From: an uncultured delta proteobacterium
GTDB taxonomy: Bacteria; Desulfobacterota; Binatia; UBA9968
Assembly (NCBI GenBank): GCA_963727625.1
Contig: CAVSHR010000005.1
Coordinates: 1,024,001 to 1,088,000, forward strand
DNA length: 64,000 nt
Direction: 5' to 3'
Shown: piece after piece, positions 1 to 64,000 of the stretch
Position numbering within the stretch: the first letter of the stretch is position 1
Layout: every line of letters begins with the position of its first letter
Program-made: the position numbers and the translations under genes
The notes under the pieces: generated by a model
What the model was told of the DNA's origin: nothing
Database searches by the model: none
Seen by the model: only the letters and a program-made list of their open reading frames with translations

Positions 1-289
1 CGAGCATCTCGATCAACTTGTCCGTCAGCGAAGCGCGAATGCCGGACAGCCCGCGCTGGTCGAACTCGGCGGCATGAGCGGGATCGTGAAAGCGCGTCTT
101 GTGCTCGTGGCCCTTACCGTGATCGTGCTGATGGCCGTGCTCGTGATCCGAATCGCCGTGAGCGTGACCGTGGTCCGCGGCGTGGCTGTGCGCGTGGTCT
201 TCGTGCCCATGGCCGTGTGAATGACCATGCTCATGATCGTGGCCATGTTCGTGATCGTGCTTCTGTCCGTGTCCGTGTTCGTCCGCCAT
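1..289 (-). CDS. Protein with long His-rich N-terminus, probably a class I SAM-dependent methyltransferase (runs off the window start)
   Basis: Manual translation from ATG at 289: MADEHGHGQKHDHEHGHDHEHGHSHGHGHEDHAHSH...KTRFHDPAHAAEFDQRGLSGIRASLTDKLIEML. Not in the ORF track. Methyltransferase call inferred from the FHDP...IEML segment only. Confidence 0.65.
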   Translation of the reverse strand, partial: MADEHGHGQKHDHEHGHDHEHGHSHGHGHEDHAHSHAADHGHAHGDSDHEHGHQHDHGKGHEHKTRFHDPAHAAEFDQRGLSGIRASLTDKLIEML

Positions 290-320
290 TGCCTTATCCC
301 TTCTTTACTCTTGCCCTAAT

Positions 321-389
321 CTCCGCGCCCTCAGCGCCTCCGCGGTGAAGGATCCGATCATGCACCACAGAGACGCAGAGTTCGCAGAG
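321..389. repeat. Imperfect inverted repeat built of CGCAGAG-type 9-mers
   Basis: ctccgcgccctcagcgcctccgcggtg (321-347) pairs with caccacagagacgcagagttcgcagag (363-389). Confidence 0.7.
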
Positions 390-433
390 TCGGATTCTTT
401 TATGCCTTCTTACTGTTGCCTATTGCCTTCTTG

Positions 434-847
434 TTACTGTCCCTTCGCCATCCCTTCCATGATCTCCCACTGCTCGTCGGTGACTTTCATGATCGACAGC
501 CGCGAATTGCGCACCAGGTCGAAGTTTTTGAGCTTCGCATGCGCCTTCACTTCGGCCAGCGTCACCGGGCGGCGCAGCGCCCGCACCGGCTCGATGTTGA
601 CGACCAGGAGATTGGGCTTGTCCTTTTCCGGGTCCGGATAGGCGCTACCCAGCGCCTTGGCCACGCCGACGGCCGCCTTCTCGTCGCCGGTATGGTAGAT
701 AAAAATCTGCTCGCCTTTTTTGATGTCCTTCAAGTTTTTCAGCGCGAGATTGTTCGCCACCCCGTCCCAAACGGTTTTTTTGTCCTTCACCAGTTGCTGA
801 TAGGAATAAACACTCGGTTCGGTCTTGAATAGCCAACGCGTCGCCAT
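434..847 (-). CDS. EVE domain protein
   Basis: MATRWLFKTEPSVYSY...WDGVAN...GEQIFIYHTG...RLSIMKV, typical EVE motifs; ATG at 847. Confidence 0.92.
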   Translation of the reverse strand: MATRWLFKTEPSVYSYQQLVKDKKTVWDGVANNLALKNLKDIKKGEQIFIYHTGDEKAAVGVAKALGSAYPDPEKDKPNLLVVNIEPVRALRRPVTLAEVKAHAKLKNFDLVRNSRLSIMKVTDEQWEIMEGMAKGQ

Positions 848-945
848 TGCCTGCCTCCTCTTCAACTTCTTACTTATAAAATAGCACGGAACCGGTTTAC
901 AAACCCTTGACGAAATTAGCCGTTAAAGGTATCCAAGCGGTCACT

Positions 946-1508
946 ATGAAAAAGCCCTGTCATTTTCTGGCTGTTCTTTTTGCCGTCTTCGTTCTCCTTG
1001 GCGGCGAACCCCAGCGTCTCGCCGCGGTGCAGAACGGTGGTGTCGCGGGGGCGTTAATCAACCAACCCTCGGATTTCATCGCGCTTGCGTCCGGATTCGG
1101 CTCTTTGGGACCCTCAACCGACTACGTCAACAACTTCCACCGGCGCGCGGCGCGACTGGGTGCAAAAGAACCGCCCTCTCGTAGTGCGCTTCCTGCGCGC
1201 CTATGTGAAAACCTGCGAGTTTTTCTACGAACCAAAAACCGGTCAGCCGCCGTGCGGGCGCTTGCCGAACGCACCAAGTCGAACAAAGAGGATGCGGAAA
1301 AAACCGAGCGCTCTATATGAAAACCAAGAAGACCATCCCGCGGGACGGCGGCGTCGACCTGCACGGCGCACGCCAGGTCGCCGAGATTTGGAAAGACTTC
1401 GGCATGCAAAAGATGCCCCCGCCGGTCGATGGCATCATCGATCTGGGCTACCTGGCGGAAGCAAGAAAGCAAATTAAAAAACCGGCGGATCACAAAAATG
1501 GCTGCTAA
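946..1508 (+). pseudogene. Deleted and frameshifted NitT/TauT-type ABC substrate-binding protein
   Basis: Fragments in three frames: GGEPQRLAAVQNGGVAGALINQP / WVQKNRPLVVRFLRAYVK / TIPRDGGVDLHGARQV...IDLGYLAEA. Confidence 0.7.
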
Positions 1509-2934
1509 AGCTGCCGATATAGTTTTCAAAAACGGCTGGGTGGTAACGCCCGGAGGGACAATCGAAGGCGGAGCCGCGGTCGTCAATGGCAAAATCGCCG
1601 CCGTTGGGAGGGACGCGTTTCTGCCCGCCGCCGACCGCGAGATTGATCTCTCCGGGAAATATCTGCTTCCCGGCGCCATCGACCCGGAATGTCATTTAGG
1701 CAGCCATCGCCCGCTCGCCGATGATTTCCAGTCCGAAACGAGAGCGGCCGCAGCGGCTGGGGTGACGACCTGGGGAATGCAGCTGGTGAGCCTGGCCATT
1801 ACCGGCGGAGCGGATAAGGTCAAAGGTCCGTCGGAGATTCCATCGTTTACTCGGGCAATGCCGTTTTACTATGAGGCGTCGCGCGCCGCGGCCATCGATT
1901 TTTTTCTGACGCCGATTCTCGGCACCGACGAGCATGTCGCCGAGATCCCCTACCTCGCCACAGAACACGGAATCAGTTCGTTTAAATTACACTTACAGAT
2001 GCAAGGACCGTGGAAAGCTTCCTGGCCGGCGTACTCGTTTGACGACGGCAGCATCTACGCCGCCTTCGATGCCGTCGCCAAGCTCGGCGCGCCGGCGATC
2101 GCGCTTTTGCATTGTGAAAATTGGGAAATCGCCCGCGTCCTGCAAGGACGTCTGATGGCGGCGGGCCGTACGGACATGGGTGCTTGGGACGATCGCTCAC
2201 CGGCATTCACCGAAGCGGGGCACGCCAGAACCTATCTTTACTACGCCCGCATCGCGGGCTGTCCGATATACATCGTTCATGCGACCACAAAGGAAACGCT
2301 CGCGGAGATTGAAAAAGCGAAGGCCGAGGGCCTGACCGTCTACAGCGAAATCGGCACGCACTATCTCGTGCTGCACAAGGACGCGTGGAAGATTAACGTG
2401 CCGCTGCGTGATCGCTCTACGCATGAGACGCTTTGGCGCGCCCTCGCCTCAGGCACTATCGATTGTATCGGCAGCGACCACGTCGCCCACACCCGAACCC
2501 GCGAATCGATGGAAACCGGCAATGTCTGGACAACGATCAGCGGTTTTCCTTCGCGGGTCGAGGGGATGTTGCCGATGATGCTGAGCGAAGGAGTGAACAA
2601 AGGCCGCATCACGATCGAAAAGTTGGTTCAGATAGCCAGCGAAAATCCCGCCCGGATATTCGGACTCTACCCGAACAAAGGGGCGATTCTCCCCGGCGCC
2701 GATGCCGATTTGATCGTCGTCGACTTGAAACGGCGCGCGAAAATCACCAAGGATCTGATCCACACGATAACGCCATGGTCGCTCTACGAAGGCTGGGAGA
2801 TCACCGGCTGGCCGGTCATGACGCTGGTTCGCGGCAACGTCGTCATGGAGTGGCCCGAGAACGAACCCCGTGCGAGGGTTACCGACAAATCCGTCGGACA
2901 ATATTTGCGACGCCGCGTCGCGGTTTGCTCTTGA
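1498..2934 (+). CDS. Cyclic amidohydrolase (dihydropyrimidinase/allantoinase/dihydroorotase family)
   Basis: LLPGAIDPECH, SFKLH, LHCEN, IYIVH, GSDH, NPARIFGLYPNKG, GADADL motifs. Confidence 0.9.
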   Translation: MAAKAADIVFKNGWVVTPGGTIEGGAAVVNGKIAAVGRDAFLPAADREIDLSGKYLLPGAIDPECHLGSHRPLADDFQSETRAAAAAGVTTWGMQLVSLAITGGADKVKGPSEIPSFTRAMPFYYEASRAAAIDFFLTPILGTDEHVAEIPYLATEHGISSFKLHLQMQGPWKASWPAYSFDDGSIYAAFDAVAKLGAPAIALLHCENWEIARVLQGRLMAAGRTDMGAWDDRSPAFTEAGHARTYLYYARIAGCPIYIVHATTKETLAEIEKAKAEGLTVYSEIGTHYLVLHKDAWKINVPLRDRSTHETLWRALASGTIDCIGSDHVAHTRTRESMETGNVWTTISGFPSRVEGMLPMMLSEGVNKGRITIEKLVQIASENPARIFGLYPNKGAILPGADADLIVVDLKRRAKITKDLIHTITPWSLYEGWEITGWPVMTLVRGNVVMEWPENEPRARVTDKSVGQYLRRRVAVCS

Positions 2935-2974
2935 TAGATTCGCTCACGACTGAGAGATCGGCGACCCAATCTGT

Positions 2975-3070
2975 CTAAAACGCCCCGCGCCGCGACCCGA
3001 AGGACTTCGTCGATGGCTCGATAATGGACCGGCTGAAGCAGGAGAGGTTTGCCGAGGGTCTCAAATTCTA
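2975..3070 (+). pseudogene. C-terminal remnant of an ABC substrate-binding protein
   Basis: Reads DPKDFVDGSIMDRLKQERFAEGLKF* with no start codon. Confidence 0.5.
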
Positions 3071-3112
3071 GGACATGTATCGCCGTCGCGATCGTGTTAT
3101 TCGGATTTTATC

Positions 3113-3204
3113 GGTCATCCTGAGCCAAGGGCGAAGGATTTGCTTTTCCTCTGTGCTTGATTCCGCAAAGCAGATTCCTCGTCGCCTGGCTCTTCGGCAT
3201 GACA
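3113..3204. repeat. REP-like palindromic element (GTCATCCTGAGC...ATGACA type)
   Basis: gtcatcctgagccaagggcgaaggatttgc ... gcagattcctcgtcgcctggctcttcggcatgac form inverted arms. Confidence 0.65.
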
Positions 3205-3242
3205 CGCAATGGCCTATCACCTCAGCCCGAAAGGACGCACCC

Positions 3243-3785
3243 ATGCCCCGCTTGCCAGAGATCGAAGAAGCCAAACTCACACCTGAGCAGAAACGCCTCT
3301 ATGACGAGATCAAGCGCGTCCGCGGCCAGGTCCGCGGCCCGTTCGCCGTCTGGCTGGGCAATCCCGAGCCGGCCGAATATACGCTCAAGCTCCAGGGCCT
3401 GTTCGCTTCGCGCGTCGCGCTCGACCGGCGCCTGGTGTAGTTGATGACCCTTGTTTCCGCCCGATTCGCCGACGCGCAGTTCGCCTGGTGCGTCCACCTG
3501 CCCCACGCGCTCAAGCTGGTTATTTCGCCGGACATCGTCGAAGCCATTCGCCAACGCCGCACGCCCACCTTCACCCGCGACGACGAACGGCTGGCCTGCG
3601 ACATTACCATGGAACCCAACACCACCCACTCGCTGGCCGAAAGAAACTTCAAACGAGGCATGGCGATGTTCGGCGAACAAATGTTAGTTGAACTCGTCAG
3701 CGCCATCGGCTTCTACTCGATGGTCGCCATGACGCTCAACGCCTTCGACGTGGCGGTTCCCGGAGATGAGAAGCCGTTGGATTGA
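3243..3785 (+). pseudogene. Carboxymuconolactone decarboxylase (CMD/AhpD-like) family gene with in-frame stop
   Basis: MPRLPEIEEAKLTPEQKRLYDEIKRVRGQVRGPFAVWL...RRLV*LMTLVSAR...VELVSAIGFYSMVAMTLNAFDV; TAG at 3438-3440. Confidence 0.85.
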
Positions 3786-3791
3786 CAAGGC

Positions 3792-4394
3792 TCAAGCGGG
3801 CTCTTCGGCAGTGGCGCTTCGATCGAGCGGCCGGCGGTCGCGCTCGAGCCGATCCATCAACCATGAAAGCAAGAGTTGGAGGTAGCCGGGTTTGTCCGAC
3901 CTCGGTTCAGTCATACCGGCAACGCAACGCGCGATATGTTCCTCGGCGAAGCGCTCACGCGCGCTCTTGGTGAGATTGGCGGCCTCGGGATTTCCATCCA
4001 TTCGAGCATAGGCCTCTTTCAAGAACAGATATCCGACGAAACCCGCTTCGACCGAAAGGTGGTCGATCGACTCTTCCCGTTGGGGATTAAACGAAAACGC
4101 CTGATAGAAAGCCTGGAGCTCCGCCATCAGGCGGCCCGGATCTTCAAAGCCGCAGTAACTCACTTCGCGCGGCGATAGAGTCCCGCCGGGACCGAAGAGC
4201 CGGTGATAAATTTCTTCACCGACCGGACCGGCTTGCGCCGCACAGGCTAAAAGTTTCTCATCGGTGATTTCACAGCAAAGCGCCGCAATCTTGTCTTTCC
4301 ACTCCGGCGTCGGCCGTTCCAGAAGCAGCGACGCCAACCGCCACGCCGCGGCGCTTGCCAGCTCCTCCGTTTTGATTGCGTAGGGGATGGTCAT
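3792..4394 (-). CDS. TorD/DmsD/NarJ-family molybdoenzyme maturation chaperone
   Basis: AELQAFYQAFSF...EESIDHLSVEAGF (DH motif); last gene of the molybdoenzyme operon. Confidence 0.85.
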   Translation of the reverse strand: MTIPYAIKTEELASAAAWRLASLLLERPTPEWKDKIAALCCEITDEKLLACAAQAGPVGEEIYHRLFGPGGTLSPREVSYCGFEDPGRLMAELQAFYQAFSFNPQREESIDHLSVEAGFVGYLFLKEAYARMDGNPEAANLTKSARERFAEEHIARCVAGMTEPRSDKPGYLQLLLSWLMDRLERDRRPLDRSATAEEPA

Positions 4395-5242
4395 TTTGAG
4401 CTCTCCAGCGCCAGCGGAATCCAGGCGGTGCGCATTTTCTTCGATCCCACCTCTTGGTGCGACCCTTCCCAGACCGCGAACGCGACTTGCGTTCGTCCTC
4501 CCGGCCGAGCCCCGTTCGGCAGCGGCCGAATGAGCACGACGTTCCAGCCCTCTTGTCCGTGTTTTCCATTGCCGGCTGAGATGCTCTTATCGGCGGGACG
4601 GAGGGTGCCCGGACCTTCCGCCACGAGGTCTTGAACCGGAACCGTGCGCGGTCCCGCCATCGGGTTCCCCAAAGCGCGGGCCGGCGCATAGCGCCTTGCC
4701 ATTTCTTGCTGTACGGCGGATCCAAGCTTGAGCGGTGCGGCCTCGAACGGGTAATGGTCGACCTTGGCCCGTGGATAGATTGCGTGGATGTCGTCTTGAC
4801 GACCGTCGGCGACGGCCTGAAACATCGCTGACCAGTAGGTGATCTCGACCGGCTTGCCGTTCTCGCCCATTTGCGGGGCGGGGACATCCGGGGTGGTCAG
4901 GGCGGGCAGCTGAACCGCAACGGCATCCCCGAACCGCCCCGGTCCCGGCATGTCGTCCAGCGTTGCATCGTTCCAACTCAGACGAAAGACGATTTGTTTT
5001 CCGTCGCTGGCCGATTGAACCTTGACGAAGGCGGTCGACGCCTGCATCTCTCTGGGCTCGACCATGTCTTGCAGCAGCAGCTTGGCGTGATGCACGGGGA
5101 TCCGCTCCCAAGCGGCGTCGTCCACCGTGGACGGCAGCTTGGTTGCGAATACCGCCTTGACCTCGGACTCGGAAATCGGCGGTCCTTTTTTCCCGCAGCC
5201 GGAAATAACCGCAGAGATCAGCACAAATACAAAAAGAACCAA
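4391..5242 (-). CDS. nxrC: Gamma/heme-b subunit (EbdC/NxrC-like, cytochrome c-552/DMSO reductase heme-binding), probable lipoprotein
   Basis: FRLSWNDAT, FGDAVAVQLP, PQMG..GKPVEITYW, VAFAVWEGSHQE; hydrophobic leader ending ISGC. Start uncertain: the ORF track extends to 5476 through a repeat element. Confidence 0.8.
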   Translation of the reverse strand: MVLFVFVLISAVISGCGKKGPPISESEVKAVFATKLPSTVDDAAWERIPVHHAKLLLQDMVEPREMQASTAFVKVQSASDGKQIVFRLSWNDATLDDMPGPGRFGDAVAVQLPALTTPDVPAPQMGENGKPVEITYWSAMFQAVADGRQDDIHAIYPRAKVDHYPFEAAPLKLGSAVQQEMARRYAPARALGNPMAGPRTVPVQDLVAEGPGTLRPADKSISAGNGKHGQEGWNVVLIRPLPNGARPGGRTQVAFAVWEGSHQEVGSKKMRTAWIPLALESSK

Positions 5243-5279
5243 TTTTAGGCCACAGGGAACCCTCAGCTTACGAAAACAA

Positions 5280-5410
5280 TTTTCCTCGCCCGCCGGCGCC
5301 AAAGGGCCGGCGTGAGGGTCATATCGGCGGTGATCCACGCTCAGCTCTGATTCTCGCCTGCGAAAGGAGCGGGAGGCAGCTAGTGAAGACCCTCGGGATG
5401 AGAGCAAGGA
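5280..5410. repeat. Degenerate CCCTCAC(C)CCGGCCCT-type hairpin element between nxrB and nxrC
   Basis: Minus strand reads gaccctcacgccggccctttggcgccggcgggcgagg, with a second degenerate arm upstream. Confidence 0.45.
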
Positions 5411-5457
5411 TAATGTTCGGATTGCGTCTATCTTTTGCGCGATCACAGGGATTCTCC

Positions 5458-6585
5458 TCAAGAAACATTGGTGCACGCCACGCCGCGCGCGGCGTCAAAC
5501 GCCGGGCGAATTGTCGTGGGTTCCCGCAGCGGCACGCGCACGATCTCCTTGCCGTTTTCGTCAAAACCGATCACCTCCTCGTCGATCCGCTTCCACTTGG
5601 GGACGATTTTCTCCGTCGACCCGAAAAGCGTGAGAAGACCCGCAAGATCTTTGTCGCGGTGCGCGTTACGGTAGGTTTCCAGCGCCCCGTCAACGTTCGG
5701 CCCGAACATTTGCACGAGAAAATCCCGCGGCACGTTCAGCGGCGGGATGTAATAGACGTTGGGTTCGAGGCCGAACTGCGGGAAGAGCGGCAGCGCGACC
5801 TTTTTCACGTGCACCAGAAAATCGATCGGATTGTCCGGCCGCGCCTGCTCAGGCTTGGAGACCCAGCCGGCGAAGCGGATTTTGCCGATGCAGTTGGCGA
5901 AGCATTGCGGCTGGAGGCCCAGTTCGATCTTGGGAAAACAGCCGATGCACTTCTCCGATGTTCCCGTCATCGTGTTGTAAAAAGTTTTTTTGTACGGGCA
6001 GGCTTTGACGCATTCCTGATAACCGCGGCAGCGTCCCTGATCGATCAGCACGATGCCGTCCTCCTGGCGCTTATAGATCGAGCCGCGCGGGCAGGACGCC
6101 AGGCAAGCGGGATAGGTACAATGGTTGCAGATGCGCGCGAGATAAAAAAACCAGGCGTTGTGCACGCCGGTAAAGTACGCGCCTTTCTCCACGCCGTTGG
6201 CGCAATCGTCTTCCCCGACGTTCGGGTTGGCATAGTCCATCTCCTCGGGCCGCCAGCCAAAAACCCGCTCGCCGGCTTGCGCCGCTTCGAAAATCGTACG
6301 TCCCGCGTAGCGCTCGCCTTCCCAATTCTGCCCGCCGAGTTTTTCCAGGAGATTCACGTCCCAGGCGAGCGGATAGAATCCGTAAGGTTTGGTCTCGACG
6401 TTGTTCCACAGCATGTACTCCTGCCCTTTGCCGCTTGTCCACGTAGTTTTGCACGCGAGCGTACAAGTCTGACAAGCGATGCACTTGTTGGTGTCAAAGA
6501 CCGCGGCGAACTGTCGTTTGGGCCGGCTCTCAGGATACCAGTAGGACATCTCACGGCCGAGCTGCCAGTTGTATACGCGTGCCAT
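5458..6585 (-). CDS. nxrB: Nitrite oxidoreductase / periplasmic nitrate reductase beta (FeS) subunit
   Basis: [13 protein letters not shown]..., [51 protein letters not shown]...C...C. Confidence 0.9.
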
Positions 6586-9500
6586 TATTTTTCTCCACCT
6601 TTCTTGTTTTTGGCGGCGACGAACTTACCCTTGAGATAATTCTTCATGGCGGCGCGCTCGTATTTCGGTCTGAGCCCGAGCGCCGCCGGCCGCCAGATGC
6701 CTTTGCCGTTCATACCGCCCGGCTCGGCTTTGGTGATTTTTACGATCGCTTCGCGCGGCGCGCCCGTGGGGCAATGAACATCGGGGAGGAAACCCTTGTG
6801 GACCGATTGACCGAACAGGTCCTTGCGCACCAGCGAATCGGTCATCCAGGTGGGCTTGAGCCACCCGCGCGTGGCGGCCTGGTGCGAGCCGGATCGGAAC
6901 ATCGCCTGATAGGGGCTGCGCGGATTTTTCGCCAGACCGTCTTCGCGCGTCTCTTGTCCCTCCACGGATCCCGGCGTGGCGCCGTACATATTGAACCACA
7001 TGCGGGTCACCCCGCGCGGCGTGCCCGGGTAATAGCGGGCGCGGCACAGCAGGCGCGCGAACTTGTAATCCTTTTCATTTTTCTGCCAGCCCCGGAACGG
7101 TCGGTCCGAAGGATCGGAATCGATCCAGACATAATCGCCATCGTCAATCCCGAGAGATTTGGCGTCCTCCGGATGAATATCGACGTAGCCTTCGGCGGCG
7201 AACGGCTGGCGCTTGTCATGACGATAAATATCGCCGAACGGCCCGAAGAGCATCGCCACCATGTCCGTGTCGACCGGCATCGTGTGCGCGCCATGGCGGT
7301 ATTTCGGCGTGTGAAAAACAAATTTGTAACCGTCCTTCGCCAGCGGGTGCGAGGTCTTTCTCGCTTCGTTCCAGCTCATGACGACATTGCGCCCCTGGCG
7401 AACATCGTTGGAAAGGTCGTCTTTTTTGACGCCGTAGCTTTCGGGCCCCCTGGCTTTGATGAACGGATGGCTTGGAGCGATGATCACGTTGGGTTCGTAA
7501 AAAGTCGAATCGATGGGCTCGCGATGAACCGGCAAGTTTTCTCCCGCATCGATGAACTCGTCCTCTTCCCGATAAAATTCCAAACGTCCGGTCTTGGTAT
7601 ACCAGGGTCGGGAGTCATAGACCTGCTCGTAGCCGACGGCCTTGGGATTGGTCCGGTTCATCATGAGGGCGGGAATTCCCTTCTTCGCCTTTTCCTCCAA
7701 GTCGGCGATGTTGTATCCCTTGGTGAGTGAAGAGTGGTCGAGAATGCGCTGCAGGTAAACCTCCACGTTTCCCGCGTCGACGAACTTCCACATATCGGCG
7801 AAGCGCTGATCGCCGGTCCGTTGCGCCAGCTTTTTTCCGACCAGCGCCAGGTATTCGATGTCGCCGCGGGTATCGAACGGCCGCGGCTGAGGCGTGCGGG
7901 GAAAGATCGTCAGAAACGGGTTGGTCACCGACGCGCTCATGTCGGGATATTTGAGCTCGGACCAACTATCAACCGCAAAAACCACGTCCGCCCACTCACA
8001 GGAAGTCGACCACCACCATTCCTGGACCGCGATCATTTCGATTTTCGGCAACATGTTGACGACCGTGTTGTAATGCCACTTGACGTTTCCCAATATCGAG
8101 TTGGCGTTGGCGAACCAGAGCGATTTGGTCGGCGCCGGCATGTGCGTTTTGCCGGTGATCATCGTTTTGCCCATCTTGAGCGGGTGGTCTTCGTGATTGT
8201 AATAATGCGCCGACTCGGCCTTCCAGAACTGCTTCGGCCGCGCCGGCTTGGCGCCGTCGAGCTCGAGATCGAACGGGTTCTCATTGATGTATTGCGGCAC
8301 GCCGTTGAACATCGCCACCCGGTAATTTCCCGCGTAGGAGCCGATGTTGCCGGCGAGCTTGCCGATGTTGCCGGTGAGCGCGGCCAGGAGAAACTGGGTT
8401 CGGTCCTTATTGTCGTTGTTGAAGAACTGATTCGGCCCCATGCCGATGGCGAACAAAGTCGTTCCCGGCGTTTTTGCAATTTCCGCTGCCAGGCTTTCCA
8501 CCGCTTCCGCTGGCGCCCAGGTAATCTCCTCTGTGGTCTTCGGATCGAAGTGCTTCACGTATTCGAGGATCACATCGAAAATCGGCCGGCAGAAGATTTT
8601 CTTGCCGTCTTTGAGCGTCACTTCAACCGAACCTTCCAGGAGCGGGTCGGCCACCGTCGAGTATTTGCCCACGTGATCGCGGGCGAGCGCTTCAGGCTTG
8701 GAGGTCTGGCGATTCCACCAGACGTAGTCTCCCCAGGCTTTTCTCAATTCCTCGGGAAGCAGCATGTCGGTCTGAGCGCCCGGCGGCGGTACTTTGTCCC
8801 CTTTCACCACGGTCTTCGTCTGGTTTTTCAGGATATGGAGCTGGCCGCCGAAGACCTCCTCGGCGCGGAGCAATTTCAAATTATCGGCCCGTACCAGCAG
8901 CGGCAGATCGGTGAAGCGCCGCACGTAGTCGCCATCGTAAAGCTTTTTCTCCATGATGACGTTGCATAGGCCGAGCGCCAGCGCCGGGGTCGTGCCGGGA
9001 CGAACGACGATGACCTCGTCGCCTTTCGGGCTCGTCGACGAGTATTCGCATGCGATCACCACGACCTTGGTGCCTTTCAGGCGCGCTTCGGTCAGCCAAT
9101 GGGTGTCGGGCATTTTCGTCGTCACCCAATTCATGCCCCAGACAATCACCATACGCGCCAACTCCACGGCGTGAAGATCGAACTCGACGGTCTGCTGCCC
9201 GGTCACCATGGGATGACCGGGGGGCAGATCGGTATGCCAGGAGTAGTTATCGAAGCCGCGTCCGCCGATCGCCTCTTCGGGTTTAACGCCGCGCAGCTTG
9301 TGGTCGAGGAGAGCCATGGAATTCGCCAGCCGGTACAGGCCAAAAACTCGGGTCATCCCCAAGAGCGGCATGCCGCCGCGGAATTTGAGCACCTGGGTGC
9401 CCGCTCCCTTGGTGGCCTGAACGACCTGCTCGTCGTAACCCTGGTGCAGCAGGAGCTTTTGGCCTTTCTCGCCGCTGTACGTCGTGGCGACGTTGATGAG

Positions 9501-10040
9501 CGCCGCCGCGACGATATCCGCCGCCTGCTCATGGGTGACCCGCAGCCAGTCATCCCGCGCTCGATCGAAATATTCCTTCGGCGGGCGTCCGTCTTTGTCC
9601 CGCGGGAACCCTTTGTCCACCCAGGCCTTGAAACCCTTGCGCACCATCGGATAGCGCACGCGCCGGTCTCCGTAAAATCGCCGCGTGAGCGCCAGTCCCT
9701 TCTGACACACCCGCGGGTCCCAGCGATGACTGACCTTCGTGCCGTAGAGATCGCTGGCTTCCCCATATTTCATGGTCGGACCGATGCGCGTGATCACGCC
9801 GTCGCGCACATAAGCGTTCAAGATGCAGTTATGGGTATCGTTGGGGGCGCACAGAAAGGTAAAGCTCGAGTCTGATTTCCAAAGATCGCGATAGGTTTTT
9901 TCCCAGTCGCGGTTTGGATAGGCCGCCAGTGGATTTTCAATCGCCTGAAGCCCCCAGGCGTCGCGCACCGAGAGCGCAAACGCGGAAAAGCCAGCGGCGC
10001 CGACCCATTCTAAGAATTCACGGCGGTTGATATTTTTCAT
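6585..10040 (-). CDS. nxrA: Tat-exported type II DMSO-reductase-family molybdoenzyme alpha subunit (NxrA/periplasmic NarG-like)
   Basis: Start [10 protein letters not shown] (twin-Arg) at 10040; C-x3-D-x3-C-x39-C FS0 motif; [12 protein letters not shown] with Mo-ligand Asp; 1151 aa. Confidence 0.9.
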
Positions 10041-11710
10041 TTTCTTGTCCCCCAGGTCCGTAGGAATGCAACGATGGATGAAATTTCCGAGTCCGTCAGG
10101 GCTCCTTGCACCGTTGAGCTCGTACCGAAACCGCCCATGGAGGTTCCGGCGCGGCCGCTTTGAATCGTCTTCAAAAGATAGGTATCCGTGGCGAGATCGA
10201 GAAAGACGCGATTGTTGAGCGCCGGCCCTTCCTTGCCCTCGCCGCGCTCGCCATGGCATCGGGCGCAGGCCGAGGCAAACAAACGCTGCCCTTCGGCCGC
10301 ATTGCCTTCAATCCAGCGGCGCGGTTTAGCATCCCCTTCAAAGGCGATCCCGCCGAGATCGCGAATGTAAGCGACGAGCCGAACGATCTCTGCATCGCGC
10401 AGCCCGCCTTCCAACTCTCCCCAAGCCGGCATGCGTCGCCCCGGCCGCCCCCGCTTGATCTGCTCGCGCAAGAAATCGTCGGAAACCAGACGCAGAAAAT
10501 CCCGGTTTCCGATAGCGGGAAACGGGGCTAAACCGGGGTAGCGCATGCCTTCGCCTCCGGCGCCGTGACAGGCCGCGCAGAAAGTTCCATAGAGCGTCGC
10601 CCCGTCCGTAGCGAACTCGCGCAAACCGAAGCGCTCGGCGCGAATGCGGTCTTTAGGCCAAAGCGCTTCGTAAAAGTTCCGCCGCCGCAAAGACATCATA
10701 TACAAGGTCAGCCGATCGATCTGTTGGTCGCCCAATCCGAGCTCGGGCATTGCCGAACCGCGCACCACCGAAGCGGGAGCGCGGAAATGATCCTTGAGCC
10801 AGTTGGCGAGCGTGCGTGCTCCTTTGACTGAGCTGAAATCGAGCTGTCCGGGATCCTTGTTACCCTCGGCGGTCAAATCCGGCCCGTCATCCCCGCCTAC
10901 GCCGCGAACTTTATGGCAGCCGCGACAGCCGAGAGTATGAAACAGCGCTTTGGCTTCCACTAAACCCGGGGCGCCGACACGAGAGCGAAGATATTCATCC
11001 AGCTCGGCTCGTTCCGCCGCTGAAAGCTCGCCAAAGGCCGAAGTCCATGGTCCGAAAGCTGCCTTTTTCTTTTCGCCGAGGTGAACATCGTACCAATCAG
11101 CCTTAAATCCGGTCGCGCCTACCCGCGAGAGATCCGGTCCCTCCCCACCTCCGGCACCGCCAGGACGCAGCGTTCCGCCCCTTCCGTCCAGCTTGTGGCA
11201 CGCGAGGCAATCGGCTTGTTCGAAAACTCGTTTGCCGTTTTCGAGACGAGCGAGGTTGGGAACGCTCAGGTGGGTGTGGCATCCGCCACACCCGGCATAG
11301 AGATATTTTTTTTCCAGCATCGGCTCCGGCCAATACGGCACCGCGCCATGCGCCGCCGCCGTTTCGGTCGCCCTTCCCTGGCCGCTGTGACAAACGGTGC
11401 AGCCGTAAGCGGCCGGATCGTGGACCACATCCGGATGGCGCCCGAAGAGTCGATCGCCTTCGATGCCGTTTTCACCCGGCGCCATCCCGACGTGACAACT
11501 CACGCACCGGTCCGTCGCTTCCAGCTCACGGCTGACAATCTGCCGCAGTTGAATCGTGAAGGCGTCGGCCTGGGACGCCGGCAGCTCCGCTTGTATGCGC
11601 CGCTGGATCACGCGCCAGTCGCGGAAGAAATTCTCGCTGACGGCGGCCCAAACCAGCACCGCCAGCGCCGCCAGGCTTGACCACAGGAGCAGATGTTTGT
11701 TCGCCTTCAT
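10037..11710 (-). CDS. Membrane-anchored multiheme cytochrome c (7 CxxCH)
   Basis: CVSCH, CTVCH, CGGCH, CLACH, CRGCH, CAACH, CARCH; N-terminal TM helix; ATGA overlap with nxrA. Confidence 0.92.
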
Positions 11711-11767
11711 CTTCCAGCGTTGACCTGAATCTGCAATTTGAGATTCGTCATCTGAGATCCCGCAGAG

Positions 11768-13336
11768 CTAGTGTCCCGGCCACTGGGAGTGAGACCAATA
11801 AAACTCCCAGTTCGGTCCGCGGAAATAGGTTCCGATCACTGTCAGCACCACAAAGCCGCACATAAAGCAGGTGAACAAAGCCAATGCGCCGGCGCGTGTC
11901 GAGTTGTACTTTTTCAGGCAGCGAAGCGAATAGCAGGCGTAGATCAAGGTCAATAGCGTGCCGGGGTTAATGAACGTGATTATGAGCTGCGGCGCGCCGA
12001 GCCACCATTGGCGAATCCAACCGAATCGAATCACCAAGGCTTCGATAACCACCACCACCGTCAGCCCGAAGATGGCCGCGCCGGCCACCAAGCGCCCGCC
12101 TCCGGCACCGCCGAACCAGGTTCCGGTCCCGTCTGTTTCACGATCCAGATAAGGGATCAATCCGAGGCCGATGAGCACGATCATCGGAATGCCGACGCCG
12201 CCCATGAAAGCTGAATGCGAGACTAATTCCTGCAGCCCGAGAAAATACCAGGGCGCTTTGGCGGGATTTTCGGGTATTGCCGGATTGGCCACTTCTTTCA
12301 GCGGCGCGTCGAGAAAAATCGCCAGAATCACCGAGAGCGCGACCGTCAACATGAAGACGGCGGCTTCGCCATATAGCAGGTGCGGCATGGAAGGCAGGGT
12401 GTGCTCCGGCCCGTCTCCGACCGCGGCTGTTCGTCCCTTGACGATGGCTGCCAAGCTGTAGGTCTTCTGCGGCGCTTCCGTAAAGACCGGATAGAGCTCC
12501 GCCGGCCCGGCCCCGAGCCGCCGGTCCGCGTCGGCAGGTTTTGCCAGGCCGCCATCCTTGCGGATGCGCCAGAAGTGCACGGCCATGAGCGTGACCAAAA
12601 GCAGGGGCAGAATCATCACATGAAAGAGATAAAAACGTATGAGCGCCTCTTCACCGACCTCTTCGGAGCCGAGAAGGATTAGTTTTTGCAGCCCGCCGAT
12701 GTCGAACCACGACGTGATCCCGAGTGCGTCCGTGACTTCGCGCGGCGACTGCGCGATGTTCGCGCCGATGGTAATCGCCCAGTAGGCCAACTGGTCCCAG
12801 GGAAGCAGGTAGCCGGTAAAGGAAAGACCGAGCGTCAGCACTAAAAGCCCCATGCCGATCAGCCAGTTGAACTCGCGCGGCGCTCGATAAGACGCGGTGT
12901 AAAACACCCGCGCCATGTGCAGCAGAACCACCACCACCATCATGTTTCCCGACCAGCGGTGGATGTTGCGAATGAATCGTCCGGTCGGCACGACAAAGTG
13001 AATGTCTTTAATCGAAAAATAAGCGACGTCCGGGTAAGGCTTGTAGTAGAACATGAGCAGCACGCCGGTGATCACGAGAACCAAAAAGCAAGAAAGCGCC
13101 GCAATCCCGAGCCCCCAGGTCGTTGACCAGCGGAGACTCCAGCGGTGCGTGCGCACCGGATGGAGATGGAGAAAGACGTTGCCAAACACAAAAGTCGAGC
13201 GGGTCCGGTCCGACGCGGGCTTCCCGCTCCGAAACATCGTCTCGGTCAAACGGCGCGGCGCCAGTTTTAGATTTTCAGTGAATCGGCCTAGTGCCGACCC
13301 GCTCGGGGCCTCCGCCCTTGAGGTTAGCGGATTCAT
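11768..13336 (-). CDS. Cytochrome b of a Rieske/cytb complex (b6 fused to subunit IV)
   Basis: Start MNPLTS at 13336; IHRW, LHMARVF, GYLLPWDQLAYWA, RFYLFHV, VHFW, KAPWYF. Confidence 0.92.
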   Translation of the reverse strand: MNPLTSRAEAPSGSALGRFTENLKLAPRRLTETMFRSGKPASDRTRSTFVFGNVFLHLHPVRTHRWSLRWSTTWGLGIAALSCFLVLVITGVLLMFYYKPYPDVAYFSIKDIHFVVPTGRFIRNIHRWSGNMMVVVVLLHMARVFYTASYRAPREFNWLIGMGLLVLTLGLSFTGYLLPWDQLAYWAITIGANIAQSPREVTDALGITSWFDIGGLQKLILLGSEEVGEEALIRFYLFHVMILPLLLVTLMAVHFWRIRKDGGLAKPADADRRLGAGPAELYPVFTEAPQKTYSLAAIVKGRTAAVGDGPEHTLPSMPHLLYGEAAVFMLTVALSVILAIFLDAPLKEVANPAIPENPAKAPWYFLGLQELVSHSAFMGGVGIPMIVLIGLGLIPYLDRETDGTGTWFGGAGGGRLVAGAAIFGLTVVVVIEALVIRFGWIRQWWLGAPQLIITFINPGTLLTLIYACYSLRCLKKYNSTRAGALALFTCFMCGFVVLTVIGTYFRGPNWEFYWSHSQWPGH

Positions 13337-13830
13337 ACCGTCACCGTTGTTCCAGCGGCGACGTTGTTCCCTTCGTCGATCATGAAATGGTCGCCGCTCA
13401 AATGTTTCACCTCGAGCCACGGCAGTCCCTTCGGCGCGGGTCCTTTGATCACCGAGCCATCCTTTGCGAATTTCGAGCCGTGACACGGGCAGTCGAAACC
13501 CGTTTCGGTCGGCTTGACGATGCAGCCCAGATGCGTGCAGACCCGGGAAATCGCGTGCACCGCGTTGCCCTCTTTTATAATCGCTACCGACCGGCCGGCG
13601 GGGAGGTAGGGTTGGCCCGCGAGCAAGGATGGCGGGAGCGTGACTTTGAATTTCTTCGACGGAGAAGGAAGGACCGCAGCTTTCGGCAGCCGCATCGCGC
13701 CGAGAAAGCCGAAGAGCAGCGCGGCTGACGCAGACCACCACGCCGCGAGACCGAGGAAATCCCTGCGTGGCATCGCCTCGGGATCCAATCTGGACCGGAA
13801 CGTCGATGGGGTCTTGGCTTCGGTTGTCAT
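13333..13830 (-). CDS. Rieske 2Fe-2S protein
   Basis: PRRDFL Tat-like anchor; CTHLGC and CPCHGS; start 13830. Confidence 0.95.
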   Translation of the reverse strand: MTTEAKTPSTFRSRLDPEAMPRRDFLGLAAWWSASAALLFGFLGAMRLPKAAVLPSPSKKFKVTLPPSLLAGQPYLPAGRSVAIIKEGNAVHAISRVCTHLGCIVKPTETGFDCPCHGSKFAKDGSVIKGPAPKGLPWLEVKHLSGDHFMIDEGNNVAAGTTVTV

Positions 13831-15794
13831 GCAGCCCTCCACTCGGTTTGAAAGCTCACCCGCTCCATGGCGATGGCATCGGCGGGACAACGCTCCACGC
13901 AAAGCGCGCAGCGAATACAGCGGTCTTCGTCTTTCAGAATCGCCGAGTTATTTTCCAGATCGGCGTCAGCGCCGAGTTGAGATTCAAAAAGCTCGCTAAC
14001 CTCCGCGGCCGGGTTCAGTGCGGAGAGAGGGATGATCTTCAAGCACAGCGTCGGACAAACATCGGCGCACCCGCCGCAGAGAATACAGCGATTGCCGTCG
14101 AAGACCGGGGTCACGCCGCAATCGAGACAGCGCGACGCCTCGCGCATCGCTTCGTCCTCGGCAAGGCGTTTTTCTACCGTCAAAGTCGGGTCCGCCAAGC
14201 GCTCCGCAGGCGATGCCATCGGCAATTCTACGCGGCGGATCCGCTCGTAACCGAGCTCGCGCCGATAACGGTCGAGCCGCACGAAACTCATCAACGTCTC
14301 GGGTTGAAGGGCGCGGCCGGTCACGTATTGGTACACCGAGCGAGCCGCTTTCTTTCCCGAGGCCACCGCATCGATCAAGAGCCTGGTCCCGTGCGCCAGA
14401 TCGCCAACCACGAAAACGCCTTCGGCCGTAGTCATGAGCGTTGTCGGATCCACTTTTGGCCAGCCCGGCCGGAATTGCTCAATATCGGCGCCGCCCTCGT
14501 CCAAAAACGAAAGGTCCGGCGCTTGGCCGGCGGCGATCAGAATCGAGTCGCAGTCAAGCACCTGTCTGTTTTCCTCTTCGAATGACGGCGCAAACCGGCG
14601 TTGATCATCGTAAACCCGGACGCAGCGTTTGATTTCCAGGCCGATGACGGTCCCTTGGGGGTCACGCCGAATCGCCACCGGCCCCCAGCCGGAGAGCCGC
14701 TCGATGCCTTCCTCTTCCCCTTCGCGAATTTCCACGGTGTCCGCCGGCATCTCCTCCAAAGTTTCAAGAGAGACCAGACGGACGCGCCGCGTGCCGGTGA
14801 GGCGGGCGGCCATACGCGCGGTGTCGTATGCCGCTTGACGGACAACCGTTCGCGCGACGTCATACGCGACATTGCCACCGCCGATCACGACCACATCGGC
14901 CCCAAGCGGCAGGTTCTCCGCCAGCGCAGCGGCGCGCAGGAAGTCGACGCCGCCGTAAACGCCCGGCCCCGGCTCACCCGGAAGACCCAAGGCTCGTGGA
15001 CGCTTTGCACCCACGGCCATGACTACCGCGGCGAATTCATCGCGTAACGACTGGAATGAAAGGTCACGGCCAATTTTGGTCTTGCAGCGGATTTCGACGC
15101 CGAGGGCTTCAATGACCGCGACTTCACGCCGGATCAGCTCGCGTGGGAGACGGTATTCCGGAACCCCCACCGCCAGCATTCCGGCGGCCAACGGTTCCAT
15201 CTCGAACACGACGGGTGTGAGTCCCAGCAGGGCGAGGTCGTGGGCCGCGCTCAGCCCCGCCGGACCCGACCCGATGATCGCGACCCGCTGCCCCTCGGCG
15301 GGGACTAAAGCTCCTTGCGTAGCGGCACGTAGCAAGAACGCCATTTCCTCGGCGTCCGCCGCAACTTTCGGGACATAGCTCCTGAGGCTTTGCAAAATTT
15401 CTTCCGGAGCCCGCGCTTCGGCTCCGATGGATTCGCAAACAAAGCGCTTCAAGGCGCGAATCGAGATGGGCCGGTCGGTCGCCACGAATGAGCCATCGGC
15501 ATCGGTCCGAGGAATTTTCCCGCGCCGACACCCGGTCTCACAGGGCGCGCCGCAGATTCGGCCGCAGATCGATGCGAAGGGATTCGGGCCTCTGGCGATA
15601 AGGTAGGCCTTGTCAAATTCCCCGTCGGCGATCGCGCGCACATAGCCCCGCGCATCCGTGTGCACTGGACAAGCGACTTGGCAGGCGATCAGATCCTTAT
15701 GGTGATCGCCTCTAGGAAGCTCGGCCCGAATCGGCGTTCGCATCATTGCACCATCGGTTTTCGTCGTCGCCGGCGTCGGCGTCGGCTGAATCAC
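13827..15794 (-). CDS. FAD-dependent NAD(P) oxidoreductase with N- and C-terminal 4Fe-4S clusters (GltD/NfnB/DsrL-like)
   Basis: CQVACP, CGRICGAPCETGC, GSGPAG, GGGNVA, CLDC, CILCGGCADVCP, CIRCALCVERCP. Confidence 0.9.
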   Translation of the reverse strand: MIQPTPTPATTKTDGAMMRTPIRAELPRGDHHKDLIACQVACPVHTDARGYVRAIADGEFDKAYLIARGPNPFASICGRICGAPCETGCRRGKIPRTDADGSFVATDRPISIRALKRFVCESIGAEARAPEEILQSLRSYVPKVAADAEEMAFLLRAATQGALVPAEGQRVAIIGSGPAGLSAAHDLALLGLTPVVFEMEPLAAGMLAVGVPEYRLPRELIRREVAVIEALGVEIRCKTKIGRDLSFQSLRDEFAAVVMAVGAKRPRALGLPGEPGPGVYGGVDFLRAAALAENLPLGADVVVIGGGNVAYDVARTVVRQAAYDTARMAARLTGTRRVRLVSLETLEEMPADTVEIREGEEEGIERLSGWGPVAIRRDPQGTVIGLEIKRCVRVYDDQRRFAPSFEEENRQVLDCDSILIAAGQAPDLSFLDEGGADIEQFRPGWPKVDPTTLMTTAEGVFVVGDLAHGTRLLIDAVASGKKAARSVYQYVTGRALQPETLMSFVRLDRYRRELGYERIRRVELPMASPAERLADPTLTVEKRLAEDEAMREASRCLDCGVTPVFDGNRCILCGGCADVCPTLCLKIIPLSALNPAAEVSELFESQLGADADLENNSAILKDEDRCIRCALCVERCPADAIAMERVSFQTEWRAA

Positions 15795-15810
15795 TGAAAA
15801 ACCCGCCCTG

Positions 15811-16224
15811 TCATCTGCCCGAACTGCTCGCCAAGTCGGCCAGCGTTGTTTGTTCCATCAGTTCGCCGATGACCCGTTGTCTCACTTTCTTCCACTTAAA
15901 ATGGAGCGCGCAGGGATTTGCTTCCGCGCACCGCTCGCTCCAAAAAATGCACCGCTCGAAAAGATCAGACCCTTCTATTGCGAGAAAAACTTCTTTCAGC
16001 TTGAGGTCCTTGGGTCTTCGCGCCAGGGCATAGCCACGAACGGCCCCTCGGGAGGAAACCAGGATTCCGCCCCGGGTGAGTTTTTGAAAGATTTTCGCGA
16101 GGAAACTGACCGGTATACCGCGCGACTTCGCGACGTCGCGAAGTAGCATCACCGTCCCAAAAGGCTTGGTGGCCAGCGCGATGAGTCCCTCGATCGCGTA
16201 TTCGCTCTCTCGTCCGAGTCTCAT
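15811..16224 (-). CDS. Rrf2-family FeS transcriptional regulator
   Basis: SEYAI, FLAKIFQKL, SSRGAVRGY, CIFWSERCAEANPCALH. Confidence 0.92.
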   Translation of the reverse strand: MRLGRESEYAIEGLIALATKPFGTVMLLRDVAKSRGIPVSFLAKIFQKLTRGGILVSSRGAVRGYALARRPKDLKLKEVFLAIEGSDLFERCIFWSERCAEANPCALHFKWKKVRQRVIGELMEQTTLADLASSSGR

Positions 16225-16232
16225 GTGCAAGA

Positions 16233-16259
16233 GTCAAAAGACAAATTTGATCTTTTGAC
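16233..16259. promoter_or_regulatory. Perfect 9-9-9 inverted repeat, candidate Rrf2 operator
   Basis: GTCAAAAGA-caaatttga-TCTTTTGAC immediately upstream of the Rrf2 ATG. Confidence 0.7.
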
Positions 16260-16270
16260 ACCAACCCGAC

Positions 16271-16285
16271 GCAAACCGCATACCA
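16271..16285 (-). promoter_or_regulatory. sigma54 (-24/-12) promoter of the Rrf2-nxr operon
   Basis: Minus strand TGGTATGCGGTTTGC, correct GG-N10-GC spacing. Confidence 0.6.
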
Positions 16286-16505
16286 TTGCATGCAATTAGC
16301 GGGAGACGAATTTTCAACGTAAAACCGATGGGGGGCTTCCGGAAATCAAGAAAACGGGCGAGTGATTTTCTCAAAAAGAAAAAACTTGGAGTTAACGCTC
16401 ATTCATGTGGATCGAATAGACCAAGCCCGGCGGGTTCCCGCTTCTAACACAATTGGCGCGGTGGACCGAGAAGAGCTGATTAAACCGGCATGACTCGCCT
16501 TGCCG

Positions 16506-16765
16506 AGCCCCACATCGTCGAGGCCACCCGCGAGCGCCGCACACCGAGTTTCACCCGCGACGACGAACGCGTGGTCTACGACATCACGATGGAGCTCAAC
16601 ACAATCCGATAATTGTCCAAAGCTGATGTCAGCCGCGGCATGGCCTTGTTCGGGGAGCAAAAGATGGTCGAACTCGTCAGCGCGATAGGCTTCCATTCAA
16701 TGGTCGCAATGACGCTAAAGGCCTTCGACGTGCCGGTCCCGGGCGAAAGAAAACCGTTCAAATGA
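16506..16765 (+). pseudogene. 3' half of a second CMD-family gene, paralogous to 3243-3785
   Basis: HIVEATRERRTPSFTRDDERVVYDITMELNTIR*LSK...MVELVSAIGFHSMVAMTLKAFDVPVPGERKPFK*. Confidence 0.8.
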
Positions 16766-16897
16766 ACAAATGGTCAAGATCGGCATCGACTTCGAACTGA
16801 ACGTTTCCGCAGTGACAGGAACCTTTGTATGTTTGTTTCATGACATGCAGCACCTTTGCGTCTTCATCTCAACGCCATGACAGCCAGTTTCTGATGC

Positions 16898-17971
16898 TCA
16901 CAACCCAAACAACACCTTCGGATTATCATAGGTAATCTTCTCATACTGCCGCGGCGTGATGCCGCCCTGATTTTTCAAGTTACGCAGCGCTTCGATCTCT
17001 GTGGACTGGTCGTTGTGACCATAGTCGGTGCCGATAACGAGATTTTCTTCGCCGGAGTATTTGAGCACGTAGTCGACATCGTCGTCGGTTTGGCACGAGA
17101 CGAACTGGCGATATTCTTTGAGCGGGTTATCCGGCAGGGCGCGGTTGATCGCGCCCCAGCGGCGCTGGAAATCTTTGACGACGTAGGGAATCCACTGGGC
17201 GGCGGCTTCGGCCCAGTGAAAGCGCAGCTTGGGAAAGAGCGTCGGCACCTCGCTCATGACGACCGAATGAAACGCGCCGATCACCGGGACGCGAAACTTC
17301 CAAAAGCTGCCGCCGCCGTTGTATTGCGAGACGAGATCGATGACGTACGGGTTGGCGTTGCCGACGTGGACGCCGACGGCGAGGTTGAGCCGGCTCATCT
17401 TTTCGTACAAGGGATAGAAATACGGGTCGGTGATCATGCGCTGGCCTTCGATGCCGCGCATGAAGACGCCGCAGGCGCCGTGCTCGCCGCAGAACTTTAG
17501 CTCTTCCAGCGCCGCGCTCATGTCGAGCAGCGGCAGGACACAAATCCAGCGCAGCCGACCTTGTCCTTGAGCGTGAATGTCGGCGAGCCAGCGGTTGTAG
17601 CCTTTTGAAATCGGGATTTCCCACTCGGGTTTGTCGGCGATCTGCTCGATGAACATGGTCGGGTAGAGCACCTGAACATCGATGCCGAGCTCGTCCATGT
17701 GCTTGATCCGCGCCGCCACGTTTTCCATCTCGCGGGTTTCTTGCGAAGTGTTCATGTCGCGTCCTGTGCGCCTTGCCACGTCGGCCACATCCCGGGCGGT
17801 GAGAACGACGCGCACCAGGCCGCGGATTTTCCCGTCGATGTACCAGTATTCGCCGCCGCCTTCGCCGCGCGGTTTGACGATCAGCGGGCGATATTTTTGA
17901 TCGGCCTTGTCGATGTAATCCCAGGTGCGCTCGGATTCGACGACGTGAGCATCAGCATCGATAGTCGGCAT
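16898..17971 (-). CDS. Amidohydrolase family protein (amidohydro_2)
   Basis: IDADAHVVE, MDELGIDVQVLYPT, GVHVG, GTDYGHND. Confidence 0.9.
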   Translation of the reverse strand: MPTIDADAHVVESERTWDYIDKADQKYRPLIVKPRGEGGGEYWYIDGKIRGLVRVVLTARDVADVARRTGRDMNTSQETREMENVAARIKHMDELGIDVQVLYPTMFIEQIADKPEWEIPISKGYNRWLADIHAQGQGRLRWICVLPLLDMSAALEELKFCGEHGACGVFMRGIEGQRMITDPYFYPLYEKMSRLNLAVGVHVGNANPYVIDLVSQYNGGGSFWKFRVPVIGAFHSVVMSEVPTLFPKLRFHWAEAAAQWIPYVVKDFQRRWGAINRALPDNPLKEYRQFVSCQTDDDVDYVLKYSGEENLVIGTDYGHNDQSTEIEALRNLKNQGGITPRQYEKITYDNPKVLFGL

Positions 17972-18091
17972 GGCGAATACCTCCTCAGGGCGGAGTCAAC
18001 GTATTGACGTCGTATTATTATAGCGGAGAGGTTCCGTGGCTTGCGTAAATTTTTCAGCGTCTCGTCTGATCGTATCGGACCAGAAAAAAAC

Positions 18092-18179
18092 TTACCGCGA
18101 AGGCGCGGAGTACGCCGAGGAAAACGTTTTTGGTCGATATATACTTCGAACTCTGCGAACTCTGGGCCTCTGCGGTGAA
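18092..18179. repeat. Second CGCAGAG-type inverted repeat element
   Basis: ttaccgcgaaggcgcggagtacgccgag ... ctctgcgaactctgggcctctgcggtgaa. Confidence 0.65.
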
Positions 18180-18358
18180 ATAATGCTGCTTCTAATGGTT
18201 GCAGCGCCGCGCTAGGTTGTATGTAATTATCCAATATCCAAGGACCGAATATCAAAGGCCGGTGGTGGGTTCAACCGGAATTATTTGTCGTCCCTCCGAC
18301 CCGTGGTCGCTGTGGCCAGTACATCCAAGCCTCAGCCCATGCTATAAAAACGGTAAGT

Positions 18359-18720
18359 ATGGATAATGCGCAACTAGCCGACTTGTGCGCCTGGGTGACC
18401 AAGGTAGGCTTGAACGGGCAAAGCGAATCGGCAACGTTGACCGGCTTTTGCAAATGTGCCGTAACGTTCGGCCCACCGCACCCTCGCGCGATCGTGTCGC
18501 CGACACCTTGCACCCGACGTACGAAGGCCGAGCATTTCGCTGGAACCGCAACAAGGAAGCACTATGCTTACCAAATATGGCCGCAGCGAAGACGACCTCG
18601 GACGCTGGCGGCGCAGGCTATTTTTTCGCCTTGAAGAAACCGGCGAGCCATTACTCAGAAGGCGTCTCACGGGAGTTGCCGCGAGCGAGTTAGCGGTCTT
18701 CACCGTCTTGCCCGGCTCGC
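18359..18720 (+). pseudogene. Frameshifted N-terminal remnant of an adenylate/guanylate cyclase-like gene
   Basis: MDNAQLADLCAWVTKVGLNGQSES...FC.. then, in other frames, DTLHPTYEGRAFRW and ETGEPLLRRRL. Confidence 0.55.
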
Positions 18721-18801
18721 CGCCGATCCGCCTCTATTTCGCGGAACTGAAAAGCCCGGAAACGGGCGCTCGACCGTTCCCCCGTCAAGATCCGCGGTCG
18801 A

Positions 18802-19794
18802 TTACGTTTTCATTTGCGAGAACACTTTCTTGGCATTTCCTTCAGTGATCTTCAGGCGGTCTTCCTCGCTCAGCCAGTCAATCGATTGGAAAATCGGCAC
18901 CAGGTCTTCGAAGTTGCGGCCGGTCTTGGGGTCGATGGCGTTGACCGCGCCGAACATCTCGGTGGCGAACAAAATGTTGTCGGCGCCGACGCGTTTGATC
19001 AGCAGCTCCATCGACTCCTTGTCGTAAATCGCCATGTCCCAGTAGACCCGCCGCGCTGCCTCCTCGAACGGCTCGAGCCCTTCCTTCACGTGCATGCCGC
19101 GTTGGCGATTCCACTGATAGGGAATGGCGCCGCCGCCGTGCGGAATTATGATTTTCAATTTGGGAAAATCCTTGAACACGCGCGACTTGAGCAATTCGAC
19201 CGCGGCCGAGTTATGGTGCGCGATGTAGTAAGCATTGGTGAGATGCATCGCCGGATTGAGCGAGGCGCTCGCGTGCACGGTGCACGGCACATCGAGCTCG
19301 ACCATCTTTTCCCAGAGCGGATACCACCACTCGCTGCCCATCGACGGCGTCAAAGGCTCTTTCCCGCCGGCGACGTCGGGATTGACGTTGCAGCCGATGA
19401 AGCCGAGATCTTTGATGCAGCGGTCGAGCTCGTCGACCCATTCCTTGGGCCCGACGCCCGGCGACTGCGGCAGCTGGCAAACCGGTGAAATTTTGTCGGG
19501 AAGGAGCTTGGCGACGCGCGCGATCAGATCATTGCACGCCTCGCTCCAATACCGGCTCACCAGCGGCGAGCCGAAGTGATGCCCCATCGCCCCCGCCTGC
19601 GGTGAGAACAGCAAACGGTCGATGCCCGATTCTTCCATGCGTTTGAGCTGGCCCTGCATGGAGCGCGCCAGCTCTTCATCGCTAATATTGAGCCTGGCCT
19701 TCACCGGCTTGGCGAGGTTGGTGATTTGCTGGCCGCGATAGGCCTGCAGCTGCGCCGGCGCGGTGGTGAAATGAGTATGTGCGTCGATGATCAT
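18802..19794 (-). CDS. ligJ: 4-oxalomesaconate hydratase-like amidohydrolase
   Basis: MIIDAHTHFTTAP, MGHH, CQLPQSPGV, IIPHGGGAIPY, NILFATEMFGAV. Confidence 0.75.
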   Translation of the reverse strand: MIIDAHTHFTTAPAQLQAYRGQQITNLAKPVKARLNISDEELARSMQGQLKRMEESGIDRLLFSPQAGAMGHHFGSPLVSRYWSEACNDLIARVAKLLPDKISPVCQLPQSPGVGPKEWVDELDRCIKDLGFIGCNVNPDVAGGKEPLTPSMGSEWWYPLWEKMVELDVPCTVHASASLNPAMHLTNAYYIAHHNSAAVELLKSRVFKDFPKLKIIIPHGGGAIPYQWNRQRGMHVKEGLEPFEEAARRVYWDMAIYDKESMELLIKRVGADNILFATEMFGAVNAIDPKTGRNFEDLVPIFQSIDWLSEEDRLKITEGNAKKVFSQMKT

Positions 19795-19817
19795 AGGAAA
19801 CCTCCGAAAAGTTAAAG

Positions 19818-20048
19818 GTTCAAATTGTTCAAGCCGTTCAACCGCTGCGCTCCGTTCAAAACGTTGGGGAGATCAAATTCAAGAACCCCTGAATCCTAGT
19901 GACACTGCAATGACCCGAAGGCCAACCCGCGCTGATTGTCAGCTCCAAATCGCTTTGCTATAGCAATCTTCTATAAAGTGTTCCACGCTGCTTTCGATTT
20001 CCGACGATTTGAACGGCTTGAACATTTTGAACGATTTGAACGACCTGA
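19818..20048. repeat. Inverted pair of ~9-bp-period GTTCAA tandem arrays in a divergent intergenic region
   Basis: gttcaaattgttcaagccgttcaacc...gttcaaaacg and ttgaacggcttgaacattttgaacgatttgaacg. Confidence 0.75.
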
Positions 20049-20060
20049 AGGAGTTCATCA

Positions 20061-20924
20061 ATGCCAGACATACCCCGCCTCAACGGCGTAATCAAAGCCC
20101 TGGAACAAGGGCAAACCGCTTTCGTCGCCTTCACTCCCGTGGATATCGAAAACGCCGTGGCGATGGCAAGCTCGAAGCTCGACGGAGTGGCGTTTGAAAT
20201 GGAGCATGCGCCGCTGGATTTTCCGGGATTGCGCCAGGCGCTGCAGTTTATGCTTGATCGCCGGCAAATCGTCGAGCGCGCTACCCTCGCGCCCGCGGTC
20301 ACGCCGATGGTTCGCATCCCGCCCAACGGCATTGAGATGAATAGTTGGATCGCCAAGCAGGTTCTCGATATCGGCGTGTTCGGAATTATATTTCCGCACG
20401 TCAGTTCAGTGGAAGAAGCCTGGAACGCCGTCGGGGCTTGCCGCTATCCGCGCCTATCGACCGCGCCGCTTTATAATCCGCCGGGCATCCGGGGCGACGC
20501 GCCCACGCGCGCGGCGCGCTATTGGGGACTGACGCAACAGGAATATTACAAACGCGCCGATGTTTGGCCCCTCGCCCCAAACGGAGAAGTTCTCGTCGTC
20601 ATCCAATGCGAGGAAACCCGCGCCATCGACAACCTGCCAAAGATTCTCAAAGAAGTTCCCGGCATCGGCGTGGTCTTGATCGGCGAAGGCGATTTGAGCC
20701 AGGAGCTCGGCCATCCGCGCGACTACGAACACCCGGTGGTCGCCAAAGAGATCGAGCGCATTCTCGCGATCTGCAAAGAGCACGACGTGCCCTGCGGCCA
20801 TCCTCATCCGGACGCCAAGAACATCGAACGCCTGGTCGCCGCCGGATATCGATTTCTAATGCCTTCCGCGCCCCGGTCCTTCGGGGTTTTGGATCAAGGT
20901 CGCAAGCTCGCCGGCAGGAATTAA
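20061..20924 (+). CDS. HpcH/HpaI aldolase family protein
   Basis: FEMEHAP, VRIP, KQVLDIG..GIIFP, IQCE, IGEGDLSQELG. Confidence 0.9.
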   Translation: MPDIPRLNGVIKALEQGQTAFVAFTPVDIENAVAMASSKLDGVAFEMEHAPLDFPGLRQALQFMLDRRQIVERATLAPAVTPMVRIPPNGIEMNSWIAKQVLDIGVFGIIFPHVSSVEEAWNAVGACRYPRLSTAPLYNPPGIRGDAPTRAARYWGLTQQEYYKRADVWPLAPNGEVLVVIQCEETRAIDNLPKILKEVPGIGVVLIGEGDLSQELGHPRDYEHPVVAKEIERILAICKEHDVPCGHPHPDAKNIERLVAAGYRFLMPSAPRSFGVLDQGRKLAGRN

Positions 20925-20949
20925 GATAAGGAGTAATCTAGCGCGCCCG

Positions 20950-22560
20950 ATGTCTAAGTTCACCGAATTCTGCGCCGGGTATTTCAATAAATATTTTGAG
21001 CTTCACCCAACGGACGCGATCTACTACGGCGTCGACGGCTTTGATCATTTGCTGAACGATTACTCGGACGCGACATTCCAGGCCGAAAAAGCGTTTGTCG
21101 AAGAATCGTTACACGCAGTCAAGCAAATTCCAACGGCCAATCTTAGCCAAGACGAGGCGATCGATTACACGCTGCTCGAGGGCAAGCTCGCAATCCAGAA
21201 TTACGAGCATGCCAAAGAAGACTACCGGCTCAAGTGGCCGGATACGTATTCGCCCATCGACGCAATTTATATTCTCACCGTCCGCGCCACGAACGACCTG
21301 CCCGGCAATCTTTTGAGCCGGCTCAATCGGACGCCAGCGTTCATTCGCCAAGGTATCGAAAATCTGAGCCGCAAAGATGCCAATCCACCGAGACTCTGGA
21401 CAGAAATCGCGATCGAAGGCGCCAAAGGCGCGGTTAGTTTTCTAGAGAGCCTGCCAAGCCATCCGAAAGTGCAGAGCGCGGCCATCGATCCGAACGCTCT
21501 GCAAACCGCGATCGACAAAGCGAAGAGCGCGATCGGTGACTTGGCCATGTTTCTCAAACGCCACTTGCTGCCGCGCAGCAACGGTGTTTACGCCGTCGGC
21601 TTGGAACACTACAATCTTCTGCTCAGGAAGAAACATTTTCTCGATCACGACGCCGACAGTCTGCTGACGTTGGGCGAAAATCTGTTTGCAAAAACCAAGC
21701 GAGAATTGACCGAGCTTACCAACGAGATGGCTCCCGGAAAAAGTATCGAAGCAGCGGCTCTGTCAATCCAGGCGAATCACCCCTCGGTTGGCGAAGTGCT
21801 CCCTGCCTACCAGAAGGCCATGGAATCCGCGCGCGAATTCGTCAGGGAGCGAAAGCTCGTATCGTTTCCGCCGAAAGAAGAGCTGCACGTGGTGCACACG
21901 CCGGAGTTCCGCCGCCATGAGATTCCGTTCGCCGCCTACCTGTCGCCTTCGCCGAAAGATCCCGATCAGGTCGGTTACTACTACGTCACGCCGGTCACCG
22001 ACGACGATCTCCTCCGCGAACATAACTGGGTGGGCTTGGAAAACACCTCGGTGCACGAGAGCTACCCCGGACACCATCTGCAATTCTCCGTCGCAAACTC
22101 GGTTCCGGCGGCGTCGACCTTGCCGCGGCTGATGAACGAATCGTCGGTTTTTTACGAGGGCTGGGCGCTCTACTGCGAGCAGCTCATGCAAGAGCAAGGA
22201 TTTCTGAAAAGCAAAGAGCACCGCTTCGTCATGCTCAAAGACCGGCTCTGGCGGGCGCTGCGAATCGTCATCGACGTCAAAACCCAGACGGGGCGTATGA
22301 CCTACGACGAGGCGGCGGATCTGATGGTGCGCGAACTCCACTTCCCGCGCGCCCAGGCCTGCGGCGACTTGAACTGGTACAGCCAGTCGCCTTCGGGACC
22401 GATGGGCTACGCGCTCGGCTGGTCGATCATCAACCGGCTGCGTGCCCAAGAGCAAAAACGGCTCGGCGGCAATTTCATCCTGCGCGAGTTTCACGACAAG
22501 CTCTTGAGCGCCGGCAGCATCTCCCTGCCGCTGGTCGAGAAAAGACATTTTCAGGCATGA
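20950..22560 (+). CDS. DUF885 family protein (Zn-metallopeptidase-like)
   Basis: VHESYPGHHLQ, FYEGWALYCE, LWRALRIVID, REFHDKLL. Confidence 0.9.
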   Translation: MSKFTEFCAGYFNKYFELHPTDAIYYGVDGFDHLLNDYSDATFQAEKAFVEESLHAVKQIPTANLSQDEAIDYTLLEGKLAIQNYEHAKEDYRLKWPDTYSPIDAIYILTVRATNDLPGNLLSRLNRTPAFIRQGIENLSRKDANPPRLWTEIAIEGAKGAVSFLESLPSHPKVQSAAIDPNALQTAIDKAKSAIGDLAMFLKRHLLPRSNGVYAVGLEHYNLLLRKKHFLDHDADSLLTLGENLFAKTKRELTELTNEMAPGKSIEAAALSIQANHPSVGEVLPAYQKAMESAREFVRERKLVSFPPKEELHVVHTPEFRRHEIPFAAYLSPSPKDPDQVGYYYVTPVTDDDLLREHNWVGLENTSVHESYPGHHLQFSVANSVPAASTLPRLMNESSVFYEGWALYCEQLMQEQGFLKSKEHRFVMLKDRLWRALRIVIDVKTQTGRMTYDEAADLMVRELHFPRAQACGDLNWYSQSPSGPMGYALGWSIINRLRAQEQKRLGGNFILREFHDKLLSAGSISLPLVEKRHFQA

Positions 22561-22640
22561 GGCGGAAGGCACGAATAAGACGGTAAAGCGCTAGGAATTT
22601 TTAACTCAAGCCTCACTCTTCTCGCCTCGTGCCTAAGCCG
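22560..22640. repeat. Inverted heptamer-repeat hairpin (AGGCACG/CGTGCCT)
   Basis: aggcggaaggcacga ... tctcgcctcgtgcctaagcc. Confidence 0.5.
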
Positions 22641-22663
22641 TCATTAAAGCCGTTCAAAACGTT

Positions 22664-23542
22664 ATGACGAGTAAAAGCAAACCATGCGGCCCGTTATTGG
22701 GCGCTCACATGTCCATCGCCGGCGGCGTCGGCAACGCCCTGCTGGCCGGCAAGAAGGTCGCTTGTGATGCGATTCAGATCTTCACCAAGTCATCGCGCCA
22801 GTGGGCGGCCAAACCGCTCGCCGGCGAAGAGATCGAGCAGTTTAAGATCAACCAAAAAGAAACCGGCATCACCACCGTCATCGCCCACGATTCCTATCTA
22901 CTGAATCTCGGCTCGCCCGATGCCGGCTTGAGGAAACGCTCGGTGGCGGCGTTTATCGACGAGCTTGAGCGCTGCGAAGTTTTGGGCGTGACGAACTTGA
23001 TCGCCCATCCCGGCTCACACGTCGGTGCCGGCGAGGTCGAAGGCATCAAGACGATCGCGAAGTCGCTGGACGAAGTCCACAAGGCGTGCGCCGGGTATCG
23101 CACGAAGGTGACGCTGGAAATAACCGCGGGACAAGGATCGAATCTCGGTTATCGTTTCGAGCAGATCGGCGCCATCATCGGCGCCGCCAAAGCAAGTGAC
23201 CGATTGCGGGTTTGCTTCGACACCGAGCATGCGTTTGCCGCGGGGTACGACATTCGAACCAAGGAAAGCTACGAGCGCACCTTCGCGGAATTCGACAAAG
23301 CGATCGGCATCAAACTGCTCGCCGCGTTTCACCTCAACGATTCAAAAAAAGAATTCCACTCCCGTGTCGACCGCCACGAGCATATCGGCAAGGGCTTCAT
23401 CGGCGTCGAAGCCTTTCGCTTGTTGATAACCGACAAGCGATTCTGGGGCCTGCCCATGTGCTTGGAGACACCGAAGGGCCCGGACTTAAAAGAAGACCAG
23501 GAGAACTTAGCACTGCTCCGCAGTCTCCTCGCTCAGCGCTGA
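22664..23542 (+). CDS. nfo: Endonuclease IV
   Basis: LGAHMSIAGG, HDSYLLNL, HPGS, LEITAGQG, CFDTEH, HLNDSK, DRHEHIG, LETP. Confidence 0.95.
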   Translation: MTSKSKPCGPLLGAHMSIAGGVGNALLAGKKVACDAIQIFTKSSRQWAAKPLAGEEIEQFKINQKETGITTVIAHDSYLLNLGSPDAGLRKRSVAAFIDELERCEVLGVTNLIAHPGSHVGAGEVEGIKTIAKSLDEVHKACAGYRTKVTLEITAGQGSNLGYRFEQIGAIIGAAKASDRLRVCFDTEHAFAAGYDIRTKESYERTFAEFDKAIGIKLLAAFHLNDSKKEFHSRVDRHEHIGKGFIGVEAFRLLITDKRFWGLPMCLETPKGPDLKEDQENLALLRSLLAQR

Positions 23543-23678
23543 ATTTCATTATTTTAACCCCTCGGCAATTCGACCAAATGGGCGAAACTTCGACGATCGC
23601 GGCGAGTTTTTTCTCGCCACCGGTGACCCGCTAAAGAAAAACACTTTTAAAAATCACCGGTTCCTTCGACCCCGCTGT

Positions 23679-23693
23679 TGGCATCACGATTGC
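23679..23693 (+). promoter_or_regulatory. sigma54 promoter
   Basis: TGGCATCACGATTGC upstream of 23738, next to a sigma54 activator gene. Confidence 0.8.
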
Positions 23694-23737
23694 GCTAGCA
23701 AAAAATCAAAGAGCAAAACAAAAAGGAGGAACAGGTT

Positions 23738-24145
23738 ATGAAAAAGCTCTTAAGCGCAGTCGCGGTAGCAGGCGGGTTGGCACTCCTGACCGGAGTGGCA
23801 GGGGCACAGTGGAGCGGCGGACCGGGCGGCGGCCATTTCGGCGGTTGGGGACCGGGGATGATGGGCGGCGGCGGTCGCGGCTGGATGGCCGGCGGCGCTC
23901 CTTGCGCGGGCTTCACGGGAGCCGCCGGCGAGATCAACGAGGCCAAAGCCAAGGAACTGGCCACGGCGTACGCCGGAGAATACCTGAAAGGATTCACCGT
24001 TGAGCGCGTGCTGCCGTTTACCGGCCGAGTGCACACGATGTACTCGGTGGAACTCAAGAACGAAGCCGGCGAAGTCCGAACCCTGCACGTGAACCCTTGG
24101 GGCAACGTCGTGCCCTTCGGCGGACCACGAGGCAGAGCGTCCTAG
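23738..24145 (+). CDS. Small exported Gly/Met-rich protein (ZraP/PepSY-like accessory protein)
   Basis: Signal peptide, GPGMMGGGG, C-terminal YSVEL...LHVNPWG; AGGAGG RBS. Confidence 0.8.
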   Translation: MKKLLSAVAVAGGLALLTGVAGAQWSGGPGGGHFGGWGPGMMGGGGRGWMAGGAPCAGFTGAAGEINEAKAKELATAYAGEYLKGFTVERVLPFTGRVHTMYSVELKNEAGEVRTLHVNPWGNVVPFGGPRGRAS

Positions 24146-24159
24146 CGCCAACGATGAAC

Positions 24160-24185
24160 GAAGGCCCCCTTTTGGGGGCCTTTCC
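24160..24185 (+). terminator. Hairpin, probable intrinsic terminator
   Basis: aaggcccc-cttttg-ggggcctt followed by a short T run. Confidence 0.55.
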
Positions 24186-24349
24186 TCTGAGGCGAGTTGC
24201 CAAGTGCTACCTATCTGAAGCGTTACCCGGAGCTTGGCTCCTCACCTCCCCCGGCTCTAGGCCAGGTGATCGAGACCCTTTGCAGGTCCTGCGGTCGACC
24301 AGTGAATACTTTGTTTACGGCCGGGCGCTGATTATAATGAGCGGCGACG

Positions 24350-26089
24350 ATGGGACCAAGTATATTACCGCGCCACTTTATTCTCTCCGTTGTTCTGCTT
24401 CTCGCGTTAGTTTCGGTTTATATTTTTTTTGAGGCGCGGCGTTCCCAGGACGAGTTGCTGCGCCAGACCGAAGCCAAGGGATTCGCACTGGCCGACGCCA
24501 TGGAAGCTAACATCCGCGACTCGGTGGTGGCGAATTCTTTGCTGGAAGAACTGATCAGCCAACGGCTTCTCGACAACGCGCGCCTGATCGACGAGCTGCT
24601 GCAATTTCCGCGGACCGACGAGAAAATGCTCCAGCAGATTGCCGCCGCTAATCGGCTTAGTAAAATCGAGCTGCTTGATCTCAAGGGGCGGCCCTTGGAC
24701 ACCTTGCCCGCGCCCAACCGCGGGCCCATGCAAGCGATGATGGGCCGGATGCGGGCGCTTCCTTCGGAAGATTCGCGCCAACAGCACAGGGCGATGATGA
24801 CTTTCATGTGGGGCCGGCGCTGGCGACTGCCGCAGGAGCAAACCCCGACGCCGCCCAAAATCACCGAAAAAAAATTTTGGGAGGGCAGTCTGTTCGGTGT
24901 CGCCATCGACGCCCGCAGTTTTCCCGGCATTATCGCCATCCACGCCAACGCCGATTACATCGTTAATTTTCGCAAGCAGATCGACGTTCAAAAACAAGTT
25001 GAAGAGCTCGGCCGGCAATCTGACATCGAGCATGTCGCCTTTGTCGACAACGATTTCAAAGTGCTGGCCCACACGAACTCGAAGCTCATTAATCAACGCC
25101 ACGACGACCCGCTGCTACTCGAGATGAAAACACACCGAGGACTCGGCCGTGGAATCATCGAGCAACCTGATGGCAGCCGACACTTTGACGTCGTCAAACC
25201 CGTAAGCATCAACGGCACTCCGCTGGGATTTCTCGAAATCGGCCTTTCATTGGAGCCCATGGAGGCGGCTTGGCGGCGCAGCCTGCGATCGATGGCCGTC
25301 TTTGGCCTCGGCATCCTCGCCGTGGGCATCCTGGGCATGGGCGCCATTTTCTATAATCAGCGGGGCCACCTGCAAAAAGTCCGCTCGCTCGAGGAGGAAA
25401 TCAACCGCAAAGAGCGGCTCTCTGAGCTCGGCAACATGGCGGCCACTGTGGCCCATGAAATTCGCAATCCGCTCAATTCCGTGTCCATAGGCCTGCAACG
25501 GCTCAAGGCGGAGTTTACGCCGACCGGAGACGCCGAGGAGTATGCGCATTTTTTGAATCTGATGCAGGACGAAGTGCGCCGGCTCAATACCATCGTCGAG
25601 CAATTTCTCTCTCTGGCCCGGCCGTTGACTTTGAACTACGAAGAGATCGTGGTCGACGAATTTCTTTGCGAGATCACGGCGCTGTTGGCCGGAGAAGCCA
25701 AGGCATCGAACGTCGATATCGAGCTGAAAGTGGCGCCGGACCTGCCGCCGTTCCGGGCGGACCGAAATTATCTCAAACAACTCTTGCTGAATCTCATTTT
25801 AAATGGCGTGCAAGCCACGCCGGGGGGCGGCAAGCTGTCGGTTGAAGCCGTCGTAGAGCAAGAATCTCTGCGGCTGAACCTCATCGATCGTGGCGTTGGC
25901 ATCGAGCCCGACAACTTGACCAAGATTTTCCAGCCCTACTTCACCACCAAAGCCAACGGTTCTGGGTTGGGGCTGGCCATCGCCCGTCGAATCGTCGAGG
26001 CCCATGGTGGTAAGATCTCCGTGGAGAGCCGGCCGGGACAGGGCTCCTGTTTTCGGGTGTCGCTGCCGATCGCCGGTGTTAAAACTTAA
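24350..26089 (+). CDS. Sensor histidine kinase (ZraS/AtoS-like)
   Basis: Two TM helices, AHEIRNPL, QLLLNLILN, DRGVG, GSGLGL. Confidence 0.93.
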   Translation: MGPSILPRHFILSVVLLLALVSVYIFFEARRSQDELLRQTEAKGFALADAMEANIRDSVVANSLLEELISQRLLDNARLIDELLQFPRTDEKMLQQIAAANRLSKIELLDLKGRPLDTLPAPNRGPMQAMMGRMRALPSEDSRQQHRAMMTFMWGRRWRLPQEQTPTPPKITEKKFWEGSLFGVAIDARSFPGIIAIHANADYIVNFRKQIDVQKQVEELGRQSDIEHVAFVDNDFKVLAHTNSKLINQRHDDPLLLEMKTHRGLGRGIIEQPDGSRHFDVVKPVSINGTPLGFLEIGLSLEPMEAAWRRSLRSMAVFGLGILAVGILGMGAIFYNQRGHLQKVRSLEEEINRKERLSELGNMAATVAHEIRNPLNSVSIGLQRLKAEFTPTGDAEEYAHFLNLMQDEVRRLNTIVEQFLSLARPLTLNYEEIVVDEFLCEITALLAGEAKASNVDIELKVAPDLPPFRADRNYLKQLLLNLILNGVQATPGGGKLSVEAVVEQESLRLNLIDRGVGIEPDNLTKIFQPYFTTKANGSGLGLAIARRIVEAHGGKISVESRPGQGSCFRVSLPIAGVKT

Positions 26090-27478
26090 ATGAGCGATTC
26101 CATCCGCATCCTGGTGGTCGATGACGAAGCGGGCCAGCGCGAGCTGGTCACCGGCTACCTCAAGAAACAGGGTTTCGAAGTGTTTGCCGCCGCCGGCGGC
26201 GAGCCGGCGCTGGAGCTGTTTCGGCAGGCGCCGATGGAGCTGATTCTGACCGACCAGCGTATGCCCGGTCTCTCCGGCCTCGAGCTGCTCAAGGCTGCCC
26301 GAGCGATCAATCCGGAAACTCAGGTGATCGTCATGACCGCCTACGGCAACGTTGAGACGGCCGTCGAGGCGATGAAGGCCGGCGCCGCCGATTATTTAAC
26401 CAAGCCGCTCCATCTCGAAGAGTTGCGACAAAAAATCGAGCGCATCGTCGAACAACACCGGCTTTATGCCGAAAATCGCGCCCTGCGCGAGGAATTGAAA
26501 TCACGCCATCGCATCGAAGGCATCATCGGCGACAGCGGCCAGATGCTGGAGGTCATTTCCCTGGTCCAGCGAGTCGCGGCAAGCGAAGCAACGGTCTTGA
26601 TCCGCGGCGAAAGCGGTACGGGGAAGGAGCTCATCGCGAAAGCGATCCATTACGCCAGCCCGCGCGCGGAAAGGCCGCTGGTGCGCGTCAACTGCGCCGC
26701 GCTGCCCGAGAATTTGTTGGAGTCGGAACTCTTTGGTCACGAGAAAGGCTCTTTTACCGGCGCCATCGCCAACCGCAAAGGGCGGTTTGAGCTGGCCAAC
26801 ATGGGCACGTTGTTTCTCGACGAGATCGGCGATCTGCCGCTCCATTTACAAGCCAAACTCCTTCGCGTCCTGCAGGAGCGGGAGTTCGAACGGGTCGGCT
26901 CCAGTCAACCGATCAAGGTCAACGTCAGAATCCTCTCGGCGACCCACCGCGATCTGGAATCTTTGATGCCAGCGGGACAGTTTCGCGAAGACCTGTATTA
27001 CCGCCTCAATGTCGTGACGATCCTGGTACCGCCGCTGCGCGAGCGCCGCCAGGATCTGCCGGCTCTCATGGATCATTTTCTGAAACTCTTTTCCGCCAAA
27101 AACGGCAAGGCGCTTCGCGGCTTCAGCCGCGAAGCGCGTGATGCATTGCTGCGTTACGACTACCCGGGCAACGTGCGTGAGCTGGAAAATCTGATTGAGC
27201 GCGCGGTGGTTCTCTGCCGCGGCGATGTGATCGGCCGCGGCGATCTGCCACTGACGCTCGAAGAGCCGGAAGCGCCCAACGAGCCGCAAGCCCAGCTCAC
27301 CGCGGCGGTGGAAGGAATGGAACGGCGGATGATCAAAAATGCGCTGGCGAGCGCCGGCGGCGTGCAAACCCGCGCCGCCGACCTGCTCGGCATCACCGAG
27401 CGCGCTTTACGTTACAAACTCAAAAAATACGGGCTGCAAGGCGAGGATGTCGATTTCTCTAGCCCGTCGGAACCGTGA
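26090..27478 (+). CDS. sigma54-dependent response regulator (NtrC/ZraR family)
   Basis: REC domain, [35 protein letters not shown], Fis HTH. Confidence 0.95.
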
Positions 27479-28190
27479 TGCCCGGAAAGAAATGCTGGAC
27501 GACCAGTCCGATTAGATAACCCAAACCGGCGGCGCTGACCGCGATCAGAAAAAATTTGAAGCCGGATCGCAGGAGCGACTGTCCGGCGAGATAACCCTTG
27601 AAGGCGCCGACGCCGAAGAGCGTCAGGCCGCCGAGCAAAGTCGAAAGATAAAACGCTGGCACGCCGGCTAAAAACAGGTACGGCACAATCGGCACGACGG
27701 CGCCGACAATGAAGGAAAGCCCCATGACCAATGCGGCTTGCATCGGCTGATTGATTTCCGCGCTGCCCAGACCGAAGACTTTTTCTTGAAACGTCCGCAT
27801 GAAGACGCTGCGCTCTTGGATCAGAACTTTGACCATCCGGTAGCTTTGTTCCTTGCCCAATCCTTCGTCGCCCAGCGCTCTGAGCAATCCTTCCGCAGCA
27901 AGGTAGGGCTCGCTTTCGGCGAGCTTTTCCGCATCGGTTATTTCTTTGTCAAAAATATCCCTCTGCGCCACCGACGACAGATAGGATCCCGCCGCCATGG
28001 AGATCGCTCCGGAAAACATCGCCGTGAACCCGGTGATGATCACCACGAGGCTGTTTTCGGTCGCGCCCTGCACTCCCGCGAGCAAACCGACTGTGCTGAT
28101 TAACCCGTCTTGGATGCCGAAAACGAATTCGCGAATACGCGATCGGCTCTCGATGATTTGTTTTTTCTGCTGGATTTCGTCGAGGGACAT
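27459..28190 (-). CDS. VIT1/CCC1 transporter family protein
   Basis: VFGIQDGL, SGAISMAAGSYLS, P..AALVMGLSF. Confidence 0.92.
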   Translation of the reverse strand: MSLDEIQQKKQIIESRSRIREFVFGIQDGLISTVGLLAGVQGATENSLVVIITGFTAMFSGAISMAAGSYLSSVAQRDIFDKEITDAEKLAESEPYLAAEGLLRALGDEGLGKEQSYRMVKVLIQERSVFMRTFQEKVFGLGSAEINQPMQAALVMGLSFIVGAVVPIVPYLFLAGVPAFYLSTLLGGLTLFGVGAFKGYLAGQSLLRSGFKFFLIAVSAAGLGYLIGLVVQHFFPGITVPTG

Positions 28191-28199
28191 CCGATTTGT

Positions 28200-28291
28200 T
28201 AATGGATCATGGATCATGGAGAATGGACAATTGAAGACCGGCTCGGGATTTCCCGATTTCCAAAATTCTCCACTATCCATTATTCATTTTG
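28200..28291. repeat. Inverted heptamer-repeat element (AATGGAT/ATCCATT)
   Basis: aatggatcatggatcatggagaatggacaattg ... aattctccactatccattattcattttg. Confidence 0.7.
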
Positions 28292-28294
28292 ACT

Positions 28295-28828
28295 TTAGTA
28301 TTTGAGTCCCAAATCTCCGGTCGGCTGACCGGGCTGCCAATCGGACGGGCAGAGACGCTCGGTGCGCAGCGCCTTGACGACGCGCAAGGTTTCTTCGACG
28401 CTGCGCCCCACGTTGACGTGGCTCACGACCTGATAACAAATTACGCCGCCGGGGTTGATGATGGAGGTCGCGCGCAAGGCGACCTGTTCTTTCTGATCCA
28501 GCACAGCGTAGGCCCGGCTGATTTTCTTGTCGACGTCGCTCAGCAGAGGATATTCCAAACCGCCCAATTCCTCGGCCCAGGCGCGATGGCTGTCGATGGA
28601 GTCGACGCTAACGCCGAGAATCGAACTATTCTCGGCGCCGAACGCTTGCGCCATCTTGCTGAAACCGACCACCTCGGTGGGACAGATAAAGGTAAAATCT
28701 CCCGGGTAGAAAAACAGCACCAGCCATTTCCCCCGGTAAGCCGATAACGAGTAATCGGCGACGCGGTCGCGGAAGATCCCCTTGGCGGTAAAATCCGGCG
28801 CTTGATCGCCAATTTGCAGCGGGTTCAT
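28295..28828 (-). CDS. ahpC: 2-Cys peroxiredoxin (AhpC family)
   Basis: FFYPGDFTFICPTE, GRSVEE, LCPSDW. Confidence 0.9.
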   Translation of the reverse strand: MNPLQIGDQAPDFTAKGIFRDRVADYSLSAYRGKWLVLFFYPGDFTFICPTEVVGFSKMAQAFGAENSSILGVSVDSIDSHRAWAEELGGLEYPLLSDVDKKISRAYAVLDQKEQVALRATSIINPGGVICYQVVSHVNVGRSVEETLRVVKALRTERLCPSDWQPGQPTGDLGLKY

Positions 28829-28842
28829 CGTCACTTCAACCA

Positions 28843-29526
28843 TCACGGAAGATTTTGCCAAAGCGAAAAGGCCTCTTTCCGGTTCGGCGCAGCGGCCGCG
28901 GTAAACCAACCCTCTTCGATCGTGCCGGACTTGAGCAAGCCGAAAAAGTAGATTCGCAACATCTGTTCGATCAAACGCGGATACGGCAGATCCCGTTTCG
29001 GCTGATACCAGGTGTAAATCCAGTTCATCATGCCGAACAGAGTAAAAGTCGCCACCCGCAGGTCGAGAACCTTGCCGCCTTCCTGTTCTTGCAGCTCGCC
29101 GATCAAATCCATGATGACTTTGACATAGCGCCGTTTCAGCACGAGGATTTTGTCTTGGAAATCACCGGTGAGTGATTCATCCTCATGGGCCATCACCTTC
29201 ATTTCCGGCATGTTGTGCAAGAAGAAACTGAGATGATTCTCGGCGAAGGCGCGGATGCGCGCGCGTACGTCCAGCCCAGCGTCGGCGGCCTGCTCCCAGC
29301 GTTGCAACAGGGTCACGAAGCAGCGCTCTTGAATCAAATAAAGCAACTCTTCTTTAGTGGAAAAGTAATAATACAGCCCGGACAGGCTCATCTTGGTGGC
29401 GCGCGAAATGTCGCGCACCGAAGTGTGATGAAAGCCTTTTTCCGCGAAGATCTTGGCTGATGTCTTGAGAATCAGCTGAAGCTTTTCGTCGTAGTGCCGT
29501 GTTGCGGGCTCAATGCGGTTGGACAT
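28843..29526 (-). CDS. TetR/AcrR-family regulator (KstR2-like)
   Basis: FAEKGFHHTSVRDI...LYYYFSTKEELL, GMMNWIYTWY. Confidence 0.92.
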   Translation of the reverse strand: MSNRIEPATRHYDEKLQLILKTSAKIFAEKGFHHTSVRDISRATKMSLSGLYYYFSTKEELLYLIQERCFVTLLQRWEQAADAGLDVRARIRAFAENHLSFFLHNMPEMKVMAHEDESLTGDFQDKILVLKRRYVKVIMDLIGELQEQEGGKVLDLRVATFTLFGMMNWIYTWYQPKRDLPYPRLIEQMLRIYFFGLLKSGTIEEGWFTAAAAPNRKEAFSLWQNLP

Positions 29527-29640
29527 GGATAGACGGAATAGTTGCAAATCGGTCTTGGGCTGTCAACTTAGGTTCCTGCGTCGATAGGGCGTCCGCATCT
29601 GACTAGCCCGATCTTGAGCGCTTTGCATTTTCCGGTTTTA

Positions 29641-30729
29641 TCACTTCCCAACTTCGAGCTCGCTCCCGCGAGCGGCGAAAAGCATCGCCTTCTCGATGGC
29701 GAATCCGAGCTCTTGGCCGTCTTTAAAGACCACCGTCTTGGGGGTCTGAACGCGAAGGACAACACCATCCGCCCTAACCTTATAATCAATCAGATGCCCC
29801 GAATAATTACTTAACTCGACTCGACAGAGGATCGGACCCGCCTGGCTCAAAGAGATGTCCTCGGGACGCACCGCAACGACGCACTCGCCCGTAAGACCGC
29901 TTCGGTCAATGACGTTAAGGCGATGGTATCCGAGTAATTCGACCGTGGCTTGTTCTCCGCTCCGGCTGACGACGCGGCCGGGAACGAAGTTCATGAGGCC
30001 GATGAAGTCGGCGACGAAGCGGTCCGCGGGTTGTGCATAAATCTCCGCCGGGACGCCAACCTGGACGATGCGGCCTGCATTCATGACGGCCAGTCGGTCC
30101 GACATCGCCAGCGCTTCGCTCTGATCGTGGGTGACGTAAAGAATCGGAATGCCGGTTCGGCGCTGCAAGTCCTTCAGCTCGAAGCGCATCTGCTCGCGCA
30201 ATTTTGCATCGAGATTGCTCAGCGGCTCGTCGAGCAGGAGTATTTCGGGCTCCTTGATCAAGGCCCGAGCCAAAGCAACCCGCTGTTGTTCTCCGCCGGA
30301 GAGCTGGCTCGGATAGCGATCTGCCAAGAGATCGAGACCGACGGAATGCAAAGCCCCTTCAAGCTTCGTTTTGATGACTTCTTTTGGCAGCTTCTTGAGC
30401 TTCAACGGATAAGCGACATTGTCATGAACCGTCATGTGGGGCCAAACGGCGTAATTCTGAAAAACCATACCGATCGGCCGGAATTCCGTGGGTACGTTGA
30501 CTCCGTCAGCCGTCGAATTCACGCGCGTTTCGCCGATGTAGATGGTCCCTTCGCTGGGTTCCTCAAGCCCGGCGACACAGCGCAGCACGGTGCTCTTACC
30601 GCAACCGCTCGGCCCGAGCAAAGAGAAAAACTCCTTGTCGCCGACGGAAAAAGTTACGTCGTTGGCAGCGACGACTTTGCCGTACCGCTTGGATAAACCG
30701 ATAATCCTGATCTTTTCCATGCTGCTCAA
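29641..30729 (-). CDS. ABC transporter ATP-binding protein (FbpC/PotA type)
   Basis: [27 protein letters not shown]-terminus. Confidence 0.95.
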
Positions 30730-32387
30730 AACCCCGCAACGCCGCCGGTTAGCCTTCGCAGGATCGCGTTACCCAGGATCAATAGACCCATGACGATCGA
30801 AGCGAGGGCGGCGGCTATCTCTCGATACCCGGCATCCTGCAAGTTGTAAACGACAACTCCGATGGTTTCGGTATGATAGGCGTAGAGTAGAATCGAGACG
30901 GTGAGCTCCCGCAGAGCGGGCATGAAAACTAGAATCCAGCCGGCGATCATTCCCGGCCGAGCCAATGGAAGAATGATGTCGCGCAATCGTGGCAACAATC
31001 TTGCCCCTGAAGCCCTGGCGGCTTCTTCGAGTGAATCGTGCACTTGTTGTAGCGTCGAATTCGTCGTCCTAACCGCGAATGGCAGATAAACCGCGAGATA
31101 GGCCGCCAGGATGATCCACAGTGTACCGTATAGGCTTACCGGCGGTCTCGACCACGCAAGAATCATGGCGATGGCAATCACGGTATGGGGCACGGCGTAT
31201 GGAATCGTCGCGAGAAAGTCGAGCGCGCGACTACCCCTTAGCTTTGCCTTGACGTGCAGATAGGAAATCACGGTGCCGACAAACATGGCTACCGTGGCCG
31301 AGACCGCACCGAGAAACAAACTGTTGATAATCGCTCGCTGCGCCGTTTCAAACTTGAGCACATAATCAAAATTTTGCAGCGTGAGGTTGGCGGCGCTGAT
31401 CGGTGCGCCCCAGTAACGCATCAGCGCCGTCAGCACCATGGAAACAATGGGCAGGATCGAAATAAAGACAACGATCGCCGATGTCAATAGAGATAGCGGA
31501 TAGCGGATCGAACGAAGTTTGAGCTCGGAGGGGTGAACCGCCTTGCCGGAAATGACCGTAAAGCGGCTCTCGCCTCTTTGAATGCCGAACTGAAGCGCCA
31601 TGGTGACGAGCGCCACCAGCACGAGCATACTGGAAAGCGCCGTGGCCAGGCCGAAATCCGGGATTGCCAAGGCGTAATAGATGCTGGTCGTGAGTACGAA
31701 AAATCTCGCTCTCATCCCCAGCAGCGCCGGTATGCCAAAATTGGCGAGGGCGCCGATAAATGCCAGTAAGCCACCCGCCATAATCGCGGGCAGAACCAGA
31801 GGTAAGGTTATCTGGCGCATAATCTGGTAGGTGTTGGCGCCCGATGCGCGCGCCGCCTCTTCGAGACTTGCGTCCATGCGCTCCAATGCGCCCGCTACGG
31901 TGATAAAAACCAAGATGAAATAGTGCACCGTCAGAACAAAGACAATGCCGCCGGGGCCATAGATGTTCCAGGGCACGGTGGTAAAACCAAAGACCTCAAA
32001 GAATAGCCGGGCAAGGTAACCTTGCGGACCCAGAAGTTGGATCCAGGAAATCGCGGCAAAAAACGACGGCAGCGCATAGGGCAAAACCAACAACGTTCTC
32101 AGTGCCTTTTTGCCGGGCAGATCGGTCCGGATGACGAGAAACGCTAGAAGCGTGCCCAGCGCCATGCACATCGCGGCAGTGGCACAAGAGACCCAGACCG
32201 AATTGAGCAGCGCCCGATAGTAACTGGGATAGGAAAAAACCTTTTGATAGCTTTTGAGAGACAGGACACCGGCGTCGAGGAAACTCCGATAGAAGACCTG
32301 CCAGAGCGGATAAATGACGACAAGTAGAACAAACGCGCCGGCCGCCGCCATCAAGAAATAGCGGCGGTCGAAGTTGGAAGCGGTCAT
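30726..32387 (-). CDS. ABC transporter permease with two TM domains (FbpB type)
   Basis: Two LEEAARASGA EAA loops. Confidence 0.93.
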   Translation of the reverse strand: MTASNFDRRYFLMAAAGAFVLLVVIYPLWQVFYRSFLDAGVLSLKSYQKVFSYPSYYRALLNSVWVSCATAAMCMALGTLLAFLVIRTDLPGKKALRTLLVLPYALPSFFAAISWIQLLGPQGYLARLFFEVFGFTTVPWNIYGPGGIVFVLTVHYFILVFITVAGALERMDASLEEAARASGANTYQIMRQITLPLVLPAIMAGGLLAFIGALANFGIPALLGMRARFFVLTTSIYYALAIPDFGLATALSSMLVLVALVTMALQFGIQRGESRFTVISGKAVHPSELKLRSIRYPLSLLTSAIVVFISILPIVSMVLTALMRYWGAPISAANLTLQNFDYVLKFETAQRAIINSLFLGAVSATVAMFVGTVISYLHVKAKLRGSRALDFLATIPYAVPHTVIAIAMILAWSRPPVSLYGTLWIILAAYLAVYLPFAVRTTNSTLQQVHDSLEEAARASGARLLPRLRDIILPLARPGMIAGWILVFMPALRELTVSILLYAYHTETIGVVVYNLQDAGYREIAAALASIVMGLLILGNAILRRLTGGVAGF

Positions 32388-32416
32388 GCGCAAGAACGGC
32401 TAGGCGCCGCGGCCGT

Positions 32417-33421
32417 TTACTGAAGCATGATCTTCTCAAATTTTTCCCGGATGGCCGGAGCGTTATCGGCCGCCCACTCGTAGGGAATCGCCATCATCTT
32501 GATCTGCTTGGCCGAAGGCTGACCTGCCGGCGGTTTGACGTCCCCCCGTACCGGGATCACTTGTTGCTTGACCAAAAATTCCTGGCCTTGTTTCGATAAC
32601 ACGTAATCGACGAACGCTTTACCGCCGTTGGGATTTTTGGTTCCCTTGATGATCGCGATCGGGCTGGGTACGGAGACAGCTCCATCCGAAGGCCAAACAA
32701 TCGCAAGCGGCGCGCCCTTCTTGATCAAGCCCGCGACGATATAGTCGAGCGTCATGGCAACGCCGAACTCTTTGCCCGCCAGAGCACTAGCGGCGTCAGA
32801 GTTGCCGCGCACGACGGCTACCCCTTTTGCTCGCGCGCGTTCGAACCATCCCCAACCGTCTTTTCGCACAAAGGCGGCAACCGTGACGAAATTCGAACCG
32901 GAATAGAGCGGGTTGCCCATCGCCGCCTTCTTGCCAACATCGGGAAAATCATTCCAAGATTTCGGCGCGTCTTTCAGCGCAATCACCTCGGTATTAACCG
33001 CGATGATCATGTTGATCAGTCGCCCTGCAGTGAAAAACCCTTGCGGATCCTTGAGCTCTGCGGGAATCGCTTTGGCCTCGGGAGAAATATACGCGAATAG
33101 CTCGCCGCGCTTTTTGAGATTGTAATAAACGGGTGCGTCGGCTAGCCAGAGCAGATCGGCGCGGATACCGCCCACCTCACGCTCCGCGGCGATTTTGGCG
33201 CCCACCTCGGTGCTGCCGGCGCGGTAAATTTCTACTTTGATGTCCGGCCGCTTTTTCATAAACGCGTCGGCGAACTGGGTCGCAAGCCGCTGCGGAACCG
33301 AGGTATAGAGCAACACGCGGCTGGGCGTTTTCATTTGAGCGAAAACCACCGCAGCGCTCAACGCGATCATCCCACTCATCAGCATCATTACTACACTCGA
33401 TCGACGAATCAGCTTTTTCAT
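32417..33421 (-). CDS. ABC transporter substrate-binding protein (Fe3+/AfuA-like)
   Basis: Signal peptide, LYTS, RAGS, AMGNPLYSGS, FVDYVLSKQGQ. Confidence 0.9.
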   Translation of the reverse strand: MKKLIRRSSVVMMLMSGMIALSAAVVFAQMKTPSRVLLYTSVPQRLATQFADAFMKKRPDIKVEIYRAGSTEVGAKIAAEREVGGIRADLLWLADAPVYYNLKKRGELFAYISPEAKAIPAELKDPQGFFTAGRLINMIIAVNTEVIALKDAPKSWNDFPDVGKKAAMGNPLYSGSNFVTVAAFVRKDGWGWFERARAKGVAVVRGNSDAASALAGKEFGVAMTLDYIVAGLIKKGAPLAIVWPSDGAVSVPSPIAIIKGTKNPNGGKAFVDYVLSKQGQEFLVKQQVIPVRGDVKPPAGQPSAKQIKMMAIPYEWAADNAPAIREKFEKIMLQ

Positions 33422-33442
33422 GATCCACCTCGCTGTTAGAGT

Positions 33443-34231
33443 TTACTCGCTTTGTAGCTTGGCCAACTGGGCGTTGAGAAACGCCGTGGATTTCTGCACC
33501 ATCCCCGCCTCGTCCTTCGGATTCCATCCCTCGATCACCAACGCGCCGTTATATTTTTCTTTCAACGCTTGCAGCACCGGCTCGAAGGCGATCTCCCCTT
33601 GCCCCATAAGGGCATGAACCTTTCCATTTTTAGTGTCGCTGATGTGAATATGTCTGATCCGCCGTAGAGCCCGAATGAACTCGACCACGTCCATCACCGT
33701 GTGCGCATGCGAAACATCGAAGGTCACGCCAAAATTCTCCATGTTCACAGCGTCGGTAATCTGATTGGCGATCTCCGGGTAAATAACCACTTCCTTGTTA
33801 CGCTTCTCCATCGTTTCCATAGCAATAACCAGGCCCAGCTCCTTGCCCCTGTTGGCAAAACGCGTGAAGGCGCTGATTTGCATATCCCATATACCCTCCG
33901 GCGCGTCCTGCCGACCGGTGAGATAGCCCGGATGAACGGTGATGACTTTGGCACCCATCGCCGCGGCTTCCTCGATGCCCTGGATAACTTGGCGGACCGA
34001 TTCTTCTCGGATGCCTGGGTTACTCGAGGTGATGTTGAGATCGCCGATGGGGCCATGGACGGAAAGGCTCAGGCCGGATTGGCGAAGCCTTTTTAGCAGC
34101 TCACCTTTGTCGTCGCGCCATAGGTGCTCGGTCCAAACCTCGAGCCACGACACGCCATGGTCACGCGCAAGATCGATCACATCACCGAGCGGATGAGATT
34201 TAAAAAGCAGGCTAGAAATTGCCGTTTCCAT
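33443..34231 (-). CDS. Sugar phosphate isomerase/epimerase (AP endonuclease 2 TIM barrel)
   Basis: VHGPIGDLN, TVHPG, FDVSHA, HIHISD, LVIE. Confidence 0.88.
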   Translation of the reverse strand: METAISSLLFKSHPLGDVIDLARDHGVSWLEVWTEHLWRDDKGELLKRLRQSGLSLSVHGPIGDLNITSSNPGIREESVRQVIQGIEEAAAMGAKVITVHPGYLTGRQDAPEGIWDMQISAFTRFANRGKELGLVIAMETMEKRNKEVVIYPEIANQITDAVNMENFGVTFDVSHAHTVMDVVEFIRALRRIRHIHISDTKNGKVHALMGQGEIAFEPVLQALKEKYNGALVIEGWNPKDEAGMVQKSTAFLNAQLAKLQSE

Positions 34232-34309
34232 AGATCTCTCCTTTTATTCCGGCTACTTAGCTGGCTGCCCAGCTCCTGTCAAATGAATTTTCGGTAAACG
34301 GTTCAATGC

Positions 34310-34912
34310 CTAGATCTCGACTCCAAGCTGCTGCAGTTCTATGCGCAACCGCGCTATTTCGCCGCGCTGGTAAATAATTACATTCACGCCTAGCTCTCTC
34401 GCCGGTTGCGCGTAGGAATCGTTATCATCGATATAGACGATCTCGCGCGGGCGCACTCCCGATTTTTCGATCATAGCCTTGACGAAATTGGGCTCAGGTT
34501 TGGTCATGTGCAAATCGAAAGAATAAACTTCGATATCGAACAGGTGGCGGAAGCTATACCTCTCTTCGAGAAAGGCAACGCGGGTTCTGATATTTCCCGA
34601 GAATGCGATGATCGAGTAATTTTTTCGCAATTTTGATACGAGCGCATATATCTCCCCGTCGAGAATGTAGCTGTCATACCATTCGCTTTGGATCAAGCGG
34701 CCATCGTAACTTGACGGCAATTGCTGCTGCGCCCATTGCCAGAATTCCTCATCTGTCATAAGACCTTTACGCAACAAAATACTTTGCGGAGAGGATAAGA
34801 TAGCACTAACCACGCTGCGGTCGTAGCCATGCGCCGCCAATTTATCCAAAGCCACGGATTTGCCCTCCGAGAACAAGACACCGCCGAGATCCACGACCAC
34901 GGTCTTAATCAC
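34310..34912 (-). CDS. HAD-superfamily hydrolase
   Basis: VDLGGV, KP, YIDD. Confidence 0.88.
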   Translation of the reverse strand: MIKTVVVDLGGVLFSEGKSVALDKLAAHGYDRSVVSAILSSPQSILLRKGLMTDEEFWQWAQQQLPSSYDGRLIQSEWYDSYILDGEIYALVSKLRKNYSIIAFSGNIRTRVAFLEERYSFRHLFDIEVYSFDLHMTKPEPNFVKAMIEKSGVRPREIVYIDDNDSYAQPARELGVNVIIYQRGEIARLRIELQQLGVEI

Positions 34913-35085
34913 TCCTGGTCACTCCTAAAAAGAATTATCGTTCAAGCGAAAGTCGTTCCAAGCGACCACCACAGGGCCGCGGGATCGTGGAAAGAGAGAT
35001 CAAATGTAGCAGAAATTCACCTAAGTAGTGAAGAAAAACCTACCTTGAATCACCCATCACACTGGTGTATTGCTAAAAAAACACC

Positions 35086-35859
35086 ATGAACTTCGAGAAC
35101 GTCATTGTCGAAAAAGATGGCGCCGTGGCCGTAGTTACGTTGAACCGTCCCCAGGCGCTCAACGCGCTATCCTATGGCCTGGTCAAAGACCTCTCGCTGG
35201 CCATGCAGGCGCTCGATCGGGATCAAGAAGTTCGCGTGATCGTCGTCACGGGGGGTCAAAAAGTATTTGCCGCCGGCGCGGATATCAAGGAAATGGCCGA
35301 CCGCGGCCCGTTCGATGAACGGATCCGCGAACGGCTCGCCTATCGCGATCAAATCAATAAAATCGCCAAGCCCGTGATCGCTGCGGTAAGCGGCTTTGCG
35401 TTGGGCGGCGGCTGTGAGTTGGCCATGAGCTGCGACATCATCATCGCCTCCGAGACCGCGCGTTTCGGCCAGCCCGAGGTGAATCTCGGAATCATTCCGG
35501 GCAGCGGCGGCACGCAAAGATTGACCCATGTGCTGGGCAAGCACCGCGCCATGGAGCTGGTGCTCACCGGCGATATGTTGACGGCGAACGACGCCGAGCG
35601 CTTGGGCTTGGCGAATCGCGTCGTACCGGTCGAGCTGCTCTTGGAAGAAGCGAAAGCGGTCGCCAAAAAAATCGCCGCCAAACCGGCGCTGGCGATCAAA
35701 GAGGCAAAAGAAGCCGTGCTCAAAGCGGCCAATATGCCACTCGACGAAGGGTTGGACTTCGAACGCAAGGCTTTTTACTTGCTGTTCGCTTCCGAAGACC
35801 GCACCGAAGGGATGAAAGCCTTCCTCGAAAAGCGCAAGCCCGAATTCACCGGTAAATAG
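35086..35859 (+). CDS. paaF: Enoyl-CoA hydratase (PaaF-like)
   Basis: FAAGADI, GGGCELA, FGQPEVNLG, GGTQRL. Confidence 0.85.
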   Translation: MNFENVIVEKDGAVAVVTLNRPQALNALSYGLVKDLSLAMQALDRDQEVRVIVVTGGQKVFAAGADIKEMADRGPFDERIRERLAYRDQINKIAKPVIAAVSGFALGGGCELAMSCDIIIASETARFGQPEVNLGIIPGSGGTQRLTHVLGKHRAMELVLTGDMLTANDAERLGLANRVVPVELLLEEAKAVAKKIAAKPALAIKEAKEAVLKAANMPLDEGLDFERKAFYLLFASEDRTEGMKAFLEKRKPEFTGK

Positions 35860-35874
35860 AAACGAGACTAGGCC

Positions 35875-36654
35875 GTGGCCTACGAAACAATCATCTACGA
35901 AAAATCCAATGGTGTGGCGACGATCACGCTCAACCGACCTCAATCGCTCAACGCTTTCGTGCCGCAGATGAACAGGGAAGTGCTCGAAGCCCTGCGCGCC
36001 GGCGAGCGCGATCAAGAAGTCCGTTGTTTCATGATCACCGGCGCGGGCCGGGCATTTTGCGCCGGACAGGATCTCAAGGGCCGCACGCCGGATCAGAAAG
36101 GTTCTTTGGGCGCGTCGTTGCGGGAAAAATACAATCCGATGATCCGCCAGATCCGCCGGTTGGAAAAAATCGTCATCGCCGCGGTCAACGGCGTCGCCGC
36201 CGGCGCCGGGTGCAATTTCGCTCTGGCTTGCGACTTGCGCGTCGCCTCGGAAGACGCCAAATTTATTCAATCGTTCGTGCGCGTCGGCTTGGCGCCCGAT
36301 TCCGGCGGCAGCTTCATCTTGCCGAGGCTGGTCGGCGTGAGTAAGGCCATGGAGCTGTTGCTGCTCGGCGACGCCATCGACGCCAAGGAAGCTCAGCGCA
36401 TCGGCTTGGTGGCGCGGCTCTTTCCCGCCGCTGAATTTGCCGCTTCGGCGCGCGCCGTCGCCGAGCAAGTGGCCCGCGCGCCGCGCGGCATCGGCCTGAT
36501 CAAGCGCGCCGTCAACCACGCCAATTTGGCAAATCTGGAAAACGACCTCGATTACGAGGCGCATTTGCAGGAAATCGCCGGAAGAAGCTCCGACTACGAC
36601 GAGGGTGTGAAAGCCTTTTTGGAAAAAAGAACACCTGTGTTTACCGGGAAGTAA
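35875..36654 (+). CDS. paaG: Enoyl-CoA hydratase/isomerase (PaaG-like)
   Basis: FCAGQDL, YNPMI, NGVAAGAG, GLAPDSGG. Confidence 0.8.
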   Translation: MAYETIIYEKSNGVATITLNRPQSLNAFVPQMNREVLEALRAGERDQEVRCFMITGAGRAFCAGQDLKGRTPDQKGSLGASLREKYNPMIRQIRRLEKIVIAAVNGVAAGAGCNFALACDLRVASEDAKFIQSFVRVGLAPDSGGSFILPRLVGVSKAMELLLLGDAIDAKEAQRIGLVARLFPAAEFAASARAVAEQVARAPRGIGLIKRAVNHANLANLENDLDYEAHLQEIAGRSSDYDEGVKAFLEKRTPVFTGK

Positions 36655-36657
36655 ACT

Positions 36658-36717
36658 CGCGTCTCTAGTCTGAGGTCTTGCGTTTTAACTCCAGACTCTC
36701 GACACTAGACCCGAGAC
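36658..36717. repeat. Inverted heptamer-repeat hairpin (GTCTCTA/TAGAC type)
   Basis: gtctctagtctgaggtc ... gactctcgacactagacccgagac. Confidence 0.5.
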
Positions 36718-36728
36718 AGGAAATTCTT

Positions 36729-37595
36729 ATGGCCAACAAAAACCAAAAGATCGCCGTGCTCGGCGCCGGCACCATGGGCGCGGGCATCGCGCAAGTTGCC
36801 GCTCAAGCCGGCTTTCCGACTCTTGTTTACGACATCAAGCAGGAATTCATCGACGCCGGCATGGGGCGCGTGCGCAATTTCCTCAAGGGCAGCCGTAATC
36901 GCGGCAAGCTCAGCGCCGAGCAGGAACAAGAAATCCTCGACCGCTTCAGCGCATCGACGAAGCTGGAGGATTGCCGCGGCGCCGCGCTGGTCATCGAAGC
37001 CGCGCCGGAAAAGCTCGACTTGAAGCGCGACATTTTCAAGCAGCTCGATGTCATTTGCGCGCCCGAGACGCTCCTGGCAAGCAACACATCTTCGTTTAAC
37101 GTCACCGCCATCGCCGCGAGTACTCGCCATCAAGAGCGTGTCCTAGGTCTGCACTTTTTCAATCCACCGCCGCTCATGGCGCTGGTGGAAGTGATTCAAG
37201 GCGATCGCACCAGCGCGGCGACCATCGAGAACGCCACCGAGCTCGTGCGCGCCATGGGCAAGACGCCGGCGCGCGCCAAGGACACGCCCGGCTTCATCGT
37301 CAATCGCATCGCCCGGCCCTTTTACAACGAGGGACTGCGCATGCTCGGCGACGGCGGCGCTTCCGTGGAAACCGTCGATCGGATCATGAAGGAAGCCGGC
37401 AATTTTCGCATGGGCCCGTTCGAGCTCATGGACCTGATCGGGAACGACATCAACTTCGCCGCCACCGAGTCGCTCTATCGTTCTTTTTTTGAAGATCCGC
37501 GCTTTCGCCCGAGCCCGATCCAGCAACGCATGGTGATGGGCGGCAACATGGGCCGCAAGACCGGCCGGGGTTTTTATACCTATGACAAAAAATAG
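36729..37595 (+). CDS. paaH: 3-hydroxyacyl-CoA dehydrogenase (PaaH N-terminal half)
   Basis: GAGTMG, IEAAPE, ASNTSS, LHFFNP, PGFIVNR, MGPFEL. Confidence 0.85.
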
Positions 37596-38328
37596 TCTTG
37601 CCATCATCGGCACGAGCCGCCTCGCGGAGGAACTGCTGCGCCTCAGCCAGGAAAAGGGGCTGGAGGCAAAGCAGGCACGCGACCCCGCCGGCGTGGCCTT
37701 GACCACCGAGTGCGTCATCGACACCGAGAACGGCGCCGAAGAGCGCAAACGCGACTTGCTTCAGCGGCTCGACACCGCCTTGCCGCAGTCGGCGCTGATC
37801 ATTACATCCTGTTTGCGCTCGGCTACGACCGTGATGGCGTCCTGGGTGAAACGGCCCGAGCGGCTTGTGGGCTTCGCCACCTTTTTTCCGCTTAAAGACC
37901 GAAAGTTAGTGGAGCTCGCAGCCGGGTTAAGAACCGCCGACGCCTCGATGGCGCAAGCGGAGGAGATCTTTAAATCCCTCGGCAAAGCAACCGTGCGCGT
38001 CAAAGACAGTGCCGGCCTTACTTTTCCACGCATTTTAAGTTTAATTATTAACGAGGCGGCAAGAAGTCTCGAAGAAGGCGTCGCCGGCGCGGAAGAGATC
38101 GATGTTGCCATGCGGCTTGGCGTCAATTATCCCCAAGGCCCGTTGCGCTGGGCCGATCAGATCGGGTTGGACGAAGTACTCGCCGTGCTCGAAGGTTTGC
38201 AGCGCGAGACCGGCGACGACCGCTATCGCCCGGCACCGCTCCTCAAGAAGCTCGTCATCGCCGGTTTTCTCGGCGAAACCAGCGGCAAAGGTTTTTACTC
38301 GCATCACGAAGGACAGGTGAAACCATGA
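37582..38328 (+). CDS. 3-hydroxyacyl-CoA dehydrogenase C-terminal-type protein (second half of split PaaH)
   Basis: [37 protein letters not shown]. Confidence 0.85.
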
Positions 38329-39527
38329 GAGAAGCCGTCATTGTTGAAGCCGTGCGTTCGCCCATGGGACGCCACAGCGGCATACTCAAAGAACTGCGCA
38401 CCGACGATCTGGCGGCGCACATCATCGCCAAGCTGGTCGAAAAAGCCGGCATCAACAAAGAAGAGATTGAAGATGTTTATTTCGGCTGCACCAACCAAGC
38501 CGGCGAAGACTCGCGCAACGTCGCGCGCAACGCCTCGCTGCTCGCCGGCTTGCCTTACACCATTCCCGGTGCCACCGTCAATCGTTTGTGCGGCTCGGGA
38601 CTGGAAGCGATCAATCAAGCCGGCCGAGCCATCGAAACCGATCACGGCGATCTGTTTATCGCCGGCGGCGTCGAGAGCATGACGCGCGGTCCTTGGGTCC
38701 TGGGCAAGCCGGCCAACCCCTTTCAGCGCGGCGACGTGCAGATGTACGACAGCTCGCTCGGCTGGCGTTTCCCCAACAAACGCATGGCCGAGCTCTACTC
38801 CTTGATCAACAACGGCGAGACCGCGGAAAATGTCGCGGAGAAATATCACATCAGCCGGGAGGATCAGGACAAGTTCTCCCTCGCCAGCCATCAGAAAGCC
38901 CTCCAGGCGCAAAACAGCGGCCGGCTCAAAGACGAGATCATTCCGGTGGAGATTCCCCAGCGCAAAGGTGCGCCGCTGGTTCGTGACAAAGACGAAGGTC
39001 CGCGTCCGGACACCTCTTTGGAAATTCTCGCCGGCCTAAAGCCGGTGTTCAAAAAAGGCGGCACGGTGACCGCGGGTAACTCGTCGCCCCTGTCGGACGG
39101 CGCCGGAGCACTGCTGATTACCACGCCGCAAAAAGCGGAGCAATTAAAACTAAAACCGCTGGCGCGCATCGTCGCTTCGGCGGCGGCCGGAGTCCATCCC
39201 AACTACATGGGCATCGGCCCGATCCCGGCCTCACAGAAGGCGCTCAAGCGCGCCGGTTTGACGATTGAGCAGGTCGATTTGGTCGAGATCAACGAAGCCT
39301 TCGCGTCGCAAGTGCTCGCCTGCGCGCGCGAGCTCGGCATCGATTTGGATAAATTGAACGTCAACGGCGGCGCCATCGCCCTTGGCCATCCGCTCGGCTG
39401 CAGCGGCGCACGCATTATGACGACGTTGATCCATGAGATGAAAAAACGCGGCTGCCGCTATGGTTTGGCCACCATGTGCATCGGTGTCGGCCAAGGCATC
39501 GCGACGGTCGTGGAAAGAATCCAGTAG
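38325..39527 (+). CDS. paaJ: Thiolase (PaaJ/PcaF-like)
   Basis: NQAGEDSRNVAR, NRLCGSG, NEAFA, GHPLG, MCIGVGQG. Confidence 0.85.
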   Translation: MREAVIVEAVRSPMGRHSGILKELRTDDLAAHIIAKLVEKAGINKEEIEDVYFGCTNQAGEDSRNVARNASLLAGLPYTIPGATVNRLCGSGLEAINQAGRAIETDHGDLFIAGGVESMTRGPWVLGKPANPFQRGDVQMYDSSLGWRFPNKRMAELYSLINNGETAENVAEKYHISREDQDKFSLASHQKALQAQNSGRLKDEIIPVEIPQRKGAPLVRDKDEGPRPDTSLEILAGLKPVFKKGGTVTAGNSSPLSDGAGALLITTPQKAEQLKLKPLARIVASAAAGVHPNYMGIGPIPASQKALKRAGLTIEQVDLVEINEAFASQVLACARELGIDLDKLNVNGGAIALGHPLGCSGARIMTTLIHEMKKRGCRYGLATMCIGVGQGIATVVERIQ

Positions 39528-39681
39528 GCGGATCGGCCCGACAGCAAATGCAAGTTGGAAGGTGACCTGTTCCACAGTTTCTAGACGCCCTTGTAATTGT
39601 TTTAATCTCAGCCGGGATTCGACCGCCGAACCTGATCGTTCGACTCCATCGCTTCGCCTCTGACCTGCCGTCGCTGGCGCG

Positions 39682-42348
39682 ATGAAAAGTCTGCGAAGAC
39701 TTCTATTGTTGATTCTAGTGAGCTTGGCGGTCGCGGTCGCTGGCTTGGTCGAGTCCTTCAATATTCTCGCGGCGCGGCACCGCGAGCAGGTGCGCCAGGA
39801 GCTGCAAAAAGTCCTTGGCCAAGACGTGAGCTTCGCGAGTCTGGAAGTCAATCTGGTTGGCCGCCCCGGCTTCGTGGCCAGGGAGTTTCGCATTGCCGAC
39901 GACTCGCGCTTCGCGGCCACCCCATTGCTGCGGGCGAGCGAGCTCGTTCTCGGCGTCAGCGTCTGGGAGCTGTTTTTCCGCCGCTTGGTCATCACGTCGT
40001 TCACTTTTAACGATCCCGAGTTTCAGATCATCACCGACGAGTCCGGGCAGCTGAATCTTACAGCGTTGATCAACCGCAAAACCGAGTTGCGGCGATTCCC
40101 CAGGTTACGGCGGGCGGCACCGGAGCTCAAGCCGCTTGCGGTGAGCTTCGCTGTCGACGAGATTCGCATCCAACGCGGCCGGGTCGACTATCTCGATCGC
40201 TCGGTCAAGGAGCCCGCCGAGCTGCGCATCAGGAACATTTCGTTAAGCGTGCACGGTTTCGCGCCCGGGGAAACCACCAAGGTTCGTATCCGCGCGGCGC
40301 TGACCGAGGGACTTAGCCAAGACGCAAGCATCGACGGGCAGCTCGCCCCGCCGCCCCAGAATCGTCCCTGGTTGCAGCGCGGCGTCGATTTGACCCTGCG
40401 ATTTGATTCGCTCCGCGTCCCGGTCGTCGCCCGCGCCATCGGCGCATTGCGGGACAAGATCCCGAGCGAACTCGACGTCACCGGGCCCATCGCGTTGCAA
40501 GCGAAGGCCGGCGGCACGCTGGAGCGGCCGCGCTTCGACGGCATCACGCTCAAAATCCCGCTGTTCGGCTCATCGGACTACAACGCGGTCATGACTGGCA
40601 GCGTGCAGTTCACCGAGCAGCGCACCTGGGAAAGCGCGCAGCTTAAAGGCCGGCTGGTCGTCCGACCGCTGGCGCTGGCGCGGCTGCGCAACTTGAAATT
40701 ATTGACGCGTCATTTGCCGCCCGCCCTGATCACCCGCGGCACGGTGAATATCGACAGCCGCTTTGAGGGAACCTGGAGGACTCTGCGCATCGGCGCGCTC
40801 GTGCGCGCCGACAAAGCTGAGCTCGGCTACAACACATGGTTTCGCAAACCGGCGGACTCCCCCGCAACGATTCGCGCCAGAATATCCCGGGTAAAACAAC
40901 GGCTGGAGTTTCATGAGTCGGAACTTGACCTTGGCGCAAACAAGCTGGGCTTTAGCGGCGCCGTCTATTTCAATTCCGCGCCGCGGCTGCTTTTGACGCT
41001 GCGCAGTCAAAACGCTTCTGTGCCGGCGTGGAACGAATTTATCACGACACCCCTATTGGCTGGCGCGGCCGGCAATTTCGATCTGAACGTGACCATCGGC
41101 AAAAATTTGCTCTCAAACGACGGCAACTGGAACATGGCCGGCCGGCTCAAGATTGATAACCTCGAGCTCAAGCACAGCGCCGGCGGGCGCAACGTAGAAA
41201 ACCTGTACTCCGAGGTTGCGTTCACCGGCAAGGGCGCGCGTCTCCACGCCATGCGTTTCCGAGTGGGCCATTCCAAATTTTTTATCGACGGGACCATTGC
41301 CAATCTCCTCGAACCCCGCTTGCTTTACCGCCTTCGTTCACCTGACCTCGATTTTGGAGATCTGCCCATCATCGGCGCCAGCGCGCCGGTCCGGCTCAAG
41401 AGCGTCAACGGCGTCGGAGAGATTTATCTTGACAATGACCGGTGGCGGCTAAACGGTTCGATCGCTTCGCCGCATGGCGAGTTGGGTACTTTTCCGTATC
41501 GCGAGCTGCGCGCCGATATTGATTTGTCCGCCAGTGGATTGGGGTTCAACAATGTTTCGGCGCGGACGCTGAACGGCGTGTTCCGTGCCGAGGGTTACTG
41601 GAGCGCGGCGACCGACCGTGCCCAGCGCTTGCAGTTTGCCGCGCAAGTCGACGGCGTCGAGCTATCCGCGCTAATGGGCCAACTTTTACCGCCGCTCAGG
41701 GATCGCTTTGAGGGCCAATTGACCGGCAAGGGGAGCTTCCACATAACCGGCGCGGATGACGCGGAAGCTAAAGATAGCTTGGCAGGATCCTTTGAGACCT
41801 CGATTCAGCGCGGCGTCATAAGAGACTTCAACCTGGTAAGCCAGCTCTTGCTCAGAGGCAGCGGCGCCGCCGTGACCGCCGCTTCGATATCGCGCCTGCC
41901 GCCCAGTTTTGCCGCTCTGGTCAAGCGGCGCAATACGCCCTTTGAATCCTTAAAGGCAAATTTCACGGTCGATCAAAAGCGTATCTTCACCGACAACCTT
42001 ATCATCACCACGCCGGATTACACCGTCACCGGCGCCGGCTCGATGGCTTTTGATCGCTCGACCAATTGGAACGGCGCCATTGTGCTCTCGCCGGGACTGA
42101 CCCAGGAAGTTCAGCGCGACTACCGTATGATCCGTTATCTGCTCGACCGGCGCAGCCGGCTGTCGATCGCCTTCCGCGTCGCGGGCAAGATTCCCAATGT
42201 GACGATTCGACTGGAGAATCGCGCCCTCGCCCAGCTCTTGCGCGGAGGCGCAGCGCCAAGAGGAGGCTCGGAAGGCGCTGGCGCCGAATCCGCCAAGGAA
42301 GGCAAGCGCTGGCTGCCCAATGCCCTCAAACGCTTCCTCAATCGTTAA
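39682..42348 (+). CDS. AsmA family protein
   Basis: N-terminal anchor, long beta-rich repeats, C-terminal TPFESLKANF...GAGSM AsmA-like region. Confidence 0.8.
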   Translation: MKSLRRLLLLILVSLAVAVAGLVESFNILAARHREQVRQELQKVLGQDVSFASLEVNLVGRPGFVAREFRIADDSRFAATPLLRASELVLGVSVWELFFRRLVITSFTFNDPEFQIITDESGQLNLTALINRKTELRRFPRLRRAAPELKPLAVSFAVDEIRIQRGRVDYLDRSVKEPAELRIRNISLSVHGFAPGETTKVRIRAALTEGLSQDASIDGQLAPPPQNRPWLQRGVDLTLRFDSLRVPVVARAIGALRDKIPSELDVTGPIALQAKAGGTLERPRFDGITLKIPLFGSSDYNAVMTGSVQFTEQRTWESAQLKGRLVVRPLALARLRNLKLLTRHLPPALITRGTVNIDSRFEGTWRTLRIGALVRADKAELGYNTWFRKPADSPATIRARISRVKQRLEFHESELDLGANKLGFSGAVYFNSAPRLLLTLRSQNASVPAWNEFITTPLLAGAAGNFDLNVTIGKNLLSNDGNWNMAGRLKIDNLELKHSAGGRNVENLYSEVAFTGKGARLHAMRFRVGHSKFFIDGTIANLLEPRLLYRLRSPDLDFGDLPIIGASAPVRLKSVNGVGEIYLDNDRWRLNGSIASPHGELGTFPYRELRADIDLSASGLGFNNVSARTLNGVFRAEGYWSAATDRAQRLQFAAQVDGVELSALMGQLLPPLRDRFEGQLTGKGSFHITGADDAEAKDSLAGSFETSIQRGVIRDFNLVSQLLLRGSGAAVTAASISRLPPSFAALVKRRNTPFESLKANFTVDQKRIFTDNLIITTPDYTVTGAGSMAFDRSTNWNGAIVLSPGLTQEVQRDYRMIRYLLDRRSRLSIAFRVAGKIPNVTIRLENRALAQLLRGGAAPRGGSEGAGAESAKEGKRWLPNALKRFLNR

Positions 42349-42364
42349 AGGAGGCCCATGACCA

Positions 42365-42640
42365 TTGCATGACATTTATTTGGAGCTGTCACCGGCCCAT
42401 ATCGCCTACGTGAAATTCATCTTCGAATCCTACGAGGAGGTCGGCATTATTCGCACTGTGGATCGCGAAAGAGCCGTCGTTGTGCTGCTGGCGATGACCG
42501 ACTTCTTGACCGTCGCGCGCGCCATTTTGGCATCGATCAAGAACGATGTGCCGCTACGGGAGATTCCACGTCCCGCCGATAGGACGGACGACTGGCTCAT
42601 GGCCGAGCTCTACTCCGCGACAACTGCGGAGCGGCAGTAG
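42365..42640 (+). CDS. DUF4911 family small protein
   Basis: IAYVKFIFESYEEVGIIRTVD. The RBS plus ATG at 42358 is one base out of frame (possible indel). Confidence 0.75.
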   Translation: MHDIYLELSPAHIAYVKFIFESYEEVGIIRTVDRERAVVVLLAMTDFLTVARAILASIKNDVPLREIPRPADRTDDWLMAELYSATTAERQ

Positions 42641-42746
42641 TGGGCCGTGCCGTCCCGAAAAAAAGGCAATGATCCGTTCGAGCACAGGCCGGGCTGAGCG
42701 CGGCCCATGGCAAAGCCGGATGTTCGGATAGCAGCGCGACAAGACG

Positions 42747-44924
42747 ATGACACCGCAACCTATCGGGGATACGATTTCGACGGCGACCGCCCCCAAAAAA
42801 ATTCTAGCGCTCTTTGCAAAGAATCCCCGCTCACGGCTGACGCCGGCCGAGATCCATCGGCGCGCCGGCTTCGCCGGCCCTGAGCTCCAGCTGGTGATCG
42901 ATACCCTGCGCGGCCTATGCCGCGAAGGCCGTCTGACCCGCTTAAAGAAAAACCACTACGCCCTGCCCGACCGGCAAAATCTTGTGACCGGGCGAGTCCA
43001 CGCTCATCCCGACGGCTACGGCTTTTTGATCCCCGAAAACCGCGACGCCGAAGATTTGTATCTAAACCGCCGCGAGATGCGCCGAGTCATGCACGGAGAC
43101 AAAGTGATGGTGCGCGTCGATCGCAAGGCGCGCGGCGGCGCCGAAACCCATATCATGCAAGTTTTGGAACGCGGCCAGAAGCGTCTGCTCGGGACCTATA
43201 ACAGGATCGACCGCCAGGCTTATTTGATTCCGATGGATGCGCGAGTTGGCGCCATTCGCCTCGATCCGGCCGGACCGAAACCCGAAGAAGGCAAAGTCAT
43301 CGCCGCCGAAATCACCCGTTTCGGCACTGCGATGACAGCGCCGCAAGCCGAGATCGTTAAAGTCATGGGTGATCCGGACGATCCCGAAGTGCAGACCCAA
43401 TCCATCGTCTTTCGCTACGGCCTGTCGACCAGCTTTCCTCCCGAGGTTTACCGCGCGGCCAGTGAAATGGCTTACGCCATCGCGCCGGCGGAGATTGCCG
43501 CCCGCACCGACCTACGCGATTTGCCGATCATCACCATCGACGGTGAAAACGCGCGCGATTTCGACGATGCCGTTTACGTGCGCCGATGGAATCAAGGCTA
43601 CGAGCTCTTGGTCTCCATCGCCGACGTTGCCGCCTACGTCGCGCCCGGCAGCGCCATCGACCAGGAAGCCTACGTCCGCGGCACCAGCGTGTATTTTCCC
43701 GACCGCGCCATACCGATGCTTCCCGAGGCGCTCTCCAACGGCATCTGCAGCTTGAATCCGAATGAAGACCGCCTGACTAAAACGGCGGCCGTAGAATTCA
43801 ATGCCAACGGGGAAGTTGTCCGAAGCCGTTTTTTCAATTCGGTCATCCGCAGCCATGAACGCATGACCTACACCGATGTGCGGCGCGTTTTAGTCGATCG
43901 CGATCCCGACGCGCTCGAGCGCTATCGCGGTCAGGCCGATGAGTTCCGGCTCATGGAAGAGCTCGCGCGATTGATTTACGGGAAACGCAAAGCCCGCGGC
44001 AATCTCGATTTCGATTTACCCGAAGCGGAAATCATACTCGACTTGCAGGGTGCGCCGGAAAACATCGTGCGCGCCGAGCGCAACATCGCCCATCGGATCA
44101 TCGAAGAGTTCATGATCGCCGCCAACGAGGCGGTGGCGCGCCATTTGAGAGAATTGAAATTGCCCCTGCTCTATCGCGTGCACGAAGGTCCCGATCGGGA
44201 CGCGCTGGAAGCGATCGCGCCATTTCTCCTCTCCCTCGGCTACCCTTTGCCGCTCAAGAAAGACAAGATCGCGCCGCTGGAAGTTCAAACTCTGCTCGAA
44301 GCGGCGCGCGGCAAGCCCGAAGAGCGCGTGCTCAACCGAGTGCTCTTGCGCTCGATGAAACAGGCGGTCTATCAACCGGAAAACATCGGCCACTTCGGCT
44401 TGGCGTCGAGTTGCTACACTCACTTCACCTCGCCGATCCGCCGTTACCCCGACCTGATCGTGCACCGCATGCTGGACAAGGCGATCGGCGGAGAAAAATT
44501 AAAAGCCAGCGAGCGCGAGGATCTCAACGCCTACCTGGTCGAAGCCGGCAAACGCACTTCCGAACGCGAGCGCAAAGCCATGGACGCCGAACGGGAAATG
44601 GTCAATCTTAAAAAAGCTCAGTTCATGATCAACAAAATCGGCGAAGAATTCACCGGCTTTATCAACAGCCTGGCCAATTTCGGTTTTTTCATCGAATTGG
44701 ACGATTACTTCATCGAGGGTCTGGTGCGTTTGTCTTCGCTTGCCGACGACGACTACGACTATTACGAAAAGGAATACGTCATCAAAGGCCGCCGCCACGG
44801 TAAGAAGTTTCGCTTGGGCGATAATGTGCGAGTGAAAGTCGTGCGCATCAATGCGTTTCGCAGCGAGATCGATTTTGAGCTCGTCGCCGAGTCCACGCAG
44901 GTCCGGCAATCCGATCGAAGTTGA
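42747..44924 (+). CDS. rnr: Ribonuclease R
   Basis: HPDGYGF, TIDGENARDFDDA, IEEFMIAAN, HFTSPIRRYPD, C-terminal S1 domain. Confidence 0.96.
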   Translation: MTPQPIGDTISTATAPKKILALFAKNPRSRLTPAEIHRRAGFAGPELQLVIDTLRGLCREGRLTRLKKNHYALPDRQNLVTGRVHAHPDGYGFLIPENRDAEDLYLNRREMRRVMHGDKVMVRVDRKARGGAETHIMQVLERGQKRLLGTYNRIDRQAYLIPMDARVGAIRLDPAGPKPEEGKVIAAEITRFGTAMTAPQAEIVKVMGDPDDPEVQTQSIVFRYGLSTSFPPEVYRAASEMAYAIAPAEIAARTDLRDLPIITIDGENARDFDDAVYVRRWNQGYELLVSIADVAAYVAPGSAIDQEAYVRGTSVYFPDRAIPMLPEALSNGICSLNPNEDRLTKTAAVEFNANGEVVRSRFFNSVIRSHERMTYTDVRRVLVDRDPDALERYRGQADEFRLMEELARLIYGKRKARGNLDFDLPEAEIILDLQGAPENIVRAERNIAHRIIEEFMIAANEAVARHLRELKLPLLYRVHEGPDRDALEAIAPFLLSLGYPLPLKKDKIAPLEVQTLLEAARGKPEERVLNRVLLRSMKQAVYQPENIGHFGLASSCYTHFTSPIRRYPDLIVHRMLDKAIGGEKLKASEREDLNAYLVEAGKRTSERERKAMDAEREMVNLKKAQFMINKIGEEFTGFINSLANFGFFIELDDYFIEGLVRLSSLADDDYDYYEKEYVIKGRRHGKKFRLGDNVRVKVVRINAFRSEIDFELVAESTQVRQSDRS

Positions 44925-45079
44925 CAAACCGGTGACATCTCGGCTATCGTCCGGCCAAAATCAGGTACGCTTGAATAATTCTTGAGTGCGCGATGGCTAA
45001 GCGCCTGAAGCGCTTGCGACCACTTCGAACCGGGAGGATTTTTATGGCGATTAGAACGTCAATGCGGAAGAGTTTTTCA

Positions 45080-45236
45080 CTCGCCGGCCAACGTGACGAG
45101 TATCTCGTCTAAGCGCTGCGCGATTACAAAAACAACACCCGCCGCGGCTACAACGCCGCGATGGCCGACGTGTTTTTCTCAGTCACCGACGAGCAGATCC
45201 TGGATCTCGCTTATTTTCTGTCGCGACTTCGCTGAC
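45080..45236 (+). pseudogene. C-terminal remnant of a cytochrome c4/c553
   Basis: LAGQRDEYLV*ALRDYKNNTRRGYNAAMADV...QILDLAYFLSRLR*. Confidence 0.65.
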
Positions 45237-45330
45237 GGTGCCGCAACGCCGCGGCTGAAGGGAAACGCAGATCAGACAACCGAATCACCGATATCAAAAG
45301 TAAAGACCTGACCAGGGGCCGGACCGCTTC

Positions 45331-45370
45331 GGACTATCTCAGAAGGCTAGAACTGATCAACTCCAGACCC
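45331..45370. mobile_element. Isolated RAYT-element end without a transposase gene
   Basis: ggactatctcagaaggctagaactgatcaactccagaccc is nearly identical to 49896-49940. Confidence 0.8.
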
Positions 45371-45664
45371 TAATTCTTGATTCTGCTTGACGAATCCTTG
45401 TCAAGAGATGAAACCAGGGTCATGCCGGGACATTTAGGGCAGGCTTCTCTTCCGCCAAAGTCAACGACGAGCACGAGAAGACCAAAAAGTGTTGACCATC
45501 CTTTGCGTCGAGTGTAATTTACACCCGGAAAAAATGGTCTTCGCCGCTCCGTGGCCCTTAGTCAGCTTGGTAACAGCAGGCGATAGCACCTTCACGATCG
45601 GATGATTCTTTCACGGCTATGGGGGTCAATAGCCATGAACGCGTCAGAGAAATGGTGGTGACCA

Positions 45665-47074
45665 ATGATTTTTAAAAAATTACACCGCTTCACAAGCCCG
45701 ACGCGATCGATGCTTCGGGTATTTGCACTAGGCATCGCTATTGGCGCAATCCCCTTTTTTGTTAAACCAAGTACGTCAAGCCCGCCGATACTTCCCGACA
45801 ACACACCTTTTTTTAATTCCAGCGGTTTTGCCGTTACGCTCAACACCAATGGTCCCATCGATTTATCAAATGATTTTTTTCAAACTCTTGGAACCAATGG
45901 CCGGAGCTGCTCCACCTGCCATAGGATCCAGGCGGGATGGACAATCACACCGGAAGATGTCCAGGCTCGGTTCGAAGCTACCGGAGGAGCAGATCCTATC
46001 TTCCGCTTGAACGACGGCTCGAACTCTCCCAACGCCGATGTGTCTACGATCAGCGCGCGCCGGCAGGCTTATAGCATGCTTCTCAGCAAAGGACTGATTC
46101 GCGTCGGGATCGGCATTCCTGAGAACGCAGAGTTTGAGCTAGCGGCGGTGGATGATCCATATCAATTCGCGAGCGCCACCGAGCTGTCGTTGTTCCGGCG
46201 TCCCCTGCCCTCTACGAATTTAAGATTTTTGAGTACTGTTATGTGGGATGGACGCGAGACCTTTACGGACAAGACGATCCACTTTGATCTGCGGAGCCAG
46301 GCCGACCATGCCAATCAAGGCCATGCTCAAGATCCGAATCCGCTGACGGATGCGCAGCAAGAGAGCATCGTGAACTTTGAGACAGCGCTTTTTACCGCTC
46401 AAGCGTATGATAATAATGCCAAATCCTTGATTGCTGTCGGAGCTCAAGGTGGACCCAGGCAATTGTCTTCCCAGGATTTCTATATCGGCATCAATGATCT
46501 TTTTGGCGATAGCGTGACGCAAGAGCCTTTTTCTCCGATCGTTTTTACTCTTTACGACGCCTGGAAGGACTTGGCAGGCGGCATCAGTAATGCGAGGGCG
46601 GCGGTTGCTCGCGGTCAGGAATTATTTAATACCAAATTGATCAAAATCACCGATGTGTCAGGCATTAATGACGAGGCGGCATTCGGCAATCCTGCCGTGG
46701 TCAACGGAACTTGCACGACGTGTCACAACAGTCCTAATGCAGGAGATCATTCTGTTGCCGCGCCGCTCAACATCGGCATCGCGGATGCCGGTCGGCGGAC
46801 ACCTGATATGCCTCTTTATACTTTACGAAACAAGGCTACCGGGGAGACGATCCAGACGACGGACCCCGGACGAGCGTTAATCACCGGAAAATGGAAAGAC
46901 ATCGGCCGCTTTAAAGGTCCTATTCTCCGAGGACTCGCCGCGCGAGCTCCCTATTTTCATGACGGATCGGCAAAGGACCTTGAGAAGGTTATCGATTTTT
47001 ACGATCAACGTTTCGGTATAGGCTTTACCGAGCAAGAAAAGAGTGACTTGATAGCCTTCTTGCGAACGTTGTAA
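45665..47074 (+). CDS. Exported diheme cytochrome c (cytochrome c peroxidase/MauG superfamily)
   Basis: CSTCH, CTTCH, MWDGRE, DPGRALITG, FKGPILRGLAARAPYFHDGS. Confidence 0.88.
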   Translation: MIFKKLHRFTSPTRSMLRVFALGIAIGAIPFFVKPSTSSPPILPDNTPFFNSSGFAVTLNTNGPIDLSNDFFQTLGTNGRSCSTCHRIQAGWTITPEDVQARFEATGGADPIFRLNDGSNSPNADVSTISARRQAYSMLLSKGLIRVGIGIPENAEFELAAVDDPYQFASATELSLFRRPLPSTNLRFLSTVMWDGRETFTDKTIHFDLRSQADHANQGHAQDPNPLTDAQQESIVNFETALFTAQAYDNNAKSLIAVGAQGGPRQLSSQDFYIGINDLFGDSVTQEPFSPIVFTLYDAWKDLAGGISNARAAVARGQELFNTKLIKITDVSGINDEAAFGNPAVVNGTCTTCHNSPNAGDHSVAAPLNIGIADAGRRTPDMPLYTLRNKATGETIQTTDPGRALITGKWKDIGRFKGPILRGLAARAPYFHDGSAKDLEKVIDFYDQRFGIGFTEQEKSDLIAFLRTL

Positions 47075-47114
47075 GCGGATCGAGGGGTGGCTAAGGGGTC
47101 AAGTATGGAGTTAG

Positions 47115-48936
47115 GATTCTGCTGAAAAACCCTCTTGTAAATTGTTTTTGACTAGCGAAGAAACGAATCATCGTTGAAAAAGTGAGTGGCAGTCTTTAAT
47201 TTGCATACATGAGCGTACAACGCATGGATTCACAGCGGAGTTTTTATCACACGAGTTTTGTTTGCGGCGAGCTGTTCGGTGCGGCCGACCGATACCGGCT
47301 GTTTCGGGAAAAGATATTTCCTCAGCTCTTAGCGCTTCGAGTGGCAGTTAGAAACGCTTTACTGCGAGAACAATGGTCGGCCGGCGATCGATCCGGTGCT
47401 TTTGTGCGGGGTGACGTTACTGCAATTCATGGAGAAAGTGGCGGATCGAAAAGCAGCCGAGCAAGTGGTCTATCATCTGGGCTGGAAGTACGCCTTGGAC
47501 TTGGAGCTACCCTACGAAGGCTTTCATCCGACAGTGCTGGTTTATTTTAGGGATAGGTTGGAGGAGAAAAAGGCTGCCCGGGTGGTGTTCGACGGGATTG
47601 TAGATTTATTGATCGAACTGGGACTGATCAAGCGGGCGGGCAAGCAGCGCATCGATAGCACCCATATCTTAGGCTACGTCAAAGAGATGAGCCGATTGGA
47701 ATGCGCGGCAGAGACGATACGCTTGGCGTTGGAGGAGTTGGCCGGAGTGGTTGCCAGCAAGCGGCCAGTGTTCTGGGAGAGGCTATGGTCGCTGTACGTT
47801 CAGAGCGAAGTGGGATGGCGGTTGAGCAAAGCCGAGCGCCAAAGCCGTTACCGCCAATGCGGCCAAGACATCATGGAGCTATTGGAGTGGATCGACAACC
47901 AGGATGGCAAGCTTGGTGAGATTGAATCGGTGAAACTATTGCGCCGGGTGTTTGAGGAACAGTTCGAGGTCATCGAGGGCGCCATCCAAACGCGCCGCAC
48001 CCGGCCGTCACGATCGGTGCAGAATCCCCATGATCCTGGTGCCCATTACGCCGACAAGGGGACCAAGCAGTGGACTGGCTACAAAGTCCACGTGGTGGAG
48101 AGCGTCGATCCAGAACAGCCAGCCAAAGTCAAAGCCGAGCCCGGCGAGCATTTTATTACCGAGATTTTAACCACCGAGGCGGCCGAGAACGAAAAGACCG
48201 GTTTGGCCGAAGCGCTCAAACGGCAACAACACCACCACGAGATCAAACCCCAGGCGATCTACGCCGACGCAGGTTATGTGACCGAGAGCACTTTGTCGCA
48301 AGCCGAAGGCAACGCGATGGAACTTCTCGGGCCGACCCGTCCCGATCCCCACAAAGGACCGTATAATGCCGACGGGTTTGTTGTCGATGTGGAGAACCAG
48401 CGGGCGGTGTGTCCCCAGGGAAAGACCAGCACTCAATGCAGCCACATCAAGGATAGCTACATGGGCAGCGAGTACTACCGTCTGGAGTGGGGTAGCCAAT
48501 GCGACGGCTGTCTTGTGCAAAAACAATGCACTCGCGCCAAGAGCGGACGCAGAATCCTGGTAGTTGGCTTACGCCACGATCTGGTCGAGAGGCGGCGCAA
48601 GGAAATGAAACAGGCGGAGTACTCCGTAACCATGCATCCCAGAAACGGGATCGAGGGAACCCATAGCGAGTTGGTGCGAGGCCATGGGCTGCGACGAACT
48701 AAATATCGGGGTTTCAACCGAGTCACCCTGTCGCATTACTTCATGGGTGCGGCCTGCAACGTGAAACGATATTTAAGACGGCTGGCATTCCAGATCGAAT
48801 TGGCCACTCTCACCCCGGCGTAAGAGCAAAGAATGAGGGTTTTTCACACCTACGGCACGCAGCGATCAAAATTATCACTGGCACAACTACAGCCACCGAT
48901 CAATCACTTTTTACAATGGGGTTTTTCAGCAGAATC
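47115..48936 (+). mobile_element. IS1182-family insertion sequence with 26-bp TIRs and 7-bp target duplication
   Basis: TIRs gattctgctgaaaaaccctcttgtaa / ttacaatggggtttttcagcagaatc; GAGTTAG at 47108-47114 and 48937-48943. Confidence 0.9.
47209..48823 (+). pseudogene. IS1182-family DDE transposase, frameshifted near 47340
   Basis: MSVQRMDSQ...LALR then a frame change to QLETLYCENNGRPAIDP; IDSTH, GYKVH, YADAGY, CP.G, RNGIEGT. Confidence 0.85.
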
Positions 48937-48939
48937 GAG

Positions 48940-49887
48940 TTAGCTAATCCTCACCACCATCTTTTCAATCCGATCTCTGAGTTTTTTGTCCTTGGCCATC
49001 TGAGATTCTATCGCACGGCAATTCCAACTCACCGTCGAATAATTTCCGATTCCAAAGTATTCCGCCATCTCAGGCAACGTCCGATCACAACAGCGCTTCA
49101 CCAAGTACAACGCCACTTTCCGCGCCTCGTTCTCCCGGCCCCTTATTCCGCGAAAGATCTCCTCCCGCGCTACCTTGTACTGACGCACAACTTCGTTGAT
49201 CACACGCTCCGGTCCCATTTCGACGACCCGCCGCTCATAGCGGGGATGTTCCCGTGCGGTCGGCGCGCCTAAAACTCTGAGCCGCTCGATGAACGCTTCA
49301 CTGCCGAGGATCGGACTCCGACGCTGCGATTCATAATACTGCTTAAGCGACTCCTCGTTTCCCGATAGCACAAACTCGTGAAACGGCTGTCGCCCTCCAA
49401 GCTGTTCCAAGGCCGGGGTGGTATCGAGCCAGCCCGGCGCTCCTCTGGCCTGAACATAATACCGGTGGCTCGCCCACGGATAATCCTCGGGCATCTTGAC
49501 CCATCCGGCCTCTACCGCGTTTAAATGAATATAACGGACCACCGCTGCCAGATACTCATCAGCATCGATAAGAATCGCCTTATATCGGCCGCGGAACAGC
49601 GTCCCGTCGCGCCGGTGGCGGCGGTTGAATCGCTGGGTATAGATGCCGTTCAAGTGGCGCATGACTCGGGATAGATTCCCTCTCGGGGTTCTCACACAGA
49701 GGTGATAATGGTTTCCCATCAGGGAATAGGCAAAGACTTCGATGTCCCACAGCCGATGGGCTTCGGCCAGGGTGTCGAGAAAGGCTTGATTGTCGGCCTC
49801 GTCGACAAACGTGGGCTGTCTTGCCCGACCCCGGTTCATGACGTGGTACACCGCTTGGGGATACTGAATTCTTAGCGGTCGCGACAT
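48940..49887 (-). CDS. REP-associated tyrosine transposase (Y1 HUH) with C-terminal DnaA-C-like HTH
   Basis: MSRPLRI..YHVMNRG, LMGNHYHL, FRGRYKA, RYIHLN, YPWASH, ARKVALYL. Confidence 0.93.
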   Translation of the reverse strand: MSRPLRIQYPQAVYHVMNRGRARQPTFVDEADNQAFLDTLAEAHRLWDIEVFAYSLMGNHYHLCVRTPRGNLSRVMRHLNGIYTQRFNRRHRRDGTLFRGRYKAILIDADEYLAAVVRYIHLNAVEAGWVKMPEDYPWASHRYYVQARGAPGWLDTTPALEQLGGRQPFHEFVLSGNEESLKQYYESQRRSPILGSEAFIERLRVLGAPTAREHPRYERRVVEMGPERVINEVVRQYKVAREEIFRGIRGRENEARKVALYLVKRCCDRTLPEMAEYFGIGNYSTVSWNCRAIESQMAKDKKLRDRIEKMVVRIS

Positions 49888-49940
49888 GCGCTTAGGACTA
49901 TCTCAGAAGGCTAGAACTAGTCAACTCCAGATTTGAACCC

Positions 49941-50136
49941 TCAATTCCGCTGCAAGCTCGGGTTGAAGGGTAACTATCCCGATGATGATGGAGAAAATAC
50001 CGAAGAACCTGCTGAAAAAACTGCCCTTCTTTTTCTTATGCCGATGGAAATACCCGTCGGGGTCAATGTAGTTCTGGGGATTGTTGACGACGTAGCTGTA
50101 GCGGTTGAGATTCTGCGGATCGTACGGCGTTTGGAC
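49941..50136 (-). pseudogene. Third RHS cassette remnant truncated at the RAYT1 end
   Basis: VQTPYDPQNLNRYSYVVNNPQNYIDPDGYFHRHKKKKGSFFSRFFGIFSIIIGIVTLQPELAA, then the RAYT end. Confidence 0.85.
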
Positions 50137-50219
50137 ATGAAGGTTTCGGTTAGGTGGGAGACGACGACAAGTTAGGCAACTTGGGCAAGTCCGGCACCTG
50201 CGTGCTTCGTATTTGCTGG

Positions 50220-50639
50220 TTACGACTGTCTGTTACGATCAACCCTCGCGCACATGCCGTAGGCGACCATCGCAACTATTGTGGAAAAAAAGAAGCTCCA
50301 CAAGAATATAGCTGCTCCTTGATGTAACAGCAGAAGACTCACTGGAATTACTGGCGTGACGGCCAGAGCAGCAAGGCGTGGATGCCTCTCAACAAAACCG
50401 TACGGCAAGACGAGCGACAATACGCAATAAACAATTGAACCCAACACCACTGGGACCACAAAAAGGAGATACATGTACGCCGCGCTACCTAAAAACCATA
50501 ATAAGGTGTCACTACCCGGTGCACCTCGGAGCCTGAGTTCAAACTCCAGCGCAACCAAAAACACGGGCAAAAACACCACCGCCGCCATGAAGGCGTTCCA
50601 AAGGAACATCGATATGAGTTTCCGCCACTTCACTATCAT
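50220..50639 (-). CDS. Four-TM membrane protein, putative immunity for the orphan RHS tip
   Basis: Hydrophobic; ATGA overlap with the upstream toxin stop. Confidence 0.7.
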   Translation of the reverse strand: MIVKWRKLISMFLWNAFMAAVVFLPVFLVALEFELRLRGAPGSDTLLWFLGSAAYMYLLFVVPVVLGSIVYCVLSLVLPYGFVERHPRLAALAVTPVIPVSLLLLHQGAAIFLWSFFFSTIVAMVAYGMCARVDRNRQS

Positions 50640-52252
50640 TGCGTTCCAACCGTTACACTACCGCAAATTCCTGTGAGGCATATGGGATTCGACTCCCGGC
50701 TCCGAAACAAGAACTGCGTTGATCCGCCTACGGTCCGCGTAAGCTCAAAGGAAGGGAACGGGTCTATGACGCCTCGGGCGAGAATGCCCCCCGAATTTGC
50801 TGTAATCGAGAGGTTAAAGTCTATTGCCGGACCAATGCCGAACGGATCAAAAGAATTTCGAACAGCACCGCTCAAACCCACCGTGTTTCCTCTTACCCCA
50901 ACGTTTACTATATTACCTTGGCCAATTGTCAAAGCAGACCTGCAGACTTGAACTGCTGCGGCACATGTAGGGTTGACCTGAAAAGTGCCAGATCCCGTCT
51001 CAAAATCGAGATTGAAAAACGCGCGGGACCGAGTGGGATTTGGAGCAGGATCAAAATCGCGCGCATCTCCCCGAAGACCAAGGGCGGCTGGGGACCCAAT
51101 GAAGAACTCGCCTCGCGCCGATCCGGCACCAGGAACTACTGGAATAGGAAACTTGATCAACACAGGACTTGCTCCGCAAAAATCGTCTCCTGCACGGCAG
51201 CTCGCGAGGCCAGAGAACAAGTCAAGAGACCCGTCCGGAGCCGCGGCGGACAAGCCCCGGTTTTGAAGGTCCGACTGGATACCGGCGAGCGAGTGGCCGA
51301 TGTCGCCCAGCGCAAACGCCGTGCCCAAACCGAACCCGAAATCCGCTCCCGGCGGTAGCCCCGCCGCGATAAAGGCAAGGTTAAAAACGATGCGAAAGAT
51401 TTTTCCAAAGATGCTGTTAAAGAACCCGCCCTTTTTCTTATGCCGATGGAAATACCCATCGGGGTCGATGTAGTTCTGGGGATTGTTAACGACGTAGCTG
51501 TAGCGGTTGAGATTCTGCGGATCTAGCGGCGTCTGGACGAAGGGATCGGCGGACACGAACCGTCCGGTCTCGGCGTCGTAGTATCTTCCCCCGTAATAGT
51601 AAAGCCCGCTCTCGGGGTCGAGCTTCTGGCCGGTGAACCGGTGGGTTGGGTCGATCGTGCCCTCGGTTCGGGAAACACTGCCCCAGGGATCGTATTCGTT
51701 GAGCTGAACTCGGGTGCCAGCGATGTCGGTGATGACATTGACGCTGCCCAGGTGATCGTTGTGGTAGAAGTATTTGTTTGTTCCTCTTTTTGAAGCGAAG
51801 TTTTCGATCCCAATTCGGATAAACTTCGTGATCACTCCGTTGGGATCGATCTCGTAGCCGGCAAAGGGATAAATGGTGGTGCCACCCGGGGCATTCTTTT
51901 TTACGCGCACACCTGCATAGTCGTACTCCATCGACGTGCTGCCGCCGCCGGCGATGGCAATGCTGCTGACCCGGTTATCAATATCCCAGGTCAGCGTCTG
52001 GTTGCCTCTGGCGAGCATGTTGCCGTTGGCGTCGTAGCTGTAGTTTTTGCTCAAGCCCGAATGATTGGTGACCGCGGAGGGATGGTTGGCGTCGCTGTAG
52101 CTCAGCACCGCCCCGCACTTGTCGGTGAGATTGCCGATGGCGTTGTAGGTGTAGGTGCAGTTCTGCTGGGACTGATTCGTCCCGAAGGTGCCGGAACCAC
52201 TGATCATCCGGTTGAGATCGTCATAACCAAACGTCCGGCTTGCCGTGAACAA
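50636..52252 (-). CDS. Orphan RHS core + alternative C-terminal toxin cassette (no native start)
   Basis: RHS core translation identical to the main gene, YYGGRYYD...NPQNYIDPDG, different C-terminus. Confidence 0.85.
   Translation of the reverse strand: MFTASRTFGYDDLNRMISGSGTFGTNQSQQNCTYTYNAIGNLTDKCGAVLSYSDANHPSAVTNHSGLSKNYSYDANGNMLARGNQTLTWDIDNRVSSIAIAGGGSTSMEYDYAGVRVKKNAPGGTTIYPFAGYEIDPNGVITKFIRIGIENFASKRGTNKYFYHNDHLGSVNVITDIAGTRVQLNEYDPWGSVSRTEGTIDPTHRFTGQKLDPESGLYYYGGRYYDAETGRFVSADPFVQTPLDPQNLNRYSYVVNNPQNYIDPDGYFHRHKKKGGFFNSIFGKIFRIVFNLAFIAAGLPPGADFGFGLGTAFALGDIGHSLAGIQSDLQNRGLSAAAPDGSLDLFSGLASCRAGDDFCGASPVLIKFPIPVVPGAGSARGEFFIGSPAALGLRGDARDFDPAPNPTRSRAFFNLDFETGSGTFQVNPTCAAAVQVCRSALTIGQGNIVNVGVRGNTVGLSGAVRNSFDPFGIGPAIDFNLSITANSGGILARGVIDPFPSFELTRTVGGSTQFLFRSRESNPICLTGICGSVTVGTQ
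51260..52251. repeat. ~992-bp direct repeat of 54513-55504 (RHS core)
   Basis: Constant offset of 3253 at both ends; identical translations. Confidence 0.92.
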
Positions 52253-52263
52253 GGGGTCGGGAA

Positions 52264-53279
52264 GGGGTCAAGTATGGAGTTAGCTAATCCTCGCCACCAT
52301 CTTTTCGATCCGATCTCTGAGTTTTTTGTCCTTGGCCATCTGAGATTCTACCGCACGACAATTCCAACTCACTGTCGAATAAGTTCCGATGCCGAAGTAT
52401 TCCGCGATCTCAGGCAAGGGCCGATCGCAACAGCGCTTCACCAAGTAAAGCGCCACTTTCCGCGCCTCGTTCTCCCGTCCCCTTATTCCGCGAAAGATCT
52501 CCTGCCGCGCTACCTTGTACCGACGCACGACTTCGTTGATCACACGCTCCGGTCCCACCTCGACGACGCGCCGCTCATAGCGGGGATGTTCCCGTGCGGC
52601 GGGCACACCTAAAACTCTAAGCCGCTCGATGAACGTTTCACTGCCGAGGATCGGACTCCGACGCTTGGACTCATAATACTGCTTGAGCGACTCCTCGTTT
52701 CCCGATAGCACAAACTCGTGAAACGCCTGTCGCCCTCCAAGCTGTTCCAATGCCGGGGTGGTATCGAGCCAACCCGGTGCTCCTCTGGCCTGAACATAAT
52801 ACCGGTGGCTCGCCCACAGATAATCCTCGGGCATCTTGACCCATCCCGCCTCTACCGCGTTTAAATGAATATAACGGACCACCGCTGCCAGATACTCATC
52901 GGCCTCAATGAGGATCGCCTTATATCGGCCGCGGAACAGCGTCCCGTCGCGCCGGTGGCGGCGGTTGAATCGCTGGGTATAGATACCGTCCAAGTGGCGC
53001 ATTACTCGGGATAGATTCCCTCTCGGTGTTCTCACACACAGGTGATAATGATTTCCCATCAGAGAATAGGCAAAGACTTGGACGTCCCACAGCCGATGGG
53101 CTTCGGCGAGGGTATCGAGAAAGGCTTGATCGTCGGCCTCGTCGATAAACGTGGGCTGTCGTGCCCGACCCCGGTTCATGACATGGTACACCGCTTGGGG
53201 GAACTGTATTCTCAAGGGACGGGACATGGATATGAACTATCAAAGAAGGAGGGAACTAGTCAACTCCAGATTTGACCCC
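52264..53279 (-). mobile_element. RAYT element 2 with 18-bp imperfect inverted ends
   Basis: GGGGTCAAGTATGGAGTT ... AACTCCAGATTTGACCCC. Confidence 0.85.
52280..53227 (-). CDS. REP-associated tyrosine transposase, second copy
   Basis: 315 aa, collinear and highly similar to 48940-49887. Confidence 0.93.
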   Translation of the reverse strand: MSRPLRIQFPQAVYHVMNRGRARQPTFIDEADDQAFLDTLAEAHRLWDVQVFAYSLMGNHYHLCVRTPRGNLSRVMRHLDGIYTQRFNRRHRRDGTLFRGRYKAILIEADEYLAAVVRYIHLNAVEAGWVKMPEDYLWASHRYYVQARGAPGWLDTTPALEQLGGRQAFHEFVLSGNEESLKQYYESKRRSPILGSETFIERLRVLGVPAAREHPRYERRVVEVGPERVINEVVRRYKVARQEIFRGIRGRENEARKVALYLVKRCCDRPLPEIAEYFGIGTYSTVSWNCRAVESQMAKDKKLRDRIEKMVARIS

Positions 53280-53340
53280 CAATTGCCCCCAATTGCCTCC
53301 CAATTGCCTCCTGACCCCAATTGCACCATTCAATTGCCAC
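53276..53340. repeat. Stuttered CAATTG microrepeats with an extra TGACCCC at the RAYT2 end
   Basis: cccccaattgcccccaattgcctcccaattgcctcctgaccccaattgcaccattcaattgccac. Confidence 0.8.
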
Positions 53341-53355
53341 ATGCTCTTTCCCCTT

Positions 53356-53922
53356 CTATCTGCTTTCCCATGAGCCGAGTCCCCCAGCGCTCCTCTCCGG
53401 CTTGTAGAGCTCAGGACCCATTATGGTACTCATTATCTTTGCAATGTCTGATGAAAAGTATAATGAAGACGTGCCGTACGACATCAATGCGCCAAGATCC
53501 TGCCCCACGCAAGGATAGTACTTGAGGTAGCCGACGCGCATCAGATCTCGATCAAACGCGAGAATGAGGTAAACAACATCGCTGGCAAAGATGTCGCAAC
53601 GTGTGTCCTTGGGAACCTCGTTTCTCGCTGCGCGGAAGAACGCTGCAATGTCCTCACGCCTCGTTGTTTCATAAACCCATGCACTAGACCGGATCTCATC
53701 TACACTAAACAGGGCATCTTTTCCCCTCTTTGTCTTGTACATCTGCAAGACATCCACAGTATCTGCCGCATCTTGCTTGGTACTCAGTGCGTAGAATTGT
53801 GAGAAGTTGAGCAAGAGGTGGGAATAAGTGGGGTCAAGAAACCACCCGCTTCCCTCCTGCTTCGAGCAGGCGGAAGCGAGCGCCAGGATCAGAAGCGCCA
53901 GAACCCGGAACTTTGACATCAT
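53356..53922 (-). CDS. Lipoprotein, putative immunity protein of the main RHS toxin
   Basis: MSKFRVLALLILALASAC lipobox; ATGA overlap with the RHS stop. Confidence 0.78.
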   Translation of the reverse strand: MMSKFRVLALLILALASACSKQEGSGWFLDPTYSHLLLNFSQFYALSTKQDAADTVDVLQMYKTKRGKDALFSVDEIRSSAWVYETTRREDIAAFFRAARNEVPKDTRCDIFASDVVYLILAFDRDLMRVGYLKYYPCVGQDLGALMSYGTSSLYFSSDIAKIMSTIMGPELYKPERSAGGLGSWESR

Positions 53923-56900
53923 CGAGGAAATCTCACTGGCCGCTGGCCGACGAATTCAATCAAAAAGTCGCGGCCGGGAAGACGTCTGCCCACAGCATTG
54001 GCGAAGCCCGGCTTGTCAAAATTGAAGGCTTCACGCCTACCTGAGACGAATCCTTCGAAAGACAAATTGCCGCTCGGATCCTTGGCGAGTGTTCCTTCGA
54101 GAAGGAGCGTTGAGGTCCCGGTGCGAAGGGAGCCTGTGTCGACCTGCAGGGACAACCTAAGTTGCCTAGCTGAACCAGGTGCAAGGTCCGCCGCAGATCT
54201 GGTGAAACCTGGGAACTGTTCGGGTTGAGCCCCCGTATCCAGACTTGAGAAAGGAACCCTAGCGATGTCAGGCCGTCCCGGTAAAGCACCGCGCATGAAG
54301 AATAAGCCAGGCAAGATCAGTGTCGTTGGTAAATCGGTACCATTTTCCTTTCCACTAATCAGCAAACGAAGAAGATCTAGTCTCGCATCCGAGCATACAT
54401 CACATCCTGCCTCCACCGCCAATTGCAAGGCCGGGCTAAAAAACCCTCCTCCACCGGCGTGACTTAGACCGGGAATTAAGGACCCGTCCGGAGGCGCGGC
54501 TGATAACCCCCCGTTTTGAAGGTCCGACTGGATACCGGCGAGCGAGTGGCCGATGTCGCCCAGCGCAAACGCCGTGCCCAAACCGAACCCGAAATCCGCT
54601 CCCGGCGGTAGCCCCGCCGCGATAAAGGCAAGGTTAAAAACGATGCGAAAGATTTTTCCAAAGATGCTGTTAAAGAACCCGCCCTTTTTCTTATGCCGAT
54701 GGAAATACCCATCGGGGTCGATGTAGTTCTGGGGATTGTTAACGACGTAGCTGTAGCGGTTGAGATTCTGCGGATCTAGCGGCGTCTGGACGAAGGGATC
54801 GGCGGACACGAACCGTCCGGTCTCGGCGTCGTAGTATCTTCCCCCGTAATAGTAAAGCCCGCTCTCGGGGTCGAGCTTCTGGCCGGTGAACCGGTGGGTT
54901 GGGTCGATCGTGCCCTCGGTTCGGGAAACACTGCCCCAGGGATCGTATTCGTTGAGCTGAACTCGGGTGCCAGCGATGTCGGTGATGACATTGACGCTGC
55001 CCAGGTGATCGTTGTGGTAGAAGTATTTGTTTGTTCCTCTTTTTGAAGCGAAGTTTTCGATCCCAATTCGGATAAACTTCGTGATCACTCCGTTGGGATC
55101 GATCTCGTAGCCGGCAAAGGGATAAATGGTGGTGCCACCCGGGGCATTCTTTTTTACGCGCACACCTGCATAGTCGTACTCCATCGACGTGCTGCCGCCG
55201 CCGGCGATGGCAATGCTGCTGACCCGGTTATCAATATCCCAGGTCAGCGTCTGGTTGCCTCTGGCGAGCATGTTGCCGTTGGCGTCGTAGCTGTAGTTTT
55301 TGCTCAAGCCCGAATGATTGGTGACCGCGGAGGGATGGTTGGCGTCGCTGTAGCTCAGCACCGCCCCGCACTTGTCGGTGAGATTGCCGATGGCGTTGTA
55401 GGTGTAGGTGCAGTTCTGCTGGGACTGATTCGTCCCGAAGGTGCCGGAACCACTGATCATCCGGTTGAGATCGTCATAACCAAACGTCCGGCTTGCCGTG
55501 AACAGGCTGTCCGTAATCGAGGTGACGTTGCCGTTATTGTCGTAGCCGTAGGCAAGATTCTGCTGGTTGTTGGAAGTGGTCCGGTTGGTAACTCTGAAGT
55601 TGGCAGCGTTGTAGGTCCAGGTGGTGGTGAGGCTGTTGGCATAGGTCAGCGCGGTCTTTTGCCCTCTGGCGTTGTACGTGACGGCGTTGATGTAACCGGG
55701 TGCGCTGCTCAGCCAGCCCGCTTCGTTGTAAGTGTAGGTGACCGTCTCACTGTCGGGGAATGTCTCGCTGGTGATGCGGCCGAGGGCGTCGTAGCTCTGA
55801 GCCATCGTATGCCACACGCCCAGAAGCTGGCGCTGGGTCTGGGTGGTTCTGCCGAGCTGATCGTAGGCAAATTTCGTCGTGGTCGCCTGATCGACGATCT
55901 GGGTCACCCGGCCTTTCGAATAGGGCACCGCGGCATCGTCATAGGTCCAGGCGACTAGGGTCGTGCTCCCCTGCTTTTTGGTAAGCGGACGGCCAAGGGA
56001 ATCGTAAGTAAACGTCAGTGTCTGGTTTTTGGCGTCTTTCTGGGTCAGAAGGTCGCCGGCTAGATTATACGTGTACACCCAGGCGCCGGGCGTGCTGGTG
56101 GAACATGTTGTCAGACTGGACGCCGTGCCCATGTTGGGGTCGCACATGGCGATCTTGCGGCCCAGATAGTCATACGCGTTCAGGGTGTTGTGGCCGGCGT
56201 TATTGGTCACTTTGGTCAAAGAATCCGCCGCGTCGTACTGGTAGGTCGTAAAGTAAGACGCGCCGCTGTTGACTTCCTCGACCTGGATCACCCGGTGATG
56301 GGAATCGGTGTAAGTCCGTTTGATCTTTCCTCGCGGATCGGTGGCAATCACTTCGTGATGATCGTAGGCGGTCTGCGCGTTGGTGCCGTCCGGGAAATTC
56401 ACCCGCGTCTGCCGCCCGAGTACGTCGTAGAGGAATTCCGTCCAGACGGCTGTTTCAGTCGTAAAACGCGGCGCCGAGGTCCTCCACTCAAGCCCCCGGC
56501 TGTCAAAGAAAGTTTCGCTGACGATGGCCTGGCCGCCGGGTCCTTCCTGCGCAGATTGATAGTTCCGGCCCAAGCCGTCGAAGTACGCCTCGCTCGATAT
56601 GTAATTGCCCGTGCCATGCTGCTCGGTCCGATAGGCGGTTACCCGCTGCAAGCTGGGATTACCCCAGTTGAGATAGAACGTGCTCACGGTTCCATAGGTC
56701 GAGCTGCCGTCGAGCGGGCCGGTAATTTTTGTTACCCGACCAAACACATCGTAAGTTGAGGTCGTCGTCTGATTGTTGGCATCGGTCTGGCTGGTCATGA
56801 CGCCGAAGCGCTCGTCATATGCCATCGTGCTTTGATGATTGAGGCAGTTGGTAACGGTGGAGGGAAATGTTTGGCTGGATTCAAAGACAGTGGCAGTCGT

Positions 56901-59237
56901 GCAGCTCCGCGCGTCGGTCACCGACGTGCGATTGCCGTACGCGTCGTAGCTGTACGTAACCGTCGGGTTGCCTGCGTTTCCGATATTGCCGGCTAAGCGC
57001 GATTCTTCTTTTGTGACCAGGCCCCGCGTCCCGAGTGCGCCGTAAGCGGCGTTGTCGTAGTAAATCCAGCGCTCGCGCACCGTCGCCCCGGTGTTATCGA
57101 GGAGCGCCGTTCGCTTGGGGCGGTGAATCCAGTTGGCACTGTCAACGATCCATTCGGTGACTTCGGTTCTTTCATCGCCCGTGGTGGCCACGTCGCCCAG
57201 ATCATTTTTCTGGGTCGGGTTGCCGTTAGTGTCGTAGGTGAACGTCTCGGCATTTTGGTGGCAGGTGGCCTGGCCTTCGCACTCGTAATAGTCCGTCCGT
57301 GTCAGCGCCACGAAGGTTACGCCGGTGTAAGGATTCGACGTGGTAAAAGTGTTGACGACTTTGTTGTAGAGGGCGCCGGCGGCGCTGCGCGTTTCGATCT
57401 GGTAGGGGCGGCCCTTCTTGATGTCGTCTTGGTAAAACCATGTATCGGTGTAGTTGCCGATGGGATCGATGGCGCGGACTTTGGCGTGGCCGCGAAATTC
57501 TTTGCGATCGGCGTTAACCGCAGGGTTATAGTAGGTGAAGTTTGTGGTCGAGCTCCAGCCGAGCCCATCGCTCATCGTGCGGCTAATAACCCGGTGTCGT
57601 GTGCGGTCTACTTCTCCCGGGCGGACATAACCATGCAAACTCCCGCCACAGTTTCCTGGACCGCTGGTGGAAAATCCGACGAAGTCACAGTTGCTGTTAA
57701 AATCCTCGTCCCAAACGTCATAGAGCGCTACCGCATCGAGCACGTTTGAAGTATACGGGTAGCCATGCAGACTCCCGCCACAGTTTCCCGGACCGCTGCT
57801 CGACAGTCCGGCGAAGATGCAGTTGCTATTAAAATCCTCGTTCCAAACGTCATAGAGCGGAAGTGTGCCGGCTGCGCTTGACGTCAGCACAACGCCGTGC
57901 GAAGTCCACTGACACTCAGTGTCGGTACGAGTGTCGGTCAAGCCGCTGAAAACACAGTTGCTGTTAAAGTCTTCGTACCACACGGAATAAAGCGACTTGA
58001 TCTCCTCGTAGGCGAAACTCACCGATCCGCCGATGCCGTTGGTGGCGCTGGCTAGCACCGTGCCGACATAAGTAAAGGACCGGGGCGGTAAGGCGGAGGT
58101 TCCGTCACTGCCGATCGGCGTGACGCTTGTCAGCGTGAGATCGCCGGCGGCGCCGCCTTGCCAGGTTTGGTTGGGGTCACGGTCAATCGAGTAGTCGTAT
58201 CCGAAATTGTACCGACGCACCAAGCTATTGCCGACGCGGACCTCGATGGCATCGAGGCGGTAAAGCTGGTGATAAGAGGTGTGCCAGTCCGGACTGGTGT
58301 CCTTCCAGTCGGTTCGATTGCCCCGAATAAACGTCACCGTGCGGCTGTTGCCGACGAGCGAGCCGGCGTAGTAGGCATAAGTGATGGTATCGGGATAGAC
58401 CGCCTGATCGTAAGCCTTGTTGTTGTAACTTGAGCTTTGCTTGAAGTAGCTATATCGGACGGAAACGCCGCTGGTTGTCGAAACCTCATCGACGAAATAA
58501 CGAAAAGTGACCGGCACTTCAGTGTTGAGCGCGAAGGTGAGCCCCGTGGCGCGGCTGTTGGAAGTATAGCCGAAGCGGTGTGTGGTTCCGTCTTTGGTCC
58601 TTACCGTCCAGTAATCGCCGCTTGAAAAATAGTTGATCTTCCAAAACGTTTCATCCTTGGTCCGATAGCTTCCGCTGCCGATAGACACCAAATCATAGGT
58701 ATGACCGCCGAAGACGAGCTTGAAGCTGTCGTCCGACGTGCTGGTTGAACCTTTGGTATCTCGAACGATGAACCCACCAGTGTCCAGGCTCCAGCCGAGG
58801 CCGGTCCAATCGGCTTGATCGCGCTCGCTGTTGTTGCCCATGTCATCAACAACGCCGCTGTTGTAATTGAGCAAGATCTTCGGCGCGATGCCGGCCGCTC
58901 CTGGCGGAACCAATATTGGAATCTCGGCGCCGGCTGAGCCGGTGAAAAGATCGGCCTGGAAGGATTGAATATTAAAACCATCGACTGAGGCGCCGAGACC
59001 CGCCGTTGCTGCGCTAGTCGTAACGGTTGCACCTGGCTTGGTCGGTTTCTTGGTTGTTTGGTTCGCGGCACTCGACGCGGCTGATGTTGTTTGAGTTGAA
59101 CTTGCGCTGATATGCGACGCCTCTGAAGAAGATTGATCAACAATTGCTATCAGGAATATTAGGGCCGCCACTTGAAATAGATGGGAGAGCATAGGTTGTT
59201 GCGAGATTGAAAAAGTTCCAAGCCTGTGAGTGATCAT
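53919..59237 (-). CDS. Secreted RHS/YD-repeat toxin (SpvB-like N-terminus, colicin-M-like C-terminus)
   Basis: Signal peptide, DLFTGSA..IPILVPPG..G.GWSL, many YD repeats, RHS core with DPDG, variable tip. Confidence 0.92.
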   Translation of the reverse strand: MITHRLGTFSISQQPMLSHLFQVAALIFLIAIVDQSSSEASHISASSTQTTSAASSAANQTTKKPTKPGATVTTSAATAGLGASVDGFNIQSFQADLFTGSAGAEIPILVPPGAAGIAPKILLNYNSGVVDDMGNNSERDQADWTGLGWSLDTGGFIVRDTKGSTSTSDDSFKLVFGGHTYDLVSIGSGSYRTKDETFWKINYFSSGDYWTVRTKDGTTHRFGYTSNSRATGLTFALNTEVPVTFRYFVDEVSTTSGVSVRYSYFKQSSSYNNKAYDQAVYPDTITYAYYAGSLVGNSRTVTFIRGNRTDWKDTSPDWHTSYHQLYRLDAIEVRVGNSLVRRYNFGYDYSIDRDPNQTWQGGAAGDLTLTSVTPIGSDGTSALPPRSFTYVGTVLASATNGIGGSVSFAYEEIKSLYSVWYEDFNSNCVFSGLTDTRTDTECQWTSHGVVLTSSAAGTLPLYDVWNEDFNSNCIFAGLSSSGPGNCGGSLHGYPYTSNVLDAVALYDVWDEDFNSNCDFVGFSTSGPGNCGGSLHGYVRPGEVDRTRHRVISRTMSDGLGWSSTTNFTYYNPAVNADRKEFRGHAKVRAIDPIGNYTDTWFYQDDIKKGRPYQIETRSAAGALYNKVVNTFTTSNPYTGVTFVALTRTDYYECEGQATCHQNAETFTYDTNGNPTQKNDLGDVATTGDERTEVTEWIVDSANWIHRPKRTALLDNTGATVRERWIYYDNAAYGALGTRGLVTKEESRLAGNIGNAGNPTVTYSYDAYGNRTSVTDARSCTTATVFESSQTFPSTVTNCLNHQSTMAYDERFGVMTSQTDANNQTTTSTYDVFGRVTKITGPLDGSSTYGTVSTFYLNWGNPSLQRVTAYRTEQHGTGNYISSEAYFDGLGRNYQSAQEGPGGQAIVSETFFDSRGLEWRTSAPRFTTETAVWTEFLYDVLGRQTRVNFPDGTNAQTAYDHHEVIATDPRGKIKRTYTDSHHRVIQVEEVNSGASYFTTYQYDAADSLTKVTNNAGHNTLNAYDYLGRKIAMCDPNMGTASSLTTCSTSTPGAWVYTYNLAGDLLTQKDAKNQTLTFTYDSLGRPLTKKQGSTTLVAWTYDDAAVPYSKGRVTQIVDQATTTKFAYDQLGRTTQTQRQLLGVWHTMAQSYDALGRITSETFPDSETVTYTYNEAGWLSSAPGYINAVTYNARGQKTALTYANSLTTTWTYNAANFRVTNRTTSNNQQNLAYGYDNNGNVTSITDSLFTASRTFGYDDLNRMISGSGTFGTNQSQQNCTYTYNAIGNLTDKCGAVLSYSDANHPSAVTNHSGLSKNYSYDANGNMLARGNQTLTWDIDNRVSSIAIAGGGSTSMEYDYAGVRVKKNAPGGTTIYPFAGYEIDPNGVITKFIRIGIENFASKRGTNKYFYHNDHLGSVNVITDIAGTRVQLNEYDPWGSVSRTEGTIDPTHRFTGQKLDPESGLYYYGGRYYDAETGRFVSADPFVQTPLDPQNLNRYSYVVNNPQNYIDPDGYFHRHKKKGGFFNSIFGKIFRIVFNLAFIAAGLPPGADFGFGLGTAFALGDIGHSLAGIQSDLQNGGLSAAPPDGSLIPGLSHAGGGGFFSPALQLAVEAGCDVCSDARLDLLRLLISGKENGTDLPTTLILPGLFFMRGALPGRPDIARVPFSSLDTGAQPEQFPGFTRSAADLAPGSARQLRLSLQVDTGSLRTGTSTLLLEGTLAKDPSGNLSFEGFVSGRREAFNFDKPGFANAVGRRLPGRDFLIEFVGQRPVRFPR
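57625..57992 (-). repeat. Three ~44-aa Cys-containing intragenic repeats in RHS
   Basis: LYxVWxEDFNSNCxFxGxS..GPGNCGGSLHGY, 132-bp spacing between repeats 2 and 3. Confidence 0.85.
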
Positions 59238-59330
59238 CTCCTCGCCTCCGCTTTCAAATTTACGTAAGACCGATTTCTGTTCCGGGAAAATCGTAAGGAG
59301 GCTTTTACACGGTGGGGTGAGTCTTGTCCA

Positions 59331-59366
59331 ATGCTATTTTTGCATAGACCTATGCACCTTTTGCAT
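59331..59366. promoter_or_regulatory. Tandem LysR-type boxes (ATGC-N7-GCAT x2)
   Basis: ATGCTATTTTTGCAT (59331-59345) and ATGCACCTTTTGCAT (59352-59366) between the divergent RHS and LysR genes. Confidence 0.75.
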
Positions 59367-59700
59367 GAATCGATTCCGGCCCGTTGCCTTTGGCGGGGGA
59401 ATTAGGCGGAGAGAAGCGGACGAAATAATGAGGCTTGCAGCAAGAAATTTAAATTGTTGCCCAATCGAAATAACGCAACCTTGGTTGCATCTCGTGTCAA
59501 CCAGGATTGCGGATATGTAAACCAGAGTTGCTCCAGTTTATCTGCCTTCATTTTGCAACTTTCGAAACTTTCACGACTCGGGAGTCGGTTCCTCTCTATT
59601 TACGGGTTGGTATGACATTTGCGTTTTTGTGCGGGCAAAGTCCGAGGTTGTTCAAATAACTTGCAGAAATATTCATAGTCATCGTGAAGGAAATTGTGGC

Positions 59701-60678
59701 ATGACTCTCGATAGAATTCGATTATTCATTTGTGTCGCTAAGAATCGGAGCATTAGCCAGGCGGCACGCGAGCTTGGCATTAGCCAATGCGCGGCCTCCC
59801 GTAAACTGCAACAGCTTGAAGTCAAGGTTTCCTCCAAGCTGTTCGAGAGAAAAGGAGGCGGCATGGAACTGACCGCTTCGGGTCGGACGTTTCGGCATGA
59901 AGTCTCGTCGCTCTGGTCACAGTTTGAAGAGTTGGAGAAAAGATATACTCCGAGCCGAGATTCTCTCACCATCGCGGCCAGTCATCGTCCCTCGAAATAC
60001 CTACTGCCGAGGCTAATGATAGAGTTTAGTAAAATGCGTCCTTCGGCGAAATTGACTTTACTCACCCGGAGCAGCGTGGAAATTGAGAAACTGCTGTTGG
60101 AGTCCAGAGTTGATCTCGCGATCACCAACAATGTTAATATGTCAGGTACGGCCTTTTTCACCGAGCCCTATTCTAGCGAGCCACTAACCGCATTCGTTGC
60201 AACGAGCCATCCATTGGCGAAAATGAAATTTGTGCAAGCGTCGAACGTGGGCACGGTTCCGCTCATCGTCAAATGTCGACGCGAGGGTGAAAGCAGGGTT
60301 GAGGCACAGCTGGGAAAATTTGAGAAAGGAGGAATGAAATTCAAAGTCGTGATGCGCTGCGAGTCTCCCGACGTGGTCAAGGAATTTGTCAGACACGGGG
60401 CGGGTGTAGGGATCCTGTATTATGATTCAATCAAACGGGGAATAGAGCGTGGGGAATTTAATGCGATCCAATTCCCACGGTTCGATCTCAAGGGGCAAAA
60501 TTACATTGTTTACTCCAAGGACAGGCCGCTCTCCCCTCTGGCACGGGAGTTTCTATCGCTGCTGCGCGCTTCGGTGGCGCAGAATGCGCCGATCAAACCG
60601 ATGGTGCCTCAGATCTCGTACCGACGCGACAACGGTGGGGCACGGGATCACATTCTCCGATCCAAACTTCTATACTGA
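59701..60678 (+). CDS. LysR-family transcriptional regulator
   Basis: [29 protein letters not shown]....LFER HTH, substrate-binding domain. Confidence 0.93.
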
Positions 60679-60790
60679 ATCGCTTCGGCGATGTAGGATA
60701 CTTGAATCTCTTCCGCGCCAGTGAGATCGGCGACGGTACGGCCAACTTTGAGGACGCGGCCGTAGACTCTGGCGCTTAAGCCCAGCAGAC
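60648..60790 (-). pseudogene. comM: 3' remnant of comM/yifB (Mg-chelatase-like AAA ATPase)
   Basis: [45 protein letters not shown]. Confidence 0.8.
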
Positions 60791-60936
60791 AAGGCACTTC
60801 GGTTTGAATATCGATGCGATCGAGCCGGAAACTTTCGACCGGCAACGTTAAAATTGCAGCGGCGTGCAGCGGCGTTCTTTCTGCGGGTCGTGAGCGCACC
60901 GCGGCGGCATCTCGGCGCTTCCGCCGAGTCGCCTTT

Positions 60937-62154
60937 TCATTCGTACCGCAGCGCTTCGATGGGATCGAGTTGCGCGGCCTTTTTGGCCGGATAAAAACCG
61001 AAGAAGACGCCGACGGCGCCGGAAAAGACAAAAGCGATGGCGACGATCGCCGGGCTGATCAGGGTCGGCCAGTGGGCCCATTCTTTGAGGACTTCGGAGC
61101 TGCCGATGCCAAGCATAATACCGATGACTCCGCCCGTAGCGGCCATGACCACGGCCTCGACGAGGAACTGCAGCATGATGTCGCGGCTGCGCGCGCCGAC
61201 GGCCATGCGAATGCCGATCTCGCGCGTGCGCTCGGTGACCGAAACCAACATGATGTTCATGATGCCGATGCCGCCGACCAACAGGGAAATCGACGCCACG
61301 CTGCCGAGCAAAACGGTCATAACACGCGCCGTGGTCGATGCCGCTTCAGCGATATCGGACAGGTTGCGCACGGTGAAGTCATCAACGCGGTCCGGCCCGA
61401 TACGATGGCGCTGGCGCAGCAACAAGACGATCTGTTCCGCCGCTTCCTGGACGCGCTCGGCTCTGATCGCCTTAACCATGACGGTCTGCACCCAGGTGAT
61501 GCGCAAGAGGCGCTTTTGCATGGTCGTGAAGGGCACCATCACGGTATCGTCTTGATCGGTGCCTTGACCGGTCTGACCTTTGGCCGTGAGCACGCCGACG
61601 ATACGGAACGGAATATTTCTTATCCGGATCACAGCGTCGATGGGATCGTCGTTGCCGAAGAGCTGACGCACGACGGTTTCGCCAACCACTGCTACTTTGG
61701 CGGCGCTATCGACATCGCCCTGGTGGAAAAAACGCCCCTGCGCGACCTCCCAGTCGCGAATTTGCTGGATCTCCGGCGCCACTCCCTGTATCAAAGTTCC
61801 CCAGTTAAGGTTGCCGGCGATCACCTGCTCCTGGCGGCGCACGATCGGCGAGGTAAACGCGACCGAAGGCAGCTCGCGCACTATCGCTTTGGCGTCGCCG
61901 TCGACCAAGGTCCTCACGGCGCCGCTGCCGAAGCGGACGCCGCCCGTGACGTTGCTCCCGGGCAAGATGATCAACACGTTGGTGCCGAGGCTGGCGATCT
62001 GCGCGCGAATGGTCGCCTTGGCGCCCTCACCGATCGCCACCATGGCGATCACCGCGCCGACGCCGATGATAATTCCGAGCATGGTTAAAAAGGCCCTTAG
62101 CTTGTTGCGCGCCAGGGCGCGAAGGGCGATCCGGAAGGTCATCAGCCACTGCAT
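60937..62154 (-). CDS. MacB-type ABC transporter permease
   Basis: [44 protein letters not shown]. Confidence 0.95.
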
Positions 62155-62868
62155 TTAATGCCCCGCCGCGATCATCACCGCGCGGTTCGGCCGATCGGAA
62201 ATCACTAAGCCATCTTTGAAGGCGATTTGTCTCTCGGCATGGTCGGCGATATCCGGTTCATGGGTGACGAGGATGATGGTGATTCCCTGCTCGCGGTTCA
62301 GCCGTTGGAAGAGCGCCATGATTTCCCCGCTGGTCGCCGAATCGAGATTGCCGGTCGGCTCGTCCGCGAGTATCAACGATGGCCGATTGACCAGCGCCCG
62401 CGCGATGGCGACCCGCTGCTGCTGCCCGCCGGACAGTCGGTTCGGGGTGTGATCGAGGCGCTCGCCCAGCCCGACCAAACCCAACACTTCCACCGCGCGG
62501 GCTTGCCGCTCCACGCCGTGAAATCCGTTGTACATCATTGGCAGCTCGACGTTCTCCAGCGCCGTGGTGCGCGATAGCAAGTTGAATCCCTGAAAGACAA
62601 AACCGATACGCTTGTTGCGGATATGGGCCCACTGGTCCGGCGACAGCGAGCCCACTTCTTCCTGCTCCAGAAAATATTTGCCCATGGTTGGCCGGTCGAG
62701 ACAACCGAGGATGTTCATGAAGGTCGACTTGCCCGAGCCCGACGAGCCCATCACGGCGACGAACTCGCCGCGCTCGATCGTCAGGTTGATGCCGCGCAGC
62801 GCCGGCACTTCGACATCGCCCATGCGATAGACCTTGTGCAGCTCCTCGACCCGGATCAGCTCGCTCAT
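62155..62868 (-). CDS. MacB/LolD-type ABC ATP-binding protein
   Basis: GSSGSGKS, LSGGQQQR, LADEPTGNLD. Confidence 0.95.
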   Translation of the reverse strand: MSELIRVEELHKVYRMGDVEVPALRGINLTIERGEFVAVMGSSGSGKSTFMNILGCLDRPTMGKYFLEQEEVGSLSPDQWAHIRNKRIGFVFQGFNLLSRTTALENVELPMMYNGFHGVERQARAVEVLGLVGLGERLDHTPNRLSGGQQQRVAIARALVNRPSLILADEPTGNLDSATSGEIMALFQRLNREQGITIILVTHEPDIADHAERQIAFKDGLVISDRPNRAVMIAAGH

Positions 62869-64000
62869 CGGAACCCTAGGCGCGGCCGGGTAGTCTGAAA
62901 GGGATTAATCACGGCTTGGCTCCGGCCGGTGGCGCTACCTGACATGCCGATGATAACCAAATCTTTTTCGTTGATTGGCCCGCTGATCACCTCGGACTTG
63001 GAACCGTCGGTGATGCCGAGCTGCACGTCCACCGCTTGGGCTTGGTTGTCCTTCAGCACGTAGATCTTGGCCTGGCGCCGCCGCCGCACGCCGCCGCCTC
63101 CACCACCCCCGGGCCGGCTCGTCCGCCGTGCGCCGACCCGCGATACGGCGCGGTTACGCTGCGGCGCAACGCCTCCTGCGCTTCGTTCTTATCTTCCGGC
63201 AGTTTGAAGCGCATGGCCATGTTGGGGATGGTCAACACATCCTCCTTTTCGCTGACCAGAAACTGCACGTTGGCGGTCATGCCGGGCTTGAGCAAGAGTT
63301 CCTTATTATCGATCCGCACCACGGCGTCGTAGGTCACCACGTTCTGGACGATGTTCGGTGCGTTGCGCACTTGAAAAACCTTGCCGCGAAAGCGCCGCGC
63401 TGGAAAGGCATCGACCGTGAAGCTCACCTGCTGGCCGTCCCGAACGTTACCGACATCGGCTTCGTCGACGCTGGTGTGCACCTCCATTTTCGCCAGATCA
63501 TTGGCGATGGTGAATAACGTCGGCGCCTGCAGCGATGCCGCCACGGTCTGGCCCACGTCGACGTTGCGCGAAATCACGATGCCATCGACCGGCGAGCGGA
63601 TGACCGTGTTGTTGAGATCCACCGTGGCCTGAGTCAACCCCGCCTGGGCCTGCACGGTTTGCGCTTGATTGACGTTCAACTGCGCCAGCGCGGCATCGTG
63701 GGCGGTCTGCGCCGCGTCCAAATCGCTCTGCGCCATCAACTCTTTTTTGCGCAACTCCCGGTTGCGCTCCAGCGTGCGCCGGGTATCGGCGACCACGACT
63801 TTGGCCTTGGCGTAATTCGCCTGCGCCGCCAAAAGGTTGGCGCGCGCCTGATCGACGGCGGCCTTGAACTTGTCTTGATTGAGTTGTGAGATCACCTGGC
63901 CGGCCTTTACTTTGGTATTGAAGTCCGCAGACAATTTATCGATGGTCCCCGACACTTGGCTGCCCACTTGAACCGTGACCACCGCTTGTAGAGTCCCGGT
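62865..64000 (-). CDS. MacA-type efflux membrane fusion protein (5' truncated by the window; apparent frameshift near 63105)
   Basis: VQVGSQVSG, SPVDG, GQTVAASLQAPTLF, VDEADVG, LKPGMTA. The C-terminus continues in another frame after a G run. Confidence 0.88.

What the first reader, a model, noticed from the sequence alone, without database searches (positions are those of the whole stretch)
3792..16285. One operon joining a periplasmic NXR/pNar, a Rieske/cytochrome b complex, a heptaheme cytochrome and an NAD(P)-linked flavo-FeS oxidoreductase
Seen: nine co-oriented genes, several joined by overlapping stop/start codons. Known: haloarchaeal pNar is linked to Rieske/cyt b genes, and anammox bacteria have Rieske/cytb complexes with an NAD(P) oxidoreductase subunit proposed to bifurcate electrons. 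Inference: this operon combines both features. It could form a chain NAD(P)(H) <-> quinone <-> cytochrome c <-> nitrate/nitrite, giving either Q-cycle-coupled nitrate respiration or nitrite oxidation with reverse electron flow, in a lineage that otherwise looks heterotrophic.
Basis: partly seen in the sequence, partly recalled or inferred. Interest (0 to 1): 0.82.

Follow-up and report, generated by a model that had tools for sequence, protein, structure and literature searches.

The report
NAD-linked cytochrome bc–nitrate reductase cassette
This is a real, tightly conserved gene cassette that wires an anammox-like quinol-oxidising complex with a cytoplasmic NAD(H) enzyme to a nitrate-reducing enzyme outside the membrane in mostly heterotrophic bacteria, and it could make a long-proposed but unproven way of splitting electrons testable.

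Summary
The nine genes are real and five of eight junctions overlap. The eight-gene core is a conserved cassette: 50 of 52 informative relatives keep the order, across several phyla. The front half matches the anammox NAD(P)-linked Rieske/cytochrome b complexes at the residues of their modelled electron path. It differs in three ways: cytochrome b is fused to subunit IV, the heme-cN cysteine is missing, and the flavoprotein carries an NAD-type motif (SLE, not YRR). The molybdoenzyme belongs to a sister clade of the anammox/Nitrospira NXRs. Sister copies of the front module sit before a NapA-like enzyme (8 of 17 loci) or a Ser/Clr-type enzyme (1), which argues for reduction. Hosts carry complex I and mostly lack carbon-fixation markers. 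Nitrate respiration is therefore likely; nitrite oxidation with reverse electron flow is not supported. My best mechanism (0.45) is quinol bifurcation to nitrate and NAD+; the main rival is NADH feeding the complex. It needs menaquinone, and this genome's quinone is unresolved. The bc–Nar adjacency was noted in Thermogutta terrifontis; I found no description of the flavoprotein link. The scan found this cassette before on other genomes (seven notes).

The parts
16271..16285 (-). sigma-54-type -24/-12 promoter-like motif (GG-N10-GC; consensus recalled)
   Evidence: 61 nt upstream of the rrf2 ATG; a pattern defined after seeing this site hits 7 of 46 upstream regions and 0 of 552 coding windows, also L150 and L151; rpoN present
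16233..16259 (.). perfect 9-bp inverted repeat with 9-nt spacer at the predicted transcription start; candidate operator
   Evidence: read from sequence; nearly identical in L151; function inferred
15811..16224 (-). Rrf2-family regulator with a three-Cys/His motif (probably Fe-S sensing)
   Evidence: PF02082 and TIGR00738 over cut-off; motif kept in 9 of 10 homologues printed
13827..15746 (-). cytoplasmic FAD/Fe-S NAD(H) oxidoreductase, NfnA/GltD/DsrL-like, about four Fe-S clusters
   Evidence: Fer4_20 + Pyr_redox_2 + C-terminal dicluster; best solved relatives NfnABC and StnABC; Lys100, Arg619 and the cluster cysteines invariant in 52 sequences; SLE in place of YRR in 50 of 52
13333..13830 (-). 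Tat-type Rieske [2Fe-2S] protein, Ser/Phe potential pair
   Evidence: RRDFL signal and CPCHGSKF motif; Ser 60 of 60, Phe 59 of 60; best solved match is Kuenenia entry 9rk4, narrowly ahead of b6f Rieske proteins
11768..13336 (-). cytochrome b6-type subunit fused to subunit IV, with extra C-terminal helices
   Evidence: four heme His, His57, His64, Arg259, Lys260, Glu324 and the PAKAPWY Qo motif invariant; Gly75 replaces the heme-cN Cys (53 sequences; alignment to b6); model pLDDT 70.6 with bc-type fold
10037..11710 (-). membrane-anchored heptaheme cytochrome c
   Evidence: 7 CxxCH; N-terminal hydrophobic stretch; C7-like and CcoP-like domains
6585..10040 (-). Tat-exported Mo-bisPGD alpha subunit, sister clade of anammox/Nitrospira NXR
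   Evidence: best solved match 7b04 at 854 bits; Cys64, Asn67, Asp68, Cys72, Cys112, Asp271 match Kuenenia C67, N70, D71, C75, C115, D275; tree
5458..6585 (-). Fe-S beta subunit (NxrB/NarH-like)
   Evidence: TIGR03478, below cut-off
4391..5242 (-). heme-b gamma subunit (EbdC/NxrC-like), probable lipoprotein; start codon uncertain
   Evidence: PF09459; Met131 and Lys275 in 64 of 64, lipobox Cys in 56 of 64 (numbered from 5260)
3792..4394 (-). TorD/NarJ-type maturation chaperone
   Evidence: PF02613 over cut-off

Best explanation
A respiratory machine that oxidises membrane quinol at the Qo site of a dimeric Rieske/cytochrome b complex. One electron goes by Rieske, heptaheme cytochrome c, gamma heme b and the beta Fe-S chain to Mo, reducing nitrate to nitrite in the periplasm (about 0.8 for this half). 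The other goes through the b hemes and a His57/His57' heme at the dimer interface to the flavoprotein docked on the cytoplasmic side, and reduces NAD+. In heterotrophs the NADH would be re-oxidised by complex I, so part of the quinol-to-nitrate energy gap that a plain Q-cycle wastes is recovered. Shown: genes, motifs, linkage, host gene content. Inferred: complex formation, the extra heme, NAD specificity, substrate, and both directions.
For: Linkage: 50 of 52 loci; in 251 class genomes the same 21 hold both alpha at >=72% and flavoprotein at >=67%, 15 of them adjacent on one contig. The residues of the modelled Kuenenia path (10.1101/2025.06.25.661457: His43/His62, Arg247, Arg550, Lys for the fourth ligand, Glu at heme cN) map to invariant His57, Arg259, Arg619, Lys100, Glu324. 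Reductive direction: 17 of 17 sister modules fetched keep the same four genes; 8 precede a NapA-like enzyme with NapG/NapH-like genes and 1 a TIGR03479 enzyme. T. terrifontis grows on nitrate and has the same order Rieske-cyt b-cyt c-alpha-beta-gamma-chaperone (PMC5673643). NuoL over cut-off in 46 of 51 hosts, NuoF in 44 of 51, so a second NADH entry pumping fewer charges would be redundant. With menaquinone the reaction is -13 to -19 kJ/mol against 170-140 mV. The one host with acetyl-CoA synthase is also the one with the NADP-type YRR motif (n=1).
Against: The anammox mechanism itself is an unproven proposal resting on AlphaFold3 models and Rieske potentials. His57 and Lys100 are not specific: His57 occurs in this genome's other b6-type cyt b, which has no such flavoprotein beside it, and Lys100 in an anammox flavoprotein with no cyt b beside it. 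Loss of the heme-cN Cys is usual for fused cyt b (PMC5600118), so it does not show a dead Qi site. The reaction is uphill with demethylmenaquinone or ubiquinone (+22 to +52 kJ/mol), and 17 of 51 hosts, this one included, show neither MqnA/D nor MenD. Ser/Phe Rieske proteins are usually put at +200-230 mV (PMC3509893), which leaves little driving force, although the Ser/Phe Kustd1480 measured +335 mV. Heterotrophs have no evident lack of NADH. In a small tree the flavoproteins form their own clade, apart from the anammox ones. The NapA-like partner scores far below the NapA cut-offs (277 of 904 bits).
Confidence: 0.45

Rival explanations
1. Same machine, opposite flavoprotein direction: NADH is oxidised and its electrons help reduce quinone at the cytoplasmic site (like FNR on b6f), making a self-contained NADH:nitrate oxidoreductase that needs no complex I.
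For: NAD-type SLE motif fits catabolic NADH in heterotrophs (PMC7596348); downhill with any quinone, so it also fits the 17 of 51 hosts without a recognised menaquinone pathway; Glu324 is invariant and His319 nearly so near the cytoplasmic site; the cassette is spread over many phyla like a self-sufficient unit.
Against: It moves about two charges per NADH against five to six for complex I plus Q-cycle (own reckoning from textbook stoichiometry), and nearly all hosts have complex I; Hauser et al. reject this direction for the anammox complexes on the same ground.
Confidence: 0.27
2. An ordinary Q-cycle bc complex feeds a periplasmic nitrate reductase (as proposed for haloarchaea); the flavoprotein is co-regulated but acts apart from it or only primes it, and the bc part may also serve aerobic respiration.
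For: T. terrifontis authors list these genes as its complex III for aerobic respiration too and the genes are transcribed on both sugars tested; 47 of 51 hosts have heme-copper-family enzymes.
Against: The flavoprotein gene abuts the Rieske gene in all but one arrangement seen and stays with the module when the terminal enzyme changes; this genome has three other Rieske/cyt b loci.
Confidence: 0.13
3. Nitrite oxidation: the Mo enzyme runs as an NXR and the cassette supplies reverse electron flow to NAD+.
For: Active-site and FS0 residues equal those of the bidirectional Kuenenia NXR; a sister clade of NXR includes the nitrite oxidiser Nitrotoga (PMC6050957); oxidases are common in hosts.
Against: One strong RuBisCO-family hit, one acetyl-CoA synthase and no strong ATP-citrate-lyase hit in 51 hosts, none in this genome (one search had no positive control); reversing the modelled path consumes NADH; sister modules serve reductase-type enzymes; this genome holds a separate anammox/Nitrospira-clade NXR.
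Confidence: 0.08
4. The Mo enzyme reduces another oxyanion (chlorate, selenate, iodate) rather than nitrate.
For: The clade is uncharacterised; a sister module is joined to a Ser/Clr-type enzyme (L130).
Against: Asn67 and Asp271 as in NXR; much closer to NXR (854 bits) than to Pcr or Ebd (177, 158 bits); the matching cluster is the only Nar described in nitrate-respiring T. terrifontis.
Confidence: 0.07

Closest known systems
Kuenenia stuttgartiensis Rieske/cytochrome b complexes Kustd1480-1485 and Kuste4569-4574
   Same: Rieske + b6-type cyt b + subunit IV + multiheme c + NfnA-like flavoprotein; PAKAPWY Qo motif; His for the predicted extra heme; Lys at the FAD-proximal cluster; cyt b 44-50% and flavoprotein 33-39% identical to anammox-type loci
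   Different: cyt b fused to subunit IV; no heme-cN Cys; SLE instead of YRR (9 of 9 anammox-type proteins have YRR); partner is a Mo enzyme, not an HAO-like protein; gene order differs; hosts are not autotrophs
Periplasmic NXR of anammox/Nitrospira (PDB 7b04) and its sister clade (Nitrotoga NXR, Hydrogenobacter periplasmic Nar)
   Same: Tat export, 3Cys/Asp FS0, Asn and Asp at the Mo site, Met/Lys heme-b gamma subunit
   Different: separate clade (37-41% to anammox-type alphas, 49% to a Natronococcus occultus enzyme); hard-wired to its own bc module; membership of the Nitrotoga clade not tested, no reference sequence held
Thermogutta terrifontis THTE_1506-1512 (PMC5673643)
   Same: same order of seven genes; role of complex III in nitrate respiration suggested; a Thermoguttaceae genome carries the full cassette (L073)
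   Different: described as cytoplasmic NarGHI; flavoprotein not mentioned; no biochemistry; I could not compare its sequences
Haloarchaeal Rieske/cytb-pNar cluster
   Same: quinol oxidation by a Rieske/cyt b complex feeding a nitrate reductase on the outer side
   Different: cyt b related to Actinobacteria/Thermus, Gly/Phe Rieske, no cytochrome c (PMC3509893); no flavoprotein in the gene order given there
DsrL / NfnA / GltD flavoproteins
   Same: N-terminal dicluster, FAD and NAD(P) domains, C-terminal dicluster as in DsrL
   Different: partner is a membrane cyt b rather than DsrAB, NfnB/C or glutamate synthase alpha

Membership tests
Anammox-type NAD(P)-linked Rieske/cyt b complex | Rieske, b6-type cyt b, subunit IV, multiheme c and NfnA-like flavoprotein in one cluster | tested here: met
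Anammox-type NAD(P)-linked Rieske/cyt b complex | interface His and basic residues of the predicted extra heme; Lys at the proximal cluster | tested here: met
   His57, Arg259, Lys260, Arg619, Lys100 invariant; His57 and Lys100 are not specific to such complexes
Anammox-type NAD(P)-linked Rieske/cyt b complex | split cyt b with covalent heme cN (Cys motif) | tested here: not met
   fused, Gly75 invariant in 53 sequences; WCMG in 9 of 9 anammox-type proteins
Anammox-type NAD(P)-linked Rieske/cyt b complex | NADP-type YRR motif | tested here: not met
   SLE 50, ALE 1, YRR 1 of 52
Anammox-type NAD(P)-linked Rieske/cyt b complex | flavoprotein orthologous to Kuste4570/Kustd1483 | tested here: inconclusive
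   small midpoint-rooted tree without outgroup separates them
Anammox-type NAD(P)-linked Rieske/cyt b complex | physical complex and NAD(P)+ reduction | not testable with these tools
   needs biochemistry; the complex predictor was not available
Anammox/Nitrospira periplasmic NXR clade | Tat signal, 3Cys/Asp FS0, Asn70 and Asp275 equivalents, Met/Lys gamma heme | tested here: met
Anammox/Nitrospira periplasmic NXR clade | branches within that clade (about 60% identity) | tested here: not met
   sister clade, support 0.97; 854 bits to 7b04 against 1599 for this genome's second enzyme
Nitrite oxidoreductase (function) | nitrite-oxidising physiology with carbon fixation | tested here: not met
   markers only: no RuBisCO, ATP-citrate lyase or acetyl-CoA synthase found in G000, 98% complete; 3-hydroxypropionate routes and citryl-CoA variants not searched; activity untested
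Haloarchaeal Rieske/cytb-pNar | actinobacterial/Thermus-type cyt b, Gly/Phe Rieske, no cytochrome c | tested here: not met
   b6-type cyt b, Ser/Phe, heptaheme c against PMC3509893
Cytoplasmic NarGHI | no export signal, integral NarI anchor | tested here: not met
   Tat motif and EB_dh-type gamma; narG model 141 bits against cut-off 1084

The most novel reading that the evidence does not exclude
A widespread, plug-in 'NADH-regenerating complex III' of heterotrophs: quinol bifurcation sends one electron to an interchangeable periplasmic reductase (NXR-sister, NapA-like or Ser/Clr-type) and the other to NAD+, which complex I re-oxidises, raising the charge yield per nitrate towards the thermodynamic limit (about 9-11 charges). 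It would be the first tractable case of the mechanism proposed for anammox bacteria.
Probability: 0.35. Interest if true: 0.88.

Novelty: new variant of a known kind. Interest (0 to 1): 0.68.

Why it matters
NAD(P)+ reduction by a Rieske/cytochrome b complex is a long-standing proposal that has not been shown, because anammox bacteria cannot be studied genetically. This cassette carries the same parts in one operon, in hundreds of genomes and probably in a cultured nitrate respirer, with a built-in acceptor. It also warns that these nxrA-like genes in soil and groundwater genomes probably mark nitrate reducers rather than nitrite oxidisers.

Tried and rejected
Complex prediction of the cyt b dimer with the flavoprotein's C-terminal domain: tool not available, nothing folded, so binding is untested. 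Sigma-70 scan: no site. Search for a named T. terrifontis protein: none listed, so identity with its cluster rests on the paper's gene order. Loss of heme cN as proof of a dead Qi site: rejected (PMC5600118). His57 and Lys100 as specific markers: rejected. Quinone of this genome: unresolved; MqnL over cut-off, MqnP-like and MenA-like below, no MqnA/D or MenD, the MqnC-like hit is CofH, no UbiB. NirK and NrfA not found in G000; the NosZ search had no positive control; NirS not searched. PF18582 is not specific for anammox; I chose 5 of 91 matching genomes with twin 809-826-residue frames, and residue numbering in one matched the paper. L035 was dropped as a near duplicate of L030 before the 51-genome counts. 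Literature searches for the full architecture listed no paper describing it; passages read in PMC3903129, PMC6896113, PMC10732223, PMC5317091 and PMC13386864 did not describe it either. The library lacks most subscription papers (Kartal 2013, de Almeida 2016, Kameya 2017 not read), and the bioRxiv supplement of Hauser et al. could not be seen.
Full report
Observation. The nine minus-strand genes are as described. Five of eight junctions overlap and the other gaps are 57, 64 and about 200 nt. The genome is 6.6 Mb, 98% complete, 6% contaminated; the nearest loci carry the record titles Candidatus Binatia or Deltaproteobacteria, with one Chloroflexota-labelled record. A sigma-54-type motif and an inverted repeat lie upstream of the regulator; the pattern was set after seeing this site and the control windows were coding, so this is a lead.

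Conservation. A scan of the species collection found 421 relatives of the alpha subunit and returned the best 79 loci, from Binatia, Acidobacteriota, Myxococcota, Eisenbacteria, Planctomycetota and others. Of 52 with at least 5.8 kb upstream, 50 carry flavoprotein-Rieske-cyt b-cyt c in order; 55 of 56 with enough downstream DNA carry beta and gamma. The exceptions are L005, which has an assembly gap at the start of alpha and a 70% flavoprotein elsewhere in the genome, and L078, a 61% alpha. In one sample of 251 class genomes, the 21 with alpha at 72% or more are the 21 with flavoprotein at 67% or more; 15 pairs are adjacent, six lie on separate contigs (only 2-4 candidates per genome were scored, and kin are not independent). 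Of 11 genomes with a full-length alpha at 53-62%, I fetched eight: one has the cassette rearranged (L085), seven have no front module within 20 kb.

Molybdoenzyme. It has a Tat signal and the FS0 and Mo-site residues of Kuenenia NXR (PMC8387239, passages), and the gamma subunit keeps Met and Lys heme ligands. It branches as sister to the anammox-type enzymes, together with a Natronococcus occultus protein. Kitzinger et al. (PMC6050957, one section and passages read, tree not seen) describe a sister clade holding the Nitrotoga NXR and known nitrate reductases; I could not test whether it is the same clade. Sequence alone does not give the direction. This genome also has a true anammox/Nitrospira-clade enzyme on contig C3.

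Front module. Hauser et al. (10.1101/2025.06.25.661457, whole main text) model two Kuenenia complexes with an NfnABC-like flavoprotein, a Lys in place of a fourth cluster ligand, a new b heme between two His43 (or His62), nearby Arg247 and Arg511 or Arg550, and Glu-ligated heme cN. In loci from five anammox-like genomes the numbering matches, which maps these residues to His57, Arg259, Glu324 of the window's cyt b and Lys100, Arg619 of its flavoprotein, all invariant. The flavoprotein's best solved relatives are likewise NfnABC and StnABC. Differences: fused cyt b, Gly for the heme-cN Cys, and SLE for YRR. In DsrL, measured enzymes with YRR use NADP(H) and those without use NAD(H) (PMC7596348, passages), so NAD(H) is predicted. 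Two cautions: His57 and Lys100 also occur outside such complexes, and loss of the Cys commonly accompanies fusion (PMC5600118, passages).

Direction. One search listed 26 more distant flavoproteins (43-57%); I fetched 17 and all 17 head the same four-gene module. Eight precede a 900-residue Tat enzyme followed by NapG- and NapH-like genes; the one scanned is closest to periplasmic nitrate reductases but below their cut-offs. One precedes a TIGR03479 Ser/Clr-type enzyme, and eight have no recognised terminal enzyme. Nap-family enzymes are reductases (own knowledge). T. terrifontis respires nitrate and has Rieske, cyt b, cyt c, alpha, beta, gamma, chaperone as THTE_1512-1506 (PMC5673643, passages and supplement rows); the authors called the enzyme cytoplasmic and did not name THTE_1513. 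Among 51 cassette genomes (this one and 50 others, completeness not given), NuoL is over cut-off in 46 and NuoF in 44, heme-copper-family enzymes (which include NO reductases) are in 47, RuBisCO-family hits in 9 with one strong, acetyl-CoA synthase in 1, and no strong ATP-citrate lyase. The one with acetyl-CoA synthase is the one YRR carrier, L046.

Mechanism. Outward flow from quinol to nitrate is the well-supported half. For the flavoprotein, NAD+ reduction is feasible with menaquinone (-13 to -19 kJ/mol) and not with demethylmenaquinone or ubiquinone (standard potentials recalled, menaquinone from Hauser et al.). Thirty-four of 51 hosts show a menaquinone marker; 17, including this genome, show neither, and here only the late futalosine steps were found. 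NADH oxidation into the complex is always downhill but yields fewer charges than the complex I that nearly all hosts have. I put bifurcation at 0.45, NADH feed at 0.27, an ordinary Q-cycle with a loosely linked flavoprotein at 0.13, nitrite oxidation at 0.08 and another oxyanion at 0.07. No expression or binding data were obtained.

Novelty. The parts are known families, the bc-Nar adjacency has been noted once in print, and a Rieske/cyt b pair inside a Nap cluster was noted in Caldithrix abyssi (PMC5317091, passages). Eight searches of the held library listed no description of the flavoprotein-bc-reductase cassette. Seven earlier notes of this scan report it on other genomes; they agree with my reading but are not independent evidence. 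It works like the anammox complexes but fails two of their features, so I file it as a new variant.

Noticed in passing
G000 C3:204781-212170 (L080): A second periplasmic NXR of the anammox/Nitrospira clade with beta, chaperone and a diheme-c/EB_dh fused gamma, in a genome without the carbon-fixation markers searched; 40-42% hits of this kind are common in the family.
   Followed up: partly
L131:12394-15123 and L132-L135, L137, L138, L147: Divergent 900-residue NapA-like Tat enzyme with two NapG-like and one NapH-like gene, behind the same flavoprotein-Rieske-cyt b module and a decaheme cytochrome c.
   Followed up: partly
L140-L146: A third group of the module with a pentaheme cytochrome c and unannotated upstream monoheme and 450-550-residue proteins; no terminal enzyme recognised.
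   Followed up: partly
L046 (G252): Cassette whose front module is divergent, has the NADP-type YRR motif and sits in the only host with acetyl-CoA synthase; a natural test of cofactor switching.
   Followed up: partly
G000 C12:518228-526566 (L081): Split b6-type Rieske/cyt b complex with the heme-cN Cys and an octaheme cytochrome c, grouping with the anammox cyt b proteins; an FprA-like flavoprotein gene lies two genes downstream.
   Followed up: partly
G000 C8:2564-4917 (L125): Only the late futalosine-pathway genes (MqnP-like, MqnL) were found; early menaquinone steps and UbiB were not, as in other Binatia-labelled hosts. The quinone of this lineage is an open question.
   Followed up: partly
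G000 C9:72000-92000 and 425000-445000: Two complex I loci; a NuoF over cut-off was found only at the second.
   Followed up: no
window 11768-13336: Cytochrome b has further conserved histidines (59, 64, 113, 319 and the C-terminal 522) with no assigned role.
   Followed up: no
window 1429-2934, 16898-17971, 18802-19794: Flanking amidohydrolase-family genes (the third by eye only); not conserved parts of the cassette as far as examined.
   Followed up: no

Follow-up and report, generated by a model that had tools for sequence, protein, structure and literature searches.

TIRYT transposons at the borders of RHS toxin/immunity cassettes and their possible part in the displacement of RHS tips

Introduction

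TIRYTs and TIRtrons were described by Di Nocera (2013; PMC3733652), and TIRYTs correspond to TnpA-Y1 subclass 2.1 (Quentin 2018; PMC6006769) and to RAYT Group 1 (Bertels 2017; 10.1101/119735). According to the sections of this literature drawn on here, TIRYTs share with the locus described below a Y1 HUH core, a Bac_DnaA_C-like helix-turn-helix, a length of about 315 aa, GGGGWSAS inverted repeats in place of REPs, and several copies per genome. They are widespread, yet no mechanism is described for them in the portions of the literature examined; in the searched text of Di Nocera (2013) and Quentin (2018) neither a mechanism nor the word "Rhs" was found, and the sections covered do not report flank stutters, long flank duplications or RHS enrichment, all three of which were seen here.

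The gene order of the locus resembles that of Rhs C-terminal displacement (Jackson 2009, PMC2935791; Koskiniemi 2014, PMC3967940), in which, as the relevant sections describe it, orphan core fragments carrying different tips and immunity genes come after a full gene. A circle that enters through a single crossover accounts for that order, as it would here. In those sections the circle arises when existing cores recombine, and the origin of the first orphan core or circle is left open by Jackson (2009), in whose consulted text the word "transposase" does not occur; what differs here is that the orphan starts are set by a transposon end. A comparable process was described for effector/immunity arrays of the T6SS as homology-facilitated illegitimate recombination (Kirchberger 2017; PMC5361080). 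In the portion of that paper used, one end is anchored by homology, the other is joined without homology and the old immunity gene is kept downstream, as here; no integrase or other enzyme for the non-homologous end was known, whereas the present locus offers a candidate enzyme and a site at that end.

Rolling-circle capture by ISCR/IS91 in complex class 1 integrons (PMC7707992) is the best analogue of how the elements would work: in the sections consulted an HUH enzyme moves neighbouring genes as a circle, which is rescued by homologous recombination, and a duplicated segment is left at the element end, as may be the case here. The enzyme subclass itself has been proposed as a diversifier of another antagonistic gene family with a conserved N-terminal and a variable C-terminal part, the prochlorosins, by Laurenceau (TnpA_REP subclass 2.1; bioRxiv 10.1101/2020.03.09.984088), in which the genes are in facing orientation, inverted repeats were not detected, indels account for the diversity and, according to the authors, a causal link is not established. 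Unlike that case, the breakpoints here are defined by terminal inverted repeats (TIRs). ISCR elements have oriIS/terIS ends and a much larger enzyme; they also differ from the present elements, which have symmetric TIRs and stutters, in carrying resistance genes as cargo. With integrons the locus shares a cassette array in which the newest cassette would stand in front and the older ones be pushed back, but it has no tyrosine recombinase, attI or attC, its junction positions vary, and the enzyme gene lies between the cassettes and is repeated.

Results

Layout of the RHS locus

The array order and coordinates proposed from a sequence-only reading of the window (the whole 64,000-nt stretch analysed) held up on re-analysis: a full RHS gene with its immunity gene is followed by a first transposase gene ("RAYT2"), an orphan RHS with immunity gene and the start of a third cassette, and a second transposase gene ("RAYT1"). 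The full-length RHS/YD-repeat protein (53919-59237, minus strand; 1772 aa) gave weak SpvB and TcdB_toxin_midN matches in its N-terminal part and ends in tip 1 (53922-54347, minus). Putative immunity gene 1 (53356-53922, minus; 188 aa), whose role is suggested by its position, encodes a lipoprotein-like N-terminus. Short tandem "stutter" copies of flank and end (53280-53330) lie outside the left TIR of TIRYT2 (53258-53279, minus). The TIRYT2 gene (52280-53227, minus; 315 aa, Y1_Tnp and Bac_DnaA_C) is closed by the right TIR (52264-52285, plus), with a 12-bp stutter at 52252-52263.

The orphan RHS (50636-52251, minus) was said to start at the RAYT2 end, and RHS homology does begin 12 bp outside the right repeat. 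Its core part (51228-52251, minus) copies RHS positions 54481-55504, about codon 1244 to 1587, over 1024 bp at 99.5% identity; 992 of the 1024 bp are free of mismatches, and all five mismatches fall within 51241-51259, beside the switch to tip 2 (50636-51227, minus). The two RHS copies lead into different tips. Putative immunity gene 2 (50220-50639, minus; 139 aa) encodes a hydrophobic protein. A 28-bp non-TIR motif (50171-50198), which also precedes two orphan cassettes at a paralogous locus, stands before the third cassette (49942-50149, minus), which consists of an RHS core end (DPxG; 85% identical to the other two cores over 50000-50149) and the start of a tip. This cassette indeed breaks off at TIRYT1's left end, where the repeat (49919-49941, minus) is degenerate.

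The TIRYT1 gene (48940-49887, minus; 315 aa) is 93% identical to TIRYT2. The cytochrome gene was correctly placed behind it, but an IS1182-like DDE element between the two (47115-48936, plus; ORF 47396-48823, 37-bp inverted ends, 7-bp target duplication) had been missed. It is inserted in the right inverted repeat of TIRYT1, the outer part of which remains at 47095-47114 (plus; stutter at 47083-47094), and this accounts for the 1.8-kb gap. The di-haem cytochrome c peroxidase-like gene (45665-47074, plus) lies between this right end and a gene-less solo left end with leader, both of the TIRYT1 type (45325-45376, minus), which is 93% identical to the left end of TIRYT1 over 45325-45367. A further TIR-like end (45294-45314, minus) resembles the ends of other TIRYT subfamilies.

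RHS cores, tips and immunity genes

Both RHS copies in the window scored above the TIGR03696 cut-off, and the features of RHS polymorphic toxins are present: YD repeats, a DPxG core end, a variable tip, a small downstream gene and orphans. Tip 1 has 31 homologues, several of which form the C-terminus of RHS proteins; Pfam Colicin_M was matched by 5 of the 12 homologues scanned (best E 5.7e-19), and a low-confidence predicted structure (pLDDT 44.7) ranked syringacin M first (E 0.089). Through these homologues, tip 1 is probably a colicin-M-like toxin domain. Domain searches gave no family match for tip 2 or either putative immunity gene, and a PDB sequence search, the Atlas (scores under 0.9) and a longer-protein search identified no tip. 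At another locus of the source genome (L002), a fragment 89% alike to tip 2 lies with its own immunity gene, a 76% homologue of immunity gene 2, between two other TIRYTs.

Identity of the transposases and their ends

Both window transposases matched Y1_Tnp (E 1.6e-13 and 1.9e-14) and, above the cut-off, PF08299 (Bac_DnaA_C; E about 1e-9). The residues H60 and H62 (HUH) and Y119 are invariant among the 14 copies aligned and intact in TIRYT2, and TIRYT1 and TIRYT2 differ by 40 synonymous and 21 non-synonymous codons. Their ends in the window are imperfect inverted repeats of about 22 bp. As inverted repeats they show a 13/18 and a longer imperfect match; both ends start GGGGTCAA, which fits the GGGGWSAS consensus except that its last base is A, not S. 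Judged by sequence, the elements are TIR-flanked TIRYTs (TnpA-Y1 subclass 2.1). The name RAYT in the REP/REPIN sense does not apply to them, as they are flanked by TIRs and not framed by abundant palindromic REPs: the genome contains 4-5 matches to the window end sequence, solo TIR-like matches number 21 over all families, and NCBIfam REP_Tyr_transpos scored 72 bits, below its cut-off of 80. The source genome holds 31 TIRYT matches at E<1e-10, so the gene is not single-copy. IS200/IS605 membership was rejected (17.4 bits vs 55, TIRs present, no clear target motif), as were ISCR/IS91 (no Y2_Tnp match among the ORFs of the locus, symmetric TIRs) and integrons (no IntI tyrosine recombinase Pfam match among the 11 ORFs of the locus that were scanned, and no fixed attI/attC points, the junctions falling at several RHS positions).

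Most module boundaries had been assigned to the heptamer GGGGTCA/TGACCCC. The boundary of cassette 3 with TIRYT1 and the solo end carry degenerate rather than exact motifs, and between immunity gene 2 and cassette 3 (about 50150-50200) no inverted-repeat end is present, the 28-bp motif lying there instead. As evidence of ends, the heptamer on its own is weak: it occurs 11 times in the window vs 6.0 expected, a count reached in 1 of 100 shuffles, and four of its eight matches within the array (45622, 50059, 53830 and 58173) are not ends. Stutters of 9 bp or more were found at 36/150 ends of TIR-paired elements vs 0/536 controls. None of the 75 TIR-paired elements, with ends as defined here, had a target duplication longer than 4 bp, and intact alleles showed no clear target motif at the junctions, with one in-register 3-base match in the window and none consistent elsewhere.

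Enrichment of TIRYTs near RHS genes

All five RHS loci of the source genome have a TIRYT within about 3.2 kb; these belong to three subfamilies 32-40% identical to the window's, and 22 of the 31 source-genome matches are not near RHS. In 13 relatives, 9/125 TIRYT matches lay within 3 kb of an RHS core, vs 1/120 for rve and 1/49 for IS110 (together 2/169; Fisher p 0.010), and in a sample from an independent order 13/71 did (chance about 0.6%), vs 5/300 rve and DDE_Tnp_1 among the matches listed (p 6.7e-7); the control tallies were counted by eye, kin genomes are not independent, and IS copies are under-assembled in MAGs. In the order sample a TIRYT was near 15/83 RHS matches vs 4/150 ParE (among the matches listed) and 0/60 HsdS. 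The enrichment proposed as a check on the sequence-only reading was thus seen in each of two clades when IS and island genes served as controls. Of the unselected TIRYT loci 5/37 have RHS alongside, a count that keeps L086, whose TIRYT match is a 21-codon scrap, and metagenomes gave 3/79, L134 having been dropped (from 4) because its weak match looks to be a piece of an integrase. As a cause of the enrichment, TIR-like words in RHS DNA were rejected, their density being only 1.3-2.3 times the genome's; they would be at most a minor factor in the RHS preference.

In the order sample, 50 of 63 RHS clusters, several of them multi-cassette arrays, have no TIRYT gene within 3 kb. The position after the immunity gene on the same strand was found at 17 of the 19 loci first counted, and 4 of the 13 RHS-near matches of the order sample are on the opposite strand. 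Solo repeats occupy the same slot at 4 of 14 RHS loci without a TIRYT gene. An RHS-specialised clade was rejected on a quick tree, where RHS-linked copies (28 of 144 rows) are scattered over 17 changes, at least 10 of them forced by well-supported branches.

RHS breakpoints and flank duplications elsewhere

At many independent loci, inverted repeats mark where RHS fragments begin or end. In L002, three junctions link a right end to RHS, near codons 1057 and 1254 and in the middle of tip 2, and further contigs, other genomes and metagenome contigs show equivalent right-end-to-mid-RHS junctions. At L003, a locus of the source genome unrelated to RHS, copies of a 3-HAO/phosphoesterase segment (79% identical, the second starting at the right end) enclose a 180-bp RHS core end that abuts a left repeat. 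At RHS loci 7/22 right and 4/33 left ends abut an RHS profile match. The right flank is duplicated upstream in only 7 of 50 testable elements and the left flank is repeated downstream in 8 of 50, not all of them classified, so these counts do not prove a direction. Such duplications, starting 5-13 bp from the right end, are also found at non-toxin genes. No TIR-like word was present in the 230 nt preceding 21 of 36 orphan starts (background 14.6%), and cassette 3 of the window also starts without one. None of the relatives carried the window locus with its flanks.

Discussion

What appears to be new here is the association of TIRYTs with RHS; TIRYTs themselves, Rhs tip displacement and the idea of a prochlorosin diversifier were already known. 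Our search, which did not extend to subscription papers and supplements and so does not prove absence from print, found no publication on a TIRYT/RAYT-RHS link, and RAYT and Rhs were mentioned together only in an unrelated use; in the covered part of Zhang (2012; PMC3482391) the terms RAYT, HUH and integron do not occur.

On balance we favour the reading that TIRYTs are general end-joining mobile elements which, together with homologous recombination, displace RHS tips, and that they form neither an integron nor a dedicated machine. The enzyme would be an HUH/Y1 single-strand nicking and joining enzyme with a C-terminal helix-turn-helix, surrounded by inverted repeats of ~22 bp, whose insertions are not clean, in that one end may join a site away from the flank of the other end. 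A join a few bases off would give stutter repeats, and one hundreds of bases off a duplicated gene segment. A unit of core fragment, tip, immunity gene and TIRYT, closed where the right end is joined to a position inside RHS, could then enter the resident RHS core through one homologous crossover; alternatively, the end may be joined straight into that core, with homology resolving the other side. The full-length gene would thereby receive a new tip, the old tip and immunity gene being left behind the element as an orphan, and the gene order predicted by such a displacement is the order found in the window. The anatomy, the junctions, the enrichment and the absence of a dedicated clade are observed; that the junctions are the enzyme's work, the existence of circles and the order in which the tips arrived are inferred. 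RHS loci are probably favoured because retained immunity genes are selected for and inserts are tolerated there, and these loci would exploit or put up with a general mobile element. Against this reading stand the absence of any circle or joined form among the sequences seen, the many RHS clusters without a TIRYT gene, the orphan starts that lack a TIR-like word, the lack of a clear target motif at the junctions and the small, two-way counts of duplicated flanks.

Since TIRYTs stand at broken cassette edges far more often than other IS, they may be one route to new tips. More tentatively, and short of what we would count on, TIRYTs may be an unrecognised HUH gene-capture class: in C-terminal displacement they would supply the junction made without homology (the first circle), and in several phyla they would repeatedly give rise to new RHS tips, orphan immunity arrays and displaced ends of other genes. 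With a candidate enzyme, a 22-bp site and exact junctions at the locus, the first circle of RHS displacement and the enzyme of the non-homologous end both become testable. If true, IS200/IS605 and REP/RAYT would be joined by a third HUH lifestyle, one that is near to ISCR capture, and this would bear on how soil and water bacteria renew their toxin/immunity repertoires.

It is rather doubtful that the locus is only a passive hotspot, where TIRYTs insert wherever this is tolerated, after immunity genes or in dead orphans, and where homologous recombination among TIRYT copies and among RHS cores, together with deletions, then leaves fragments ending at the repeats; on this view the element would mark scars without carrying any cassette. 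IS1182, IS110, IS21 and IS3 also gather at RHS loci, many TIRYT copies are truncated, some lie near ParE or beside IS in island regions, most RHS arrays arise without a TIRYT, and 26 of 55 scored ends lie 0.6-2 kb from the RHS match, which is the slot after the immunity gene. Yet DDE and IS110 elements, though more abundant, are near RHS 6-13 times (odds ratios) less often, and neither the RHS core end stranded at a left repeat in L003 nor the duplications beginning 5-13 bp from right ends at unrelated genes are readily explained. The integron-like diversifier of the sequence-only reading, a domesticated Y1 lineage maintained for taking up and reshuffling toxin/immunity cassettes at end motifs, appears improbable. 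It would fit the stereotyped same-strand slot, also taken by solo repeats, the multi-copy arrays at L002 and L066, the intact catalytic motifs and the synonymous excess between the two window copies; it is contradicted by varying junction positions, the lack of a constant attachment site and of a dedicated clade, the RHS clusters without TIRYTs, the majority of TIRYTs away from RHS, the opposite-strand matches and the same duplications at non-toxin genes.

A mis-join of two strains or of a repeat is a very improbable origin for the 1-kb duplication. Contigs from four read runs (shares 0.14 or less) bridged no junction, no read set bridged the locus, and the contamination estimate is 6.3%; against this, the copies run into different tips, the two transposases are 8% apart, the junction sequence is unique, equivalent junctions recur on the other contigs and genomes noted above, and exact pieces from both halves are present in soil runs X1 and X2. 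In run X3, one contig ends at 55632, where 23 loose bases resemble another TIRYT family's repeat; this is an isolated and weak hint.

Organization of the RHS array

The module order proposed for the minus strand in the sequence-only reading was borne out in the window. The RHS gene (53919-59237, minus strand, as read from the window sequence) contains three 44-residue cysteine-containing repeats in its N-terminal part (57628-57994). It is followed on the same strand by a 188-aa ORF (putative immunity gene 1); a 315-aa gene with Y1_Tnp and Bac_DnaA_C domains (52280-53227); an orphan RHS (50636-52251), the first 1024 bp of which are a copy of 54481-55504 at 99.5% identity; a 139-aa ORF (putative immunity gene 2); a third core end of 150 bp; and a second Y1 gene (48940-49887), 93% identical to the first. 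The two Y1 genes are referred to as TIRYT2 and TIRYT1, respectively, TIRYT being a Y1/HUH transposase gene framed by terminal inverted repeats (TIRs). A di-haem cytochrome gene (45665-47074) comes after TIRYT1, with a solo left end (45325) beyond it. However, an IS1182-like element (47115-48936, 7-bp target duplication) within the right end of the TIRYT1 element had been missed in that layout. The true element ends are imperfect inverted repeats of ~22 bp; the proposed heptamer GGGGTCA/TGACCCC itself is barely above chance (11 matches versus 6.0 expected in the window). No inverted-repeat end was found between immunity gene 2 and cassette 3, whose DPxG core/tip boundary codons (50059-50065) are an exact TIR heptamer.

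Tip 1, the variable C-terminal end of the RHS protein, has 31 homologues, some of them terminal in RHS proteins. Colicin_M was matched in 5 of the 12 scanned, and was ranked first, without significance, by a structure model of poor quality. Family searches with tip 2 and both small ORFs gave no match. We infer toxin roles for the tips and immunity roles for the small ORFs.

Identity of the transposases

By their sequence features, both window transposases belong to the TIRYT/TIRtron class and to subclass 2.1, as described in PMC3733652 and PMC6006769, respectively: HUH and Tyr are intact, a C-terminal HTH is present, and the repeats are of the GGGGWSAS type. Both were negative when tested as REP-RAYT and as IS200, and the earlier label "RAYT" is not supported in its REP/REPIN sense. 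Among 108 full-length TIRYT copies from all fetched DNA, a repeat pair was found in 75. None of these 75 had a target duplication longer than 4 bp, and stutters of at least 9 bp (short tandem copies of flank plus element end outside the TIR) occurred at 15 left and 21 right ends, against 0/536 controls.

RHS loci of the source genome

The source genome has 31 TIRYT matches (E<1e-10), nine of which have an RHS core no more than 3.5 kb away, and all five of its RHS loci have a TIRYT nearby. L001 is a paralogue of the window locus (LysR plus RHS, 93% over 5.5 kb) with different tips; behind its first immunity gene lies a truncated TIRYT (90% identical), and its last is followed by a solo left end. 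At L002, a different TIRYT subfamily is present in five pieces. Its right ends are joined to RHS at two positions, near codon 1057 and near codon 1254, and to a point midway through a homologue of tip 2; the immunity gene of this homologue sits between two TIRYT elements. At L003, a 3-HAO locus, a 180-bp RHS core end lies against the left repeat, and a segment occurs on both sides (79% identical), its second copy beginning at the right end. L004 has TIR-like remnants behind its immunity genes.

Several side features were also recorded. LysR lies upstream of RHS in the window (59629-60151) and in L001 (17448-18277), where it is interrupted by a 415-bp exact tandem repeat, possibly an assembly issue. 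Di-haem cytochrome genes lie behind the last TIRYT in the window and in L004 (5923-7320); tblastn found the two unrelated, and the shared placement may be chance. The IS1182-like family, with 13 ends listed in all, also lies inside TIRYT inverted repeats in L004 (8184-8320, a short copy without a gene), probably also at C14:309 of the source genome, and may prefer these repeats as targets. Three orphan RHS cassettes have a 28-bp motif in front of them (window 50171-50198; L001 ~8580-8610 and ~10300-10330), which recurs in two further intergenic sites (C4:677698 and C6:38146); it is not a TIRYT end.

Association in other genomes

RHS cores were found in 14 of 41 genomes searched. The predicted enrichment of RHS neighbours at homologous transposases was confirmed in 13 relatives, where 9/125 TIRYT matches lay within 3 kb of a core match against 1/120 for rve and 1/49 for IS110 (p 0.010), and in an independent order, with 13/71 (10/57 without G042, the genome on which this sample was centred and which was picked for having a TIRYT match). 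In that order, RHS was present in 26 of 61 genomes, and among the control matches listed, 3/150 rve (of 316) and 2/150 DDE_Tnp_1 (of 204) were near RHS (p 6.7e-7 for TIRYT versus both); the chance level is ~0.6%. These counts involve controls tallied by eye, non-independent kin genomes and under-assembled multicopy IS. Conversely, TIRYT was near 15/83 RHS matches, compared with 4/150 ParE matches among those listed (of 175) and 0/60 for HsdS. TIRYT was present in 9/20 fetched RHS loci of the relatives, and another IS in 3/20 (146 ORFs scanned). TIRYT loci fetched irrespective of RHS contained RHS in 5/37 and 3/79 cases, Verrucomicrobiota among them. In the order sample, 50 of 63 RHS clusters had no TIRYT gene within 3 kb; TIR-like remnants occupied the slot behind the immunity gene in 4 of 14 gene-less RHS loci examined. 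RHS-linked copies are scattered over the TIRYT tree (28/144 rows; 17 changes, of which at least 10 are forced), and 0/500 shuffles were as low as 17 changes, partly owing to near-copies.

Breakpoints at element ends

In RHS-selected loci, an RHS profile match was no more than 60 bp from 7/22 right ends and 4/33 left ends, and all seven of these right ends run into RHS in sense. On the other side, a TIR-like word was found within 230 nt of 15/36 orphan starts (background 14.6%), so that most starts lack one. By eye, left ends were seen to truncate RHS-like reading frames in L188, L190 and L191, solo ends were seen at L196 and L199, and a gene-less repeat pair at L198. Such MITE-like pairs of 120-140 bp lie beside RHS loci at L104 (6863-6979) and L198 (~8050-8190). 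In several members of the G042 order, short RHS core ends have a conserved ~130-bp stretch, not a TIR, in front of them (L086 16590-16790; L199 ~4370-4570; L206 ~6920-7120; L197 ~6780-6980).

Proposed mechanism and alternatives

The TIRYT-RHS association is real and replicated, with base-level junctions, and apparently unreported: literature searches found no published link. The closest claim is that of a prochlorosin preprint (bioRxiv 10.1101/2020.03.09.984088), whose authors add that a causal relationship has yet to be established. Both the class of element and the outcome of displacement were known before.

We lean, on sequence grounds, towards active end-joining with flank capture. A unit comprising the core from codon ~1244, tip 1, immunity gene 1 and TIRYT2 would enter a resident RHS gene by one homologous crossover, and its other junction would be made at the right repeat. 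All five differences between the window copies fall within a 19-bp stretch next to the tip switch, which fits such single-crossover entry; identities between the copies at L002 (93%), L003 (79%) and L192 (82%) are as expected for a unit from a diverged donor. An assembly artefact as the source of the duplication seems very improbable. Passive accumulation of elements at RHS loci, with recombination afterwards, is a lesser but serious possibility. Flank duplications were found on the right in 7 of 50 testable elements (two of the seven are RHS, three are unnamed genes, and one each is a 3-HAO segment and an IS91-type transposase), and left-flank repeats downstream in 8/50. They point to a general behaviour of the element, direction unproven.

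A domesticated integron-like system, as the sequence-only reading had framed the array, is unlikely, and that framing is not supported. By membership these are TIRYT and RHS loci, not integrons, ISCR or REP-RAYT. Active end-joining would work like C-terminal displacement (PMC2935791), homology-facilitated illegitimate recombination (PMC5361080) and ISCR capture (PMC7707992).

TIRYT was also seen next to other genes. At L014 (5877-13714), a tripartite tricarboxylate transporter cluster lies between two TIRYTs, and the right end of one adjoins a CRISPR array next to cas genes. At L130 (1-3950), the sequence after the right end repeats the conserved end region of a large protein encoded upstream, which has no Pfam match; the arrangement looks like displacement in what may be a non-RHS polymorphic gene.
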